A DNA stretch of 32,000 nt from Erysipelotrichaceae bacterium (GTDB lineage: Bacteria > Bacillota_I > Bacilli_A > Erysipelotrichales > Erysipelotrichaceae), in contig OY781039.1 of NCBI GenBank assembly GCA_963676105.1, positions 1,140,001-1,172,000 on the forward strand. The letters are read 5' to 3'. Below, piece by piece: positions 1-32,000 of this stretch. A program made the position numbers and the translations under genes. The notes beneath the pieces were generated by a model. That model was not told the origin of the DNA and did not search any database. It saw only the letters and a program-made list of their open reading frames with translations. Within the stretch, counting starts at the first letter, position 1. The number at the start of each line of letters is the position of its first letter.

Positions 1-911
1 TTTGCAATTTCTTTAAGTTCATCGTCTAAAGTAACAACATGATCACTATCCCAACGTACTGGTCGAGTAACATGTAGTGCCACTTGTTCAAAGAATATTA
101 ACATGCTTGAAATCTTGTCACTGACTTTTTCAGTTGGATGATAATGTCCATTATCGAGTAAGCAAAGTAAATCATTCTTTGCGGCATAGTTCATATAAAA
201 CTCATGAGAGCCAACGGTATAGGATTCTACACCAATACCGAAAACTTTTGATTCAACGGCAATTTTCACCAATGACTTATCATAATCAATTGAAATTATT
301 TCATCTAATGATTTCTTTAGTCGCACACGTGGTGTTAAACGATCTGCAGGTGTATCTTTAAAACCGTCTGGAATCCAAATGTTCATCAGTGTTGGGCTTC
401 CAAGTTCTTTCGCAAAATATTCACTAATGCGAATACATGCTTGTCCATGTTCAACCCAGAACTTTCGAATAGTTTCATCCTCACTTGAAAGTGTTGCATT
501 CTCTGATAATGGATGTGAAAAATAGGTTGGATTAAAATCTAAGCCAACTTTATTCTTTTTTGCGAACTGTACCCATTTTTCAAAGTGCTTTGGCTCAAGT
601 TTATTACGATCAACCGTTTCTCCATCAAAAATGGCATAACTGGCATGTAAATTAATACGATGTTTGCCTGGAACTAATGATAATGCTTTTTCAATATCTG
701 CCATTAGTTCTTCAGGATTGCGAGCTGCTCCTGGATAGTTGCCTGTCGTTTGAATTCCTCCAGACAAATCACCTGAATTTTCAAAACCAGCAACATCATC
801 ACCTTGCCAACAATGCATTGAGATTGCGATTTTATCTAATTCTGCGATTGCCTTCTCAGTGTCTACATTAAACTTTGCATAAATGTCTTTTGCACTTTCA
901 TATCTATTCAT
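1..911 (-). CDS. rhaA: L-rhamnose isomerase, N-terminal ~303 codons (3' end lies beyond the left window edge)
   Basis: Absent from the ORF track because it runs off the edge. My minus-strand translation from ATG 911-909 reads [47 protein letters not shown]...[19 protein letters not shown]...[19 protein letters not shown]... with no stop down to position 1. Recognised as RhaA-type isomerase. The start overlaps the rhaB stop by 8 nt. Confidence 0.85.
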
Positions 912-2316
912 GTTTCTTTCCTCCACTATATTGATTAATACTAAATGTATTGCGTATTAATACCTTGCTTTCACTCATTGAATTAATTTCTTTTTGTGCG
1001 AGTAATTGCACAATAATATTTCCAATCGCTGTTCCTTCAATCGGACCAGCACTTACAGTACAACCCGTTTTTATGGATGTTACTTTATTCAAATAATCAG
1101 CTTGAGACCCGCCACCCACAATTTGAATTTTATTAATCGTCTTTCTACTTAGAGTCTCAAATTCTTCTTTTGTTTTGCGATAAGACTCAGCCAAACTGTT
1201 ATATACAACAGCCGCAATTTCATTTTCATTTATTGGTACTGCTTGATTTGTCTCAATGCAATAATCTTGAATTTCTTTAATCATGCTTTTAGGTGAAATA
1301 AATCGATTATCCTGACAATCAATGATGCTTTTAATACTTGAACTTTCAGCCATTTCACACCATTGTACATAGCTGTATTTTCCATTAAACTCACGACTAA
1401 CTTCTTGAATCAACCATAATCCCATAATATTTTTCAAATATAGGTATTCTTTGTTTACTCCACCAGAGTTAGTAAAGTTCAACTTTTGACTATCAACACT
1501 CGTGATGGCTTCTTTGACTAAGGTACCCATGAGCGACCATGTACCAGAGCTAATATATAGAGAGTCACTATCTTCATAAGGTAATGCAAGTACAGCTGAT
1601 GCTGTATCATGACTGGCAACTAATATGACTTCTGTATCAAAACCTATCTCTTCTACAATTGCTGGTCTTAATTGTCCTAATGAATAGCCAGGTTCTTCGA
1701 TTTTATTAAACATATCTTTGTTTCCAATGATTTCTAATAAATCTTGATCCCATGTATAAGTTGAACTATTTACCAATTGTGTCGTTGTTGCATTTGTATA
1801 CTCATTGACTATCTTTCCAGTCAGTAGAAAGTTTAAATACTCAGGAACCATTAAGAAACTTGCAGCTTGTTCAATATATTCTGGATGACTCTGTTTAATT
1901 GCCATCAATTGATAGATTGAATTAAACAATTGCTTTTGGATACCTGTTTTTTGATATAAAGATTCTTCAGAAATATATTTTCTTAATAAATCATCCATTC
2001 CTAGTGTTCTTTTATCTCGATAAGCAATATGATCACCTAAGACATTGTTATTTTTATCTAATAAAACAAAATCGACACCCCAAGTATCAATCGCCAAACT
2101 TTTAGGACATTTGTCTAATTTCTTGCATTCTTTTAAACCTTTAACTATTTCTGAAAAAAGATAGTTATAGTCCCAGCAAAGATGACCATTATTTTGACGA
2201 ACCCCATTTTCAAAACGATGTATTGTTTCAAGTACGAGTTTTTGATTTTCTATACTTCCAAGAATACATCTTCCACTTGATGCACCTATATCAATGGCTA
2301 AATAATAATTCATCAC
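904..2316 (-). CDS. rhaB: Rhamnulokinase (FGGY carbohydrate kinase)
   Basis: 470 aa ORF. N-terminal [10 protein letters not shown] phosphate-binding motif typical of FGGY kinases and rhamnulokinase-like length. Abuts the rhamnosidase-like gene (stop/start adjacent at 2316/2317) and overlaps rhaA. Confidence 0.85.
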
Positions 2317-4659
2317 TTAATCCTTTCTTTTTTGAATATGATAACGAACGTTTTTTCGTGTTTTATCAATGACAAGCTGATCGACATCATCACATTCAAT
2401 ATTCACATCATATTGATTATCAGCTGTTTTCTTCCAATCAATTGAAATCTTTCCGTGTGCGGTTTTCACATCACCTTTTGCCCATGTCAGTGTTGAAAAA
2501 TTTGGTTTAATCAAAACTTTATTAAAACCATTTCCATAAGGCTTAACCCCTAAAATACTGCTTGGCAATTCATATAAAACAAGTGCGCCCCATCCATGAC
2601 AATCACTACGACTATTTACATTATCTTCTTCACAAGTCGTTAGATTTTTATTCAACATGTCGCGCCATAAATCCCATTGGTCATCGGTATATTCATAAAG
2701 ATCACATTGTTCAAGTGCTCTAAAGAGATAAAACTTCATAGCAACTGAACATTGTACGAACTTATCTTGATTGTTTAATGTTTCAAGAAGAATTCTCTTT
2801 CCATCTATTGAATCAATAATCCCTGTTAATATGCCAAATACTTGGCAATGTTGACTATATTGATTTACAGCAGGACCATCCGTAATAAACCCATCAGTAT
2901 CCATTGAGTTGTCACGAATAGCTTCTTTTAATATTTCTGCAGAATTTCGATATTGATCTGCTAAATCTTGTAATTCTAGATAATCACAAATATCAATCGC
3001 ATAAGTTAATCCTAAAAGATAGAGTAAACTTTCCATGGTTATTGGACCTAAACGGATTGCGCTTGGAACCCCTATTGTTTTATTCCATTCTGGTGTCCAA
3101 TCTATGAATGACCATAATGGACTTTCAAATAATGGCGTTCCGATTTTCTTCAATAAACCATTGTCATCAATATTTCTTTGATAAAAATTAAGAATGTTCT
3201 GAATCGTGCTTAAATGCTCTGACATGAAACTTCTATCACCAAAATACATCATATGGTCATAGAGCATTCCAATATAATAAATTGAAAAACCAGGAATAAC
3301 ATTTGCTTCAAAATTGGGAGCACTCGCATTTAATAAGCCATCCATTTTAGTAGAGGCTTTAAAATCGTTCATACATCTTCTCGCTAAACGATCATCCATC
3401 GAAGTTGCATACGTATATAAGATTTGATTACGAGAATCCATTATGTACGATAGTTGTTCATAGAACGGACAATCTTCATAGGTATCATGCATACAACAAC
3501 GTAAAGTTCTTTCACTTATTTCCCAAATTTTCTCTAAACTATCATCTGATGTTTTTCCATAGGATAGTATATTTAAAGGATATTGAGCTTTGATATAGTT
3601 AAATGATTTTAATAGTAAAGCTTGATCTTGTGTTTCAATTTCTAATCTAATATATCTAAATGTACGAAACCAAAATGGTTCATAAATTTCATTTTCAGCT
3701 CCGAAAACTTTATATGTATCTGTAAAGCCAAATAATTGACCATTTTCTGCATCCGTACGATCACCTTTCACAGGGAATTGAGGACCACTTTCCCTGTGAA
3801 CAGGTGGATAAGCATAACATTCAGAACTTAGAATTGATATCTTACTGTCTTTACCACCACTCAACAAAAGCTGTAAAAAACCCGTTGTTTCTTCTCCAGC
3901 ATGAAGCTCGATGATTTCTTTCGTAAATGGAGGAACTGAAATTGATTGATCAGCTTGAAGAAAATCATTCCATTCATGCAAGTGATGTTTAGACTGTCTA
4001 ATTTTTGATATTTCTTTAAAGTGCGAATGATATTTCGTTAAAAATGGAATCGTTCTATCTTCTAATTGATGCTTATTTAAGATTGAATCGATTTCTGACA
4101 ATTCAGTTGCATGAACACTTTCCCAAGTAACTAAGTTACTTTCAACACTATGAAGCTTAATAAGGTCTTCTGTACTTTGGGCATGTTCAATAATATAAAG
4201 TGGCGCAAAATGTTCATCTTCTGCAAGTATCTCAGTCGGATGAATAAGTGCTTTCCACATTTCATCTGAAAAGAGATTTACTTCTTTTGCTGCTTCAGAT
4301 AGTGCCCCCATAAATAAACCTGTGGTATTTAATCTGATTAAACTATGATTACCACTTCGTTCTTTATTGGGATAGCTTAATACAGTAATGACAATTGAAT
4401 TAAACCCTTCTTTTAGGTAAGGATTTAAATTGATTTCATCATAAAACCATTCATGAAGATTACCTTTTTGAGGACCAAAGGATACAAATACTCCATTAAC
4501 AAAGCACTTATACTTTGATGTTGCACTAAGTCCAACGACATAATCCTTGTGTAAATCTTTAATTTTAATGATTTTTTTATAAGAACATAAAACAGGACGA
4601 GTTTCTACAATTTCTTTATGTTTATTTGAAACAATCCACGATCCTTCTAAGAATTTCAT
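2317..4659 (-). CDS. Putative alpha-L-rhamnosidase-like six-hairpin glycoside hydrolase (GH78-like)
   Basis: 780 aa ORF in the rhamnose operon. The C-terminal region (…SDCHGWGALVLYELP…) and overall size resemble bacterial rhamnosidase catalytic domains. The family call is from memory plus context only. Confidence 0.55.
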   Translation of the reverse strand: MKFLEGSWIVSNKHKEIVETRPVLCSYKKIIKIKDLHKDYVVGLSATSKYKCFVNGVFVSFGPQKGNLHEWFYDEINLNPYLKEGFNSIVITVLSYPNKERSGNHSLIRLNTTGLFMGALSEAAKEVNLFSDEMWKALIHPTEILAEDEHFAPLYIIEHAQSTEDLIKLHSVESNLVTWESVHATELSEIDSILNKHQLEDRTIPFLTKYHSHFKEISKIRQSKHHLHEWNDFLQADQSISVPPFTKEIIELHAGEETTGFLQLLLSGGKDSKISILSSECYAYPPVHRESGPQFPVKGDRTDAENGQLFGFTDTYKVFGAENEIYEPFWFRTFRYIRLEIETQDQALLLKSFNYIKAQYPLNILSYGKTSDDSLEKIWEISERTLRCCMHDTYEDCPFYEQLSYIMDSRNQILYTYATSMDDRLARRCMNDFKASTKMDGLLNASAPNFEANVIPGFSIYYIGMLYDHMMYFGDRSFMSEHLSTIQNILNFYQRNIDDNGLLKKIGTPLFESPLWSFIDWTPEWNKTIGVPSAIRLGPITMESLLYLLGLTYAIDICDYLELQDLADQYRNSAEILKEAIRDNSMDTDGFITDGPAVNQYSQHCQVFGILTGIIDSIDGKRILLETLNNQDKFVQCSVAMKFYLFRALEQCDLYEYTDDQWDLWRDMLNKNLTTCEEDNVNSRSDCHGWGALVLYELPSSILGVKPYGNGFNKVLIKPNFSTLTWAKGDVKTAHGKISIDWKKTADNQYDVNIECDDVDQLVIDKTRKNVRYHIQKRKD

Positions 4660-4716
4660 TTGTCACCTATCTCACTATCGTTTTTTGAAAGAGGCATAAT
4701 AATATGCCTCTCATTT

Positions 4717-5700
4717 CTATGCTTTTTTTAGTTTTGCGGCAGTTGCCTTTTTATTGTGTTGGTAAGTATCCATACCAATGGTAGTTAACATAATTAAACC
4801 TTTGACTACATATTGGAAATAAATATTTAAGCCAGCTAGAGCCATACCATTACCTAAGATAGCGATAATAAGAATACCAGCAACACATCCATTAATCTTA
4901 CCTTCACCACCACGGATTGATACGCCACCTAACAATAGACCAACAATAATTGTAAATTCGATACCTACTGATGTTGAAGCAGTTGCTGCACCTATACGAG
5001 TTGTTTGAATCATTGCTGCTAAGCCATACATTGCACCAGCAAATAGTGAAATCATAATTTCAATTTTCTTAACATTAATGCCAGCTAAACGAGCAGCATC
5101 TTTATTGCCACCTAGTGCAAAGACATAACGTCCGAAGTAAGTTTTATTCATAATGAAGGCAAAGATAGCTAGTAGAACACCCGTAATTACAATCGCTACT
5201 GAGACATTCGTTCCAAATAATTTACCTTGACCAATAAACTTATAGGCATCTGTAAATCCACTAATTGATCTTGAATTAGATAATACATATGCCACACCTT
5301 GATAAATGACCATGGTGCCAAATGAAACAAAGATATACGGAATCTTTAAGATTTGACTAAGAATGGCATTAAAGCTTGATAACAACATCCCTACTAAAAT
5401 ACTAACAATGATTATTGACCATACAGGCCAGTGATATTCAGTTAATAAAATAGCTGAAATAACACCATTTATACTCATCGCATAACCAACGGATAAATCC
5501 ATATTCCCAGACATCATAATTAATGCGACGCCAAGTGCGGCAATAATAATGTATGCGTATTGATTTAAAATGTTGAGAATATTTCTTAATGTAAAGAAAT
5601 TATCTGCATTAAATGAAAAGATAACGGATATAACAAGTAATAATACCCATACGACATTACTTCGTATATAATGTCCGACATTTTCTGATAAATTTTTCAT
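4717..5700 (-). CDS. Sugar ABC transporter permease (RbsC/AraH-type)
   Basis: 327 aa, highly hydrophobic with about 8-10 predicted helices. Located directly downstream of the duplicated-ATPase gene (12 nt gap). Confidence 0.85.
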   Translation of the reverse strand: MKNLSENVGHYIRSNVVWVLLLVISVIFSFNADNFFTLRNILNILNQYAYIIIAALGVALIMMSGNMDLSVGYAMSINGVISAILLTEYHWPVWSIIIVSILVGMLLSSFNAILSQILKIPYIFVSFGTMVIYQGVAYVLSNSRSISGFTDAYKFIGQGKLFGTNVSVAIVITGVLLAIFAFIMNKTYFGRYVFALGGNKDAARLAGINVKKIEIMISLFAGAMYGLAAMIQTTRIGAATASTSVGIEFTIIVGLLLGGVSIRGGEGKINGCVAGILIIAILGNGMALAGLNIYFQYVVKGLIMLTTIGMDTYQHNKKATAAKLKKA

Positions 5701-5712
5701 CTCTTTACCCTC

Positions 5713-7191
5713 CTAAAGTCCTGATGATAATTCTAGTATTCTTTGTTGACTGAATTCGTGTTTAAGTAAATCACCGGTTTTATGACCTTCATGTAAAACC
5801 GCAATACGATCACTCATTCCAATCAACTCTTCCATTTCAGATGAGATCATCAGAATAGACATTCCTTGTTCGACTAATTGATTCATTAACTTATAAATCT
5901 CTTGTTTTGCGCCAACATCAATACCACGTGTTGGTTCATCGAAGATTAATATATCTGCTTTTGAAGCGAGTACTTTTGCCATAACCACTTTTTGTTGATT
6001 ACCACCACTAAGATTTTTAGCTAGTTGCTTCAATGAAGGTGTTTTGATTTGTAATGTATCACTGTAATATTGACTAATTTCATCAATCTTCTTTTTATCC
6101 ATAATCGTGAATTTACTGTAATTTTTAATACCCATTAACGATATGTTCCAATCAAGTGGAAACTCAAGGAATACACCTTCTCTTTTTCGATCCTCTGGAA
6201 TTAATCCAATACCCTCTGTAATTGCTTGTGTTGAGTTCTTAATGTTAACTTTTCTTCCTTTAACATAAAGATCTCCTTCTTGAATTTTAGCTTCACCAAT
6301 AATTAGTTTGGCAAACTCAGTCCGTCCGGCACCAATAAGACCAGCTAAACCGACGATTTCGCCTTTTTTGAGATCTAAGTTAATGTTGTAAACACCATTA
6401 CCTGATATATTATCCGCTTTTAGAACGACATCACCTATTTGAGCATTTCTTTGTGGAAATGATTCTGATAATACGCGTCCAACCATTAAGTTAACAAGTT
6501 CCTTACGATTGGTTTCTGCCATTGATTTCGTCGCAATATATTGTCCGTCTCTCATGATTGAAACGGCATCAGATATTTCAAATACTTCATCCATTCTATG
6601 ACTCACATAGATAATGGTAACGCCTTTTTCTTTTAGGCTTCGAATGATTTGAAAAAGTTTTTCAACTTCATTAATTGAAATAGCAGCACTTGGTTCATCC
6701 ATAATTAATATTTTTACATCTTTGGATATTGCTTTTGCAATTTCAACCATTTGTTGTTGTGCAGTTGATAAGCCACCAACCATACTGTAAGTATTTATAT
6801 TGACATTTAAATCACTAAATATTTGTTTAGTTCTTTGGTGCATTTCTTTTTTATCTTGAATATATTTTCCGCCAACTTGATCGCCTAGAAAAACATTTTC
6901 TGCGACATTCAATGATGGTACTAAATTAAACTCTTGATAAATAACACCAACACCTTTACTTTTTGACAACGATGGAGTTAATTTTTCAAATTCTTCACCG
7001 TCAATAATGACTGTCCCCTCGCTTTGATCAATCGCACCGGATATAATTTTAATCATCGTTGATTTACCCGCACCATTTTCACCCATTATTGAATGAATTT
7101 CACCAGCTTTGAAACTTAAGGATACATCGTCCAAGGCAGTTACCCCTGGATATATCTTTGTTATATGTTTAAGTTCTAAAACTTTTTTCAT
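5713..7191 (-). CDS. Sugar ABC transporter ATP-binding protein (tandem ATPase, RbsA-type)
   Basis: 492 aa. First half has Walker A GENGAGKST, signature LSTAQQQ and Walker B ILIMDEPS. Second half has GLIGAGRTE, LSGGNQQK and ILIFDEPTRGID. Confidence 0.9.
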   Translation of the reverse strand: MKKVLELKHITKIYPGVTALDDVSLSFKAGEIHSIMGENGAGKSTMIKIISGAIDQSEGTVIIDGEEFEKLTPSLSKSKGVGVIYQEFNLVPSLNVAENVFLGDQVGGKYIQDKKEMHQRTKQIFSDLNVNINTYSMVGGLSTAQQQMVEIAKAISKDVKILIMDEPSAAISINEVEKLFQIIRSLKEKGVTIIYVSHRMDEVFEISDAVSIMRDGQYIATKSMAETNRKELVNLMVGRVLSESFPQRNAQIGDVVLKADNISGNGVYNINLDLKKGEIVGLAGLIGAGRTEFAKLIIGEAKIQEGDLYVKGRKVNIKNSTQAITEGIGLIPEDRKREGVFLEFPLDWNISLMGIKNYSKFTIMDKKKIDEISQYYSDTLQIKTPSLKQLAKNLSGGNQQKVVMAKVLASKADILIFDEPTRGIDVGAKQEIYKLMNQLVEQGMSILMISSEMEELIGMSDRIAVLHEGHKTGDLLKHEFSQQRILELSSGL

Positions 7192-7213
7192 ACTTGAACC
7201 TCCATCTAAGAAT

Positions 7214-7240
7214 AAGTGGTTGAGTTTTACTCAACCACTT
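7214..7240 (-). terminator. Intra-operon hairpin between the binding-protein and ATPase genes
   Basis: AAGTGGTTGAG-5 nt loop-CTCAACCACTT, a perfect 11-bp stem. No clean U-tract, so it is more likely an mRNA stabiliser or attenuator, as often follows binding-protein genes. Confidence 0.4.
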
Positions 7241-7267
7241 TATAACTCACTGTTTTCTTTTTAAATT

Positions 7268-8239
7268 TTATTCAAAGCTAGCAGCATTTAATTTTGTATA
7301 TGAGCCAGGAATGAATTTGTCTGCAGGTACTGTTCCATCTTGTAGAGCTTGCCATGCAGCCATTGTGCTTTCTGCTAAATCTGCTAAAGCAACTAAACCA
7401 CGAATCATTGAAGCATCTGTTGTAGAGTCTTGAACAGCTTGAACTGTGTCAGCTGAAGCACCTACTGCAAAGATACCAACTTTTGAAGCATCTACATCAA
7501 CAGTTTGTGCTAAAACTTCGTTAGCAGCAATCGCAAATGATGCATCATGTACCAGAATAACGTTTACATCTGGATATTCAGCTAAAGCAATATTCATGAG
7601 TTCTTGAACTTTATCTAAAGAGTCACCAGCACCCATTTGATAATCATGAACTAAATCAACTTTTGCATTATCAGCAATCGCTGCTAATCCATCGTCACGT
7701 TGTTGTGCAGTTGGATTTGCTGGGTATGAAATTAGAATAGCTTTTACACTTCCATCTTCTGCATCAGCAAATGTTGTATCTACCCATTCAGAAGCGAGTT
7801 CTGCAGCAGCAATACCTAATGCTGATTCATCTAAGCCAATAAATACGTCATAAGCTTCTTCGTTTTCAAATGGTACAAAAGTAATAATTTTTGTACCTGC
7901 TTCACGAGCAGCTACACAAGCATCTGCTAAACTTGCAGGATCCATTGGTCCAACTAAGATACCTTCGACATTTTGAGTTACTAAGTTTTCAATATCTGAA
8001 ACTTGTTTAGCAACATCCATTTCAGCAGAAGCTGTAATAACTTCGTAACCAGCTTCTCCAAATAGATTTTCCATATTTGTTTGAAGACCAGTAAAGAACT
8101 CTGCCCCTAGTGTCATAATACTTAAACCGAATTTACCGCTTCCTGCTTCTTCTTCGGCAGGTGTATCATTAGAACTACATGCGGTTAACATACCAATACT
8201 TAAAGCAACTACAAATAATAATTTGAATAACTTCTTCAT
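7268..8239 (-). CDS. Sugar ABC transporter substrate-binding lipoprotein (likely rhamnose, by context)
   Basis: 323 aa. Signal peptide with lipobox LTAC, followed by a periplasmic-binding-protein type I-like sequence. First gene after a candidate promoter. Confidence 0.8.
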   Translation of the reverse strand: MKKLFKLLFVVALSIGMLTACSSNDTPAEEEAGSGKFGLSIMTLGAEFFTGLQTNMENLFGEAGYEVITASAEMDVAKQVSDIENLVTQNVEGILVGPMDPASLADACVAAREAGTKIITFVPFENEEAYDVFIGLDESALGIAAAELASEWVDTTFADAEDGSVKAILISYPANPTAQQRDDGLAAIADNAKVDLVHDYQMGAGDSLDKVQELMNIALAEYPDVNVILVHDASFAIAANEVLAQTVDVDASKVGIFAVGASADTVQAVQDSTTDASMIRGLVALADLAESTMAAWQALQDGTVPADKFIPGSYTKLNAASFE

Positions 8240-8272
8240 TGTTTCCTCCTAAAGTTATTAACTTATGGGCAA

Positions 8273-8302
8273 ATTATAGAATTTTTACGAAAGTGCTTAC
8301 AA
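8273..8302 (-). promoter_or_regulatory. Candidate sigma-A promoter for the ABC transporter genes
   Basis: The minus strand reads TTGTAA-18 nt-TATAAT, about 35 nt upstream of the AGGAGG RBS of the binding-protein gene. Confidence 0.4.
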
Positions 8303-8318
8303 TGAACTATTTCTATGA

Positions 8319-9590
8319 TTAGGTGTCTTTTTTTATCATTATCGCGTTTCGTCTATCTAATTGATAAAAGTGAGGTGATTGGATATTAAACAAATAACTA
8401 TTACAGTTCTTAAGATAAACTAAAATATCTTTTTCAACTAAGGTATTAAGCGCTTTTATTAAATGATTCCATTCAAAATCATCCATTTCACTAAAAATAT
8501 CATCAAGAATTAAAACTTGAAAATTCTGCAATGATACTCGATATATCAAAAGTAGTAGCTTTTGTAGATGCGTTAAATTTTGCACATTATCATAATCTTT
8601 GATAATATTTGCGAACCTTCTAGCTTCTTGATAGGTAAAGTCAATTAAACCCTCATTTAAAATGGACAGGTTTGATAATTTTGAATAAACACCTAAGCAT
8701 ACATTTTCTTTTATTGAGAGATTGTTTACTAAATAGTCATCCACATTCTTTGCGATCTCATACGTTTTTTTCTGTTCAAGCCATTTTTCTAAGATTACAT
8801 CGCCATATTCAAAAATTTGAGAACCTGAATGAGTTTTCATTTTCAATCTTTTTTGGAGTTTATTCACATCATTAATATCATTGTCATTAATATAGTCCAT
8901 AAATGAGATCTTATCTTTGAATTCAAAGACTAAGCCCGAATCAGAAATATATTGAATTCGAGTGGCAATATCAACGAATTCATCCATCTCGTCACATAAG
9001 ATTACAAAAGCAACTCCTTGTTTTGAATAGGTTTTAATATTCTCAATATATTGCATTTTTTCTTTATATGAATTTTTTGAAGTTTCATTAACGACAATAA
9101 TTTTTGCGTGATTAATTACAGACTTGGCAATACAAACCATTTGTTGTTCATATTCAGATAAATCTTGTACAAGTTTATTTTTAATATCACTTAAACCTAA
9201 TTTATTCAATATATTGTGTGTTTGCACATGAGCTGCTTTTTGATTGAACATGCTTAATGGATTATTTCGTTCCCTTAAAGCAAATAAATTGTGTTCAATA
9301 GTCATCGATGTAACTAAGCTATTCGTTGATTCAGAACTTGATATACCATTTGAAAAAGCTACTTGAGCGTCATAATTCTGATAATGTTTTTCATTAACAT
9401 ATATTCGTCCATTAAGCGCTTTTGCGTAGCCTAATATTAAATTTGAAACGAGTCTCTTTTTTGAAAAGGTAGAGCTAACAATACAAATGACATCTCCTTC
9501 AAATACTGATAGATCATAATGAAAAAGATGTTCGTTATTTTCATTTTTCGCATCAATATTTTTGAGCCAGAGATATTCTTTTTTTGACAT
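8319..9590 (-). CDS. Degenerate ABC-ATPase-like protein (all nucleotide-binding motifs lost)
   Basis: 423 aa. Aligns by eye with the neighbouring RbsA-type ATPase, but Walker A is SSTFSKKR, the signature is LSEYEQQ and Walker B is IIVVNETS. The second half retains only LTHLQKLLL...VLILDDIFSEMD. The start overlaps the kinase stop (TAATG). Confidence 0.6.
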   Translation of the reverse strand: MSKKEYLWLKNIDAKNENNEHLFHYDLSVFEGDVICIVSSTFSKKRLVSNLILGYAKALNGRIYVNEKHYQNYDAQVAFSNGISSSESTNSLVTSMTIEHNLFALRERNNPLSMFNQKAAHVQTHNILNKLGLSDIKNKLVQDLSEYEQQMVCIAKSVINHAKIIVVNETSKNSYKEKMQYIENIKTYSKQGVAFVILCDEMDEFVDIATRIQYISDSGLVFEFKDKISFMDYINDNDINDVNKLQKRLKMKTHSGSQIFEYGDVILEKWLEQKKTYEIAKNVDDYLVNNLSIKENVCLGVYSKLSNLSILNEGLIDFTYQEARRFANIIKDYDNVQNLTHLQKLLLLIYRVSLQNFQVLILDDIFSEMDDFEWNHLIKALNTLVEKDILVYLKNCNSYLFNIQSPHFYQLDRRNAIMIKKDT

Positions 9591-10366
9591 TATTGTTCTT
9601 TCAACCGGTTGTCATATTTAATGAGTTCTTTATCCGACACACGTGGTACTATGATTTCCATCGTCGTTCCTATATTGATTAGACTCTTAACATTTAACCC
9701 AAAATCATGACCAAAGAACATTTTTAAACGTGCATTTACATTTAACAATGCAATTCCACTTTTTCGTGATAAACGTTCAAATTTGATATCTGAGGACGAC
9801 AGTTTTTCATTAATATTACGAAGTAAATCAGTCTCAATTCCTACACCATTATCCTTAATTTGAATATAAACTTTCTCTTTTGTGCCAAAGATATGTATTG
9901 TGATTAATCCTGGGCTTAATTTATTTTCAAGTCCGTGTGTTATTGCGTTTTCAATGAGTGGCTGAAGTGTCATTTTTGGAATGTAACATTCTTTAAGTTC
10001 TTCCTCTTCAATTTCAATCTCAAGATTTAAACGATCCTCAAATCTAAATTTTTGAATATAATAGTAGTCATTTATATGATTTAGTTCTTCAGAGATTTTA
10101 ACGAAATCACCAGTGCTACTAATACTATATCTAAAAAAACGTGATAGTTTCTCAATCATATTTGCGATTTCGTTTTCGTTATACTTCAAAGCTTCACTTC
10201 GAATTGAATCAAGTGTGTTATATAAAAAATGGGGATTGATTTGACTTTGAAGCATTTTATATTCGATTTCCCAGGTATTTTCACTTGGGCTTAATTTTTG
10301 ACTTTCAATATTACTATCTTCTACCGATGACTTTTTTATACAGTCAATAATTTTCCTTAATTTCAT
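9590..10366 (-). CDS. Histidine kinase catalytic core (YesM/His_kinase-type) lacking any sensor or transmembrane region
   Basis: 258 aa. H-box QINPHFLYNTLDSI with His at residue 46, N-box ENAITHG and G-box KDNGVGI. No hydrophobic segment or HAMP region precedes the H-box. Confidence 0.8.
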   Translation of the reverse strand: MKLRKIIDCIKKSSVEDSNIESQKLSPSENTWEIEYKMLQSQINPHFLYNTLDSIRSEALKYNENEIANMIEKLSRFFRYSISSTGDFVKISEELNHINDYYYIQKFRFEDRLNLEIEIEEEELKECYIPKMTLQPLIENAITHGLENKLSPGLITIHIFGTKEKVYIQIKDNGVGIETDLLRNINEKLSSSDIKFERLSRKSGIALLNVNARLKMFFGHDFGLNVKSLINIGTTMEIIVPRVSDKELIKYDNRLKEQ

Positions 10367-11994
10367 TATGAATACAACTTTCTGTATTCAGATGGTTTAA
10401 TTCCGGTAACTTTTCTAAATAATTTTGAAAAATATTTTTGATCTGGATAGCCCACTCGTGCAGATATTTCTTTAACAGACTCTGCTGTTTCAGCTAAAAG
10501 TTTTTTTGATTTCTCAATACGATATTCCGCCAGGTACTCTGCATAACCTTTACCAAGTTCATTTTTAAATAATTTAGAAAAATAATTTGGAGATAACCCC
10601 ACATGATCAGCAACATCTTCAAGCGTAATAGCTTCGGCATAGTGAGACTCAATAAATTGAATAGCTTTTTCAGTGGGTAAGATATGTACTTGCTTTTGTT
10701 CAAGCAAATAAGTTTCAAAATGATTTTCAATAACTTTTAAGGTTGATCGAATAAAATCCACAAAACTATAGGTATGAGTTGAACTCCACCACCCCTCTAA
10801 CTTTTGTCTTTCAATCTCATCTGAGTTTGCAATGAAGAGTGAGAGAATAGCATCAAGTAAATACTGTTGGAAATCAATCATGGAACCTGGATTTGCACTT
10901 TGGTATTTTTCACATCGACGGATAATCTCTTGATGAATATCATAGATTGTATTTACCTTTAGATATTCATAAGCGTCTTTCAATTGTTCAATTATTTTAT
11001 CGCCAAGTATCTCTTGTGCTGAAAAACTAGGTAAATTTTCAATCATATCGTACGAAATAATTTTGTTTGCACCATAAATAAACTTTGCAGATTCAGCGAA
11101 AATAGCCTCGTCCATAAGGTGGATTATATCGTTTAAATCCAAACTTTGATTACTATAACCAAAGGCTAAATCAAAATCATCAAAAATCTCAGTTAGATTA
11201 CGTATTGAATAATAAATATTCGAAATAATCTGGTTAATATTCGAATCATAATTAGATACGTAATTTACTAAGATAAATATTCCATTTCGACTATAGTGAT
11301 AAATTAGATTTAAATCTTTTGATTCAATACCTTTTAAAATAATTCCTAATTTTTCTCTAAATAAAGAATTTTGGTCCAGTAAGTGATCAATACTGGTTTG
11401 AATATAAATCATTCGATAAGCATTCTCTTCAAATGATTTTGGTAAAATATCAAGAAACAAATTTAGATTAAAAGATCGATGTTGGATTGTACTCATAAAT
11501 AATTGATTAAAAAAATCACTATATTTAATATTATTATATTTATCAAAATATTCATCACGCTCAGATTTGATAATGGTTGTAGATTTTTTATCTTTTATAA
11601 TCTGAATAGATTTATTGATAGCTTCATTCAGTTGAATCTCATCAATAGGTTTTAGAATATAATCCACAACACCATACTGCATAGCGCTTTTCGCATATTC
11701 AAAATGCTTATAACCACTTACAATAATAAAAGAACTCTCAATATTATGCTTTTGACACTGTTCAATTAAGGCTAAACCATCATAACCCGGCATTTTGATA
11801 TCGGTTATGACGATATCTGGTTTATTAGCAATGATACTTTCAAGCGCATCTATTCCGTTATAACAAACATCAACGATTTCAATATTGTGTTGATCCCAAT
11901 GACCAAGAAGACGAACTAAGTCCGCCATTCTCCTTTCATCTTCAGCAATGATACATTTATACTGTTTAGCCATTTTACACCTCACAAACAACAC
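10366..11994 (-). CDS. Response regulator with C-terminal AraC-type HTH (YesN-like)
   Basis: 542 aa. N-terminal receiver (IIAEDE...DIVITDIKMPGYDG...KP) and C-terminal AraC signature (...LSPNYFSKLFK...GYPDQKYFSKLFRK). The true start is probably the MAKQYK methionine at 11973. Confidence 0.85.
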   Translation of the reverse strand: MLFVRCKMAKQYKCIIAEDERRMADLVRLLGHWDQHNIEIVDVCYNGIDALESIIANKPDIVITDIKMPGYDGLALIEQCQKHNIESSFIIVSGYKHFEYAKSAMQYGVVDYILKPIDEIQLNEAINKSIQIIKDKKSTTIIKSERDEYFDKYNNIKYSDFFNQLFMSTIQHRSFNLNLFLDILPKSFEENAYRMIYIQTSIDHLLDQNSLFREKLGIILKGIESKDLNLIYHYSRNGIFILVNYVSNYDSNINQIISNIYYSIRNLTEIFDDFDLAFGYSNQSLDLNDIIHLMDEAIFAESAKFIYGANKIISYDMIENLPSFSAQEILGDKIIEQLKDAYEYLKVNTIYDIHQEIIRRCEKYQSANPGSMIDFQQYLLDAILSLFIANSDEIERQKLEGWWSSTHTYSFVDFIRSTLKVIENHFETYLLEQKQVHILPTEKAIQFIESHYAEAITLEDVADHVGLSPNYFSKLFKNELGKGYAEYLAEYRIEKSKKLLAETAESVKEISARVGYPDQKYFSKLFRKVTGIKPSEYRKLYS

Positions 11995-12000
11995 ATAAGA

Positions 12001-12882
12001 TTAATCGATAAAATACTGTGCAATATCTTTAAGTGCTTCATCCGTTTCTGGTGAAGGAAATAAAGTAAACACATGAAATAAACCTTCCCACTCTTTTAAT
12101 TTTACATCTACGTCAGCCTCTTTACATTTATTGTAAATGAGAATTGCATCATCATATAAAACTTCTTCAGTTCCTACATGAATATAGAGTGGCGGAAAAT
12201 CTTTAAAATCGCCATAAGCGGGTGAAACATAAGGTGAATTAAAATCACTACCTTCATAATAAGGTACGACAGATTCAATGGTTATCATTGGATCACGTTC
12301 ATTACGTTCAGTATGTGACGCTAAATCTAAATTCTGACCAGCAACTGGAGAAAATACACATGTTTTACCAGGACATTCGATTCCATGATCCTTTAAATAT
12401 AGATTAGTTGTTAAAACTAACATAGCTCCAGCTGATTCACCAAACATATAAATATTCTTGGCATCATAACCTTCATTTAGTAAATACTGATAGGCATTCA
12501 CACAATCATTTAATCCTTGAGGGTGCTTTGCTTCTGGCCATTGTCCGTAATCAACAGAATATGCATCCATCTTTGCATTCTTCATTAAATCCATAAACAT
12601 CTTGCGTCGCGACATTACACTTCCAATAGAAAATCCACCACCATGAATAAAAAGAATAATTTTCTCTTTGTTTTTTGTGCCTTTTAAGTGGTAGAATTCA
12701 CCTTTTGTCAAATCATTATCAATGACTTCGATATCAATTAATTCATCTGTATAAGTACCAATCTTTTCATCAATTGATTGACGAGTTACTACAGCTGACT
12801 CGGGTGTTGTCTCTTGTCCTTGGTTTGCCTTTTTTTCATTGGCTAACATTTCGATAAACATTTTTATTTCTTTACTTAACAT
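12001..12882 (-). CDS. Alpha/beta hydrolase, HSL-type esterase
   Basis: 293 aa. Oxyanion-hole HGGGF and nucleophile elbow GESAG motifs. Confidence 0.75.
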   Translation of the reverse strand: MLSKEIKMFIEMLANEKKANQGQETTPESAVVTRQSIDEKIGTYTDELIDIEVIDNDLTKGEFYHLKGTKNKEKIILFIHGGGFSIGSVMSRRKMFMDLMKNAKMDAYSVDYGQWPEAKHPQGLNDCVNAYQYLLNEGYDAKNIYMFGESAGAMLVLTTNLYLKDHGIECPGKTCVFSPVAGQNLDLASHTERNERDPMITIESVVPYYEGSDFNSPYVSPAYGDFKDFPPLYIHVGTEEVLYDDAILIYNKCKEADVDVKLKEWEGLFHVFTLFPSPETDEALKDIAQYFID

Positions 12883-12995
12883 ATTTTGTCTCCTTAAAAG
12901 TGTCTTATTTTATGAATTGTTTTAATATTTTATGATTTGCTTTAATTCTATATTAATTCTATTTCCATCAAATGGATATATGATAGAGTGAAGTT

Positions 12996-13898
12996 ATGAA
13001 AACATACTTAGTTATTGATGTTGGTGGCACTGCCATCAAATATGCTCGCATGAATGAGCAAGCAAAAATTTTAAGCAAAGGGGAAATCGCAACACCACAC
13101 ACTAGTTTAGATGACTTTGTTGATGCTATCGCAAATCTATACAAGCAAAACAATGATGTTGATGGTATCGCAATGAGTGCACCAGGTCGTATTGATGCAG
13201 AAACTGGCTACATGTACACAGGAGGCGCAATTGAATTTAATCGAGAAGTGGCCATGAGCGATTTAATCAGGGCCAAAGTTGGTGTAGAAGTGACTATTGA
13301 TAATGATGCCAAATGCGCAGCGAATGCAGAGGTTTGGAAAGGATCTCTTAAAGATGTTAAATGTGGAATGGTCTTAACCATCGGAACAGGTATTGGTGGT
13401 GCAGTTATCATTGATGGAAGAGTACATCGAGGCCATAATTTCACCTCTGGTGAAGTATCATTCTTACCTGTAACTCTTTTACCTGATGGTCATCCCCTTA
13501 AAATTTGGGCCATGATAAATTCTACTGGTAACTTAATTGAAAACTATGCAAAAGTTAAAAATTTAGATGTTAGTGATGTTAATGGAAAAATCTTCTTTGA
13601 TGCAATTCAAGATAAAGATGTTGAAGCAATCAAAATTCTAGATGATTTTGCTGAAAGTTTTGCGATTGGTTTGTTTACTATTCAAACATTAATTGACACA
13701 GAAACAATTGCGATAGGTGGTGGCATTTCTGCTCAACCTATCTTAATTGAAACCTTGAATAAAAAGACTGATGAACTCTTTGAGAGCCTTAACTGGGCTC
13801 CTCAGAAGAGAATGAACATTGTACCTTGTCAATTTGGTAATGATAGTAATCTTATTGGAGCACTTTATCATCATCTAAATACAATTCATAAACATTAA
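12996..13898 (+). CDS. ROK family sugar kinase
   Basis: 300 aa. N-terminal LVIDVGGTAIKYA ATP-binding motif and central DNDAKCAA and GTGIGGA motifs typical of ROK kinases. Confidence 0.8.
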   Translation: MKTYLVIDVGGTAIKYARMNEQAKILSKGEIATPHTSLDDFVDAIANLYKQNNDVDGIAMSAPGRIDAETGYMYTGGAIEFNREVAMSDLIRAKVGVEVTIDNDAKCAANAEVWKGSLKDVKCGMVLTIGTGIGGAVIIDGRVHRGHNFTSGEVSFLPVTLLPDGHPLKIWAMINSTGNLIENYAKVKNLDVSDVNGKIFFDAIQDKDVEAIKILDDFAESFAIGLFTIQTLIDTETIAIGGGISAQPILIETLNKKTDELFESLNWAPQKRMNIVPCQFGNDSNLIGALYHHLNTIHKH

Positions 13899-13925
13899 GT
13901 AGATTGTTATCAATCTACTTTTTTA
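13898..13925 (+). terminator. Rho-independent terminator between convergent genes
   Basis: AGTAGATTG-ttat-CAATCTACT followed by TTTTTT. It overlaps the 3' end of the convergent MBL gene. Confidence 0.7.
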
Positions 13926-14741
13926 TTTAATGCGATTAATATCATAGACAATATTGCCAAATTTTCCATCAAGCCGTGACATATCAGAGTTAATTGCCTT
14001 GGCAATATGTACCGTTCGTCCCATAAATTGAAATGGTATATTATCCACGTTGTTTGCGATTATATCATCACATAGATTAATCACATCATCCAGGCATGTT
14101 TTTGGTGCATCCCCACTGCCATGAAATAAATATGCTTTATCCCACATGGATTCAAATTTTTTAATTCTTAGAAGGTTGTTTTTATAGTCAGTTAATGTAG
14201 GACAATCTTCATCAAACATAAATGTAAAGTTATTACAGTCATCACCAAAGATGATGGTTCTTTCTTCTTTTATAACTAACATCACACTGCCTAAAGTATG
14301 ACCAGGGCATTCTAGAACTTGGATATTTATACCACCTAAATCGAAAATTTGATTGTCATTTAAATCCTTAAATTTAAGTTCTTTTACTGCTGCGAAATCT
14401 TTTGGATCATACTCAATACTCATAGAATCAAGATAACCTTTTCGCATTGAATGTTGTACATGAATTTGATATAAGTTCTTATCTTTTTTAGAAAGATAAA
14501 CATCTTTGAAAAAAGATACACCGCCAACATGATCTAAGTGACCATGCGTCAAAATAACAGTAATTGGTAGTGATGTTAAGCCTTTGATATAAGTTTCTAA
14601 ATCCCCTAAACCTATACCAGTATCAATTAGTGCAGCTCTATTATCTCCTTCAATCAAGTACATATATTCACCAGATATCGATTGAATTCTAGTAATTGAA
14701 TTAGTAATTTTATTTGATTTAAAATAGTTTGGTGATTTCAT
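13923..14741 (-). CDS. MBL-fold metallo-hydrolase
   Basis: 272 aa with the HxHxDH motif (THGHLDHVGG). Confidence 0.8.
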   Translation of the reverse strand: MKSPNYFKSNKITNSITRIQSISGEYMYLIEGDNRAALIDTGIGLGDLETYIKGLTSLPITVILTHGHLDHVGGVSFFKDVYLSKKDKNLYQIHVQHSMRKGYLDSMSIEYDPKDFAAVKELKFKDLNDNQIFDLGGINIQVLECPGHTLGSVMLVIKEERTIIFGDDCNNFTFMFDEDCPTLTDYKNNLLRIKKFESMWDKAYLFHGSGDAPKTCLDDVINLCDDIIANNVDNIPFQFMGRTVHIAKAINSDMSRLDGKFGNIVYDINRIK

Positions 14742-14790
14742 ATCTTCTATCCTTTATTTATCATCAATTATACGTTAAAGATAAAATGAT

Positions 14791-14819
14791 AAAAATCCCT
14801 TACTTAAAAAGGGATTTAA
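14791..14819 (-). terminator. Terminator after the oxidoreductase gene
   Basis: The minus strand reads AAATCCCTT-loop-AAGGGATTT followed by TTATCATTTT. Confidence 0.55.
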
Positions 14820-14822
14820 TAT

Positions 14823-16784
14823 TTATATATCTAAAGCAGCGTGATGTCCTTGATACATCGCGGTTGTAATGGTCGAAACTCGATTACAGTCACCAATCAC
14901 TTTTACTATTGGTGCAACATCTAACATTTCATCAACGACTTTTCGATTTGCGCGTTGACCTAGTGCACAAATCACTGTTTCACCAGCAACAAGAACTTTA
15001 TCACCATTTAGATTCTCAACTACAACACCTTCAGCGCTAACATTTAAACCTTTGTGATTCAAGAAAACATTAATGCCATATTTTTCAATCTCAGCTAAGA
15101 GTAATGGACGATGGCGAATATTCGCATCAGGGGATAACTTATCTCTCATTTCTACAAGACTTACCTGTTTACCTTCTTGCGCAAAATTTATAGCTGCTTC
15201 ACAGCCTGCTAAACCACCACCTAGTACAACAACAGTATCCTTTACTTGATCAGCTTGTAAATGCAGATTATTTACAATAATGACATTATCGCCATCAATT
15301 CCAGGGAGTGGTGGTACAAGCGGAGTCGAGCCAGATGCGACAATCACAACATCTGCATTTTCCTTCTCTGCATACACTTTTGTCACTTCTGTATTGAGTC
15401 TTACATCAACGCCTTCAGCTTCAACTAGTTTACCTAAGCTTACACCTAAGTTATACATATCCATTTTGAAAGGAATGGCTTGTTCGCCAATTAGAATGCC
15501 ACCTACTTCGTCGTTCTTTTCGCAAAGCACAACTTCATGCCCTCGCTTTGCCGCAACAAGTGCTGCTTGTAATCCACCAGGACCTGCCCCAACAACAAGG
15601 ACTTTCTTTTTATTACGCGCTGGTAAAATTTCAAGTCCGTCAATCTCACGGCCGATCATTGGATTAACCGTACAACGTCTTGTACCATTTTCAGCACGTT
15701 CAGCCATACAAACAAAACATCTTAAACATTTAATGATTTTTTCTTCTTCACCAATCATAACTTTAGTAGGTAATTCAGGATCCGCTAATAATGCTCGAGC
15801 CATTTCAACGATGTCAGCTTTACCAGATGCGATGATTTCTTCCATTTTTTCAGGATCATTAAGACCACCTACAGTAGCAACTGGTACACTCACATTTTTC
15901 TTAATTTCTGCGGCTAAGTAAACGTTTGGTCCATGTTCTAAAAACATCGATGGATGAGTTACACCAAATCCTTTTTGATAAGTACCTGCTGAAACATGTA
16001 ATAAATCAATCTTGCTTTCAACAATTTTAGCAATTTCAACACCTTCTGCTAAATCATACCCACCATCAAATAATTCTGAACCACTCATTCTAAATTCGAT
16101 TGGAAAACCTGGACCAACAGCAGCACGTATACTATCTAAAACTTCACAAACGAAACGTGTTCTATTTTCTAGTGTTCCGCCATATTTATCGGTTCTTTTA
16201 TTAAAGAATGGTGACAGGAATTGATTGATTAGCCAACCGTGACCACCATGAACCATGACCATTTCAAAGCCAGCTTTTTTAGCTAAAGCTGCTTTTTCGC
16301 CATAAGCTTCTACAATTTTTGAAATAAGATCTTGTGTTAATTCTTTAACTTCACGACCATCAGGTCTCACACCAGCACTTGGACCCCATTGAGCTAGACT
16401 TCCTTTTTTATCTTTGTCTACTAAATAAGTACCTGCATATTGTCCAGAGTGAGATAACTCAACACTCGCAATCGCACCATGACGTCTTATCGCATCTGCA
16501 GTATATGTAAAACTTGCTAATGAATCTACGGTTTGTAAATCTAAGTGATACATATGTGATGCTTCTGTTTTTGGATGAACAACAAGTTCACTAACTGTTA
16601 CACTTGCGACGCCACCTTTTGCACGATTTTCATAGAATGCTGTAGATTTAGGACCAATGGTACAATCCTTTGTAATATCGGTTCCACCCATTGGTGCACC
16701 AAACATTCTATTTCTAAAATGCACATTACCAATTTGAATTGGTTTACTTAAATTTGGGAATTTTCTTTCCATAATGATCTCCAT
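14823..16784 (-). CDS. Enoate reductase / 2,4-dienoyl-CoA reductase-like flavoenzyme (OYE FMN domain + 4Fe-4S + FAD/NAD(P) domain)
   Basis: 653 aa. N-terminal OYE-like TIM-barrel sequence, cysteine cluster CLRCFVC...C, then two Rossmann GxGxxG motifs (VVGAGPGG, VLGGGLAG). Confidence 0.8.
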   Translation of the reverse strand: MEIIMERKFPNLSKPIQIGNVHFRNRMFGAPMGGTDITKDCTIGPKSTAFYENRAKGGVASVTVSELVVHPKTEASHMYHLDLQTVDSLASFTYTADAIRRHGAIASVELSHSGQYAGTYLVDKDKKGSLAQWGPSAGVRPDGREVKELTQDLISKIVEAYGEKAALAKKAGFEMVMVHGGHGWLINQFLSPFFNKRTDKYGGTLENRTRFVCEVLDSIRAAVGPGFPIEFRMSGSELFDGGYDLAEGVEIAKIVESKIDLLHVSAGTYQKGFGVTHPSMFLEHGPNVYLAAEIKKNVSVPVATVGGLNDPEKMEEIIASGKADIVEMARALLADPELPTKVMIGEEEKIIKCLRCFVCMAERAENGTRRCTVNPMIGREIDGLEILPARNKKKVLVVGAGPGGLQAALVAAKRGHEVVLCEKNDEVGGILIGEQAIPFKMDMYNLGVSLGKLVEAEGVDVRLNTEVTKVYAEKENADVVIVASGSTPLVPPLPGIDGDNVIIVNNLHLQADQVKDTVVVLGGGLAGCEAAINFAQEGKQVSLVEMRDKLSPDANIRHRPLLLAEIEKYGINVFLNHKGLNVSAEGVVVENLNGDKVLVAGETVICALGQRANRKVVDEMLDVAPIVKVIGDCNRVSTITTAMYQGHHAALDI

Positions 16785-16842
16785 TCTTATAGTGAATAAA
16801 GCTATTAATGATTAAATATCATAATAGCTTGTTGAATATAAA

Positions 16843-18099
16843 TTAATTAGCTGTTGCTAAAGTTTTAGCTTCAATACCTTTTCTTAAAAATTTATAGACA
16901 AAGGTTAATGCAAAACCTGCTGTTGAGAAGGCAATCGCAATAATGAATCCCATATTGTAGCTGCCTGTAGAACCAAATACATTGTTCAAGATAGTTGGGC
17001 CAAAATATCCAGCAACTGCAAATCCAATGAACATAACTCCAAAGTTAACACTGTTGTTTTTTGGACCAAATTGATCAGCTGTAAATCCTGGGAAAACACC
17101 CATAAATGACCCAAAACAAATACCAACAATTGAAATACCAGCATAGAATAATACAACATCACCTGTACCTGCTAGATAAAGACAAGCTAAACCAATAATT
17201 GATAATACGCATGAGATAGCTAGTGTATTAATACGACCAAGAATGTCTGAGATTGAACCTGCAAGGACACGACCTAAAACATTAAATAATGCTAAAGTAG
17301 AAACCGCTGCAGTAGCACCAGCAACATCCATTCCAACCATATTAATCGCAATTGGAGAAATCATTGGAATAAACATTAATGCTGCAAAAGCACCACATGT
17401 TAATAAGATAATCATTGGATAGAAAATAGGAGATGCCAACATTTCTCTCCATTCTAAATTTGCAATAACGGACTTTGTAGTTTGTGCAGGAGGTGTCCAA
17501 CCTTCTGGAATAAAACCATCTGGACATTTATCCATAAAAAATGAACTAACACTAATAACAACCGCAAATACAGCTCCAATAATTTTAAAGGCTGTAATCG
17601 CATCTGTAGCGGCAATAATCGCTGCTGCAATTGGAGGGATAATGACTGAACTAATCCCAAATGTTGCTGTTGTTAATCCACCAACTAAACCTCTTTTATC
17701 TGGGAAAAATTTAATTGAAGTACTAATCGTAGCTCCATAAACCATGCCAAGACCTAAACCTAAAAGTAAACTATAACTGAAAATTAAGAAGCCAATGCTT
17801 TGCGCATACCCTGATAGGAACATACCACCACCAAACATTAGACCTCCGATTAAAATGACATTTTTTGGTCCTAAACGATCGTTTATAGTACCACCAGCAA
17901 TCATTGTAATTGGTCCAACTGAATTCGCAATAATAAATACAATTGATAAATCTCTTGGTGTTAATGTTGTACCCGTTAACTCACTTAAGTAAGCTGACAT
18001 AGGACCAGCAAGTACACTCCATGCATATAGAGAACCAATGCATAGATTAATGAAACAAGCAGCGGTTAACACTAACCATCTTCTCTTTGAATAATTCAT
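16843..18099 (-). CDS. MFS transporter (oxalate/formate-antiporter-like subfamily, tentative)
   Basis: 418 aa with about 12 hydrophobic segments. Immediately upstream of, and co-oriented with, the reductase. Confidence 0.8.
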   Translation of the reverse strand: MNYSKRRWLVLTAACFINLCIGSLYAWSVLAGPMSAYLSELTGTTLTPRDLSIVFIIANSVGPITMIAGGTINDRLGPKNVILIGGLMFGGGMFLSGYAQSIGFLIFSYSLLLGLGLGMVYGATISTSIKFFPDKRGLVGGLTTATFGISSVIIPPIAAAIIAATDAITAFKIIGAVFAVVISVSSFFMDKCPDGFIPEGWTPPAQTTKSVIANLEWREMLASPIFYPMIILLTCGAFAALMFIPMISPIAINMVGMDVAGATAAVSTLALFNVLGRVLAGSISDILGRINTLAISCVLSIIGLACLYLAGTGDVVLFYAGISIVGICFGSFMGVFPGFTADQFGPKNNSVNFGVMFIGFAVAGYFGPTILNNVFGSTGSYNMGFIIAIAFSTAGFALTFVYKFLRKGIEAKTLATAN

Positions 18100-18199
18100 G
18101 TAATCCTCCTTAATATTTAGACACGAATATCTATACCCTTCTATTTGTTAAATCATTAACAAAGGGCTTCGTTTAATGTTATATCACAGTATTCCATAC

Positions 18200-18215
18200 A
18201 TGTCTAGTATTACAT
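18200..18215. promoter_or_regulatory. Candidate PadR operator (ATGT-N8-ACAT dyad)
   Basis: ATGTctagtattACAT sits in the divergent MFS/PadR intergenic region, and a third ACATGT lies at 18240-18245. The dyad matches the motif reported for PadR-type operators. Confidence 0.5.
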
Positions 18216-18282
18216 GTTTATTATTATAGGTATTTGTTTACATGTTATTAACACTATATAATAATTAAAGTAAATAGAGGGC

Positions 18283-18840
18283 TTGAAAATGAGGGCATTA
18301 AAATACGCAATACTAGGATTACTTAATCGAGAATCCATGACTGGTTATGAATTATCTAAAGTTTTTAACCATGAGTTAAAAGAATTTTGGTATGCAAGTC
18401 ATAGTCAAATATATCCAGAACTAAAAAAACTAAATGAAGAAGGTGAAGTTACTTTTGACGTTCAAATTAGTGGTGACATCTTAGAAACTAAAAGATACAC
18501 CATAACAGAATCTGGGCGGAATGACTTTATTAAGTGGTTATACAAAGATGAAACCATTCAGAAAACACCTAAAGATCCTTTTAGACTTCGCATGTACTTT
18601 GCACATCACTTAGATTGTAAAGCGCGGATTCATTTGCTAGAAAATCAAAAAATGCAACACACAAAAAGATTGAACAGTCTTAATAAAACGATGGAACAAT
18701 ACCCAGAAGTTCCGAATGTTGAAACTGATCGATTTGGAGATTTCCTTGTGTTACGAGGTGCAATTATGCGAGAAGAACAAACCATTAATTGGTTAAATGA
18801 ATGCATGAGTTATTGCGAAAGTGCAATTGAAAAAATATAA
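18283..18840 (+). CDS. PadR family transcriptional regulator
   Basis: 185 aa. N-terminal winged-helix LKYAILGLLNRESMTGYELSK. The track start is TTG; ATG at 18289 is better spaced from the AGAGGG RBS. Confidence 0.8.
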   Translation: MKMRALKYAILGLLNRESMTGYELSKVFNHELKEFWYASHSQIYPELKKLNEEGEVTFDVQISGDILETKRYTITESGRNDFIKWLYKDETIQKTPKDPFRLRMYFAHHLDCKARIHLLENQKMQHTKRLNSLNKTMEQYPEVPNVETDRFGDFLVLRGAIMREEQTINWLNECMSYCESAIEKI

Positions 18841-18843
18841 AAA

Positions 18844-18871
18844 GCATAGAGATGCCCGTCTCTATGCTTTT
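18844..18871 (+). terminator. Rho-independent terminator of the PadR gene
   Basis: GCATAGAGA-tgcccg-TCTCTATGC followed by TTTT, 4 nt after the stop codon. Confidence 0.8.
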
Positions 18872-19034
18872 AATTTATAATCTTGAGATATGAATGGTTA
18901 GTGTGTTACAAGTATAATTTATGTTGTAAGTATCTCAAAATTCACTCATATCTTAACAAAGACCTTTTTCAAAGTCTTAAAACAATCAATCATTTACCGC
19001 AATTCAATTGAATGTGTATGAAATGATATTTCAC

Positions 19035-19807
19035 TTAGATCCAACCGAATTTCTTACAGGCGTTGTAAATACCATGGTTAACATTATCTTCCGTGACATA
19101 ATCTGCCTTCTCTTTTAAGATATCAACCGCATTTCCCATCGCAATACTGGTCCATCGCTTATCAAACATAACAAGGTCATTATAGTCGTCCCCAAAAACT
19201 ACCATATCTTTAATATCACCATTTAAATGTTCAATCATGTTTTCAATACCACGATGTTTTTCATCATACTGGAAAATAAGATATTCCGGTCTAAATCTAA
19301 GATGGCCGAAACTTTGAATGGTGTTAACTTTATATTCATCTTCTTTTGAAACACTTAAATAAACTTTAAAGATTTCTGATAATGATTCATAATCCAAATT
19401 TGGATCAATGATATATTCTGTAGGTTCTTGTCTTTCTCCTACTTGCTCTCTAAATAAATCATTTTTTGAATAAACCTTAATAGAATTCTAACATAACGAG
19501 AACACCAATATCATTTGCTTCTGCTTCTCTTATTAATGCTTTTGCCTTCTATAAATCGAGTGGGATATTCTCAACAAGTTTGCCATCAATGACTAAACCA
19601 CCGACACCACAACAAACCATGTTGTGAAGATTGATTTCATCTAAAATCCAACGTGCCTTTTAATGAGCACGGCCTGTCGCGATTTCAACAAAATGTCCCT
19701 AATCCTCAAGTTCTCTTTAAGCACTTAAAGCTGAAGGAACCACTTTGTTTGTTTTGATATCAGTTAAGGTTCCATCAATATAAAAAAGGAAATATTTTTT
19801 ATTCATA
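19035..19807 (-). pseudogene. Cof-type HAD phosphatase pseudogene
   Basis: Minus-strand translation from ATG 19807 gives MNKKYFLFYIDGTLTD (HAD motif I), then ...SALSA*RELED*GHFVEIATGRAH*KARW...LDL*KAKAL...LEFY*. That is five in-frame TAA/TAG codons, followed by a +1 frame change near 19480-19500 into the frame of the 120-aa track ORF (…VVFGDDYNDLVMF… = HAD motif IV). Confidence 0.8.
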
Positions 19808-19921
19808 TATACCACCAATTTTATAACGCATATATTATAAATTCTATCTCTACTAAAATAAAAACCTAAATAATAGAGTGTATACTTATGTTAATAACAA
19901 TTCACTCTATAGAGGTTAATT

Positions 19922-20830
19922 ATGATAACTACCATTGATCTACACATGCATTCTATCTATTCAGATGATGGACAATTCACTGAACAAGAGCTCGTAAATA
20001 TCGCAATAGACGCTAATCTAAAAGTTATGGCCATTGCAGATCATAATAGTGTTGAAGCTGTTGAGAATGCTCGGATAATCGCAGAAAAAAACAAGATAAA
20101 ATTGATACCAGGTATTGAAATCGATTGTACCTATAAAGGTGTCAACTTACATGTCTTAGGTTATGGAATAGATACAATTAATCCTGCATTTAATCAATTA
20201 AAAAAAGATATTATTAAACAAGAACTAAAAACGAGTGCAGAGAAGATTAATTTAGTTCAAAAACTGGGGTTTGATATTTCTAAAAACGAATTAGATAAAC
20301 TCAGTTCTAATGGTGTTTATACTGGTGAAATGTTTGCCGAAGTACTATTGAATGATCCAAGATATTTAGACCATGATTTATTAAAACCTTATCGTAAAAA
20401 TGGACAACGATCAGATAACCCCTATGTTAATTTCTATTGGGACTATTTTTCTCAAGGAAAAGCATGTTATACAAAGATTCAATATCCCAGTTTAAAAAAC
20501 ATAATAAATTTAATACATGATAATGGTGGCGTTTCCGTCTTAGCTCACCCAGGAAATAATTTAAAAGGACAATTCGAATTATTCGATGAAATGGTAACGT
20601 TAGGATTGAATGGGGTTGAAGCTTTCTCAAGTTATCATTCTACTGAAACTAATCAATATTTCTATAATAAAGCCAAAGAACTAAATATTCTCTATACTTG
20701 CGGTTCTGACTTTCATGGTAAAACTAAACCATCTATTCAAATGGGTGCTAGTGGATGTAGCGTAGATGAAAACACTATGCTTATGCAACTTATAGATTAT
20801 GATTTAATCAAGAACACTGACATCCAATAG
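19922..20830 (+). CDS. PHP-domain phosphoesterase
   Basis: 302 aa. N-terminal DLHMHSIYSDDG and later ADHN, LAHP and GSDFHG metal-ligand motifs typical of PHP domains. Confidence 0.75.
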   Translation: MITTIDLHMHSIYSDDGQFTEQELVNIAIDANLKVMAIADHNSVEAVENARIIAEKNKIKLIPGIEIDCTYKGVNLHVLGYGIDTINPAFNQLKKDIIKQELKTSAEKINLVQKLGFDISKNELDKLSSNGVYTGEMFAEVLLNDPRYLDHDLLKPYRKNGQRSDNPYVNFYWDYFSQGKACYTKIQYPSLKNIINLIHDNGGVSVLAHPGNNLKGQFELFDEMVTLGLNGVEAFSSYHSTETNQYFYNKAKELNILYTCGSDFHGKTKPSIQMGASGCSVDENTMLMQLIDYDLIKNTDIQ

Positions 20831-22610
20831 TACAGCACTGTTCTTCACTTAAGATTTTCTCAAGTAAATGCACTCTATTAAATGGAAAAGAGAAATAGTA
20901 ACCATCCACAAATGAATCAACTTTTTTCATGGTTTCTTGTGAGATTCTTACGCCAATTTTTTCACCTTCAGACTTTGAACAATCATCTGGATATTGATTA
21001 ATAATTTCGTCTGGAATATGTATCCCCGATATTTCATTTTTCATAAACAATGCATTTTTCTTATTTACTAAAGGCATAATGCCACAAAGAATAAAGGCAT
21101 TTGTACGCTCTTTAATGATTCTTAATCGATTGATTTCATCATCAGAAAAAACAGGTTGGGTCAAAAAGAATTGTGCTCCTACATCCATTTTCTTTTGTAT
21201 GCGTTTGATTTCATTTTCTAAATCTCTACCTTGATTAATCGCTCCACCAAAGTTAATGCTTTGTTTAGAAAACACATCTTGATTCATTTCATCAACAATT
21301 TTCATTAACCCCACTGAATCAAAATTAAACACTGCTTTAACGGATTGCCGTACAGAAGAAGGTAATGGATCACCTGTAATAATTAATAAGTTATTAATAT
21401 TATTGATATGTGCACCCATAAATAGAGAACGAATAGCCACAGCATTTTTATCTCTACAACAAATATGAGGCATGACTTCAATCCCTGTTTCACGTTTAAC
21501 CTTTTCAGCCATCAAAACTGAATCAACGCGTGTTCTCCCTGAAGGTGAATCTGGAAAGGTTAATACATCAACGTCAGCATTTTTTAAGATATGTGCTGCT
21601 TCTAAAAGCTTTTCATCATCAACATTAAAGGGAGGAGCAAGTTCTACCGCTATAATTTTTTTATGTTTCCTCTGTCCACCTTCATCCAAGATAAAGCTTG
21701 AAGACTTTGATTTAACATTGTTTTCTTTCTTTGTTTTTATATGATGTTTCTCAATTTTATGACTGGTATCAATGAGCTTTTTCATTTCTTCAATAAACTT
21801 TGGATTTGTTCCGCAACAGCCCCCTAAAATATCAACCCCAAAAGTTGATAAAGCTTTCATTTTATCGGCAAAATATTGTGGGTTATTACCATACTGTAAT
21901 TGACTTCTTGATAAGGTTGGATAGCCAGCATTAGGTAGAGCTAAGAAATACTTATGCTCTGGTATTTCTAAATTTTCAATAATTTGTAGTAGATGTGCTG
22001 GACCTACACCACAATTCAAACCAATCACATCTAATTCATCTATTTTATTTGCTTCAGCAATCAGTCTTTTTGCGCTTAATCCTGCTGTACTATAAGCATA
22101 TTGATTCACTGAAAAAGAAAGCATAATCGTCACATCATAGTCTGCTTTTATTCTTTTAATACATGTTTTTATATGATCTAAACTTTCAAAAGTCTCAAAG
22201 TTTATAATCTCACATCCACTTTTAATAAATGTTTGAGCTATCTTATAATATTCTTCTTCAATGTATTCAATACTCTGTCCTTTTTCAAAAGGAATAGGAC
22301 CAATATCGCCTGAAATAAATACTGTTTGATGATCAACTGCTTCTTGTGCAATCTTTACTGCAGCTTTTATGATTTGTTCGACAAATTCCCATTCTTTCTC
22401 CAAGATAATAGTATTAGCTGCAAAGGTATTTGTTCGTATTAAATTCGCTCCTGATAAAATGTAATCTCTATGTATAGATTTAACCTGTTCAGGATCTGTA
22501 ATATTAGCAAGTTCTGGTATTTCACTTGTGTGAAACTTATCTGCGTAATATGTGCCAAAAGCTCCATCCGTAATGATATTCTTCGTTTGTAAGTACTCTT
22601 TAATCTTCAT
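20808..22610 (-). CDS. yitJ: Bifunctional homocysteine S-methyltransferase / 5,10-methylenetetrahydrofolate reductase
   Basis: 600 aa. N-terminal DGAFGT and zinc-site GGCCGTNP motifs of the homocysteine methyltransferase domain, with a C-terminal MTHFR-like half. The 3' end overlaps the convergent PHP gene by 23 nt. Confidence 0.75.
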   Translation of the reverse strand: MKIKEYLQTKNIITDGAFGTYYADKFHTSEIPELANITDPEQVKSIHRDYILSGANLIRTNTFAANTIILEKEWEFVEQIIKAAVKIAQEAVDHQTVFISGDIGPIPFEKGQSIEYIEEEYYKIAQTFIKSGCEIINFETFESLDHIKTCIKRIKADYDVTIMLSFSVNQYAYSTAGLSAKRLIAEANKIDELDVIGLNCGVGPAHLLQIIENLEIPEHKYFLALPNAGYPTLSRSQLQYGNNPQYFADKMKALSTFGVDILGGCCGTNPKFIEEMKKLIDTSHKIEKHHIKTKKENNVKSKSSSFILDEGGQRKHKKIIAVELAPPFNVDDEKLLEAAHILKNADVDVLTFPDSPSGRTRVDSVLMAEKVKRETGIEVMPHICCRDKNAVAIRSLFMGAHINNINNLLIITGDPLPSSVRQSVKAVFNFDSVGLMKIVDEMNQDVFSKQSINFGGAINQGRDLENEIKRIQKKMDVGAQFFLTQPVFSDDEINRLRIIKERTNAFILCGIMPLVNKKNALFMKNEISGIHIPDEIINQYPDDCSKSEGEKIGVRISQETMKKVDSFVDGYYFSFPFNRVHLLEKILSEEQCCTIGCQCS

Positions 22611-22654
22611 ATTTCACTAGACTTCACTTTCATTAGTGTTATTTTACATCATAC

Positions 22655-22683
22655 TTTATAAAATAAATAAACGTCACTGTAAA
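22655..22683 (-). promoter_or_regulatory. Candidate sigma-A promoter of the yitJ-like gene
   Basis: The minus strand reads TTTACA-17 nt-TATAAA, about 45 nt upstream of the start codon. Confidence 0.45.
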
Positions 22684-22684
22684 T

Positions 22685-22714
22685 GTTAACTACTTTATAA
22701 ATAAAGTAGTTAAC
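22685..22714 (-). terminator. Perfect 14-bp-arm palindrome downstream of the Fic-like gene (terminator or operator)
   Basis: GTTAACTACTTTAT-aa-ATAAAGTAGTTAAC. It lies 68 nt after the Fic-like stop and directly abuts the -35 of the yitJ promoter. There is no clean U-tract. Confidence 0.4.
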
Positions 22715-22781
22715 TAGATGTAATAAAATAAAAATCTAATTATTCGACCACGAAATGAACCAGAGACAAAAAGTCTACTAT

Positions 22782-23726
22782 TTAGAATTTTCTCCAGCAT
22801 TTTAATTCTAAAAATTCAAGTATCCCTTTATTGTCAGTCCCCTCATAATACTCAACGAGTAGTTTTTTAAATTCACTAACACTTTGTTCTGGGACAACCA
22901 GAATGCCTTCACCTTTTGAGATTAAGAAGTGATTTGCAAAAATAATTGCACTTCTTTCGTTCCCATCTTTAAATACTTGCGTTTTCATAATAAACAAACA
23001 CAATTGGATTGCCTCTTTAATGTTAGATAATTCTTCGTTTAAAATGGCGTTAATCGATTCAATAACAATTGTCTCTATTGGAATTGGTGGAATATATGTA
23101 CAACCTCCAATGGTGACGGGTATTGACCTAATTCTTCCGCCATCAACGATTAACCCTTCATTTACTAACTTACCGATATGACACAAGATTTGATAATCAC
23201 TTTCAAAATTTATGAAATCATTATCCAGAATAAATTCCCAAGCGTGTTTTAGATTTAATATTTTCTGTATATCCTTTGGTGTAACTCCATTCACTATACC
23301 ATTTTCAATAATTTCTTCAGTTTGTGGAAAAGAAGTTGCGATACCTTCAAGAACTGCTTGATCATAGATAAGTGATTTAATATTAATTCTTGCGAAGTCC
23401 AAATTAAGAACAACTCTATTATTCAGTGTCTGTTCTTTATAATCGAGCTTTGCTAGATCCTTTTCAATGTGCCGAATTTCACGTCTTAACTCTTTAGCTT
23501 CCCTTGCGTTTCTTAACAATAATTCATACAAATTATCTGAATAAACATCTACATACTTCGATGTTACTTTGCTGCCTACTCTTTTTCGTACATACAAATA
23601 CCTTTGCCCACTAATCTCTTTTACTTCAGGGGTACCATCATACGCCATTAAGCTAAGTCGTGCATTTAAATCAGATTTTAAGTGTAGTAAATTTTGAATT
23701 TCTTGTATTTTATTTACCATATACAC
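22782..23726 (-). CDS. Fic/DOC-family-like protein with a degenerate active-site motif
   Basis: 314 aa. The region QVFKDGNERSAI aligns with the Fic motif HxFx(D/E)GNGRxxR but lacks the His, the second Gly and the last Arg. The likely true start is ATG at 23720 (the track start GTG lies within the AGAGGTG RBS). Confidence 0.6.
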   Translation of the reverse strand: MYMVNKIQEIQNLLHLKSDLNARLSLMAYDGTPEVKEISGQRYLYVRKRVGSKVTSKYVDVYSDNLYELLLRNAREAKELRREIRHIEKDLAKLDYKEQTLNNRVVLNLDFARINIKSLIYDQAVLEGIATSFPQTEEIIENGIVNGVTPKDIQKILNLKHAWEFILDNDFINFESDYQILCHIGKLVNEGLIVDGGRIRSIPVTIGGCTYIPPIPIETIVIESINAILNEELSNIKEAIQLCLFIMKTQVFKDGNERSAIIFANHFLISKGEGILVVPEQSVSEFKKLLVEYYEGTDNKGILEFLELKCWRKF

Positions 23727-23732
23727 CTCTTT

Positions 23733-23772
23733 TAGGGAACATTTATGAATATTTTATACATTTTGTTCCCTA
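23733..23772. promoter_or_regulatory. 9-bp inverted repeat bracketing the Fic-like gene promoter
   Basis: TAGGGAACA-22 nt-TGTTCCCTA. The spacer contains TATAAAAT on the minus strand. Confidence 0.35.
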
Positions 23773-23844
23773 AATGAATATTCGATAATTACAGCATTTA
23801 TTTTATGACACCGAAGTGACACCAATAAGAGCTCTATAAACAAA

Positions 23845-23868
23845 AAAGTGCCTATTTAAGGTACTTTA
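23845..23868 (-). terminator. Junction terminator A
   Basis: The minus strand reads AAAGTACCT-loop-AGGCACTTT (one mismatch) followed by TTTGTTTAT. It lies immediately past tRNA-end mimic A. Confidence 0.5.
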
Positions 23869-23877
23869 GAGATATAA

Positions 23878-24100
23878 GGTGTACGTGACAGGAATCGTAT
23901 TACATTACCATAACTTCCCAAACACTACCATTTCATGCCGTTTCGTCCCAAATCTTTCCGAAGCTTCCCATATTAAAACTAGGGGATGATTACGGGTTTG
24001 AAAATTATGATAGATTAACTCTTACCCAAGAGTAATTTAGTTTTGCTTGTTCTATATAAAGTAACAATCTATCTATATGGTAACAATACCCACTCATGTT
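23878..24100 (-). repeat. Cassette-junction repeat A (decayed tRNA-3'-end mimic + ~200 bp arm)
   Basis: aGGTGtaCGTGACAGGAATCG has 3 changes from the consensus TGGTGCGCGTGACAGGAATCG. It is followed by an arm that aligns with copies B and C through ...CCCACTCATGTT. Confidence 0.8.
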
Positions 24101-24144
24101 ATTAACAAATACTTTGATTTTTTCATTTCAGTACATAAATAGTA

Positions 24145-24663
24145 TCATTGCAATATGTAATTAATAATGATGAGATTCTTATACACTAAAATCAAATAGA
24201 CATGATCACTAGGCATATTATCGACTGATTGATCCGCATTAATCGTAAAATACCTAAAACAATTACACCTTAAGTCGAATGGACGTAGATCTATTTTTGC
24301 TGTCCCATTAATTGTGGTTTCTTCTATAAGATTAAGAATTGGAGCACGACCGTCTATCACTTCTTGCTCTTCAATGATTTCATCATTCTCGAGATCATTA
24401 ATGAATTTATAAAAATCATTTTCTTCATTGATTTTTAGAACCATGAAACTTTCATAAATCTGTCCTTCATAAGACACCACAGTATATTGATCTTCTGTTA
24501 TATAAGGAAGAAGCTCAGCATATCTAAAGTAATCAGTAGGTTGATCTATTTTTGGATCAAGTGGATCATCTAGTATAACTGATACAATTAAAATTAGAAT
24601 TATTGTGAGAAATAGCGCAGTCAAGAACATAAAGATATATTCAAAATATTTAGATATTTTCAT
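24145..24663 (-). CDS. Hypothetical membrane-anchored protein
   Basis: 172 aa. A single N-terminal hydrophobic helix (FMFLTALFLTIILILIVSVIL), then an acidic soluble domain. No recognisable family. Confidence 0.5.
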   Translation of the reverse strand: MKISKYFEYIFMFLTALFLTIILILIVSVILDDPLDPKIDQPTDYFRYAELLPYITEDQYTVVSYEGQIYESFMVLKINEENDFYKFINDLENDEIIEEQEVIDGRAPILNLIEETTINGTAKIDLRPFDLRCNCFRYFTINADQSVDNMPSDHVYLILVYKNLIIINYILQ

Positions 24664-24742
24664 CGCATAGCATTTTCCTAATGTAAATCAACTAATCAGT
24701 AATAGTTGCCTTACATGAAACTAAGCGATCAAAGTACAGATC

Positions 24743-25930
24743 TTATAATTTAAAATTCAATAAAAAGTCTTCTATATTAATATGTTTAATTCCTTTATAT
24801 GAAAAATCCACGGTATCCATTGATAGAACTAATTTAGGATATGAGTCATTGATAGAATTTAAAACACTGAACTCTCTTTCTCTAGTCGTTTCTGAACCTA
24901 GTAAATAAGATACTTGTATATATAACTTCTCATCATTTTTAGTAGCAATAAAATCAATTTCCTGTTGATTTAACTTTCCGATATTTATAGTGTATCCTCG
25001 TCTTTTAAGTTCGATATAGACAATATTTTCTAAGATTAATTCAATGGCTGCTTCATTATTCCCAACAACGGCTTCTCTAAAACCATGGTCAGCAATAAAG
25101 TATTTTTCTTCTGTTTTTAATAATGCTTTCCCATTGATGTCATATCTTGAAGCTTTATATAATATAAAAGCCTTTTCTAGGATATCAATATAATGAAGTA
25201 TTGTATCAACACTAATTTTTATGTTTTGTGATTTTAGATACTTTGAAATAGACAAAGCTGAAAAAGTTTTAGATGTATTCGCACATAAATAAATGATAAG
25301 TTTTTCTAGTGTCGCTGAATTTCTTATGTCATATCTTTGTATAACATCTTGAAGAACGGCTGATCGAAAACTATCTCTTAGTACAGTCATTGACAAGTCA
25401 TAGTTTAAATCAAAAACAGTTATCGATGGAAGTCCACCAAAAGTTACATAATCTATGAATGTTGCTTTTTTATGATAATCTTTAAACTCTTTATAAGAAA
25501 AAGGGTGAACTAAAATCTCTACATATCTTCCAGCTAGATACGTAGACAAATCAGATGACATTAAGTCCGAATTTGATCCCGTGATATAAATATCAAACTT
25601 ATTCATCGCATGGAAAGCATTGACGGCTTTTTCCCAATTTTTTATTCTTCCTACTTCATCAAGAAACAAGTATAATGGTCCACTATTCTTTTTCTCCCAT
25701 TCTAATACCCTGTTTGTTAAATCTTCGTAGTCATTAATGTTAAAGTTCTCGGGAAGTTCAAAGTTCAGCTTAAGCACATTTATTTTACTTGTAGTATTTT
25801 TTAGTAAATCTTCAATATACATATCTAAAAGAACTGATTTACCGGAACGTCTTAATCCAGTTATAACCTTTACAAAAGGTTTATCTTTATAATCTTTTAA
25901 CTTCTGAATATAGTCTAAACGTTCAACCAT
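24743..25930 (-). CDS. AAA-type ATPase of the AAA_14/DUF4143 kind
   Basis: 395 aa. Walker A GLRRSGKS and Walker B LYLFLDEV, with a C-terminal QEIDFIATKNDEKLYIQV segment resembling the nuclease-like fold tail of this family. Confidence 0.75.
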   Translation of the reverse strand: MVERLDYIQKLKDYKDKPFVKVITGLRRSGKSVLLDMYIEDLLKNTTSKINVLKLNFELPENFNINDYEDLTNRVLEWEKKNSGPLYLFLDEVGRIKNWEKAVNAFHAMNKFDIYITGSNSDLMSSDLSTYLAGRYVEILVHPFSYKEFKDYHKKATFIDYVTFGGLPSITVFDLNYDLSMTVLRDSFRSAVLQDVIQRYDIRNSATLEKLIIYLCANTSKTFSALSISKYLKSQNIKISVDTILHYIDILEKAFILYKASRYDINGKALLKTEEKYFIADHGFREAVVGNNEAAIELILENIVYIELKRRGYTINIGKLNQQEIDFIATKNDEKLYIQVSYLLGSETTREREFSVLNSINDSYPKLVLSMDTVDFSYKGIKHINIEDFLLNFKL

Positions 25931-26089
25931 TACAATTACCTCTATTTCGATTATATTCTAAATACTTTAATATTTCAAATATTATTTCGATTATAGTCTA
26001 AATTAATATTTATCAATAAATCAAAGTAATTAATTTATTCCATAATCTTTCCTAAAGATGCATTTTTATGTAATAAAACCAAAACAAAA

Positions 26090-26111
26090 GAACATCTCTT
26101 TCAAGATGTTC
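26090..26111 (-). terminator. Junction terminator B
   Basis: The minus strand reads GAACATCT-TGAAAG-AGATGTTC followed by TTTTGTTTTGGTTTT. Confidence 0.7.
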
Positions 26112-26123
26112 CAATTTGGTACA

Positions 26124-26305
26124 TGATGCGCGTGACAGGAATCGTATTACATTCCCAAATCTTCCCACAGCTTCCCATATTAAAACTAGGGGTAAACTAG
26201 GGTTTTGAAAATTATGATAGATTGATTCTTATTCAAGAGTAATATAGTTTTGTTTGTTTTATTTGAGGCAACAAATCAATGCATACTGTAATAATACTCA
26301 CTCAA
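26124..26305 (-). repeat. Cassette-junction repeat B (tRNA-3'-end mimic with CCA changed to TCA + arm with ~41-bp internal deletion)
   Basis: TGaTGCGCGTGACAGGAATCG plus an arm. Relative to A and C it lacks the segment between two CTTCCCA motifs. Confidence 0.8.
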
Positions 26306-26327
26306 GATTTTACACATACTAAAATTT

Positions 26328-26639
26328 TTAAAATAATTTATCAGTGTCCCTACGATTATATAAAACCCTGATAATGACTACTTTCTTCATTTCTTTATTT
26401 AGATAGTAAAAAATTGAATAATTATCAATGATCATCTGCCTTAGTTCACCAGAACGAGAAGTCTCTTTTCTATACAACTGAAATCTTTCTGGCATCTCGT
26501 TTAACAAATTAATCTTATTTTCAATTCGTTTGAGCTGCTCTATTGCGATAACTGGTGATTGCAGTTCAAAAGCAATATATTCAAAAATACTTCGTAGATC
26601 ACTATCTGCTTGATATGAGACCTCAATATCGAAAGTCAT
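26328..26639 (-). CDS. Type II toxin, RelE/ParE family
   Basis: 103 aa with a sequence typical of the ParE/RelE plasmid-stabilisation family. A 4-nt ATGA overlap with the upstream antitoxin gene. Confidence 0.8.
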   Translation of the reverse strand: MTFDIEVSYQADSDLRSIFEYIAFELQSPVIAIEQLKRIENKINLLNEMPERFQLYRKETSRSGELRQMIIDNYSIFYYLNKEMKKVVIIRVLYNRRDTDKLF

Positions 26640-26953
26640 ACATTATAATCTTTGAAGATATCGGAAAAAACTTGTTTAACAGGTTTTACTCTACCTTCAT
26701 CCATATCTTTTAAACCTTTTGCCAATTCTGTGTCTATTTGTTCAATGGTCATACTACTCATATCTATTAATTTTGGTGTTGGAATTTTTACATCAAAAGG
26801 TAAACCTTTGTTAAGGATTATTTGTTTATAAAACATATTAATAGCATTGGATGCAGGTATACCAAGAATCGAGAGAATATTCTCTGCTTGTTCTTTGACC
26901 TCTGGCTCAATTCTTGCATATAGATTTGCTGTTTTTATTGCCATATCGGACAC
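26636..26953 (-). CDS. Type II antitoxin, RelB/DinJ family
   Basis: 105 aa. The N-terminal ribbon-helix-helix-like ...NLYARIEPEVKEQAENILSILGIPASNAINMFYKQI... is typical of DinJ/RelB. Confidence 0.8.
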   Translation of the reverse strand: MSDMAIKTANLYARIEPEVKEQAENILSILGIPASNAINMFYKQIILNKGLPFDVKIPTPKLIDMSSMTIEQIDTELAKGLKDMDEGRVKPVKQVFSDIFKDYNV

Positions 26954-27030
26954 TCCTTTATTCTTTTATAGATATATTATCACTCTTTGTGCATACAAAA
27001 GCAATACATATATAGTTTACTTCATGAATC

Positions 27031-27044
27031 TGCGTATATACGCA
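27031..27044. promoter_or_regulatory. Perfect 14-bp palindrome upstream of the antitoxin gene (candidate operator)
   Basis: TGCGTATATACGCA lies about 50 nt upstream (minus sense) of an extended -10 (TGaTAATAT) preceding the antitoxin RBS AAAGGAG. Confidence 0.4.
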
Positions 27045-27074
27045 TTTTTGTGCAGTTACTAATAAACAAACAAA

Positions 27075-27098
27075 AGAGGTTCTCAATTGAGAACCTCT
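27075..27098 (-). terminator. Junction terminator C
   Basis: AGAGGTTCTC-AATT-GAGAACCTCT, a perfect 10-bp stem. The minus strand continues TTTTGTTTGTTTATT. Confidence 0.8.
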
Positions 27099-27110
27099 AA
27101 TTTGTATACA

Positions 27111-27334
27111 TGGTGCGCGTGACAGGAATCGCATTACATTCCCAAAACTTCCCAAACTCTACCATTTCATGCTGTTTCGTCCCAAATCTTTCCGAAGCTT
27201 CCCATATTAAAACTAGGGGTGGACTAGGGGTATGAAAATTATGATAGATTAACTCTTACCGAAGAGTAATTTAGTTTTGTTTGTTCTATATAAAGTAACA
27301 AGTCTATGCATACGGTAATAATACCCACTCATGT
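27111..27334 (-). repeat. Cassette-junction repeat C (intact tRNA-3'-end mimic + full arm)
   Basis: The reverse complement of 27111-27131 is CGATTCCTGTCACGCGCACCA. The arm contains 4 TTCCCA-type motifs, 2 ACTAGGGG motifs 11 bp apart, and a plus-strand hairpin with a T-tract. Confidence 0.85.
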
Positions 27335-27436
27335 TTTTCCACCGTAGTACAGGACATTACATTTATAGATATAACAACAATACCAATACATGGTTTTCAT
27401 GAAAATACAGTTTGTGTACATTAATTTTGAAACTGA

Positions 27437-27772
27437 TTAATTATATACCAAAATTAATAAAGCAAGATAGATAAGAATAATCTCAAAAACGATCAATAAA
27501 GAAAAAACTTTGTAATAATTCGTTGTACTAACTTTACTGATACTATCGATTATAACAATACAAATCAAAGACAAAAACACTATTAGATATAAATGCCAAT
27601 TATTTCGCCATACACAATATATTAATATTGCATTTAAAATAGAAAATATTTTAAAATTTTCTCTTCTATGCATATTTAAGCGATATTTAAACGATTGAAA
27701 CAATGGTAAAAACAAAATTATTACAAATATATCTACCCATACATTTAGATTTTCTAAATTATAATTTATCAA
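27437..27772 (-). CDS. Small multi-pass membrane protein (candidate immunity/partner protein)
   Basis: 111 aa with 3-4 hydrophobic segments. Lies 22 nt downstream of the secreted-protein gene. Confidence 0.5.
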   Translation of the reverse strand: MINYNLENLNVWVDIFVIILFLPLFQSFKYRLNMHRRENFKIFSILNAILIYCVWRNNWHLYLIVFLSLICIVIIDSISKVSTTNYYKVFSLLIVFEIILIYLALLILVYN

Positions 27773-27794
27773 TTTCGTAACTGCTCTTATCTAC

Positions 27795-28397
27795 TTACCA
27801 AAATCCAATTGCTGGATTTGGAAAAGCGCCATTCCAATCAATTCCTAAATAAAGACCTTGCCTTCTTACTGAAGATTGTATTACATAATAAACTATTGTA
27901 CCAGCGCCTACTAACCCAACAAGCATACCAAGTGCAGTCCCGACACCTGGGTAAACACTTCCCAAAGCTGTTAATGCCGCAGTTATAGCTGCTGGGCCAA
28001 TTTCTGCTGCAGCAAATAATGTCATCATCACTTCAGAATATGTTAAGTAAACCTTCCAATCCGAAATAAAAACTCTTGTATTTAACATTTTTCCACTACT
28101 ATAAATATTACTCAAAAAAATAATATTGTTTAATCTATTACCAAAATCTGTTGAAAATCCATATGTTTCAATAATATATTCAATGGATTCAGATAAAACT
28201 AGTTTACCTTCATGATCGAAAGTAAAATACTGATAAATTTCTGATAAATTATTTAAAAAAATTTGATCAGTTATACTTATCACGTCAGAGTAACTGCTCA
28301 CAACATATTCTTCCATCTCTACGTTAGTAGAAGCATTAACAGGACTAGCTAAACTAATAAAAAACAATAATACAAATAAACTTTTTAAAACTTTCAT
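27795..28397 (-). CDS. Secreted protein with a Gly/Ala-rich hydrophobic C-terminal region (module 1 cargo)
   Basis: The track ORF starts at TTG 28412, but ATG 28397 follows the AAAGGAAG RBS. Signal peptide MKVLKSLFVLLFFISLASPVNA|ST. The C-terminus ...AAEIGPAAITAALTALGSVYPGVGTALGMLVGLVGAGTIVYYV... forms two small-xxx-small-rich helices. Confidence 0.6.
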   Translation of the reverse strand: MKVLKSLFVLLFFISLASPVNASTNVEMEEYVVSSYSDVISITDQIFLNNLSEIYQYFTFDHEGKLVLSESIEYIIETYGFSTDFGNRLNNIIFLSNIYSSGKMLNTRVFISDWKVYLTYSEVMMTLFAAAEIGPAAITAALTALGSVYPGVGTALGMLVGLVGAGTIVYYVIQSSVRRQGLYLGIDWNGAFPNPAIGFW

Positions 28398-28442
28398 AAA
28401 TCTTCCTTTCAACTTAAAATCTTAAATTAAAAATATTTATAA

Positions 28443-28508
28443 CTAAACTCTTGGAATCTTATAATCAAATAACGATATAAGCCATAATAGTAAATCTAAA
28501 TCACCCAT
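28443..28508 (-). CDS. 21-codon ORF MGDLDLLLWLISLFDYKIPRV (candidate signalling pro-peptide), copy 1
   Basis: Below the ORF-track length cutoff. It has a strong SD AAGGGAGGA 8 nt upstream of the ATG. It is divergent from the XRE/TPR regulator and upstream of the secreted-protein gene. Copy 2 differs by two nucleotides in one codon (CTT vs TTA), both encoding Leu. Confidence 0.5.
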   Translation of the reverse strand: MGDLDLLLWLISLFDYKIPRV

Positions 28509-28545
28509 TTTTTTATTCCTCCCTTAGAATAATTATAATTTAAAT

Positions 28546-28555
28546 AATCATGATT
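28546..28555. promoter_or_regulatory. Palindromic box AATCATGATT in the divergent promoter region
   Basis: A perfect 10-bp palindrome 8 nt upstream (minus sense) of a TATAAT hexamer (28532-28537) that precedes the small ORF. Conserved in copy 2 (31280-31289). Confidence 0.35.
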
Positions 28556-28582
28556 CTTGTCTATTCTTTTTTTTGATTTTAA

Positions 28583-29854
28583 ATGTTAAAGAGTCTATTA
28601 TTAGATATCATGAGCGACAAATATAAAAACAATGGCTTTAACATTACAAAATTAATCATTGATCAAAGAAAACAGCTTAAATTATCTTTAAGAGAACTTT
28701 CTCAACTAACTAAATATAGTTATCAAACATTATCTAAATATGAAACAGGTGGTATTGAATTAAATAAGAACAATCGAGTAGTTCTATTTGAACACCTACA
28801 CATAAATGCAGATGACGTTGATTATTTATCCAATGACTTTAAACAAGATTTAGACTTACTGTTTGAATCGATTGTATATGACGAACAAGCTGAAATAAGT
28901 TCACTTTTCTCCAGAATTAAGAAAGCTGAAGAATATTTAGATTACACTAAATTTAGAGAAGAGTTTATTACGCTAAAAATCATTGTATCAATCATCAATA
29001 ATGAATCTATATCACAGGAAATGTTGAATGAATCACAATTCAATTCTTTTAAGCTATCTCTTCAACAATGGATCTATGATTATATCGCTATTTATTACCT
29101 CAAAAACAATGATCTTATTAGGGCTGTAAAATATATTGATAAAGCGATATCTCTTGGGGTTCATGAATCAAATGTTGGACTTGTCAATTACCATGCAGGA
29201 ATCATCTATTCTGTCTATGGACAACTTTTAAAAGCTAGACACTATTTAGAAACAGCAGAAACTCACTTCATAAAACAAAGAAACAATATAAGACTTATTA
29301 ATCTTCAAATACAACTAACAACGGTTGAATCAAAACTAGGACAAGTCAATAAAGCACGAGCATCTTATCTTAGACTGTTAAAAGACATCGAAAAAATTAA
29401 TGATCACTATTCATTAAATGTTGTGTATCATAATCTATCCTGGTTGGAATATCGCCAAGAAAACTTTCAAGTTTCATTAGACTATCTAGATAAACTTGAG
29501 AAATCTCAAACATTAGACGAAAATGATCTCATCACCAAAATGTTATGTTTAACAGAACTTGAACAATTTGATGAATCTGATTCTATTTACAAAAACAACA
29601 CAATCTTGGATACAATGTATAAATTATATAGTGAGATTATTCACTTAGAAAATATCCATAAGATTGATAAAAACTATGAAGCGAAATGTATGGAACTTTA
29701 TCACATTATTAAAGATAAAAGAGACTTTGAAAATATTGAAATCGTTATCTTAAAACTACTAGATTACTACGAAAAGAAGCGTTTATATAAGAAAGCCTAT
29801 GAACTCACCAAAGAACTTTATAGTTACATAGATTGGGTGTATCAACTCGATTAA
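28583..29854 (+). CDS. XRE-type HTH + TPR-like transcriptional regulator (RNPP/Rgg-like architecture), copy 1
   Basis: 423 aa. N-terminal HTH ...LSLRELSQLTKYSYQTLSKYETG... and a C-terminal ~330 aa with repeated helical TPR-like units (…YYLKNNDLIRAVKYIDKAISLG…GIIYSVYGQLLKARHYLETA…). The alternative start is ATG 28610. Confidence 0.7.
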   Translation: MLKSLLLDIMSDKYKNNGFNITKLIIDQRKQLKLSLRELSQLTKYSYQTLSKYETGGIELNKNNRVVLFEHLHINADDVDYLSNDFKQDLDLLFESIVYDEQAEISSLFSRIKKAEEYLDYTKFREEFITLKIIVSIINNESISQEMLNESQFNSFKLSLQQWIYDYIAIYYLKNNDLIRAVKYIDKAISLGVHESNVGLVNYHAGIIYSVYGQLLKARHYLETAETHFIKQRNNIRLINLQIQLTTVESKLGQVNKARASYLRLLKDIEKINDHYSLNVVYHNLSWLEYRQENFQVSLDYLDKLEKSQTLDENDLITKMLCLTELEQFDESDSIYKNNTILDTMYKLYSEIIHLENIHKIDKNYEAKCMELYHIIKDKRDFENIEIVILKLLDYYEKKRLYKKAYELTKELYSYIDWVYQLD

Positions 29855-29911
29855 TTTATGAACATCTTTTAAATTGATTTTTTCTTCTTTAAATTAAACA
29901 GTAGAAACAAA

Positions 29912-29935
29912 AGAGGTTCTCAATTGAGAACCTCT
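29912..29935 (-). terminator. Junction terminator D (also positioned to terminate the + strand regulator gene)
   Basis: Same AGAGGTTCTC-AATT-GAGAACCTCT hairpin as terminator C. The minus strand continues TTTTGTTTCTACTGTTT. Confidence 0.75.
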
Positions 29936-29947
29936 AATTTGTCTACA

Positions 29948-29967
29948 TGGTGCGCGTGACAGGATTC
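29948..29967 (-). repeat. tRNA-3'-end mimic D (intact core, different arm)
   Basis: TGGTGCGCGTGACAGGA is identical to copy C, and the ~60 bp to its left (including the terminator) is identical to C apart from one base. The sequence to its right is unrelated to the A-C arm. Confidence 0.75.
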
Positions 29968-30158
29968 AACATTTTACCTGTATATGATCAACATAGACTG
30001 CTATAAACGGCTTAATCCTATCTTTTATGCACCTTAAATATACTTGATTGACATAGAATTACATCAGAGTTCTGCTAGGAGGGGAAATTTAGGTGGAATC
30101 GTAATTTTATTCATATGTAATAATGCATTCTCATGTTTATCTCAAACAATCCATTATC

Positions 30159-30437
30159 TTACTTATTAATTGAATCCTTTAACTCATATAACGTAGCTTT
30201 TTTTGTCGGTCTTCTATTAAAAATAGCTAAGTGAATAAGTAAGATTACAAAAAGTATAAACTGATTTAACCAATTCATCGATAACCAAAACCACCCACCA
30301 TTAATAGCCACAACACTTGCGTTTGTATTATCAACATATTTGGCTAGATTATAGAATAGCGAAATTGAGTTAACAAAAGTTATTACACTTAAAATAAGCA
30401 ATATTAAATCAACATCTTTAAAAAATCTCTTTACCAT
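30159..30437 (-). CDS. Small membrane protein (candidate immunity/partner protein, module 2)
   Basis: 92 aa with 2-3 hydrophobic segments. Lies 10 nt downstream of the module-2 secreted-protein gene and is unrelated in sequence to the 111-aa module-1 protein. Confidence 0.5.
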   Translation of the reverse strand: MVKRFFKDVDLILLILSVITFVNSISLFYNLAKYVDNTNASVVAINGGWFWLSMNWLNQFILFVILLIHLAIFNRRPTKKATLYELKDSINK

Positions 30438-30447
30438 ATAATTCCTT

Positions 30448-31131
30448 TCAGTACCTTAAATGTGGATTACACAAACTAGATAATACTCCAAGATACCCCA
30501 CATTGGGCACCCATCTTTCTAAATCCCATACTTTCTCAACTACGAGTTGTTTGTGGCACATATATTGATCATATAAACTACCATTGTCAATTTGAATCCC
30601 AATATAAATCGTCTTCAATTCACTCCATGCTAAATTTGCTGCAAAATCAAGCACTCTAACTGATAGTTTAGGATCCAAACTATATGTCCAATAGTTATTT
30701 CTTAAATGATATATATGCGAATAGAAATATTCATTTACAGTGCTTAAAGAAAATGTACTAAATACGTAAACATTTGAACTCGACACACTTACATTCTGTG
30801 ATACTTCATCTAGTAAATCTTTCAAAGCTTCACTCTGTTCAAATTTATTATCTGACTGATTATAAATATATGATTCTAATCTTGAATTAACATCTTGTAT
30901 CCATTTCTCGTTTTGAATAACAAAATCGCTAAGATCCTCTAATTTTAAGTTCTCTATTAAAACCATATCAGTGATTAATTGATCTCTATATTGAAATGTT
31001 TCATTATTTTCTTCTAAGATTGACTCTTCTTCCTTTGTATATAAATCTGGCATCAAAACTGTGCTCGCATTCACAGGACTAGCTAAACTAATAAAAAACA
31101 ATAATACAAATAAACTTTTTAAAACTTTCAT
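30448..31131 (-). CDS. Secreted protein, module 2 cargo (same signal peptide, unrelated mature domain)
   Basis: ATG 31131 follows the same RBS as copy 1, and the signal peptide is identical through ...SPVNA|ST. The mature part is unrelated to copy 1. The C-terminal ...YMCHKQLVVEKVWDLERWVP... loosely recalls the DUF2599-type CH...WxLE motif (low confidence, from memory). Confidence 0.6.
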   Translation of the reverse strand: MKVLKSLFVLLFFISLASPVNASTVLMPDLYTKEEESILEENNETFQYRDQLITDMVLIENLKLEDLSDFVIQNEKWIQDVNSRLESYIYNQSDNKFEQSEALKDLLDEVSQNVSVSSSNVYVFSTFSLSTVNEYFYSHIYHLRNNYWTYSLDPKLSVRVLDFAANLAWSELKTIYIGIQIDNGSLYDQYMCHKQLVVEKVWDLERWVPNVGYLGVLSSLCNPHLRY

Positions 31132-31176
31132 AAATCTTCCTTTCAACTTAAAATCTTAAATTAAAAATATTTATAA

Positions 31177-31242
31177 CTAAACTCTTGGAATCTTATAATC
31201 AAATAACGATATTAACCATAATAGTAAATCTAAATCACCCAT
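31177..31242 (-). CDS. 21-codon ORF MGDLDLLLWLISLFDYKIPRV, copy 2
   Basis: Same peptide as 28443-28508, with a synonymous Leu codon difference and the same SD. Confidence 0.5.
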   Translation of the reverse strand: MGDLDLLLWLISLFDYKIPRV

Positions 31243-31316
31243 CTTTTTATTCCTCCCTTAGAATAATTATATTTTAAATAATCATGATTCTTGTCTATTC
31301 TTTTTTTTGATTTTAA

Positions 31317-32000
31317 ATGTTAAAGCGTATAATATTAGATAATATGAGCGACACTATATCAAATAATGGCTTTAACATTACAAAATTAATCATTGATCAA
31401 AGAAAACAGCTTAAATTATCTTTAAGAGAACTTTCTCAACTAACTAAATATAGTTATCAAACATTATCTAAATATGAAACAGGTGGTATTGAATTAAATA
31501 AGAACAATCGAGTAGTTCTATTTGAACACCTACACATAAATGCAGATGACGTTGATTATTTATCCAATGACTTTAAACAAGATTTAGACTTACTGTTTGA
31601 ATCGATTGTATATGACGAACAAGCTGAAATAAGTTCACTTTTCTCCAGAATTAAGAAAGCTGAAGAATATTTAGATTACACTAAATTTAGAGAAGAGTTT
31701 ATTACGCTAAAAATCATTGTATCAATCATCAATAATGAATCTATATCACAGGAAATGTTGAATGAATCACAATTCAATTCTTTTAAGCTATCTCTTCAAC
31801 AATGGATCTATGATTATATCGCTATTTATTACCTCAAAAACAATGATCTTATTAGGGCTGTAAAATATATTGATAAAGCGATATCTCTTGGGGTTCATGA
31901 ATCAAATGTTGGACTTGTCAATTACCATGCAGGAATCATCTATTCTGTCTATGGACAACTTTTAAAAGCTAGACACTATTTAGAAACAGCAGAAACTCAC
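31317..32000 (+). CDS. XRE-type HTH + TPR-like regulator, copy 2 (partial, runs off the right edge)
   Basis: Not in the ORF track. ATG 31317 gives MLKRIILDNMSDTISNNGFNITKLIIDQRKQLKLS... From 31365 to 32000 the DNA appears identical to 28631-29266. Confidence 0.7.
   Translation, partial: MLKRIILDNMSDTISNNGFNITKLIIDQRKQLKLSLRELSQLTKYSYQTLSKYETGGIELNKNNRVVLFEHLHINADDVDYLSNDFKQDLDLLFESIVYDEQAEISSLFSRIKKAEEYLDYTKFREEFITLKIIVSIINNESISQEMLNESQFNSFKLSLQQWIYDYIAIYYLKNNDLIRAVKYIDKAISLGVHESNVGLVNYHAGIIYSVYGQLLKARHYLETAETH

Follow-up and report, generated by a model that had tools for sequence, protein, structure and literature searches.

A sensor-less histidine kinase translationally coupled to a degenerate ABC ATPase beside a sugar transporter: a putative three-component signalling module

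In the window, by which we mean the whole analysed stretch of 32,000 nucleotides, we found a response regulator, a short histidine kinase and a catalytically degenerate ABC ATPase encoded one after another. Our preferred reading, to which we give a probability of about 0.6, is that they form a three-component signalling module with the pseudo-ATPase as its input subunit, probably on a CUT2 permease. The pairing of short kinase and pseudo-ATPase was essentially obligate in both directions and was spread over well more than a hundred divergent protein clusters of gut and rumen Clostridia-type bacteria, and it suggests an apparently undescribed wiring of an ABC transporter into two-component signalling. 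The preliminary description of this DNA knew of no such pairing, and a full-text literature search likewise found no earlier description of it.

Table 1. Features of the gene trio and of the adjoining transporter and catabolic genes (positions are those of the window)
Feature	Coordinates	Strand	Details
YesN-type response regulator	10366..11973	-	Receiver, ~300-aa middle region, AraC-type HTH
TAATG overlap, regulator stop/kinase start	10364..10368	-	Direct sequence reading
Soluble sensor-less YesM/LytS-type histidine kinase, 258 aa	9590..10366	-	DHp with His46 and catalytic domain
TAATG overlap, kinase stop/pseudo-ATPase start	9588..9592	-	Direct sequence reading
Pseudo-ATPase, tandem ABC nucleotide-binding-domain (NBD) protein, 423 aa	8319..9590	-	CUT2 (RbsA/AraG/XylG-type) ATPase descent
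Sigma-70-like promoter TTGTAA-18-TATAAT	8273..8302	-	10/12 match; in 78-nt gap upstream of binding-protein gene
Lipoprotein solute-binding protein of CUT2 sugar ABC transporter	7268..8239	-	Lipobox LTAC; Pfam Peripla_BP_4
Intact tandem CUT2 ABC ATPase, 492 aa, transporter motor	5713..7191	-	ABC_tran x2, 182 bits
CUT2 permease, 327 aa, BPD_transp_2	4717..5700	-	Pfam PF02653
Alpha-L-rhamnosidase	2317..4659	-	Pfam Bac_rhamnosid6H/_C
FGGY sugar kinase	904..2316	-	Pfam FGGY_N/_C

Two early claims were borne out, that the trio lies on the minus strand chained by two TAATG overlaps and that its first gene encodes an AraC-type response regulator. The mechanical ORF of the regulator (10366..11994, minus strand, 542 aa) begins with GTG, and on it Pfam placed Response_reg at residues 15-127 (76 bits) and HTH_AraC (94 bits) or HTH_18 (85 bits) at residues 448-539, which is the receiver and C-terminal double AraC-type helix-turn-helix of YesN-type regulators. 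Because a GAGGTG ribosome-binding site precedes the ATG at 11973, and a start there gives a 535-aa product matching the length of the orthologues (535-537 aa), this ATG is most likely the true start rather than the GTG at 11994.

The kinase contained His_kinase (PF06580, residues 35-113, 99.9 bits) and HATPase_c (residues 134-242, 39 bits) and no other Pfam domain. His46 lies within the H-box QINPHF, which was invariant in 14 relatives, and N140, D172, G174, G176 and G204 of the N, G1 and G2 boxes were likewise invariant among the relatives aligned. Hydrophobic or transmembrane segments, a HAMP domain and an extracellular domain were sought in the 258 residues and none was present. Just 34 residues precede the DHp domain, while classical relatives carry the histidine at 290-420; the N-terminal sensor module of YesM/LytS-type kinases (two transmembrane helices, extracellular domain and HAMP linker) is lacking. 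In the AF2 model (pLDDT 80), residues 1-26 were disordered and the remainder consisted of DHp and CA domains. The kinase is thus, as first described, an H-box and ATPase core alone with its phospho-His at 46, unable to perceive a signal by itself. Short kinases formed a single clade in the tree, and the window kinase belonged to this partner-linked clade of sensor-less kinases instead of being a truncated remnant, as had been considered. A membrane anchor of two helices persists in most kinases of the clade; the complete solubility of the window kinase is a derived state.

The third protein comprises NBD1 (~1-225), a variable linker (~226-275) and a truncated NBD2 (~276-423). Pfam gave it one weak ABC_tran match (48 bits, residues 26-170), against two domains and 182 bits for the neighbouring ATPase; its NCBIfam scores with CUT2 ATPase models were 60-70 bits against cut-offs of 689-810, the best being AraG 70, AlsA 65 and RbsA 63 bits (cut-offs 689-772). 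BLASTP aligned the two neighbours at 24% identity (E 2e-13). The AF2 model (pLDDT 74.8, pTM 0.54), of moderate confidence for NBD2 and the two-domain arrangement, matched MJ1267, PotA, MacB, LptB and BceA with E-values of 1e-13 to 1e-14 and TM (target) of 0.75-0.82, which identifies an ABC NBD fold.

The preliminary description had this protein losing every nucleotide-binding motif, and the alignment sustained the claim in part. Walker A of NBD1 is changed from GENGAGKST to SSTFSKKRL and no longer fits GxxGxGK[ST]; its glycine-rich loop is gone, although a Lys remains at the position of the Walker A lysine. The Q-loop Gln has become Ser, and the H-loop SHR has become CDE. The absence of a second Walker A was correct: this region of NBD2 is deleted, and VLILDD and NCN occupy the Walker B and H-loop positions. 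At Walker B of NBD1, ILIMDEPS is replaced by IIVVNETS, with Asp changed to Asn (IIVVNE), so the substitution noted earlier (IMDEPS to VVNETS) is real, but the Walker B Glu is retained in the window copy (N-E). The change from LSTAQQQ to LSEYEQQ, read at first as a further loss, leaves the signature L-S-x-x-x-Q-Q in place. Judged from its sequence, the pseudo-ATPase is a descendant of CUT2 sugar-transporter ATPases that has lost ATP hydrolysis, and ATP binding has probably been lost as well in the pseudo-ATPases of the window's clade. The protein has no extra ligand-binding domain, its sole non-NBD part being the variable, low-confidence linker.

The ORF, the six-gene order and the degenerate motifs were shared with four further lineages (five in all) down to 39% identity, and dN of the pseudo-ATPase was 0.23-0.27 against a saturated dS of at least 2. 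With full-length ORFs, dN far below dS and degenerate motifs common to the lineages, the gene is evidently under purifying selection and is no decaying pseudogene, the fate that the preliminary description had raised. No examined member of the wider family possessed the complete catalytic set; family-wide, 9% of the sequences had kept the Q-loop Gln, 15% the catalytic Glu and 3% the H-loop His. In an exhaustive profile search (HMMER), 96 of 147 new representatives among the best 150 were family-like, and family members still occurred at rank 150; when clustered at 50% identity the family thus numbers at least about 100, a size missed in the first reading.

The association with the kinase was examined in 80 metagenome loci picked by kinase patterns alone. 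We defined the short kinase/pseudo-ATPase module as a PF06580 kinase with its His before about residue 160, a degenerate tandem-NBD gene within a few nucleotides and a receiver plus AraC regulator before it, an arrangement that the window trio has and that recurred in all targeted loci and in the 26 short-kinase loci described next. Downstream DNA was long enough for 26 short kinases, and in all 26 cases a pseudo-ATPase gene came directly after the kinase gene (spacing from -95 to +50 nt, in most cases -4 to +3 nt); no such gene followed any of the 40 long kinases, which showed the classical arrangement. Four apparently partnerless short kinases were set aside as fragments because the tree nested them beside long kinases that were near-identical to them. 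In the reverse direction, targeted look-ups found a PF06580 kinase immediately upstream of the pseudo-ATPase in every locus inspected (4/4, 2/2, 1/1 and 4/4). The co-occurrence of short kinases with degenerate ABC ATPases on which the first account had hinged was therefore recovered from both sides.

Downstream of the trio, the 492-aa ATPase scored 513-529 bits with the NCBIfam XylG, AraG and RbsA models and has the full motif set, and the cluster has a single permease gene, whose product is the candidate site for docking of the pseudo-ATPase. The transporter had been labelled a rhamnose transporter. The rhamnosidase and FGGY kinase downstream, and RhaA and a class II aldolase that come next in the orthologous loci L001 and L005, agree with this label, but the binding protein scored only 33 bits against the RhaS cut-off of 342; we infer the sugar, rhamnose or a rhamnoside, from gene context alone. 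As for the early promoter assignment, the whole scan was not enriched over shuffled sequences (34 sites vs 47 expected), but the -35 and -10 elements were kept in four orthologous intergenic regions (including those of L005, L001 and L003) with divergent flanks. This promoter is a probable target of the regulator.

Distant relatives connect the pseudo-ATPase with permeases. One protein, P0251, joins a degenerate tandem NBD (residues 2-467) to a permease domain of the CUT2 type (BPD_transp_2, residues 530-790); its gene has a short kinase on one side and genes for a binding protein, an ATPase and a permease on the other. At locus L029 the kinase, pseudo-ATPase and permease genes are chained by 4-nt overlaps. 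Docking on the permease gains indirect support from this fusion and this chain. The post-Q-loop segment of an ABC NBD lines the groove that receives the permease coupling helix, and Asn and Phe of a post-Q-loop E-N-x-F were kept in 80-90% of partner sequences, far more often than the Q-loop Gln, the catalytic Glu and the H-loop His; this retention may be structural rather than interface-driven.

Our proposals on the contact between kinase and pseudo-ATPase, the docking on the permease in the window organism, the relay of the signal and the direction of regulation are as follows. A clade of YesM/LytS-type kinases has lost its extracellular sensor domain, and the window lineage its membrane anchor too; the translationally coupled pseudo-ATPase would serve instead as the signal-input subunit. 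This subunit would most likely sit on the cytoplasmic face of the CUT2 permease, a single permease being common to pseudo-ATPase and active ATPase in the window and a dedicated or fused paralogue being used in some relatives; as the window has a lone permease gene, its two ATPase-type proteins would need to contend for the permease or take turns on it. The conformation of the pseudo-ATPase would follow the docking of the sugar-loaded binding protein or the cycling of the transporter, and would decide whether the kinase bound to it acts as a kinase or as a phosphatase. The phosphorylated AraC-type regulator would then activate the promoter of the binding-protein gene and thereby the genes for the transporter, the rhamnosidase and rhamnose catabolism.

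We consider it unlikely that the pseudo-ATPase is instead a purely cytoplasmic input of the kinase, binding it and sensing an intracellular cue such as an imported sugar or derived metabolite, a nucleotide at its degenerate site or the active ATPase, with no docking on the permease. About one third of the loci with sufficient flanking DNA had the trio but no adjoining CUT2 transporter. Among some 15 short-kinase loci whose downstream flank reached 3.3 kb or more, about six (L021, L022, L027, L038, L044 and L046) had no CUT2 ATPase or permease in it, and L104 was similar; transporter adjacency is therefore not universal, which leaves room for such a role. The complete solubility of the window kinase points the same way, as does covariation: evolutionary distances of the partner matched those of the kinase (r = 0.84, partial 0.77) more closely than they matched those of the intact transporter ATPase (r = 0.55, partial 0.22). 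This covariation counts for the module of our preferred reading too, but it is also expected were the partner unrelated to the transporter. One third of the family retains the P-loop GxxGxGK[ST] in NBD1 and could bind nucleotide, but it is lost in two thirds, the window's clade included, so nucleotide binding is not the conserved function. A sensor of metabolites would, moreover, have to manage with the linker as its only addition to the NBDs, and the natural permease fusion, the overlap-coupled permease gene and the two-helix anchor of most kinases of the clade all point to the membrane.

It is quite improbable that the main role of the pseudo-ATPase is to regulate transport, for example by taking the place of the active ATPase on the permease as a competitive brake, and that it is linked to the kinase through co-regulation rather than as its signal input. 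Descent from CUT2 ATPases, the frequent adjacency of CUT2 transporters and the existence of the permease fusion would suit such a role, but it leaves unexplained both the trio-only loci and the constant position right after, and translational coupling to, a sensor-less kinase, and the kinase would be left without any input. That the 423-aa gene is a decaying ATPase duplicate and the short kinase a truncated remnant, both functionless, would fit the lost catalytic motifs and low Pfam and NCBIfam scores, but is scarcely credible for a family of this size with ORFs that stay intact in all lineages even at 18-40% identity, dN far below dS, strictly kept synteny and overlap coupling, and kinase H, N and G boxes invariant across the clade.

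The three-component module may take a more specific form, which we regard as tentative and rather less than an even chance: pseudo-ATPase, binding protein and a CUT2 permease, be it shared, dedicated or fused, would make up a non-transporting ABC "receptor" that passes extracellular binding-protein occupancy through the permease to the dead NBD and on to the sensor-less kinase. If true, it would give two-component signalling a new mode of transmembrane input, widespread among Clostridia of the gut and rumen, that arose by duplication and inactivation of a transporter motor subunit.

Several known systems share parts of this design. One is BceRS-BceAB of Bacillota, which serves bacitracin sensing (BceABS, PDB 8g4c/8g4d). 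Its transporter is an exporter powered by the functional ATPase BceA, and the kinase uses membrane helices to contact the permease BceB. There, as in the module, a kinase without its own sensor relies on an ABC transporter whose genes adjoin the two-component genes, and many kinases of the short-kinase clade have only a two-helix hairpin as anchor. However, a Bce-type system is built from a permease of the FtsX type whose extracellular loop is large, an ATPase of the BceA type that is active and a kinase that senses within the membrane by two TM helices, whereas the window has a BPD_transp_2 permease in a CUT2 sugar importer with binding protein, a PF06580 YesM/LytS kinase without transmembrane helices, an AraC-type regulator and a separate pseudo-ATPase gene; we know of no dedicated dead ATPase in Bce modules. 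In PstSCAB-PhoU-PhoR, the kinase has no extracellular sensing domain and follows the state of an ABC importer from the cytoplasm by means of an accessory protein. PhoU, unlike the pseudo-ATPase, has no ABC domain, PhoR has transmembrane segments and a PAS domain, and the genes do not follow the kinase-then-adaptor order with overlap coupling.

In UhpABC, the transporter paralogue UhpC is the receptor for the kinase UhpB, and eukaryotic transceptors act likewise; in all of these, as proposed here, a paralogue of a transporter component was freed from transport and became a signalling input. UhpC, an MFS paralogue in the membrane, is itself the ligand-binding protein, whereas the present protein is a cytoplasmic paralogue of an ABC ATPase subunit, and ligand recognition would remain with the binding protein and permease. 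Degenerate sites also occur in working ABC transporters (for example CFTR, TAP and the non-canonical second site of CUT2 ATPases), where one site is active and transport is still driven. The pseudo-ATPase resembles them in having lost catalytic residues in an otherwise normal ABC fold, but both of its sites are dead, its NBD2 is without Walker A and the neighbouring gene supplies an intact ATPase of its own. Finally, the XylFII-LytS-YesN system of Clostridium beijerinckii and the CuaD-CuaS-CuaR system of Ruminiclostridium cellulolyticum have as third component an extracellular binding-protein paralogue that contacts the extracellular domain of the kinase (PMC10384115, PMC5663094). They share with the window trio a PF06580 kinase, a receiver plus AraC regulator, a sugar ABC operon as target and an ABC-derived third protein. 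In contrast to both, the cluster of the window has a single binding-protein gene (with lipobox) and a kinase without extracellular domain, and its third component is a cytoplasmic, dead paralogue of the transporter ATPase.

Direct reading of the sequence confirmed the three minus-strand ORFs of the preliminary description, with their coordinates and both TAATG stop/start overlaps, in window DNA with a G+C content of about 31%. The first gene does encode an AraC-type response regulator, and its start is likelier to be the ATG at 11973 than the GTG at 11994: a GAGGTG ribosome-binding site lies ahead of the ATG, and the resulting 535 aa equal the orthologue length. The upstream esterase gene ends only 6 nt before the GTG and may share a transcript with the regulator. 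For the kinase, Pfam, hydrophobicity and the AF2 model agreed with the earlier account of an H-box and ATPase core devoid of TM helices. The phospho-acceptor is His46 within QINPHF, a hydrophobic segment is absent, and the AF2 model (pLDDT 80) consists of disordered residues 1-26 followed solely by DHp and catalytic domains. The sensor module that defines classical YesM/LytS kinases was not found in it.

Features of the window and of fetched comparison loci (L-handles)
Feature	Sequence	Position	Strand	Evidence or remark
Response regulator ORF	window	10366..11994	-	Pfam Response_reg + AraC-type HTH
Histidine kinase, 258 aa	window	9590..10366	-	Pfam His_kinase PF06580 35-113 + HATPase_c 134-242, no other domain
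Pseudo-ATPase, 423 aa	window	8319..9590	-	one weak ABC_tran match, 48 bits
TAATG overlap, regulator/kinase	window	10368-10364	-	sequence read directly
TAATG overlap, kinase/pseudo-ATPase	window	9592-9588	-	sequence read directly
Predicted promoter	window	8302-8273		
Binding protein	window	7268..8239	-	
Active CUT2 ATPase, 492 aa	window	5713..7191	-	
Permease	window	4717..5700	-	
Esterase gene	window	12001..12882		
213-aa ORF	window	15280-15921	+	antisense in 653-aa oxidoreductase gene
Rhamnose-cluster neighbours	window	12001-18840		
Rhamnose-cluster neighbours	L005	1-7557		
Rhamnose-cluster neighbours	L001	17270-19219		
Distant module member	L103	8712-11004		
Deepest branch of short-kinase clade	L045	144-2355		
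Trio and apparent efflux genes	L027	3186-6547		
Partner	L029	2701-4089		

The 423-aa protein was compared with the adjacent active ATPase, which matched ABC_tran with 182 bits in two domains. The ABC fold was kept, and by every catalytic criterion the protein is no ABC ATPase. The view that all nucleotide-binding motifs had been lost was correct for the Walker A loop (SSTFSKKRL in place of GENGAGKST), the Q-loop Gln (missing), the H-loop (SHR to CDE) and the second-domain Walker A region (deleted). It was too broad elsewhere: the Walker A Lys is still aligned, the altered Walker B (ILIMDE to IIVVNE) keeps its Glu, and the change from LSTAQQQ to LSEYEQQ, which had been counted as a loss, essentially retains the signature L-S-x-x-x-Q-Q. 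NCBIfam CUT2 ATPase models gave the protein 60-70 bits, roughly tenfold or more under their curated cut-offs, and no curated NCBIfam model captured the family.

Searching with the kinase gave 2,672 relatives, of which the closest 120 were all short (247-346 aa). Three classes were distinguished: soluble kinases of about 250-260 aa with no TM helix and His at about 40-49, intermediate ones of about 280-292 aa with 0-1 TM helices and His at about 74-83, and two-helix hairpin kinases of about 300-345 aa with His at about 100 and no extracellular loop. An ABC_tran-like gene of 396-505 aa lay directly 3' of every short kinase whose context was fetched. We also collected 80 metagenome loci by kinase peptide patterns alone and classified their ORFs with an in-house partner profile and the window's own proteins, kinases being called short if the His came before about residue 160, and long if it lay at 250-420 and two TM helices flanked a large loop; the short ones counted had 300 nt or more of DNA downstream. 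A partner ORF was found downstream of 26 of 26 short kinases, usually at a gap of -4 to +3 nt, but not beside any of 40 classical long kinases, which were followed by a binding protein or regulator instead. The co-occurrence across genomes that the preliminary description called for therefore exists. In a neighbour-joining tree of catalytic cores, a single clade held all partner-linked kinases, so the short kinase is not a truncated remnant. Four apparent short kinases without a partner are assembly fragments, since their neighbours in the tree are near-identical long kinases. At the deepest branch of the clade in this sample (L045), a partner-like 520-aa ORF is not co-directional with the kinase but runs convergently from the other strand, which may be an inversion or a mis-assembly.

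Word-index homology searches with the partner, as single sequence or profile, recovered only about 10 members because the family is too divergent, and an exhaustive HMMER profile search against 1.84 billion representatives was therefore needed. Sequences counted as family-like if they lacked Walker A2 and, in both domains, hhhhDE[PA]. Active CUT2 ATPases, the window's among them, have Arg for Lys in the second Walker A (GLIGAGRTE), so that a strict GK[ST] pattern miscalls them as degenerate, and the counts were corrected for this. Among the 147 new representatives in the best 150 matches listed, 96 were family-like, 30 were canonical tandem ATPases and 21 were mixed; family-like sequences were still present at rank 150, and the family comprises at least about 100 clusters at 50% identity. 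A PF06580 kinase was directly upstream in all four representatives taken from down the ranking, and also of P0251, a protein looked up for its unusual length. The hosts were mostly Lachnospiraceae-type gut, rumen and fermentation bacteria. Scanning genome contigs with one degenerate partner pattern gave four true loci (including L012 and L013) besides ordinary ABC ATPases, the named taxa being Lachnospiraceae, Eubacteriales and Bacillota. Degeneration was mosaic across about 40 partners: retained were the NBD1 Walker A lysine in about 58%, the catalytic Glu in 15%, the Q-loop Gln in 9% and the H-loop His in 3%, and Walker A2 in none. The window clade is among the most degenerate, since its glycine-rich loop is gone too. 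The partner in L029 had no Pfam ABC_tran match at E <= 0.001 and scored 163 bits with the in-house family profile; partners of this kind will carry a hypothetical-protein annotation. We consider it probable (about 0.85) that the kinase cannot sense alone and that the pseudo-ATPase is its input subunit.

A link to the permease was seen in P0251 (811 aa), a natural fusion of pseudo-ATPase and permease. Its residues 2-467 are a degenerate tandem NBD, with GLNDSGIGL as Walker A1 and no Walker A2, and its CUT2-type permease domain, at residues 530-790, contains about six hydrophobic segments. The 850-kb contig carries, in this order, the regulator, a kinase (335 aa, two TM helices), the fusion, the binding protein, an intact ATPase (506 aa) and a second permease. 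L029 is the unfused equivalent, in which kinase, partner and a 302-aa permease form a chain of 4-nt overlaps, followed by binding protein and real ATPase. The sensor-side permeases of these two loci shared only 24-29% identity with the transport permeases. Elsewhere the gene after the partner is that of the binding protein, or else active ATPase and permease come straight after the partner. In ABC importers such as MalFGK2, the E-N-x-F segment after the Q-loop lines the groove for the permease coupling helix. This segment was conserved in the partners (Asn 90%, Phe 80%) though their catalytic residues were lost, which is consistent with a kept permease interface; the segment is also structurally important. 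We give docking of the pseudo-ATPase on the permease even odds or somewhat less.

The main rival is that the pseudo-ATPase acts as a purely cytoplasmic sensor or adaptor. The fusion and its unfused equivalent speak for the permease, and the loci without a transporter speak for this rival: about 15 short-kinase loci extended 3.3 kb or more past the kinase, and in roughly six of them neither a CUT2 ATPase nor a CUT2 permease lay in the available flank. What stays constant is therefore the trio of regulator, kinase and pseudo-ATPase. A more novel reading of the module would be an ABC-derived receptor that does not transport. Mirror-tree distances in 14 loci, with non-independent pairs, gave r = 0.84 (partial 0.77) for partner versus kinase and r = 0.55 (partial 0.22) for partner versus real ATPase. 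This soft evidence fits the partner's membership of the regulatory module, and alone lends no support to docking on the transporter. Trios not beside a sugar transporter included L027, L021, L038, L044, L046 and L104. In L027 an apparent membrane-fusion protein and RND-type efflux pump follow, judged from N-terminal sequences only; in the other five, unrelated convergent genes follow, a LysR gene in L104.

Close relatives of the 423-aa protein were rare (four, at 64, 63, 40 and 39% identity), and all four had the window's degenerate motifs. In the three whose contigs were read (P0002, P0003, P0004), the gene order was that of the window: the regulator is followed by a kinase of 258-261 aa, then by pseudo-ATPase, binding protein, an ATPase of 492 aa and permease. 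The nearest relative of the window locus is in GCA_942492995.1. Compared with its counterparts in the two nearest relatives, the window's pseudo-ATPase had a dN of 0.23-0.27 against a saturated dS of at least 2, and it evolved at about the rate of the regulator and the rhamnosidase, indicating purifying selection rather than decay. A pseudogene or truncation is thus ruled out by conservation, dN/dS and clade structure. Between the window and the orthologous locus L005, the transport side was 91% (binding protein, dS 0.9), 89% (ATPase) and 94.5% (permease) identical, versus 72%, 78% and 64.5% in the adjacent regulatory trio (dS at least 2 or not computable). Two explanations fit: a much higher rate of evolution in the regulatory module, or recombination that gave the cluster halves separate histories.

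Only context supports the rhamnose label given to the transporter: downstream are a rhamnosidase and an FGGY kinase, with RhaA and an aldolase next in orthologous loci. The binding protein fell far under the RhaS model cut-off. The -35 and -10 elements of the predicted promoter were conserved in four orthologous loci. In three genomes the cluster is accompanied by a ROK protein, an esterase of the Abhydrolase_3 family and an oxidoreductase of Old-Yellow-Enzyme type with two domains (Oxidored_FMN + Pyr_redox_2, about 650 aa), which in L001 lies between rhamnosidase and rhamnulokinase; additional neighbours in the window and L005 are a PadR regulator, an MFS transporter and a protein with a metallo-beta-lactamase fold. 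Speculatively, in view of the ene-reductases known from gut bacteria, these neighbours may indicate that plant rhamnosides, possibly those of flavonoids, are broken down rather than free rhamnose. The 213-aa antisense ORF is low-complexity, Ser/Thr/Pro-rich and almost certainly spurious. In L103, a 312-aa kinase and a 464-aa partner stand beside a CUT2 transporter, then a GH3 glycosidase and an alpha-L-rhamnosidase, so the rhamnoside association recurs beyond the window's clade.

The signal input of sensor-less histidine kinases is a recurring open question, and to our knowledge the few answers are Bce-type flux sensing, PhoU/PhoR and binding-protein co-sensors. Here the likeliest source of information would be the conformational state of the CUT2 permease carrying the pseudo-ATPase, as set by docking of the sugar-loaded binding protein or by transport cycling; in the window, pseudo-ATPase and active ATPase would share the single permease. 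The phosphorylated regulator would then activate the predicted promoter and hence expression of the transporter and the rhamnosidase/rhamnose genes. The module delineated is large and strictly conserved, with a dead ABC motor domain in place of the kinase sensor, and it offers a concrete, testable hypothesis for the regulation of many sugar-utilisation loci of gut anaerobes. It also accounts for genes labelled 'sugar ABC transporter ATP-binding protein' whose products cannot be ATPases; metabolic reconstructions should leave these out when transporter ATPases are counted. Fused permease, separate dedicated permease, shared permease and fully soluble kinase form a natural evolutionary series.

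The preliminary description knew of no report of the kinase/pseudo-ATPase pairing, and none was found in the full-text literature searched, which is no proof of absence; PMC3899296 was unrelated to it. The apparently undescribed pairing would belong to transporter-coupled two-component signalling, which is already known. Bce-type modules are alike in having a sensor-less kinase dependent on an ABC transporter, Pst-PhoU-PhoR in a cytoplasmic adaptor linking ABC importer and kinase, and UhpC as a transporter paralogue turned receptor. Two three-component systems, XylFII-LytS-YesN and CuaD, draw their kinase and regulator from the families seen here (PMC10384115, PMC5663094). Unlike all of these, the present module has lost the extracellular domain from its kinase, and its third component, a paralogue of the transporter's motor subunit, is dedicated and catalytically dead.

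Follow-up and report, generated by a model that had tools for sequence, protein, structure and literature searches.

The 32,000-nt window analysed here, from an Erysipelotrichaceae bacterium, carries a row of small gene cassettes separated by short repeats that resemble the end of a tRNA gene. The locus raises the question of what these repeats are and by which route the cassettes came to stand between them.

Duplicated 3' ends of tRNA-Leu(TAG)

The original prediction held that four tRNA 3'-end mimics in direct orientation divide this region into units of about 1.0, 2.2 and 2.8 kb. The repeats are real: the 21-mer TGGTGCGCGTGACAGGAATCG has four plus-strand sites in the window, all in direct orientation, against no matches expected from 100 shuffles, and the core-to-core distances of 2247, 987 and 2837 bp agree with the predicted sizes.

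23877..23897, minus strand: core A, copy of the tRNA-Leu(TAG) 3' end with 3 mismatches in the 21-mer (a start at 23878 had been given)
26124..26144, minus strand: core B, 1 mismatch in the 21-mer, CCA changed to TCA
27111..27131, minus strand: core C, no mismatches, equal to the last 21 nt of tRNA-Leu(TAG) at the related loci L006, L011, L004 and L008
29948..29963, minus strand: core D, 16-nt common core unchanged, the following bases belonging to a different arm

Comparison with related genomes traced the repeats to duplication of the 3' end of a real tRNA, given that the last 21 nt of the Erysipelotrichaceae tRNA-Leu(TAG) are identical to core C. ARAGORN detected no tRNA in the window and an Rfam search of it returned no matches; therefore, all four copies lack a tRNA 5' half, as predicted. 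An intact tRNA-Leu occurs in relatives (L006/L007, L014 and L026) on the strand and side expected for a minus-strand gene beyond the right edge of the window, and the anticipated pairing of a tRNA sharing the 3' end of the repeat with a neighbouring recombinase was found in relatives as tRNA-Leu(TAG) and a tyrosine integrase.

Core decay increases with distance from the tRNA. Within the 16 nt common to all junctions (CCTGTCACGCGCACCA in the tRNA sense), D and C have no changes, B has one and A has three, and thus the predicted leftward gradient holds. The accompanying claim that D is as intact as C fails for the 21-mer, which in D (29948-29968) has 2 mismatches and ends in ...GGATTCA; these mismatches reflect another upstream arm and not decay.

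Terminators, arms and cargo

As predicted, a minus-strand terminator follows each copy, with hairpins and T runs at B, C and D and an imperfect hairpin with T6 at A.

23842..23864, minus strand: imperfect terminator hairpin and T6 downstream of core A, read from the sequence; similar to the hairpin after the L027 core
26089..26112, minus strand: beta-type terminator after core B, terminator-like hairpin with T run; this type accompanies the ATPase cassette in 4 of 5 genomes
27075..27098, minus strand: gamma-type terminator after core C, terminator-like hairpin with T run
29912..29935, minus strand: gamma-type terminator after core D, also at the 3' end of the plus-strand regulator gene

The 63-nt stretch of terminator plus core is 97% identical between C and D. 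Upstream of the cores, three arm families can be told apart (I, II and III), each with its own 8-mer pair at 11-nt spacing.

23806..23823, minus strand: type III arm motif on the P' side of core A, tandem 8-mers GGTGTCAC and GGTGTCAT at 11-nt spacing
23898..24110, minus strand: type I arm (P arm) of the ATPase cassette, with TGGGAAG-like repeats, one intact CCCCTAGT, its partner CCCGTAAT and a distal box
26145..26325, minus strand: type I arm of the RelBE cassette, a 40-nt block missing from the core-proximal half
27132..27345, minus strand: type I arm of cassette 3, CCCCTAG pair at 27213 and 27224
29964..30158, minus strand: type II arm of the next unit, 8-mer pair ATTCCACC and ATTTCCCC (consensus ATTCCCCC) at 11-nt spacing, distal-box-like start; assigned by alignment with L015, L026 and L028

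An arm of 160-200 bp conserved at A to C had been predicted. The conservation stood; the length did not for A and C (about 215 nt), and B measures about 180 nt owing to its 40-nt gap. The arm at D, of about 195 nt, is a different one. Between lineages the core-proximal part of the arm is 79-90% conserved, no higher than coding sequence. The GGTGTCAC and GGTGTCAT pair recurs at equal spacing in the type III arms of L018, L019, L026 and L027, and comparison with relatives showed that the type I pair CCCCTAGT also adjoins the integrase gene in three of them. L010 has three CCCCTAG sites within 21 kb, each in the interval that separates int from the tRNA terminator; in the window, four of its five sites lie in type I arms, typically paired 11 nt apart. 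We infer that the arms are putative protein-binding sites for tRNA-Leu-specific tyrosine integrases or accessory factors, and that three specificities (I, II and III) may surround one common core. RelBE occurs with arm I or III, and the ATPase and membrane protein pair with arm I or II; strand exchange at the core alone cannot generate this mixing of cargo and arm types.

The cassettes carry accessory genes, namely Fic, a PDC-S01-type ATPase, RelB/ParE and a pair of peptide-signalling modules.

22782..23726, minus strand: Fic/DOC-family gene (Pfam Fic)
24145..25930, minus strand: cassette 1, AAA_14/DUF4143 ATPase (24743-25930; PADLOC PDC-S01, E = 3e-140) and 172-aa membrane protein (24145-24663), by Pfam
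26328..26953, minus strand: cassette 2, RelB antitoxin (26636-26953) and ParE-family toxin (26328-26639)
27437..29854, mixed strands: cassette 3, signalling-like, four ORFs
27437-27772, minus strand: cassette 3 TM protein
27795-28397, minus strand: cassette 3 secreted protein
28443-28508, minus strand: cassette 3 21-aa peptide ORF
28583-29854, plus strand: cassette 3 HTH+TPR regulator
30159..32000, mixed strands: cassette 4, second signalling-like module, cut at the window end
30159-30437, minus strand: cassette 4 TM protein
30448-31131, minus strand: cassette 4 DUF2599 secreted protein
31177-31242, minus strand: cassette 4 peptide ORF
31317 to beyond 32000, plus strand: cassette 4 regulator

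The Fic/DOC gene probably marks an older unit at the outermost end of the array, one with an eroded distal junction. A core-bounded Fic cassette is present in L007 and L014, and GC content falls from the Fic region rightwards, the array having 28.9% GC versus 32.9% for the remaining window. No recombinase gene was found in any cassette or among the other genes of the window.

Could the repeated module be something other than an integration junction? One hypothesis treats the arm, the tRNA fragment and the terminator as a single small RNA gene or tRNA-like module with its own function, for example, a stabilising 3' end for cassette transcripts. Minus-strand cassette operons would indeed read through arm and core to the hairpin, and terminator-like sites are enriched (9 found versus 1.5 expected). 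However, no tRNA, tmRNA or Rfam match was obtained, types I and III have no pairing partner for the T-arm, the fold z-score is only -1.9 and terminator-driven, three unrelated arms precede one core, and there is no convincing promoter within the arm; we consider such a role very improbable. No more credence can be given to the idea of a generic MITE- or REP-like repeat, dispersed between genes, whose likeness to a tRNA end is superficial. The modules are repeated and non-coding and measure about 280 nt, as such an element might, but terminal inverted repeats were not seen, and the core copies at 20 or more loci all share the orientation of the tRNA and all lie inside such arrays. The pattern used for the genome scan detects only tRNA-like and type I junctions. 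Furthermore, on the complete chromosome OY760660.1 the 20-mer is confined to tRNA-Leu and one 4-kb cluster downstream of it.

Arrays and integrases in related genomes

The L026 array, 5.7 kb in the orientation of the window and complete up to the chromosome, reads tRNA-Leu, gamma terminator, QS, arm I-core, RelBE, arm III-core, AbiE, arm II-core and ABC-F gene; it contains no integrase. L014 reads tRNA-Leu, Fic, core, ATPase, and the order of Fic and ATPase is inverted in L007 versus L014. On OY760660.1, three cores enclose two cassettes at most 27.6 kb beyond the tRNA-Leu integrase (all but 15.8 kb of the interval was read), and one of the two is the A-B (ATPase) cassette of the window, at 84.6% identity. 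L015 was considered as a candidate circular junction and rejected; its two arms differ.

Alignment of related strains showed that cassette content and order vary with breakpoints at core edges, in agreement with the strain variability that had been predicted. Identity between L026 and L027 is 99.92% over 3793 bp and breaks off where a core has its 3' end; between L026 and L028 it is 100% over 1618 bp and breaks off at the tRNA-proximal core, on its 5' edge, where in L028 one extra unit replaces the tRNA body.

The prediction that no integrase is in sight is right for the window and wrong for its relatives, in which a tyrosine integrase adjoins tRNA-Leu. OY760660.1 encodes an apparently intact enzyme of 426-445 aa directly after tRNA-Leu, and all three database relatives of this family (100%, 71% and 43% identity) abut the 3' end of tRNA-Leu(TAG). 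All cassette junctions read CCA followed by TGTA, with hairpins of their own, in contrast to CCA followed by (A/G)AT..AAA and a different hairpin in the three type I elements that bear an integrase. Because junction bases and hairpins differ, the cassettes are not simple deletion derivatives of an integrase-bearing type I element.

Origin of the array and its known counterparts

We propose, with a probability of roughly 80%, that the repeats are attachment-site junctions left by serial integration into the 3' end of tRNA-Leu(TAG), and that the window holds a tandem array of units resembling cis-mobilizable elements (CIMEs). The target would be a minus-strand gene beyond the right edge of the window. 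The attP of an incoming element would rebuild the tRNA end and bring a new terminator, displacing the old tRNA end downstream along with the P arm of the element, and repeated rounds would stack the units, the newest at the tRNA and the oldest most distant. Each unit would then consist of a terminator (P' end), cargo, P arm and core, and those in the window would be CIME-like because they have lost an integrase or never carried one. The hairpin after each core would also terminate the cassette operon that runs into it. Integrases would have made the window junctions, and the units may still move together with, or by, an integrase-bearing neighbour. Several observations tell against the proposal: neither excised circles nor empty junctions were seen, junction bases and hairpins differ from those of the integrase-bearing elements, cargo and arm types are mixed, and the arms are no better conserved between lineages than coding sequence.

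One alternative is that the repeats are fossil scars and that present turnover proceeds by homologous recombination after DNA uptake, terminator-core-arm modules and the distal box serving as portable homology, with no ongoing site-specific recombination. Consistent with this idea, junction modules are homogenised within a genome (the 63 nt of C and D), a hairpin patch has been replaced between the window and L019 within otherwise orthologous sequence, arm swapping breaks at the common distal box, and both integrase and cargo have decayed (a truncated integrase in L027; a 1.1-kb cargo deletion in L018 relative to L020). We nevertheless think it unlikely, in view of the apparently intact integrase at the tRNA of a relative and of near-identical strains that share only the 16-21-nt core at the break. 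This is the usual length of an att core and is short for efficient RecA-dependent homologous exchange. Still more doubtful is integron-like gene capture. Cassettes of 1-3 kb would then be mobile independently of one another, leaving as circles and entering again at whichever core is available, with an integrase acting in trans and the order being actively shuffled. The five different array contexts of the ATPase cassette would fit, as would the inverted Fic/ATPase order, the strains 99.9% identical that differ at one internal core, the recognisable arms with their paired 8-mers and the existence of complete integrase-free arrays. Accretion, decay and cis-mobilisation explain this pattern equally, however, and the P' side of a cassette is a terminator only, without the 8-mer pairs found beside the integrase; nor was a circular junction (the arm and core of a cassette followed by its own terminator) found. 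Integron arrays are likewise rows of short, recombinase-free cassettes with a recurring recombination site between them, but here there is no IntI-type integrase, attI, Pc or attC-like hairpin site, the cassettes carry their own promoters, regulators and terminators, and what recurs between them is a tRNA 3' end with lambda-like arms.

The serial-integration reading has closer precedents. Streptococcal CIMEs have lost integration and transfer genes and kept attL and attR, newcomers integrate at the att site proximal to the target gene and so stack units, and the cargo comprises bacteriocin and other adaptive genes (PMC5704250, PMC7563491); they measure 1.2-13 kb and occupy the positions most distant from the target gene, as do the units with the most decay (PMC7563491, PMC5704250). 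The set compared comprised ICESt1/ICESt3 relatives and the tRNA-Lys(CTT) islands of S. agalactiae. Their size range overlaps the 1.0-2.8 kb units of the window, and the most decayed units are distal in both. Unlike them, the present arrays occupy tRNA-Leu(TAG) in Erysipelotrichaceae, have three to five or more units, can be integrase-free up to the tRNA (L026) and combine three arm families with one core; neither an ICE or IME nor a relaxase or T4SS was identified here, and cis-mobilisation is putative. In Prochlorococcus, tycheposons integrate at a tRNA at the proximal island end, leave partial tRNAs between elements and scattered in the island, and displace older material distally, where degenerated elements accumulate (bioRxiv 10.1101/2020.12.28.424599). 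Integration at a tRNA end, partial tRNAs as separators and distal ageing are common to both; phylum and integrases differ, and here the junction arms are well preserved and each unit is a discrete cassette running from promoter to terminator. Dehalococcoides ssrA islands follow a small RNA gene in tandem on its downstream side, with a 20-bp repeat of its 3' end bounding each island, and 15 without an integration module were proposed to be cis-mobilizable (PMC3146451); in contrast to our array, they involve a serine recombinase, a tmRNA gene and larger islands.

The original prediction had likened the array to an integron and considered it undescribed for Bacillota. Streptococcal CIMEs are published integrase-less, tandem, att-flanked units (PMC7563491, PMC5704250), and because they have already been described, the array, on this comparison, belongs to the CIME-type pattern and is not an integron-like novelty. 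It would represent a known route to variable gene islands, here in a little-studied gut lineage.

Copies of a tRNA-Leu 3′ end in the window

The original prediction held that the accessory region carries copies of a tRNA 3′ end, and these are real: the string TGGTGCGCGTGACAGGAATCG occurs on the plus strand at four sites in the window, whereas none was expected from 100 shuffles.

Matches to TGGTGCGCGTGACAGGAATCG in the window
23877, plus strand, core A, 3 mismatches
26124, plus strand, core B, 1 mismatch
27111, plus strand, core C, 0 mismatches
29948, plus strand, core D, 2 mismatches

The copy at 29948 had been taken to be intact, which is wrong for the 21-mer. In the 16-nt stretch that every junction shares (tRNA sense CCTGTCACGCGCACCA), D and C carry no changes, B carries one and A three. 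When the four sites are aligned, the same order of modules is seen on the plus strand, with a terminator hairpin followed by the core and then an arm. The arm is ~215 nt long at A and C and ~180 nt at B, where a 40-nt block is missing; D agrees with the other sites only in the terminator and in 16-17 nt at the start of the core, and then continues into a different arm. Minus-strand terminator-like sites follow B, C and D, and A has an imperfect hairpin with T6. The terminator-core stretches at 27068-27130 (C) and 29905-29967 (D) are 97% identical over 63 nt despite their different cargo, and the orthologous junction in L019, a locus from another genome, has another hairpin inside otherwise similar flanks. 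Comparison of junctions suggests that such modules exchange by gene conversion within one genome.

ARAGORN found no tRNA gene and Rfam no RNA family in the window, hence no cloverleaf and no curated family; as the fold z-score was also weak and no promoter was convincing, a reading of the copies as RNA genes was rejected. No fifth degenerate core was found to the left of the Fic gene at 3-4 mismatches, and a weak resemblance to the type III arm described below, at ~22640-22700, is the only trace there of a possible outer junction.

A search for GAWTCCTGTCACGCGCACCA, with each species represented by one genome, gave eight loci, of which four match at the 3′ end of tRNA-Leu(TAG) (Thomasclavelia spiroformis, two Erysipelotrichaceae MAGs and one Bacilli MAG). 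The others are two Saccharibacteria tRNA-Arg genes, one Faecalimonas locus and L007, the array of the chromosome OY760660.1. Core C is identical to the last 21 nt of the tRNA-Leu of that chromosome (locus L006), because this tRNA ends in ...GCAGGTTCGATTCCTGTCACGCGCACCA. The Saccharibacteria genes, tRNA-Arg(GCG) at 7745-7821 of L001 and 5834-5910 of L002, have the same final 20-mer as the Erysipelotrichaceae tRNA-Leu(TAG), which is probably a matter of common acceptor and T-stem sequence with no link to the array. They were put aside as unrelated, as was the Faecalimonas MAG (L005), which lacks both a tRNA and the flanks of the array. In a Bacilli MAG (L003, 5570-5660), a tRNA-Leu(TAG) that shares this 3′ end has a triple tandem repeat, ACCATACAAGTT, behind it, and the repeat may be the arm of a further type of element on the same target.

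In the 1.95-Mb chromosome OY760660.1, exact matches to the 20-mer, which detect tRNA-like and type I junctions only, are confined to tRNA-Leu and the array. The viral collection gave no match to the 20-mer and one to a 17-mer, the flanks of which are GC-rich and resemble no array junction; therefore, there is no sign that the elements are known phages. A metagenome scan with the core-arm I junction gave a single contig of 1.3 kb.

Arrays, integrases and strain differences at tRNA-Leu(TAG)

OY760660.1 is a complete MAG chromosome with tRNA-Leu(TAG) at 1,139,203-1,139,287 on the minus strand. A convergent tyrosine integrase gene (426 aa in the gene call, 445 aa if read from the first ATG; PF00589 and SAM-like domains) adjoins the tRNA, and up to 27.6 kb beyond it, downstream, three partial tRNA copies in the orientation of the tRNA bound two small units. 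One unit has a Fic gene; the other has an ATPase gene and a gene for a 172-aa membrane protein, and is 84.6% identical to the unit between cores A and B of the window. A type I arm and core close the far end of the interval that the integrase opens, 15.8 kb of which is unseen. In L014, the order is tRNA-Leu, Fic, core and ATPase. L026 reads tRNA-Leu, terminator, signalling cassette (~90% identical to that of the window), arm I-core, RelBE, arm III-core, AbiEii/DUF6088, arm II-core, terminator and an ABC-F gene. It holds three units within 5.7 kb and lacks an integrase, and thus a whole array can be integrase-free from end to end. The intact tRNA-Leu that heads the arrays of L014 and L026 bears out, in related genomes, the expectation of an intact tRNA on the same strand and on the predicted side. 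The window's own tRNA-Leu(TAG) would lie to the right on the minus strand, with a 3′ end of ...TTCGATTCCTGTCACGCGCACCA or a variant with a GAAT T-loop.

Differences among the arrays of related strains fall at the edges of cores. L026 matches L027 for 3793 bp at 99.92% identity, and the two split exactly after the CCA of an internal core; past the split, L026 has the AbiE unit and L027 has another hairpin, a GGTGGGTAA pair and a truncated integrase (Arm-DNA-bind_4). L026 shares 1618 bp with L028 at 100% identity, and here the split is at the 5′ edge of the tRNA-proximal core, where L026 has the tRNA body and L028 a type II-like arm with further cargo. Judging from this alignment, L028 holds one extra unit inserted beside the tRNA. 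The window resembles L028 in having a type II arm and another signalling module after core D. L018 differs from L020 by a 1.1-kb deletion within a cargo gene, and this deletion and the truncated integrase of L027 are, by their sequences, cases of decay. The strain differences fit accretion at the tRNA plus decay. The outcomes that the original prediction had named as its refutation did not arise, and its central proposal, that serial integration duplicated the tRNA end and placed the oldest unit leftmost, has good support.

Three arm families on one core

The arms adjoining the core fall into three families, each of which has its own pair of 8-mers with a start-to-start spacing of 11 nt, usually 110-135 nt from the core.

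Arm families, alignments and 8-mer pairs
Type I (alignment A2), 7 arms: window A, B and C, three in L007, and L009; pair CCCCTAGT
Type II (A4): window D, L015, L026, L028; pair consensus ATTCCCCC, window copy ATTCCACC / ATTTCCCC
Type III (A3): L014, L017, L018, L019, L026, L027; pair GGTGTCAC

The seven type I arms have a core-adjoining block of 75-115 nt that is near-invariant in stretches. Between lineages, arm conservation is similar to that of coding sequence and no higher. The CCCCTAGT pair is common to type I arms and to integrase-proximal DNA of three relatives. The family of the OY760660.1 integrase has only three members (100%, 71% and 43% identity) in a database of 5.8 billion proteins, and all three abut the 3′ end of tRNA-Leu(TAG), with CCCCTAG-type copies in the DNA that separates int from the tRNA terminator. 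CCCCTAG occurs only three times in L010, a 21-kb locus that includes the OY760660.1 integrase, each time in that position. We infer from these sequences that the paired 8-mers are putative arm-type sites for integrases or accessory proteins, and that the three arm families would represent three specificities meeting on one core. A type III pair lies directly to the left of core A (23806-23823), before the Fic gene; therefore, Fic is probably an older unit of which the outer junction has eroded. Every cassette junction reads CCA/TGTA, and the integrase-bearing type I elements have a different sequence there. Because the P′ ends (P and P′ being the two att arms of an element) are thus unlike, the cassettes do not look like products of simple deletion from that element.

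One kind of cargo can occur with more than one type of arm. RelBE is joined to arm I in the window and to arm III in L019, L026 and L027; the ATPase and membrane protein genes have arm I in the window and L007 and arm II in L015, where the cargo is 97% identical to that of L007. (L015, of 2336 bp, was considered as a circular cassette and rejected, because its two ends carry different type II arms, which makes it a linear piece of an array.) Exchange at the core cannot part an arm from its cargo. A box of ~35 nt (tRNA sense ...AAAACATGAGTGGGTATTATTACCGTATGCATAGA) forms the cargo-side start of all three arm types, just past the last stop codon of the cargo; in L017 it is also present apart from any arm.

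Positions of the distal box
Window: 24075-24110, 26290-26325, 27310-27345, 30125-30150
L019: 190-245
L017: 200-240

This distal box may be the site of arm swapping between cargos. Homologous recombination between the boxes of neighbouring units would swap the arm and remove the intervening DNA.

Cargo, known systems and meaning

The first 22600 nt of the window hold ordinary metabolic and transport genes at 32.9% GC, and the array is at 28.9% GC. In the HAD Hydrolase_3 profile, the match to the minus-strand ORF at 19035-19397 is confined to the C-terminal third (positions 187-254 of 255), and the ORF is probably a truncated gene; to its right are ~500 nt with no ORF of at least 70 aa. The array carries Fic, an AAA_14/DUF4143 ATPase that matches the candidate defence family PDC-S01 (E = 3e-140), RelB/ParE and two signalling-like modules. 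Pfam detected no recombinase or transfer gene among all cassette ORFs and all other window ORFs of at least 70 aa, and no integrase, relaxase, coupling protein or VirB4 inside the units; PHROGs and Pfam gave no phage or conjugation hallmark in the 10 kb next to the OY760660.1 int, and conjugation genes were seen nowhere. The minus-strand cassette operons traverse arm and core to reach the hairpin, and therefore, from this layout and the terminator prediction, each junction would double as the terminator of its cassette.

Conservation is 89-100% in the regulator, promoter region, peptide ORF and signal peptide of the signalling modules (window 27437-28412 and 30159-31146; L018 1322-2253). Neither the mature secreted protein nor the small membrane protein encoded behind it is related from one copy in the window to the other, or from strain to strain (~43% nucleotide identity, near chance). 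By sequence, the pair looks like a swappable pair of the effector/immunity type under a conserved control unit. A 21-aa ORF, MGDLDLLLWLISLFDYKIPRV, with a strong upstream ribosome-binding site lies at 28443-28508 and 31177-31242, both on the minus strand; it diverges from the HTH+TPR regulator of each module, precedes the secreted-protein operon and is kept as an ORF in two other lineages as MGDINLLIWLISLFDYKIPRI and MGDLNLLLWLISLFDYKIPRI. We take this arrangement to be akin to the Rgg/SHP (RRNPP) short-peptide pheromone pairs.

The original prediction likened the array to an integron and regarded it as undescribed in Bacillota, and this framing is not supported. There is no integrase in the window, and no IntI with adjacent attI and Pc promoter; the integrases of relatives are of the phage type (PF00589 with SAM-like or Arm-DNA-bind domains) and are located at the tRNA. 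Instead of attC hairpins, the junction consists of a tRNA 3′ end and an arm of ~200 nt, its sole hairpin being the terminator, and the cassettes are not promoterless. MITE or REP repeats would have many copies at unrelated loci, and the exact-match scan of OY760660.1, which detects tRNA-like and type I junctions only, gave none. Cis-mobilizable elements (CIMEs), already known from streptococcal arrays, are integrase-less units that keep attL and attR and stand in tandem at the 3′ end of a target gene, the accepted route being integration, decay and integration of a newcomer at the target-proximal site (PMC5704250). Classical CIMEs of Streptococcus salivarius span 1.2-13 kb and are always the units farthest from the target gene, and for 303 S. 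agalactiae genomes the same paper cites a survey with 215 CIMEs that adjoin the tRNA-Lys(CTT) gene at its 3′ end (PMC7563491). Similar stacks are found in the tycheposon islands of Prochlorococcus, with partial tRNA repeats (bioRxiv 10.1101/2020.12.28.424599), and in the ssrA islands of Dehalococcoides, with tmRNA repeats, 15 of them lacking an integration module (PMC3146451). Three features of CIMEs and tandem accretion are present here, namely four cores that match the 3′ end of tRNA-Leu(TAG), units free of integrase and transfer genes, and att sites related to those of an integrase-bearing element of the same specificity (in an interval of which 15.8 kb is unseen). The architecture follows the rules of accretion and decay known for streptococcal CIMEs and tRNA- or tmRNA-linked islands.

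Alternatively, the arrays might be a working gene-capture system, in which integrases provided in trans would cut out single small promoter-to-terminator cassettes and insert them anew at any tRNA-Leu core. Each cassette would carry only a P arm with its type-specific 8-mer pair, types I-III being interchangeable "address labels" on a shared core that could swap among cargos through the shared distal box. We consider this unlikely; if true, it would constitute a tyrosine-integrase, tRNA-anchored analogue of the integron for defence, toxin-antitoxin and bacteriocin-like modules in gut Erysipelotrichaceae.

On the preferred reading of accretion and decay, no new mechanism is shown, and the notable details are that arrays can lack an integrase all the way to the tRNA, that a single core adjoins three arm families, and that arms may swap at a shared box. 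The 16-nt core, the three arm families and the paired 8-mers are clean landmarks for such units in metagenomes. In a poorly studied lineage of Erysipelotrichaceae, the region downstream of tRNA-Leu(TAG) is a hot spot that varies between strains, with cargo including a candidate defence ATPase of the PDC-S01 type, Fic, AbiE, RelB/ParE and peptide-signalling modules with swappable pairs of secreted and membrane proteins.

Follow-up and report, generated by a model that had tools for sequence, protein, structure and literature searches.

Organization of the locus

The analysed stretch, called here the window, covers 32,000 nucleotides of an Erysipelotrichaceae bacterium (GCA_963676105.1, OY781039.1:1140001-1172000). 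It carries two modules of common layout, in which a plus-strand regulator is divergent from a minus-strand series made of a 21-codon ORF with a strong Shine-Dalgarno sequence (SD), a gene for a protein with a Sec-type signal peptide and a gene for a small membrane protein. A sequence-only reading had proposed this organization and each feature was found where it had been placed, including the position of the membrane protein genes, 22 nt past the secreted protein gene in module 1 and after a 10-nt gap in module 2.

27068-27342, minus strand: cassette boundary C, with a terminator hairpin (27075-27098) and the invariant core (27107-27128)
27437-27772, minus strand: small membrane protein 1, 111 aa from TTG, three hydrophobic segments, candidate immunity or accessory protein
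27795-28397, minus strand: cargo 1, 200 aa, Sec-type signal peptide (hydropathy, homologue family)
28443-28508, minus strand: candidate pheromone precursor gene, 21 aa, MGDLDLLLWLISLFDYKIPRV (SD, conservation, C-terminal motif)
28509-28609, no strand assigned: module 1 divergent promoter/operator region, from regulator to small ORF (sequence reading)
28610-29854, plus strand: module 1 receptor/regulator, XRE helix-turn-helix (HTH) and nine TPR, 414 aa, identical to P0129
29905-29967, minus strand: cassette boundary D, with a bidirectional hairpin (29912-29935) and the core (29944-29965)
30159-30437, minus strand: small membrane protein 2, 92 aa, two hydrophobic segments
30448-31131, minus strand: cargo 2, 227 aa, C-terminal DUF2599 (Pfam PF10783)
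31177-31242, minus strand: precursor gene copy 2, encoding a 21-aa peptide identical to that of copy 1
31344-32000, plus strand: module 2 receptor/regulator, running past the window end (alternative start 31317)

Segments 28333-29266 of module 1 and 31067-32000 of module 2 display 97-100% identity. From the regulator, this block extends through the intergenic region and the 21-codon ORF to the signal-peptide codons, and identity collapses at 28332/28333, directly past the signal-peptide cleavage site. In the source genome the module 2 regulator is intact: a full-length protein of 423 aa (P0001), encoded on the same 1.96-Mb contig, matches it over all 228 residues available. P0001 and the copy 1 regulator differ at 12 positions, all at the extreme N- and C-termini. 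Since the peptide is the same and the receptors are identical over their central ~370 residues, a single signal should switch on both cargo operons.

Cassette boundaries

According to the core repeat coordinates, copies C and D enclose module 1, and module 2 follows on the right side of D, as had been noted earlier. The minus-strand core ATCCTGTCACGCGCACCATGTA, ending in ...CACCA, occurs with a terminator hairpin at about 23873, 26120, 27107 and 29944, with zero matches expected by chance. A conserved arm of ~200 nt carrying TTTGGGAAG-type direct repeats is present at boundary C and missing at boundary D. The earlier idea that these repeats are tRNA ends was not confirmed, ARAGORN and Rfam detecting no tRNA or tmRNA; neither of these nor any integrase was found in the window or the related loci scanned, and viral contigs likewise yielded no tRNA matching the core.

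ParE/RelB, Fic and DUF4143 ATPase genes are present in neighbouring cassettes. Together with boundaries made of an att-like core with arm-type repeats, and with the presence of pLS20 and phage Rap proteins and of AimR among the structural neighbours of the regulator (see below), these genes would fit a signalling unit that controls mobility or maintenance of the cassettes, arbitrium/AimR-like or Rap-ICE-like, instead of secreted effectors. We regard this as very improbable. No integrase, excisionase or relaxase gene was found in the cassettes or the window, only secreted and membrane protein genes lie downstream of and co-oriented with the peptide gene, and one clade of relatives (L025) resides in an ordinary chromosomal context, beside genes whose translations look flagellar by eye.

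Secreted cargo and membrane proteins

The classical Sec-type signal peptide described previously was recovered from the true ATG of cargo 1 (codons 28332-28397), which gives MKVLKSLFVLLFFISLASPVNA|ST; signal peptides were judged here from hydropathy and sequence only. An alternative TTG start at 28412 was rejected, as it merely takes in the SD. About 90 aa at the C-terminus of cargo 1 form a conserved domain that has two Gly/Ala-rich hydrophobic helices and is common to a family of ~14 homologues; the protein gave no Pfam or NCBIfam match. One of these homologues sits in an agr-like locus with a small membrane protein downstream. Cargo 2 starts with the same signal peptide and ends with DUF2599 (PF10783, 7.8e-11, above cut-off); few homologues were found. 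Small membrane protein 1, whose start codon is uncertain because of its weak SD, had no match in Pfam or NCBIfam.

In most of the readable related loci, a Sec-signal cargo gene likewise follows the peptide gene and is itself followed by a small membrane protein gene; in the L025 clade, a small zinc-ribbon membrane protein takes the place of the Sec cargo. At one and the same position, the cargo differs between strains and between loci with common flanks while the block of regulator, peptide and signal peptide is constant, and cargo proteins that are otherwise unrelated share a strikingly conserved signal peptide. Some relatives encode cargo with a C39_2 match below the cut-off, and no cargo matched a known bacteriocin, toxin or immunity family. 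Composition, the below-threshold C39_2 match and DUF2599 suggest that the cargo proteins may be membrane-active or hydrolytic antagonists accompanied by immunity partners.

The regulator is a predicted nine-TPR peptide receptor

The length of 423 aa given earlier for the regulator corresponds to an in-frame ATG at 28583, but the annotation of relatives starts at MSD (ATG 28610), which gives 414 aa, within the 250-500 aa range of TPR-containing RRNPP(A) proteins. Its Pfam matches are HTH_3 plus TPR_12/TPR_2. The TPR_12, TPR_2 and TPR_10 matches are sub-threshold in the window protein and strong in relatives, TPR_12 being matched in 36 of the 53 family members.

Based on the alignment of these 53 sequences, the AF2 model (pLDDT 92.7, pTM 0.88) displays ~18 antiparallel helices after the HTH, arranged in nine TPR repeats, so that the C-terminal part is predicted to fold as a nine-TPR RNPP receptor. 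In a Foldseek search against the PDB, the top 20 matches were all Rap or NprR, AimR coming next, and no Rgg, ComR or RopB structure appeared among the top 50. With TM scores normalised to the target, the closest Rap/NprR structures reach 0.71-0.77; the best ones are peptide-bound (RapJ-PhrC 0.77, NprR-NprX 0.75, Rap-phi3T 0.74; rmsd 4-5 A), whereas generic TPR proteins such as LGN and OGT score 0.37-0.62, mostly 0.4-0.5.

Sequence profiles point to the same relatives. A 13-sequence profile matches NprR with E=4e-11 over residues 66-396, and a broad family profile matches it at 1e-34, NprR being the best natural PDB sequence match, and PlcR at 1.5e-14. In the HMM alignment, NprR Tyr193 and Asn275 stand opposite Tyr194 and Asn275 of the receptor, S274-N275 being paired with H274-N275, and Asn275 is conserved in at least 90% of the 53-sequence family. 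In NprR this residue hydrogen-bonds the peptide backbone, and it has been described as conserved in all RNPP proteins (PMC3763537). The carboxylate and Asp of the NprR peptide are held by Arg126, which corresponds to Asn131 of the receptor.

The assignment of the regulator to the RNPP type is thus retained as far as an HTH-TPR peptide-receptor fold is concerned, but not for the Rgg/ComR type, its place being in the nine-TPR NprR/Rap clan. A five-TPR receptor of ~280 aa as in Rgg/SHP or RopB/LCP was rejected given the 414 aa and the nine-TPR model, only the gene layout agreeing. We also rejected an NprR orthologue, as Arg126 is not kept and the peptide gene is divergent and upstream; the protein is only a remote relative. 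No NprX-like propeptide gene was found 3' of the regulator, where only ~50 nt with a 4-codon ORF are available.

The candidate peptide gene

The 21-codon ORF is preceded, 8 nt upstream, by the SD GGGAGGA, and no longer in-frame start is possible. It lies ~100 nt from the regulator start, and its position and C-terminal motif are kept across clades. No homologous locus lacks the small ORF, whose substitutions follow a coding-type pattern. Two outcomes that the sequence-only reading had named as refuting it, a regulator C-terminus without a TPR or RNPP-like fold and a small ORF absent or disrupted in homologous loci, were thus both checked, and both results were in its favour. In clade A, all 9 copies conserve the 21-aa ORF, variable columns are distributed 5/1/7 over the three codon positions, second positions being almost invariant, and residues 9-18 show synonymous changes only. 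At Leu10, for example, copy 1 uses CTT and copy 2 TTA, two substitutions that leave the residue unchanged.

Other clades carry divergent SD-preceded small ORFs encoding MFELYYLIIDLFDMVLPKF, MLEIIIIILESVLPKI, MINQFYCLIQLFESVMPKF and MEELNFIYWLISLFDNKYPKI, and one sister clade has a precursor of 35 aa, MKKLMVVTLLCLLSFGFVSIGSPVVSPMDWVYPKI, which by inspection combines an MKK n-region and an 18-residue hydrophobic core with the same C-terminal motif. This motif, [D/E]-x-x-x-P-[K/R]-[I/V/F]-stop, recurs beside regulators that are 31-48% identical. Per locus, just 2-4 of 20000 shuffles yield it. The motif was at first defined post hoc, and its later recovery in loci outside its definition required relaxing the position that precedes Pro. 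By inspection, the N-terminus of the 21-aa peptide is acidic, a basic n-region is lacking and the hydrophobic stretch spans just 9 residues; the peptide therefore has no recognisable Sec leader and differs from SHPs, whose N-terminus is basic. Genes for Opp or for export were not found within the window.

Could the regulator be a peptide-independent XRE/TPR transcription factor, the small ORF being a cis-acting leader, an uORF or conserved promoter-proximal DNA? In clade A, the surrounding non-coding DNA and the ORF are conserved to about the same degree (25/100 vs 13/66 variable columns), many HTH-TPR proteins have no known peptide ligand, and one relative of 27% identity (L020) has just a 5-codon ORF without the motif. 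This explanation nevertheless seems quite improbable to us in view of the codon-position pattern, of a C-terminal motif that outlasts DNA alignability and is found even in the leader-bearing 35-aa form, of the conserved peptide-contact Asn and of a fold nearest to peptide-bound Rap and NprR.

Divergent promoter region

By sequence reading, the minus strand carries a -35-like TAGACA (28558-28563) and a -10 TATAAT (28532-28537); the promoter scan returned TAGACA-17-AATTAT. A similar (T)AGACA...TAyAAT layout is visible by eye in four clades. Between the two elements lies the 10-bp palindrome AATCATGATT (28546-28555), in a position typical of a repressor operator, and the scan gave no terminator between the 21-codon ORF and the cargo gene.

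Such a palindrome leads to the possibility of a real receptor and peptide pair in which the peptide inhibits or antagonises, in the way of PrgQ/iCF10 with PrgX, or is an intracellular self-timer or anti-repressor, and not an inducing cell-cell signal. The 16-21-aa forms, which have no recognisable export signal, would agree with it. So would the gene order, as in prgX/prgQ, too, an operon for exported proteins opens with an ORF of ~21-23 codons that diverges from the regulator gene. More speculatively, the signal peptide conserved across unrelated cargo could itself yield a hydrophobic peptide; enterococcal pheromones derive from lipoproteins. However, other clade-A loci do not keep the palindrome, and the sister clade carries the same motif behind a canonical Sec-type leader, which suggests an exported product. 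Nothing in the sequence distinguishes inhibitor from activator. Altogether, we consider this alternative unlikely, though less so than the other two.

Proposed mechanism and significance

Receptor homology and fold, the conserved small ORF and the shared C-terminal motif lead us to the view that each module is probably an RRNPP-type signalling unit, in which a pheromone and its receptor drive an operon of secreted and membrane proteins. The regulator would be the cytoplasmic receptor, joining an XRE HTH to an NprR/Rap-type nine-TPR peptide-binding domain, and the divergent operon would start with the 21-codon precursor gene, followed by those of the Sec-exported protein and the small membrane protein. 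The whole peptide, or just its last 7-9 residues ending in a free carboxylate (...LFDYKIPRV), would exit the cell, presumably after processing, and accumulate. Once re-imported, it may bind the TPR groove and switch the regulator at the shared intergenic promoter, probably in the direction of activation, resulting in positive feedback and in cargo expression that could be density-dependent. Regulator, peptide gene, promoter and signal peptide would form a constant control-and-export adaptor, behind which mature domains and their partner membrane proteins would be exchanged inside possibly mobile cassettes bounded by att-like repeats.

On a wider scale, these loci may represent an undescribed, Erysipelotrichaceae-centred nine-TPR subfamily, in which the precursor shrank, inside a single receptor lineage, from a canonical 35-aa Sec form to 16-21 aa without signal and a portable 'sense-and-secrete' adaptor serves swapped, mutually unrelated effector/immunity cargo in an integron-like array of att-bounded cassettes. 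We put this forward tentatively, with less than even confidence.

In Firmicutes, cytoplasmic sensing of peptides relies mainly on RRNPP systems. According to current surveys (PMC10075063, PMC12700828), non-Sec and leaderless peptides are associated with the Lactobacillales clade of five-TPR Rgg/PrgX receptors; if the subfamily reading is true, non-Sec peptide signalling would have had an origin independent of that clade. The nine-TPR family offers a clear and testable pheromone motif, [D/E]xxxP[K/R][I/V/F]-COOH, and the series from leader-bearing to leaderless precursors could be used for studying a change of export route. It would also provide a quorum-controlled expression and secretion adaptor for unassigned secreted proteins (DUF2599, the new Gly-rich hydrophobic domain, C39-like peptidases) shuffled among gut- or host-associated Erysipelotrichaceae strains, a synthetic peptide being a direct handle for turning on and assaying them.

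Comparison with known systems

Quorum-regulated bacteriocin/immunity and polymorphic-toxin loci likewise encode a secreted protein followed by a small multi-pass membrane protein, and cargo that is hypervariable behind a constant 5' region is polymorphic-toxin-like. The layout would fit such a pair of antagonist and protective membrane protein, the only family matches being DUF2599 and the sub-cut-off C39_2 in the cargo of relatives.

PlcR of the Bacillus cereus group is also an HTH-TPR activator with a secreted-protein regulon. The active signal of PapR consists of the last seven residues of its precursor, ADLPFEF, whose Pro is central. PlcR differs by its five TPR and 285 aa, and papR by its downstream position and its 48-aa Sec propeptide.

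NprR/NprX of the same group (PMC3763537, PMC12700828) shares the plan of an XRE HTH followed by nine TPR in ~420 aa (clan B of RRNPPA), the fold (TMt 0.68-0.75) and the peptide-contact residues Tyr193 and Asn275, and a secreted protein, the NprA protease, is under NprR control as well. Identity with the receptor is nevertheless about 14%, and Arg126 of the NprR KRD motif is not conserved. While nprX is downstream, co-oriented and encodes a 43-aa Sec propeptide with an internal active heptapeptide, the peptide gene here is divergent, heads the target operon and encodes 16-21 aa without leader, the extreme C-terminus being conserved.

The latter arrangement echoes RopB/LCP (SIP) and Rgg/SHP (PMC10518010, PMC10075063), in which a very short SD-preceded peptide ORF is divergent from the receptor gene and the regulated genes, often for a secreted protein such as SpeB, follow on one transcript. 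This layout has been experimentally validated for RopB/LCP systems (PMC10518010), whose peptide, like that of the locus, is not recognisable as a Sec substrate. On the other hand, Rgg folds are five-TPR proteins of about 280 aa (clan A), unlike the receptor, and LCPs are purely hydrophobic peptides of 8-10 aa and SHPs have basic N-termini, whereas in the locus peptide the N-terminus is acidic and the C-terminus, [D/E]xxxP[K/R]x, is charged. Within the RRNPP family of Gram-positives, the locus appears to represent a branch not described before, and the association of a nine-TPR receptor of the NprR/Rap clan with a short, signal-less, divergently encoded peptide is what would be new.

Two copies of one module

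Two modules with the same layout had been proposed by the sequence-only reading, and both are present in the ORF map and the raw sequence.

Features of the two modules
28583/28610-29854, plus strand: module 1 regulator (ORF map and raw sequence)
28443-28508, minus strand: module 1 21-codon ORF, GGGAGGA upstream
27795-28397, minus strand: module 1 secreted protein (ORF map and raw sequence)
27437-27772, minus strand: module 1 membrane protein, starting 22 nt beyond the secreted-protein gene
31317/31344 to the window end, plus strand: module 2 regulator, cut by the window end
31177-31242, minus strand: module 2 21-codon ORF
30448-31131, minus strand: module 2 secreted protein
30159-30437, minus strand: module 2 membrane protein, after a 10-nt gap

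The true start of the secreted-protein genes is the ATG yielding MKVLKSLFVLLFFISLASPVNA/ST, the listed TTG merely adding the SD. Hydropathy backs the Sec signal peptides and multi-pass small membrane proteins read from the sequence: signal peptides are supported for both secreted proteins (the cargos), and the small proteins contain three (module 1) and two (module 2) membrane segments.

Block 28333-29266 is repeated at 31067-32000 with 97-100% identity, which collapses exactly at 28332/28333, just past the signal-peptide cleavage site. The second regulator copy is intact in the source genome and is P0001, the full-length 423-aa protein of the same contig. The copies show 12 differences, confined to residues 4-15 and 385-404; they are identical across about 370 central residues, and the N-terminal coding difference corresponds to 28592-28630 versus 31326-31364. 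This distribution suggests that the central part underwent gene conversion or recombination, or else that the termini diversified. The closest named relative is an uncultured Erysipelotrichaceae MAG.

The regulator belongs to the nine-TPR NprR/Rap clan

Pfam domains of the regulator are HTH_3 and several TPR families. Close homologues are rare (n = 6, 76-97% identity) and an exhaustive profile search gave 105 relatives, mostly of 400-420 aa. A scan of species-representative genomes contained one true relative only (L010, an Erysipelotrichaceae MAG), where the DNA downstream of the regulator carries only housekeeping-type genes. With a 53-sequence alignment as input, a good AlphaFold2 model was obtained (pLDDT 92.7, pTM 0.88), in which an HTH of five helices precedes about 18 helices arranged as nine TPR-like pairs. 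Its best 20 Foldseek matches in the PDB are all Rap or NprR, including the peptide-bound forms RapJ-PhrC, NprR-NprX and phage phi3T Rap with its peptide (TM-score normalised to target 0.77, 0.75 and 0.74; rmsd 4-5 Å). AimR ranks after these, and the scores of generic TPR proteins lie between 0.37 and 0.62, most of them at 0.4-0.5. The TPR/RNPP-like fold anticipated for the C-terminus is thus found in the model.

A conservative profile of 13 sequences (relatives with E<=1e-26) matched NprR at 4e-11 over residues 66-396, and the 53-sequence profile matched NprR at 1e-34, Rap proteins at about 1e-18 and PlcR at 1.5e-14. In the 13-sequence profile alignment, NprR peptide contacts Tyr193 and Asn275 align with Tyr194 and Asn275 of the regulator, the latter at least 90% conserved in the family and given by PMC3763537 as common to all RNPP proteins; other NprR positions are changed (Asn194 to His, Glu241 versus Lys242, Arg126 to Asn). 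Given these fold matches, profile matches and aligned peptide contacts, the regulator falls, as a distant member, within the nine-TPR NprR/Rap clan (named clan B in PMC12700828). We rejected an NprR orthologue in favour of remote clan membership only, and Rgg/ComR-type membership on fold and length. From the six close homologues only, the structure was poor (pLDDT 62) and the PDB profile search gave no match; the 53-sequence model and the 53- and 13-sequence alignments supersede both.

A candidate pheromone with a conserved C-terminal motif

The small ORF cannot be lengthened upstream, since the in-frame codons ahead of its ATG are the SD itself. All clade-A loci, those with the window-type regulator, carry it, with the consensus MGDL[D/N]LL[L/I]WL[I/M]SLFD[Y/N]KI[P/L]R[V/I], so that the absence or disruption in homologous loci looked for as a check was not encountered among them. 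Variable columns at codon positions 1/2/3 number 5/1/7; residues 9-18 show synonymous changes only in seven aligned copies, and the window's two copies differ synonymously at a Leu codon (CTT/TTA). Beside regulators 31-48% identical, there is always a divergent SD-preceded short ORF that ends in the same C-terminal motif, beyond alignable DNA.

Short ORFs beside more distant regulators
L023: MEELNFIYWLISLFDNKYPKI
L001, second module: MFELYYLIIDLFDMVLPKF
L013: MLEIIIIILESVLPKI
L015/L016: MINQFYCLIQLFESVMPKF
L014: MNGFYGFMVELLELVLP..., ORF truncated where the contig stops
Four loci of another clade: 35-aa precursor, e.g. MKKLMVVTLLCLLSFGFVSIGSPVVSPMDWVYPKI, whose leader is of the classical type, basic then hydrophobic

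The motif, [D/E]xx[hydrophobic]P[K/R][hydrophobic]-stop, was defined post hoc and appears in 2-4 of 20000 shuffles per intergenic region. Loci L023 and L025-L029 were not used in its definition and match it if the residue preceding Pro may also be Tyr or His. The motif is absent in L020, a relative at 27% identity. Its conservation across clades makes it unlikely that the regulator is peptide-independent and the small ORF a cis-acting leader. Taken together, the leader-bearing form and the fixed motif-to-stop distance suggest an exported pheromone, which would act through its last 7-9 residues, ending in a free carboxylate. In PapR, SHP and XIP, the active part is likewise C-terminal with a free carboxylate. 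For the leaderless forms of the precursor, we grant a small share of the probability to a peptide that is an inhibitor or acts inside the cell only.

In the clade with the 35-aa precursor (L025, L026, L027 and L029; regulator at about 3000-4200), the precursor is followed by a gene for a zinc-ribbon membrane protein of 87 aa instead of a Sec cargo; L025 neighbouring ORFs, their translations judged by eye, resemble flagellar genes fliS and fliD, and csrA. The palindrome AATCATGATT, considered as a conserved operator, is not kept in L001, L008 or L009 and was discarded.

Swappable secreted cargo

Between the small ORF and the gene of the secreted protein there is no terminator; strong hairpins first occur at the cassette boundaries. 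The module is probably an RRNPP receptor/pheromone pair (Gram-positive cytosolic peptide receptors), autoregulating and driving the adjacent secreted-protein operon. Regulator and small-ORF peptide would control their own expression and switch this operon, and one common signal would turn on both modules.

Cargo varies among strains in which the ParE/RelB cassette flanks it at one end and the regulator at the opposite end.

Cargo sizes
Window: 200 aa + 111 aa
L001: 248 aa + 61 aa
L007: 162 aa + 64 aa + 61 aa

The signal peptide is almost unchanged even with regulators only 48% identical. Cargo 1 is a member of a family that has no annotation; conserved in this family is a C-terminal domain of about 90 aa containing two Gly/Ala-rich hydrophobic helices. 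Cargo 2 contains DUF2599 (Pfam) and has two close matches only. Cargos of other clades are C39-like peptidases with membrane-anchored partners, Gly-rich 287-aa proteins or, by sequence motif, a DUF2599-like protein; searches of the cargo families against Pfam and NCBIfam returned nothing beyond DUF2599 and a C39_2 match below threshold. Cargo and membrane protein plausibly form a putative antagonist and immunity pair.

One homologue of cargo 1 is encoded within an agr-type quorum-sensing locus, again ahead of a small membrane protein; therefore the same secreted-protein family occurs elsewhere under a different quorum-sensing system. In this locus (L018, 5001-8616; 45% identity), two AgrB genes, an AgrC-like kinase and a LytTR regulator are found, and an 85-aa two-segment membrane protein follows the homologue. 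Membrane protein 1 shows no similarity to the protein downstream of the cargo-1 homologue.

The metagenomic array of L001 holds a second module, which belongs to another clade (5082-7530; partial regulator 7099-7530). It encodes a 241-aa secreted protein with a Peptidase_C39_2 match just below threshold, along with two proteins of 192 and 167 aa that are anchored at their N-termini; cargo of this type is also present in L013. Downstream of the regulator in L003 (1793-3375; also L001 3990-4681), a cassette encodes a 360-aa secreted protein, whose C-terminal Cys/His motifs YNCHSFAW ... GDHSGIV resemble papain-like or CHAP amidases, and downstream of it a 146-154-aa lipoprotein (lipobox LSSC). 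Neither has a Pfam match; from their sequences they look like another effector/immunity pair.

Cassette array and boundary repeats

From about 22780 onward the array comprises five cassettes: Fic; the 172-aa protein with the AAA_14/DUF4143 ATPase; ParE/RelB; module 1; and module 2.

Other array features, minus strand
22782-23726: Fic-domain protein
24145-24663: 172-aa N-terminally anchored protein
24743-25930: AAA_14/DUF4143 ATPase
26328-26639: ParE toxin
26636-26953: RelB-like antitoxin, overlapping the ParE gene
23872-24108, 26120-26315, 27068-27342, 29905-29967: cassette-boundary repeats

The ParE/RelB cassette also adjoins the module in L001, L002 and L007. Each boundary repeat carries on the minus strand an invariant core, ATCCTGTCACGCGCACCATGTA (22 nt, ending ...CACGCGCACCA). 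The core is followed by a terminator hairpin, which comes in two or three sequence types. In three of the copies there is also a conserved arm, about 200 nt long, whose TTTGGGAAG-type direct repeats resemble arm-type recombinase sites. The repeats had been described as tRNA-end mimics. They do separate the modules into their own cassettes; no tRNA, tmRNA or other Rfam match was found for them (ARAGORN; Rfam at gathering and E<=5 thresholds), no tRNA for the core in viral contigs (pattern scans, 0 and 1 match) and no integrase in the window or in the related loci scanned. They resemble att sites accreted by a tRNA-targeting recombinase and, if so, the partner tRNA would end ...TCCTGTCACGCGCACCA. 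That the unit itself governs cassette mobility is very improbable, no recombination genes being present.

On L023, a 73-kb metagenomic contig, two ORFs of about 420-440 aa resembling the window's DUF4143 ATPase flank a regulator of 48% identity (features at 142-1395, 4285-5601 and 5932-6896). A second secreted protein follows, with the same signal peptide and a DUF2599-like C-terminus, as does a membrane protein of 146 aa. Arrays of this architecture are therefore also found in a more distant organism. Window positions 904-13898 are ordinary chromosome, with an FGGY sugar kinase, an alpha-L-rhamnosidase-like protein, an esterase, a ROK protein, a sugar ABC transporter (binding protein, ATPase, permease) and a His_kinase/AraC-type response regulator pair; no Opp-type peptide permease was found there.

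Comparison with known systems

Our literature search found no paper linking RRNPP systems to Erysipelotrichaceae. The system is notable for its clear, testable pheromone motif, for a leader-to-leaderless precursor series within one family, and for an architecture of adaptor and swappable cargo. The canonical RRNPP signature is a neighbouring Sec-secreted propeptide (PMC10075063), and non-Sec peptides have been associated with a five-TPR Lactobacillales clade (PMC12700828). By homology, the nearest systems to the receptor are NprR/Rap. By layout and peptide type the nearest are RopB/LCP and Rgg/SHP, in which a single transcript carries the peptide gene and, after it, the target genes (PMC10518010).

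Follow-up and report, generated by a model that had tools for sequence, protein, structure and literature searches.

Unrelated secreted proteins joined to a conserved regulatory and export head at a predicted signal-peptidase site in a tRNA-Leu cassette array

In the pneumococcal blp and Lactobacillus pln class II bacteriocin loci, a conserved leader is combined with variable products and small membrane immunity genes, the arrangement is mosaic between strains, and expression is induced by a peptide. Their leaders are of the double-glycine type, and they rely on a C39 ABC exporter together with a two-component sensor. Integrase-less tandem accretion, at a tRNA or another att site, is the mark of CIME-type streptococcal elements. 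In the polymorphic toxins CdiA, Rhs, MafB and LXG, the N-terminal trafficking part is constant, the C-terminal part varies, and a cognate small protein follows; recombination with displacement and orphan partners have been described for them (Zhang et al. 2012, PMC3482391). The OspE/F-related erp genes of Borrelia burgdorferi, located on cp32 prophages, share an 'upstream homology box', and their conserved promoter/operator and leader precede mature parts of numerous separate origins, which recombination reshuffles into novel combinations (PMC10016077). Finally, the RRNPP(A) systems, including Rap, NprR, PlcR, Rgg, PrgX and AimR, mediate peptide quorum sensing (PMC10075063, PMC9765709) and rely on receptors of 250-500 aa with TPR-type repeats (PMC10075063). 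In such systems, the neighbouring propeptide has an export signal of the Sec or the PptAB/SHP type, and receptor activity changes when the mature peptide binds.

The stretch analysed here, hereafter the window, is 32,000 nt long. All coordinates refer to it, labels L001 to L027 designate other contigs or loci, and P0001 and P0011 designate proteins. The window carries two modules, A and B. Each would comprise an HTH-TPR regulator of RRNPP type, a divergent short peptide gene, a Sec signal peptide on a variable secreted protein (the cargo), and one or two small membrane proteins (the partners). On balance, the modules are probably self-contained expression and export units, whose heads are homogenised and whose cargo-partner tails are reassorted by recombination.

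By analogy, the erp genes provide the nearest precedent for a homology that ends with the export signal, and the module architecture resembles theirs. However, the erp genes code for lipoproteins, which carry a lipobox as well as a sorting sequence, and lie on prophage plasmids without an adjacent peptide/TPR regulator or membrane partner, whereas the modules combine a signal peptidase I type site (VNA/S), an RRNPP-like regulator, a peptide gene and membrane partners within a chromosomal tRNA-Leu array. Since the lipobox Cys is absent from their leader, the modules are not members of the erp gene family. As in polymorphic toxins, a constant N-terminal part precedes unrelated variable parts, and an apparent orphan gene, coding for a 61-aa partner, is found in L008. 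Unlike in those toxins, the constant part is only a 22-residue Sec signal peptide with upstream regulatory DNA, a large delivery domain is lacking, exchange concerns the mature protein as a whole, and searches of Pfam and NCBIfam recognised no toxin or immunity domain. The modules also differ from the class II bacteriocin loci by their Sec signal peptide, their cytoplasmic HTH-TPR receptor and the size of their cargos (45-290 mature residues); instead of a GG-type leader served by a C39 exporter, the array (22782-32000) contains no ABC exporter at all.

Direct repeats of the tRNA-Leu 3' end plus an arm, placed between short cassettes, recall tandem accretion and, functionally, integron cassette arrays. 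Unlike in CIME-type accretion, cargo exchange takes place inside the cassette, at the signal-peptide junction, and the only integrase found is a fragment in L014. A tyrosine recombinase would be expected for tRNA-targeted integrative elements, and an intI integrase, attI and attC-flanked cassettes for an integron. The window itself contains no integrase, and the cassette boundaries are tRNA-Leu 3' direct repeats with an arm rather than the attC sites of integrons.

The two heads and the end of their homology

The preliminary description reported that 28333-29266 is duplicated at 31067-32000 and that this tract includes the 5' part of a regulator gene, a divergent region, a small ORF, an RBS and a signal peptide. 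Pairwise alignment confirmed the duplication, with 96-100% identity, and all these elements were found within it. The corresponding features are as follows.

28333-29266, unstranded: copy A of the conserved head, which runs from the signal peptide over a spacer, the small ORF and the divergent promoter region into the first 657 nt of the regulator gene; its second copy lies at 31067-32000
31067-32000, unstranded: conserved head, copy B, which extends past the window end
28332-28397, minus strand: signal-peptide coding region of module A (MKVLKSLFVLLFFISLASPVNA, 22 codons; ATG at 28397, Ala(-1) codon at 28334-28332)
31066-31131, minus strand: signal-peptide coding region of module B, with 22 residues equal to those of module A

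Identity between the two copies is 97% over 28333-28619 and 100% over 28627-28926, and the alignment shows no difference from 28627 to the window end. When the regulator is left aside (28333-28609), 267 of 277 positions match (96.4%). Since the duplicated tract exceeds 900 nt and the same head architecture recurs in independently assembled metagenome contigs, an assembly artefact or chance was rejected as the source of the duplication.

The ATG of the module A signal peptide is preceded, 5 nt upstream, by the RBS AGGAAG. According to the -3/-1 rule, with V-N-A at these positions, signal peptidase I is predicted to cleave between Ala and Ser (VNA/ST). The A/B nucleotide identity ceases at 28333, which is the middle base of the Ala(-1) codon, and, at the sequence level, the end of the DNA homology coincides exactly with the predicted cleavage site. 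The codons at the junction are GTT AAT GCT TCT ACT in copy A and GTG AAT GCG AGC ACA in copy B; comparison of those at +1 and +2 shows that Ser and Thr are retained as amino acids but coded differently. For this reason, the endpoint initially placed behind the AST codons needs a correction of about 7 nt, the real one being inside the Ala(-1) codon. Identity falls there from approximately 100% to random over 3 nt, as a step with no gradient.

The tract of recent A/B homogenisation ends slightly earlier, 7-9 nt short of the cleavage site, in the c-region of the signal peptide. Window B has GTG AAT GCG AGC ACA in common with L025, and GCT AGT CCT in common with window A. Since a conversion tract cannot go beyond a pre-existing end of homology, the location of the A/B break at the cleavage site is in part a passive outcome. 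Altogether, eight independent breakpoints are located inside the 17 nt between 28326 and 28342. That all breaks lie at the cleavage site would follow if the only surviving junctions are those with the signal peptide and the reading frame both intact.

An alignment search with 50 columns, covering the signal peptide and its flank, gave four candidates and a single match, P0011; this low yield indicates that a word-index search is poorly suited to signal peptides. When the signal peptide was searched as a DNA pattern, three metagenome loci and no viral locus were retrieved.

Cargos and membrane partners behind the head

Downstream of the signal peptide, each module codes for a mature cargo and a small membrane protein.

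27795-28331, minus strand: mature cargo A, 178 aa (small N-terminal alpha/beta domain, Gly/Ala-rich hydrophobic four-helix region, C-terminal beta-hairpin)
30448-31065, minus strand: mature cargo B (205 aa), whose C-terminal domain is DUF2599 (PF10783, E = 7.8e-11, 42.8 bits, cut-off 25)
27437-27772, minus strand: partner A, a protein of 111 aa that contains three or four hydrophobic segments
30159-30437, minus strand: partner B, a protein of 92 aa that contains two or three hydrophobic segments

The preliminary description saw no similarity beyond the junction, either between the mature proteins or between the membrane proteins, and our comparisons agree. BLASTP of cargo A against cargo B gave no match outside the signal peptide, and the best E value for partner A against partner B was 4. 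A profile of the cargo-A family, built from 61 relatives, reached an hhalign probability of about 1% against cargo B; the values for cargo B, L023c and L001c ranged from 0.3 to 1.5%. Over its full length, cargo A belongs to a widespread secreted family that is uncharacterised and counts 136 representatives at 50% clustering. The other 135 representatives carry their own signal peptides, which are identical to that of the head at 8 of 22 positions at most. Cargo A has no match in Pfam, PDB or BFVD, and its model (pLDDT 87) has no neighbour in PDB or BFVD according to Foldseek.

In principle, the tails could be fast-diverging homologues of one secreted and one membrane ancestor, with the signal peptide held constant by export constraints. 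Indeed, cargos A and B are both acidic and Asn/Ser-rich after the cleavage site, both start with Ser-Thr, and two other cargos, L010c and L023c, are true distant homologues. Such an origin is nonetheless hardly credible: neither BLASTP nor hhalign connects the cargos past the signal peptide, cargo A matches a large independent family over its entire length while cargo B carries DUF2599, and identity drops in a step within 3 nt instead of a gradient.

Furthermore, the combinations are not limited to the two of the window. Over a sample of about 12 informative contigs, many out of few related metagenomes, at least nine cargo types were found behind one 22-residue signal peptide, i.e., at least seven in related Erysipelotrichaceae contigs beyond A and B. 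Among the nine mature cargos compared, only two pairs are related, L010c/L023c and L001c/P0011. Mature cargo length varies from 45 to 290 residues and is within 140-290 for seven of the eight full-length cargos. By sequence comparison, unrelated protein families are joined to the conserved head at the predicted signal-peptide cleavage site.

No toxin domain was detected in the cargos with Pfam, NCBIfam, PADLOC, PHROGs or PDB. The best leads are DUF2599, for which no functional data were found in the literature, and the second cargo of L001, which is Peptidase_C39_2-like but below threshold (23.0 bits, cut-off 24). The cargos are followed in each case by small multi-pass hydrophobic proteins that are different for most cargos; partner A has no family match in Pfam or NCBIfam. 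The co-variation of secreted and membrane proteins, suggested as a check in the preliminary description, holds for the 92-aa partner, which accompanies cargo B in three contigs (the window, L025 and L026). It fails for a 61-aa partner, which is common to two cargos and appears to have been orphaned in L008 after cargo replacement, so that cargo-partner pairing is not strict. The cargo-A homologue in L027 has no comparable small membrane gene downstream. Most likely, the cargos are secreted effectors with an antagonistic role, and the membrane partners would be protective, immunity-like proteins.

The failure of any cargo to match a known toxin domain could also suggest variable surface or host-interaction proteins, expressed under a conserved promoter and leader as are Borrelia erp or the variable lipoproteins of Mycoplasma; the Erysipelotrichaceae are, moreover, relatives of the Mollicutes. 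Host immunity or phage pressure would then be the driver, and the membrane proteins would act as anchors or chaperones. This is distinctly unlikely, since the leader lacks a lipobox Cys and carries a site of the signal peptidase I type. In addition, the tiny multi-pass downstream proteins, different for most cargos and with one apparent orphan, are typical of immunity genes, and the modules are located among toxin-antitoxin and defence cassettes. The modules provide about nine uncharacterised secreted families, with their partners, as candidates for antagonism in an uncultured gut-associated lineage, including the widespread cargo-A family with its confident, novel predicted fold.

The cassette array and probable exchange between genomes

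The modules are bounded by repeats with the following organization.

27068-27342, unstranded: repeat that bounds the module A cassette on the side of the partner (terminator hairpin at 27075-27098; last ~21 nt of tRNA-Leu copied at 27111-27131, minus strand; ~210-nt arm)
29905-29967, unstranded: boundary that separates the cassettes of modules A and B, with a terminator hairpin at 29912-29935 and a tRNA-Leu 3' copy at 29948-29967

The variable segment, composed of cargo and partner, spans approximately 0.9-1.0 kb and starts at 27343 in module A; it is flanked by the head (at least 1.6 kb) and by the boundary repeat of about 275 nt. Four boundaries carry a copy of the tRNA-Leu 3' end (CGATTCCTGTCACGCGCACCA). 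L025 and L011 have the tRNA-Leu intact; the window stops short of it, and ARAGORN found no tRNA within the window. No known RNA was detected in the boundary repeats with Rfam at gathering or E-value thresholds. A GTGCG motif in the repeats was considered as the 5' end of a group II intron, but this candidate was dropped because there is no Rfam match and the tRNA-Leu match explains the sequence. As judged from these copies, the modules belong to a cassette array anchored at tRNA-Leu. Cassette order varies between genomes, and the cassettes are better conserved than core genes. The modules lie in a conflict-gene island together with ParE/RelB, Fic, PDC-S01 and AbiEii cassettes. The tRNA-Leu array could represent a Gram-positive counterpart of integron-like gene shuffling.

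The slot beside the ParE/RelB cassette is occupied by three different cargos in three strains (the window, L001 and L008/L013/L014). The ParE/RelB cassette with its arm (26325-27342) and the head with the regulator (28331-29967) are 87-90% conserved in L001, L008, L013 and L014, while the DNA between them is unrelated. When window B is compared with L025, cargo and partner are 93.5% identical and the head 87.0%. From these identities, the histories of head and cargo are discordant. Furthermore, L003 is recombinant within the head: its regulator, peptide and spacer are of the L001 type and its signal-peptide codons of the L008/L025 type, with the crossover between the peptide-signal peptide spacer and the third signal-peptide codon. 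The earlier proposal that recombination over a conserved head exchanges effector-plus-partner tails is supported, as an evolutionary mechanism, by the slot replacement, the discordant identities and L003. Whole-unit exchange occurs as well, as indicated by L001 and L008, where head plus regulator are 89.4% identical against 98.9% for the flank; head and regulator seem to have moved with the cargo.

This last pattern is also what concerted evolution alone could produce: whole cassettes would enter by site-specific integration at tRNA-Leu, and gene conversion would then equalise the heads, so that the break is a passive limit of homology and the head has no recruiting role. Several observations fit such a course. 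The A and B heads are 96-100% identical to each other, yet each is only 86-91% identical to the heads of other strains; the converted tract halts 7-9 nt before the cleavage site, and cargo B keeps the V-N-A-S-T codons of its own lineage; and att-like repeats derived from tRNA-Leu bound the modules. What it leaves unexplained is the presence of one 22-residue signal peptide at the same joint of unrelated families, including a family with 135 representatives that have their own signals, which requires fusion events at the junction. The L003 crossover, between the peptide-signal peptide spacer and the third signal-peptide codon, and the occurrence of different cargos next to the same neighbouring cassette and arm in window A, L001 and L008 also argue against it. 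We therefore consider concerted evolution alone as a somewhat unlikely explanation of the data.

We thus return to the reassortment of tails as the preferred reading. Homologous recombination in the head, combined with a second crossover in the boundary repeat or in a neighbouring cassette, would both homogenise the heads and reassort the tails. A bare Sec signal peptide with its upstream switch could then be the constant handle of a polymorphic effector system, which would extend the logic of polymorphic toxins and bacteriocins to ordinary Sec exports.

The regulator and the divergent peptide

The regulatory part of the head includes the following elements.

28610-29854, plus strand: regulator A, 414 aa, with an N-terminal HTH_3 and TPR repeats; the alternative start at 28583 gives 423 aa
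31344-32000, plus strand: 5' part of regulator B, the remainder lying beyond the window
28443-28508, minus strand: small ORF, copy A (MGDLDLLLWLISLFDYKIPRV, 21 codons and a stop, preceded by the RBS AGGGAGGAA), a candidate pheromone propeptide
31177-31242, minus strand: small ORF, copy B, coding for the same peptide as copy A
28535-28563, minus strand: promoter-like site TAGACA-17-AATTAT upstream of the small ORF, conserved across loci, assigned by consensus match only

The full copy-B regulator corresponds to P0001 (423 aa), and its differences from copy A are confined to the first ~15 and last ~45 residues. In Pfam, regulator A matches HTH_3 with 25.5 bits for a cut-off of 23, and TPR_12, TPR_2 and TPR_10 with E values of 1e-5 to 2e-4, all under their cut-offs; in NCBIfam, the matches are confined to the generic HTH region. 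Its AF2 model is an all-helical repeat of weak confidence (pLDDT 62). The top Foldseek matches of this model are Rap and NprR (E = 5e-7 to 2e-4, TM ~0.4), and generic TPR proteins score almost equally. A phmmer search against all PDB chains found no RRNPP match at E <= 10. By these matches, regulator A is an HTH and TPR protein, and its predicted fold resembles Rap and NprR weakly.

The resemblance to RRNPP systems extends to several features. The receptor, with 414-423 aa, an N-terminal HTH and TPR repeats, has the size and repeats of the class and an NprR-like architecture, and a small peptide gene with a strong RBS, within the 10-100 aa expected, adjoins it. Unlike described members, the regulator has no sequence link to a solved one, the peptide shows, by inspection, neither a Sec signal nor the basic N-terminus of SHP peptides, and the target operon would carry a swappable secreted cargo. 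Only six regulator homologues were found among 5.8 billion proteins; an exact look-up of regulator A (with both starts) and of P0001 returned no record. A scan of a genome collection with the regulator alignment gave one true locus, in an Erysipelotrichaceae MAG. A second locus, in Fusibacter, was rejected, its 38% identity being restricted to the N-terminal 80 residues. Through the modules, polymorphic effector logic would be linked to peptide-sensing HTH-TPR regulators of a branch not seen before.

In the working model, the peptide would be exported and re-imported, and would then switch the regulator, which in turn would activate the peptide-cargo-partner operon. Both the toxin/immunity and the quorum-sensing functions are those we infer for the modules. 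A broader proposal is conceivable, though we lean against it: some Erysipelotrichaceae may possess an integrase-less, integron-like tRNA-Leu array with a portable adaptor (regulator, pheromone gene, promoter and signal peptide), onto which any secreted-protein gene could graft at the signal-peptidase site, gaining density control, Sec export and a protective partner. If true, the portable adaptor would offer a general, recombination-driven route to domesticate and shuffle effectors of the size of class III bacteriocins, unlike all described delivery types of polymorphic toxins.

Relative to the regulator, the small ORF lies on the opposite strand, and it begins 101 nt upstream of the regulator start. 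By inspection, its peptide (MGDLDLLLWLISLFDYKIPRV) has a hydrophobic core. All related loci keep it with nothing but synonymous or conservative changes, and WLISLFDYK, its core, never varies; a Leu codon reads CTT in one of the two window copies and TTA in the other. In the diverged second module of L001, a paralogous one, the regulator, the peptide (MFELYYLIIDLFDMVLPKF) and the signal peptide have all diverged together, and this co-divergence of peptide and receptor is again reminiscent of RRNPP systems.

Duplicated head and its end at the cleavage site

The preliminary description placed a duplication at 28333-29266 and 31067-32000, comprising the 5' part of a regulator gene, the promoter region, a small ORF, the RBS and the signal peptide, with which repeat finder and pairwise alignment agree. 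The repeat finder returned 28627-28926 and 31361-31660 as 100% identical, and 28333-28619 and 31067-31353 as a 97% match. In the alignment, identity runs without interruption from 28627 to the window end and, left of 28333/31067, drops abruptly to random similarity.

Features of the duplicated block (head)
28397 (copy A) and 31131 (copy B), minus strand: ATG of the secreted-protein (cargo) gene, RBS AGGAAG 5 nt upstream
45 nt, minus strand: spacer between small ORF and secreted-protein gene
28508-28443, minus strand: small ORF MGDLDLLLWLISLFDYKIPRV, 21 codons, RBS AGGGAGGAA
101 nt, minus strand: divergent promoter region
First 657 nt of the gene, plus strand: HTH-TPR regulator

Modules A and B share the signal peptide MKVLKSLFVLLFFISLASPVNA, whose cleavage is predicted at VNA/ST by the -3/-1 rule. 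The junction codons are CCT GTT AAT GCT TCT ACT in copy A and CCT GTG AAT GCG AGC ACA in copy B. Since Ala(-1) is GCT in one and GCG in the other, DNA identity stops within this codon, and the "ST" common to both copies is encoded by different codons. The break at the signal peptide end is therefore as first described, whereas the endpoint, initially put a few nucleotides after the AST codons, was ~7 nt too far; the duplication was otherwise described accurately.

The regulator matches HTH_3 above the Pfam cut-off and TPR_12, TPR_2 and TPR_10 below it; sequence searches with it detected no solved RRNPP protein. Its AF2 model, for which the alignment had six sequences, reaches a modest pLDDT of 62, and the best Foldseek matches are pLS20 Rap, phage Rap, RapF, RapI, RapH and NprR (E = 5e-7 to 2e-4, TM ~0.4), with generic TPR proteins scoring close below. 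The small ORF is kept in every locus: its WLISLFDYK core is invariant in amino acids, with synonymous changes in codons 10 and 12, and changes elsewhere are I/L, D/N, I/V and P/L. In the second module of L001, a related locus, regulator, peptide (MFELYYLIIDLFDMVLPKF) and signal peptide have diverged jointly, the pattern expected of a cognate regulator-peptide pair. A promoter-like site, TAGACA-17-AATTAT, lies upstream of the small ORF, and no terminators were found between peptide gene, cargo and partner, the small membrane protein encoded downstream.

Unrelated cargos behind one signal peptide

The mature proteins, of 178 aa (A) and 205 aa (B), show no BLASTP similarity outside the signal peptide, and the 111-aa (A) and 92-aa (B) membrane proteins match at best with E = 4, bearing out the early impression that neither pair is similar past the break. 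That the cargo tails are divergent homologues, the reading opposed to cargo exchange, fails under sensitive profile comparison. Against it stand the separate cargo-A family, DUF2599 at the C-terminus of cargo B (E = 7.8e-11, above cut-off) and hhalign, in which the cargo-A family profile scores a probability of ~1% with cargo B (1.5% with the cargo of L023, 0.3% with that of L001).

Mature cargo A, used as query in an exhaustive HMMER search, retrieved 136 representatives at E <= 1e-3 (70 at E <= 1e-10), of 200-240 aa and aligned across almost the full mature length. Their N-termini are ordinary signal peptides, all different from that of the head, which only the window protein carries (next best match 8/22 identical). 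In 61 members searched, Pfam domains are absent. The AF2 model made with the family alignment is confident (pLDDT 87) and predicts a small alpha/beta domain followed by four hydrophobic helices rich in Gly and Ala and, at the end, a beta-hairpin, without structural neighbours in PDB or BFVD. Cargo A (27795-28331, minus strand) and proteins P0015-P0149 form a sizeable uncharacterised secreted family lacking a Pfam model, with the conserved motif ...WKxYFT...AAxxGPAA...GxYIGxxWNGxFPN..GxW; one homologue lies in surroundings that resemble a mobile element, close to a Peptidase_C39_2 gene.

Regulator relatives number only six among 5.8 billion proteins, and the GTDB genome search found one regulator locus, in an uncultured Erysipelotrichaceae MAG. 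Three sources gave ~12 informative loci: contigs with these relatives, matches of the signal-peptide DNA pattern, and look-up of a cargo-B relative.

Junctions and cargos (slash, junction; lengths, full precursor; L numbers, related loci from other genomes or metagenomes)
Window A: VNA/STNVE, 200 aa
Window B, L025, L026: VNA/STVLM, 227 aa, DUF2599
L001, L002, L004: VSA/KESES, 248 aa
L008, L013, L014: VNA/LSDIN, 162 aa
L009: VSA/GTDGV, partial
L010: ISA/STDLG, >247 aa
L022: VNA/SSGNI, 187 aa
L023: VNA/QMNSV, 306 aa from MKILK start (ORF 312 aa)
P0011 (protein with the same signal peptide): VYA/FDDTS, 67 aa
L001 second module (diverged head): VSA/LSNET, 241 aa, Peptidase_C39_2-like, 23.0 bits (cut-off 24)

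All-against-all BLASTP of nine mature sequences revealed only two related pairs, the L010 and L023 cargos (E = 1e-11) and the L001 cargo C-terminus with P0011 (E = 6e-4). Other genomes hold at least seven further cargo types behind the head, not just the two combinations of the window. In BLASTN of the window against related loci, the head-side breakpoints all fall within 28326-28342.

Cassette array at tRNA-Leu

Cassettes and boundary repeats
22782-23726, minus strand: Fic-domain protein
23872-24108: boundary repeat 1
24743-25930 (ATPase), minus strand: 172-aa protein and AAA_14/DUF4143 ATPase, PADLOC candidate system PDC-S01 (E = 3e-140)
26082-26315: boundary repeat 2
26328-26953, minus strand: ParE/RelB toxin-antitoxin
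27068-27342: boundary repeat 3
29905-29967: boundary repeat 4

The remaining cassettes are modules A and B; the others carry conflict genes (Fic, PDC-S01, ParE/RelB). Each boundary repeat has a terminator hairpin and CGATTCCTGTCACGCGCACCA, with a ~210-nt arm in three of the four. Since CGATTCCTGTCACGCGCACCA is, in L025 and L011, the 3' end of an intact tRNA-Leu(UAG) adjoining core genes, the array starts from a tRNA-Leu just beyond the window. At the window end, this tRNA-Leu(UAG)-anchored array fills 9 kb (22782-32000), with corresponding stretches at L025 6833-15020 and L011 1533-1660; in its repeats the terminator is joined by the final ~21 nt of the tRNA and by the ~210-nt arm, which contains TGGGAA-type repeats. 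Cassette order in L025 is unlike that of the window, and the cassettes are 86-94% identical between the two, against 74% for a core PHP gene, which suggests horizontal exchange. No integrase was found within the window; related arrays (L014 101-922, L013 1391-2977) have a tyrosine-integrase fragment (Arm-DNA-bind_4, Phage_integrase) beside ParE/RelB, and an AbiEii/DUF6088 cassette.

Signs of recombination at the head and their interpretation

Compared with L001, L008, L013 and L014, the left flank of the cargo slot (26325-27342, ParE/RelB cassette and boundary repeat) is 87% identical and the right flank (28331-29967, head, regulator and terminator) ~90%, whereas the 0.9-1.0 kb between them is unrelated in each case (BLASTN). 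Cargo and partner of window B are 93.5% identical to those of L025, the head only 87.0%. Between window A and window B, the heads match at 96.4%, and the regulator DNA reaches 100% from 28627 as far as the window end. The full-length copy-B regulator (P0001) departs from copy A at only ~7 positions at the very start of the protein and at 5 among its final 45 residues. These differences cluster in the first ~15 codons (28583-28626 versus 31317-31360) and last ~45 codons; the 1.1 kb between, identical in DNA or protein, marks the ends of the homogenised tract. At the junction, the window B codons GTG AAT GCG AGC ACA are those of L025 (cargo-B lineage) and the preceding GCT AGT CCT those of window A; the recent homogenisation tract therefore extends past the Pro(-5) codon but stops short of Val(-3).

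Such A/B identity is also accounted for by the main rival explanation, concerted evolution of independently integrated cassettes, which, however, leaves unexplained both the origin of the common junction and the recombinant head of L003. The latter is identical to L001 across regulator, intergenic region, peptide and spacer, and follows the L008/L025 pattern from the third signal-peptide codon onward. It is established that the modules share a head, that unrelated cargos are attached to it at the cleavage site, that histories are mosaic and that repeats bracket the modules. Recombination between homologous heads, paired with a second crossover in a boundary repeat or neighbouring cassette, would homogenise heads and reassort tails, and selection for an intact signal peptide could fix the junction position. 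The modules would be peptide-controlled pairs of secreted effector and protection.

L001 and L008 provide a counter-example refining this picture. They are 98.9% identical over ParE/RelB, arm and 61-aa membrane gene; their cargos are unrelated (248 aa; 162 aa plus a 64-aa gene), and head and regulator only 89.4% identical, the head apparently having travelled together with its cargo. The 61-aa membrane protein (L001 1322-1507, L008 1319-1504) is identical after two different cargos; this partner seems to have stayed behind, like an orphan immunity gene after cargo displacement.

Among the closest precedents are leader-conserved bacteriocin loci, the erp genes of Borrelia (PMC10016077), RRNPP systems (PMC10075063) and polymorphic toxin systems (PMC3482391). 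In none of the four does a bare Sec signal peptide serve as the constant part alongside an RRNPP-like switch within a tRNA-anchored cassette array.

In L025, the cargo-B gene (9726-10682) is frameshifted into 144 and 94 aa and the regulator is deleted after ~17 codons; this module looks like a decaying one that has lost its switch. A 120-aa ORF near the core/array border of the window (19035-19397, minus strand) covers only positions 187-254 of the 255 in the HAD Hydrolase_3 profile, its C-terminal third, and may be a truncated gene. In L025 the 10-nt unit AAACCCCGAG also occurs 12 times in perfect tandem (7060-7180), just upstream of a SLFN_AlbA_2/HATPase_c_4 gene in the first cassette after tRNA-Leu.

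Follow-up and report, generated by a model that had tools for sequence, protein, structure and literature searches.

The 32 000-nucleotide stretch of Erysipelotrichaceae DNA analysed here (the window) contains, in two copies, a 21-codon open reading frame that, on comparative sequence evidence, is a real, conserved and probably translated coding gene never annotated before. It probably encodes the cognate signal-sequence-less (pro)peptide of the HTH and TPR receptor encoded next to it, at the 5′ end of an auto-induced operon, and the most likely function that we can assign to the predicted peptide is to switch on a swappable secreted-protein cassette. Feature coordinates are summarized in Table 1.

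Table 1. Features of the two cassettes in the window.
Feature	Position	Strand	Details
Small membrane protein, multi-pass, 3′ of cargo 1	27437–27772	-	111 aa
Cargo 1, secreted protein	27795–28397	-	200 aa; conserved signal peptide MKVLKSLFVLLFFISLASPVNA
Small ORF, copy 1	28443–28508	-	21 codons and stop, MGDLDLLLWLISLFDYKIPRV; candidate signalling (pro)peptide; codon 10 CTT
Shine–Dalgarno sequence AAGGGAGGA, small ORF copy 1	28517–28525	-	Copy 2: 31251–31259
−10-like hexamer TATAAT, putative small-ORF/cargo promoter	28532–28537	-	By sequence inspection; copy 2: 31266–31271
Box 2, TAGACAA, candidate receptor half-site	28557–28563	-	Copy 2: 31291–31297
Receptor/regulator, copy 1	28610–29854	+	414 aa; N-terminal HTH_3 and TPR superhelix; database protein P0150
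Box 1, TTGTCGC, candidate second half-site/autoregulatory operator	28614–28620	-	Copy 2: GTGTCGC, 31348–31354
Intrinsic-terminator-like hairpin, end of copy-2 operon	29912–29935	-	Followed by TTTTGTTT
Small membrane protein 3′ of cargo 2	30159–30437	-	92 aa
Cargo 2, secreted protein	30448–31131	-	227 aa; DUF2599 (E = 7.8e-11)
Small ORF, copy 2	31177–31242	-	Same peptide as copy 1; codon 10 TTA
Receptor/regulator, copy 2	31344–32000	+	Database protein P0001; truncated by the window end

Read on the minus strand from ATG to stop, the first copy of the small ORF is ATGGGTGATTTAGATTTACTATTATGGCTTATATCGTTATTTGATTATAAGATTCCAAGAGTTTAG and is the single open frame among the six at these positions; a gap of 9 nt separates its ATG from the GGAGG of the Shine–Dalgarno sequence. 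Both copies were re-read, which confirmed the starting observation of the sequence-only reading, namely two 21-codon ORFs with Shine–Dalgarno sequences that differ by one CTT/TTA leucine codon: the only internal differences are at positions 28479 and 28481, both in codon 10 (Leu10) and synonymous. Three more differences had been claimed outside the ORF in the 185 bp interval 28398–28582; such differences are present, but we count two, at 28509 (immediately 5′ of the ATG) and at 28538 (adjoining the −10 box). Five further positions differ at 28592–28609, a segment that is intergenic too because homologues place the regulator start at the ATG at 28610 and not at 28583, where the database annotation of P0150 (423 aa) begins. 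The regulator genes are 100% identical across more than 630 nt, copy 2 matching copy 1 from about codon 8 up to the window end, with the differences between the cassette copies clustered at 28592–28630. The two cassette copies thus read as recombination mosaics, and the lone synonymous double change between them is weak evidence by itself.

The small ORF is intact, with zero indels, in every homologous locus recovered (about 12 loci, with eight distinct alleles), and its Shine–Dalgarno sequence is retained across all alleles, with the variant AAGGCAGGA in one allele group. Minimum substitution steps at codon positions 1, 2 and 3 number 6, 1 and 11, respectively (χ2 p = 0.016), that is, one of 18 at position 2. 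With 12 synonymous and eight non-synonymous changes at 13 synonymous and 47 non-synonymous sites, dN/dS is ∼0.18–0.25 (binomial P of 2e-4 to 5e-3, for 20 codons and with no phylogeny correction). All four changes that separate the L008 allele from the allele consensus are synonymous and at the third position. Variable columns among the homologous loci amount to 25% in the small ORF, 26% in the promoter part and 47% in the spacer just downstream, which also carries indels.

Regulator subfamilies that are 32–40% identical have an ORF of 19–21 codons, preceded by a Shine–Dalgarno sequence, in the matching position, with different DNA. The subfamily peptides include MFELYYLIIDLFDMVLPKF (L001/L015), MINQFYCLIQLFESVMPKF (L020–22), one beginning MNGFYGFMVELLELVLP (L019) and one ending LLEIIIIILESVLPKI (L018), and they have in common the C-terminal motif [LI][FL][DE]x[VK][ILM]P[KR][VIF]-stop, behind which the codons differ (TTA TTT GAT and TTG TTC GAT; CCA AGA and CCT AAG). 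The nine-residue motif matches only these ORF positions in 125 kb read in six frames and has no match in 200 shuffles of the window, both results being partly circular since the motif was built from these ORFs. In L018 the ATG proximal to the Shine–Dalgarno sequence is out of frame with the motif, which implies a frameshift, initiation at TTG or a fault in the assembly. The collection of homologous loci and the dN/dS analysis that the sequence-only reading had called for (ORF intact without indels, Shine–Dalgarno sequence kept, eight alleles, dN/dS about 0.2) bear out its suggestion of purifying selection on the ORF as a coding sequence, with frame, length and C-terminal motif kept down to 32% regulator identity. 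Searching genomes and metagenomes with the close-family alignment yielded just two and three loci, respectively, so the family appears to be rare. The peptide was not found in a collection of 15 billion proteins. ORFs of this size are skipped by gene callers, which would explain why the putative signal has been overlooked so far.

The peptide begins with the acidic sequence MGDLD, has a net charge of about −1 and, by inspection, has neither an n-region nor a cleavage site; inspection of the 21 residues likewise revealed no Sec signal and no basic-hydrophobic signal of the PptAB type. Its basic residues are confined to positions −5 and −2 counted from the C-terminus, and the conserved C-terminal nonamer is LFDYKIPRV, preceded by S or I. 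Subfamily peptides start with MFEL, MINQ or MNGF, the N-termini being acidic or neutral overall.

The small ORF lies divergently, 101 nt from the receptor ATG, and is conserved across all loci and subfamilies. By profile and model comparison, the receptor is an HTH and TPR protein of the NprR/Rap clade and not of Rgg/ComR. Pfam identifies HTH_3, with sub-threshold matches to TPR_12/TPR_2. The receptor family profile matches NprR (4gpk/5dbk) with E = 2.6e-34 over profile positions 64–410 and RapJ, RapF and phage Rap at 1e-15 to 1e-21, while Rgg structures (4yv6, 5w4m) match through the HTH only (positions 1–102) and the NCBIfam Rgg model gave no match. Family profiles alone produced these matches; single-sequence searches of the PDB and NCBIfam gave nothing useful. 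The AF2 model calculated with a 54-sequence alignment is an all-helical superhelix (pLDDT 92.4, pTM 0.87) and was retained in favour of one from a six-sequence alignment (pLDDT 62), which was discarded. In a Foldseek search against the PDB its best matches are peptide complexes of Rap, NprR and AimR, with TM up to 0.76.

Asn275 of NprR is described as contacting the peptide backbone and as shared by every RNPP protein, and Arg126 of its KRD motif contacts the peptide Asp and C-terminal carboxylate (PMC3763537). In the profile alignment, receptor residue N275, with a conservation of at least 90% among the 54 aligned family sequences, aligns with the S274–N275 pair of NprR, and Y194–H195 align with the contact residues Tyr193–Asn194; R126 falls on a non-conserved Asn-type position of the receptor profile. 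Next to the receptor gene there is no second candidate for a propeptide gene, and the 57 nt from its stop to the terminator hairpin hold no ORF with a Shine–Dalgarno sequence. A relative of 24% identity has, instead, a 54-residue signal-peptide ORF directly upstream, which shows that pairing with small peptide genes does occur in the wider family.

The putative promoter (TAGACAA box, 20 nt, TATAAT) points away from the receptor gene and is followed, in order, by the strong Shine–Dalgarno sequence, the small ORF, the secreted-protein gene and the small membrane-protein gene; in the window, small ORF and cargo gene are 45 nt apart with no intervening terminator. The −10 position reads TATAAT, TACAAT or TATACT in the subfamilies. 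Box 2, 20 nt 5′ of the −10 hexamer, is unchanged among group-1 alleles and has related versions in the subfamilies. Box 1 is its inverted counterpart at a constant distance of 58–59 nt, overlapping regulator codons 2–4 in the window and lying in non-coding DNA in L018. A DNA-pattern scan of a viral collection turned up the box pair at 36 loci, by our own estimate about as many as chance would produce; the peptide motif was absent from all of them. An Rfam scan of 23500–32000 found no family, the sole match being a spurious miRNA (E = 0.25), and the leader RNA fold of the window family is not unusually stable (z = 0.40); a riboswitch or attenuator reading was dropped for this family on these two grounds.

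The mature part of cargo 1 is unique, with a Gly/Ala-rich hydrophobic C-terminus and no family match; cargo 2 has the same signal peptide with an unrelated mature part. As to cargo function, Pfam gives DUF2599 and weak Peptidase_C39_2 matches only. The 111-residue membrane protein is a candidate immunity or partner protein, and cargo and membrane protein may together form a toxin/immunity pair. A hairpin equivalent to that at the end of the copy-2 operon closes the copy-1 operon at about 27075–27100; the two hairpins are part of a repeated junction element, and region 29855–30158 is a junction repeat. Since the peptide stays constant while the cargos swap for unrelated proteins, it tracks the receptor and not the cargo.

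We infer pheromone function itself (export, re-import and binding) along the following lines. Either the whole peptide or, with greater likelihood, the conserved 7–9 residues at its C-terminus (..LFDYKIPRV) would be exported independently of Sec and then re-imported, a route that would parallel those of the SHP, PrgQ and SIP peptides; the proposed active end has an acidic residue at −7, Pro at −3, a basic residue at −2 and a free C-terminus. By homology, it would bind the receptor in its TPR groove; the receptor retains the RNPP-wide Asn (N275) as well as Y194/H195. The peptide-bound receptor would use the TGTCGC/TAGACA inverted boxes to activate the small-ORF/cargo promoter. Expression of a variable secreted effector and a putative immunity protein would thereby come under a density-dependent switch with positive feedback. 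With the same peptide in both tandem cassettes and receptors that are nearly identical, the cassettes would constitute one ‘pherotype’ with two different cargos. A role as a pheromone precursor beside an HTH/TPR receptor, as had been proposed from the sequence alone, stands as the best explanation, given a coding ORF and an NprR/Rap-clade receptor with the conserved Asn. Pheromone ‘codes’ usually diverge, and the C-terminal motif is unusually conserved for receptors only 32–40% identical; what keeps it fixed may instead be a constraint on processing or export, or one related to the ribosome.

We compared the system with the RRNPP(A) membership criteria listed in PMC10075063. The receptor, at 414 aa and with TPRs, lies within the 250–500 aa range, the adjoining 21-codon gene lies within the 10–100 aa range for the peptide and the conserved TPR-groove Asn (NprR Asn275) is present as N275; by inspection, the propeptide carries no secretion signal. 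In common with NprR–NprX of the Bacillus cereus group and with Rap–Phr, it has an N-terminal HTH followed by about nine TPRs (414 aa here, 423 aa there) and a presumed ligand that is a short linear peptide; NprR and Rap give the best profile and fold matches, and the peptide-backbone Asn is conserved. Unlike NprR, to which it is only about 14% identical, the receptor does not conserve the KRD motif (R126). NprX and Phr are Sec-dependent propeptides of roughly 40 residues whose genes follow the receptor gene on the same strand, whereas the gene here has 19–21 codons, lacks a signal sequence, runs divergently from the receptor and comes first in the target operon; no co-oriented Sec-dependent propeptide gene lies directly downstream of the receptor. 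To our knowledge, a Sec-dependent propeptide with a co-oriented gene downstream of the receptor is the rule in all NprR/Rap systems known so far.

Leaderless communication peptides (LCPs) are 8–10 residues long and almost purely aliphatic/aromatic, their receptors are Rgg-like proteins of about 280 aa from the RopB clan and the RopB–SIP–speB locus has a receptor, a divergent small ORF and a secreted target, as does ours (PMC10518010). In both cases an unannotated tiny ORF, preceded by a Shine–Dalgarno sequence and missed by gene callers, lies between a divergent RRNPP receptor gene and an adjacent target gene for a secreted protein, and the peptide is free of secretion and processing signals. 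Unlike an LCP, the peptide here has 19–21 residues and a charged, Pro-containing conserved C-terminus, and its receptor is NprR/Rap-like and not of the RopB clan. With Rgg–SHP and ComR–XIP of streptococci it shares a short hydrophobic peptide with no Sec signal, an active part expected to be C-terminal and to start near an acidic residue and, as proposed here, autoinduction; the divergent orientation to an HTH–TPR-like receptor is that of group I SHP. The SHP/XIP-type resemblance drawn in the sequence-only reading nevertheless does not extend to class: the 414-residue receptor belongs to the NprR/Rap clade and is not an Rgg/ComR protein of about 280–300 aa, and the peptide has no basic N-terminus like that of SHP, ComS and PrgQ. 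That reading had itself remarked on the missing Lys-rich start, correctly in view of the acidic MGDLD. PrgX–PrgQ (iCF10) and TraA–Iad of enterococcal pheromone plasmids likewise have a peptide gene of ∼22 codons that comes first in the regulated operon and is divergent from an RRNPP receptor gene; PrgQ differs in being an inhibitor that arises from a basic/hydrophobic precursor resembling a signal peptide, and PrgX in being a 317-residue repressor within a system that controls conjugation and uses antisense RNA. Our verdict is that the system is probably an RRNPP quorum-sensing variant and is not a member of SHP/XIP or LCP.

It is unlikely that the ORF product is instead a micro-protein with another role, either a non-exported receptor modulator (self-sensing, anti-regulator) or a partner of the effector/membrane pair (chaperone-like, membrane-associated or leaderless-bacteriocin-like). 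Clear coding conservation, an amphipathic and hydrophobic peptide with no export signals and co-transcription with secreted and membrane proteins lacking known function would all suit such a product, but its hydrophobic stretch spans just 9–10 residues and is broken up by D/E/Q in the subfamilies, not enough for a transmembrane helix, its net charge of about −1 contrasts with the cationic leaderless bacteriocins and it stays with the receptor while the cargos are exchanged. A transmembrane or type I toxin peptide was rejected on the shortness of the hydrophobic run and its interruption by charges in the subfamilies.

We consider it rather improbable that the ORF serves as a cis-acting leader peptide, the translation of which, perhaps with pausing at ..P-[KR]-X-stop, would control cargo transcription or translation, and give similarly little credence to the companion idea that the receptor ligand arises elsewhere, for example as a fragment of the cargo signal peptide, like the enterococcal lipoprotein-derived pheromones. 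The cargo operon always begins with the small ORF, the peptide has no secretion signal and its conserved part is the C-terminus (Pro-basic-hydrophobic-stop), reminiscent of arrest peptides ending in Pro-stop such as TnaC; the L020 subfamily has a 231 nt structured leader (z = −3.15) and a terminator-like hairpin between ORF and cargo, and the cargos keep their signal peptide to a striking degree although the mature domains are swapped. In the window family, however, no segment is less conserved than the spacer between ORF and cargo (the 47% variable columns and indels noted above), and this spacer has neither significant structure (z = 0.40) nor an apparent conserved attenuator. The subfamilies differ in spacer length (45 to about 220 nt), a run of regulatory codons is absent and the constant divergent neighbour, a TPR peptide receptor with an intact peptide-binding Asn, would be left unexplained. 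Very improbable is an incidental open frame within DNA operators or a 5′-UTR element of the divergent promoter, for although close alleles conserve the entire intergenic region (variable columns at 26% in the promoter part and 25% in the ORF), conserved DNA boxes lie nearby and the chance of a 21-codon open frame is roughly 0.15–0.2 (own estimate, 32% GC), this reading is opposed by the third-position periodicity (1/18 steps at codon position 2), indels in the flanks and none in the ORF, a Shine–Dalgarno sequence at the proper distance in each subfamily, an amino-acid motif held through different codons across subfamilies and the absence of an Rfam match or stable structure.

Returning to the pheromone reading, we tentatively regard the system as an undescribed RRNPP class, in which a Sec-independent 19–21-residue precursor with a [LI][FL][DE]x[VK][ILM]P[KR][VIF]-COOH end would be paired with an NprR/Rap-clade receptor, its gene running divergently as the first of the target operon. 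It would be the first peptide quorum sensing in Erysipelotrichaceae, in which receptor, peptide, promoter and signal peptide would together form a portable ‘regulatory head’ for unrelated effector/membrane-protein cassettes swapped between att-like repeats. No RRNPP system described in Erysipelotrichaceae was found in the literature searched, including the RRNPP_detector supplements. If the peptide is the signal of the receptor, NprR/Rap-type receptors are not limited to Sec-dependent propeptides encoded downstream, and peptide quorum sensing would extend to the Erysipelotrichaceae, which are gut commensals. The C-terminal 7–9-mers would then offer a defined synthetic ligand with which to switch on otherwise silent secreted-effector cassettes of gut bacteria, and the fixed head of receptor, peptide and signal peptide, joined to variable cargo, may provide a search handle for polymorphic secreted effectors.

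The two copies of the 21-codon ORF lie 2734 nt apart and encode identical peptides. The sequence-only reading had placed their sole within-ORF difference at one synonymous Leu codon, and comparison of the repeat units position by position confirms this: positions 28479 and 28481 differ, so that codon 10 reads CTT or TTA, with Leu in both. Its count of three further differences outside the ORF is one too many, as only four positions differ within 28339-28591; the other two are 28509, the base immediately 5' of the small-ORF ATG, and 28538, which adjoins the -10 hexamer. The regulator genes of both units are identical in nucleotide sequence from approximately codon 8 to the window end (>630 nt), with the inter-copy differences concentrated at 28592-28630. 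The two copies are recombination mosaics and the lone synonymous double change is therefore weak evidence by itself.

The search for close relatives of the divergent regulator gave six matches among 5.8 billion clusters, and the close-family loci recovered were L001-L009, L010 (from an uncultured Erysipelotrichaceae MAG), L013 and L014. The small ORF is present with unchanged length and frame in every one of these loci that extends far enough, and its eight distinct nucleotide alleles encode peptides of the form MGD[LI][DN]LL[LI]WL[IM]SLFD[YN]KI[PL]R[VI]. In the aligned region, 25% of the small-ORF columns are variable, with no indels, compared with 26% in the promoter region (one 1-nt gap, in two alleles) and 47% in the ORF-to-cargo spacer, where indels are present. 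The minimum substitution steps at codon positions 1, 2 and 3 are 6, 1 and 11, respectively (p = 0.016). Relative to the consensus there are 12 synonymous and eight non-synonymous changes (the latter mostly L/I, V/I and D/N) over 13 synonymous and 47 non-synonymous sites, with a dN/dS of ~0.18-0.25 (binomial P of 2e-4 to 5e-3; counts against the consensus, not tree-corrected). The remaining five frames at the ORF contain stops. None of three window-family peptide variants looked up in a collection of 15 billion proteins was present. The small ORF is very likely to be a translated and selected gene, and the purifying selection proposed earlier from the two copies is borne out by the homologous loci.

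Features of the peptide-receptor-cargo units, their neighbours and the small ORFs of homologous loci
Feature	Position	Strand	Description
Small ORF, copy 1	28443-28508	minus	encodes MGDLDLLLWLISLFDYKIPRV
Small ORF, copy 2	31177-31242	minus	
Shine-Dalgarno (SD)		minus	AAGGGAGGA, upstream of copy 1; GGAGG to ATG, 9 nt
Box 1, TTGTCGC	28614-28620 (copy 2 31348-31354)	minus	overlaps receptor codons 2-4
Box 2, TAGACAA	28557-28563 (copy 2 31291-31297)	minus	inverted partner of box 1, 58-59 nt start to start
TATAAT	28532-28537	minus	20 nt beyond box 2; followed by SD, then small ORF
Small ORF-to-cargo spacer		minus	45 nt, AT-rich, without terminator
Cargo 1 gene	27795-28397	minus	after spacer
Cargo signal peptide	28332-28397; 31066-31131		
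Membrane protein, 111 aa	27437-27772	minus	after cargo 1
Terminator		minus	inside repeated junction element, after membrane-protein gene
Junction element	26085-26330; 27068-27345; partial 29905-29967, 23913-24110		
RelB/ParE-like pair	26328-26953		
Fic-domain protein	22782-23726		
AAA_14/DUF4143 ATPase	24743-25930		
L001 / L015 (paralogue; regulator partial)			small ORF MFELYYLIIDLFDMVLPKF / ..DSFDMVLPKF
L020-L022			receptor identity 32%; small ORF MINQFYCLIQLFESVMPKF
L019			receptor identity 38%; small ORF MNGFYGFMVELLELVLP.. (cut by contig end)
L017			receptor identity 40%; small ORF MEI.. (cut by contig end)
L018			receptor identity 37%; small ORF ..YLLEIIIIILESVLPKI

An exhaustive profile search delineated a wider HTH-TPR family of ~400-420 aa, with 105 representatives at E <= 1e-3 and 20 at E <= 1e-10. 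Loci with receptors 32-40% identical to that of the window carry an SD-preceded small ORF in the equivalent place, divergent from the receptor. The DNA of the window and subfamily ORFs is unlike (TTA TTT GAT versus TTG TTC GAT; CCA AGA versus CCT AAG). Despite this, the C-terminus [LI][FL][DE]x[VK][ILM]P[KR][VIF]-stop is common to both; as a regular expression applied to the 125 kb of DNA fetched, it matched at these small ORFs only, and it had no match in 200 window shuffles, a test that is partly circular because the motif was derived from the same sequences. With respect to frameshifts and stops the close family is uniformly intact, and the single blemish in the series falls in the L018 subfamily (L018:1483-1560, minus strand), in which the SD-proximal ATG opens only MTIC-stop and the motif frame is one base off. 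Possible explanations are that the peptide gene is frameshifted or pseudogenised, that it starts at a TTG, or that the assembly is wrong here. At L015:380-649 a stop shortens a paralogous receptor gene to 89 aa, which makes it a likely pseudogene, but its divergent small ORF MFELYYLIIDSFDMVLPKF remains, as does the start of the cargo gene.

The conserved regulator start is the ATG at 28610 (MSDK..., 414 aa). The database proteins for copy 1 (P0150) and copy 2 (P0001), both encoded on one 1,963,219-bp contig, are annotated as 423 aa from an upstream ATG (extension 28583-28609) that is absent from homologues. Pfam assigns HTH_3, plus TPRs below threshold, and the single receptor sequence had no match in the PDB. 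The family profile matches NprR (4gpk/5dbk) over profile positions 64-410, with E = 1e-22 from 24 sequences and 2.6e-34 from 54; RapJ, RapF, RapI and phage Raps follow with E-values of 1e-15 to 1e-21, and PlcR is a weaker match. The AF2 model from a 54-sequence alignment has a pLDDT of 92.4 and a pTM of 0.87 (a shallow-alignment run with a pLDDT of 62 was discarded), and its best Foldseek PDB matches are peptide-bound Raps (pLS20, phi3T, phi105 and RapJ), NprR and AimR, with target-normalised TM scores of 0.6-0.76. When the family profile is aligned with NprR, the family residue N275, which hardly varies, falls at the NprR pair Ser274-Asn275, and Y194-H195 at Tyr193-Asn194; the KRD/Arg126 motif specific to NprR is not conserved in the family. 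Tyr193, Asn194 and Asn275 of NprR are peptide contacts, the last conserved in all RNPP proteins (PMC3763537). On the basis of the profile matches, the modeled fold and the aligned contact residues, the receptor belongs to the NprR/Rap clade of RRNPP receptors. Assignment as Rgg/ComR was ruled out, as Rgg structures match the family profile via the HTH only.

The same pair of boxes, at the same fixed spacing, is found across the receptor subfamilies, although the DNA between the boxes is unrelated. Box 1 appears to be a DNA element, not a consequence of the reading frame, because in L018 it lies in non-coding DNA upstream of the receptor ATG and because the codon for receptor Asp3 is always GAC despite a genomic GC content of 32%. 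The boxes (TGTCGC/TGTCTA) are candidate inverted half-sites for the receptor.

We consider it reasonably likely that the small ORF encodes the cognate (pro)peptide of the receptor. The C-terminal 7-9 residues, with a free carboxylate, are proposed as the active part because the C-terminus is conserved and anchored at the stop, in line with Phr, AimP, PapR, SHP and XIP; the peptide-bound receptor would activate the ORF/cargo promoter, resulting in autoinduction. No other propeptide candidate was found flanking the receptor. Immediately upstream of P0028, a 24%-identical receptor relative, a 54-aa ORF on the same strand (L023:2805-2969 / L024:1-177) has a Cys/His-rich tail behind a lipoprotein/Sec-like signal peptide. 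Such an arrangement is closer to the canonical one for propeptides, and the wider family therefore does pair its receptors with peptide genes; the window clade seems to have changed to a divergent peptide gene without a signal sequence. Some other micro-protein role is unlikely, since the peptide follows the receptor and not the cargo. We regard a cis-acting leader or arrest peptide as quite improbable: conservation is lowest in the ORF-to-cargo spacer, which shows no significant fold (z = 0.40), and Rfam gave no match, although the 231-nt leader between the small ORF and the cargo genes at L020:2615-2845 (minus strand) folds significantly better than shuffles (z = -3.15). The codon-level evidence contradicts the absence of any gene, which is very improbable. 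The L020 leader is reminiscent of that of prgQ; the long hairpin at its end, with GAUUUU after it, may be a terminator or attenuator.

Among the cargo proteins the signal peptide, MK[VI]LKSLFVLLFFISLASPV.A, hardly varies, and the mature parts are unrelated. The window encodes one cargo of 200 aa, whose hydrophobic tail is rich in Gly and Ala, and one of 227 aa with DUF2599; other loci encode cargos of 248, 162 and 247 aa and a weak Peptidase_C39_2 type. Small membrane proteins are encoded downstream of each cargo, and a putative secreted effector with its immunity protein is a plausible reading of the pair. The 22-aa signal peptide MKVLKSLFVLLFFISLASPVNA is conserved at the nucleotide level, also in L001-L014. 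Identity between cargo alleles ends abruptly at the signal-peptide cleavage site which, together with the unrelated mature domains, suggests cassette swapping via recombination at this boundary. A repeated junction element of ~270 nt contains, in order, a bidirectional GC-rich terminator hairpin, TACATGGTGCGCGTGACAGGAATCG, CCCAAA-type and ACTAGGGG repeats and GAAAATTATGATAGATT...AAGAGTAAT. In reverse complement, its TACATGG... segment is similar to the final ~22 nt at the 3' end of a tRNA (T-arm, acceptor and CCA); ARAGORN detected no tRNA in the window. Junction copies lie on either side of the RelB/ParE pair and of cassette A, which thus resemble tandem islets between att-like repeats; no integrase was seen. 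The RelB/ParE-like toxin-antitoxin pair adjoins the cassettes, which have the same neighbours in L001, L002 and L007, and the Fic-domain protein and the ATPase are further left; these genes give the cassettes an island-like context.

By layout, the closest known system is RopB-SIP/LCP, in which a tiny ORF, unannotated and preceded by an SD, separates a divergent receptor from its secreted target; LCPs are 8-10 aa long and have RopB-clan receptors (PMC10518010). PrgX-PrgQ is similar in its ~22-codon ORF, which heads an operon and is divergent from the receptor. The receptor itself groups with NprR/Rap, for which the known peptides depend on Sec and are encoded downstream. In sequence and model the system has the generic RRNPP features (PMC10075063), secretion signal excepted, and falls outside the criteria of SHP/XIP, LCP and NprR-NprX proper. 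The sequence-only reading of a pheromone precursor thus holds for a selected coding ORF, which is probably a pheromone, and not for the SHP/XIP family, the receptor being of the NprR/Rap clade. No RRNPP/RRNPPA system in Erysipelotrich* was found in the literature searched, including the supplements of the RRNPP_detector paper, and within this literature the system is undescribed. Evidence for coding is solid, and a signalling role is predicted from sequence and model, with the synthetic peptide, receptor and boxes offering testable predictions. As probable RRNPP peptide signalling, the concept extends known biology and is not categorically new.
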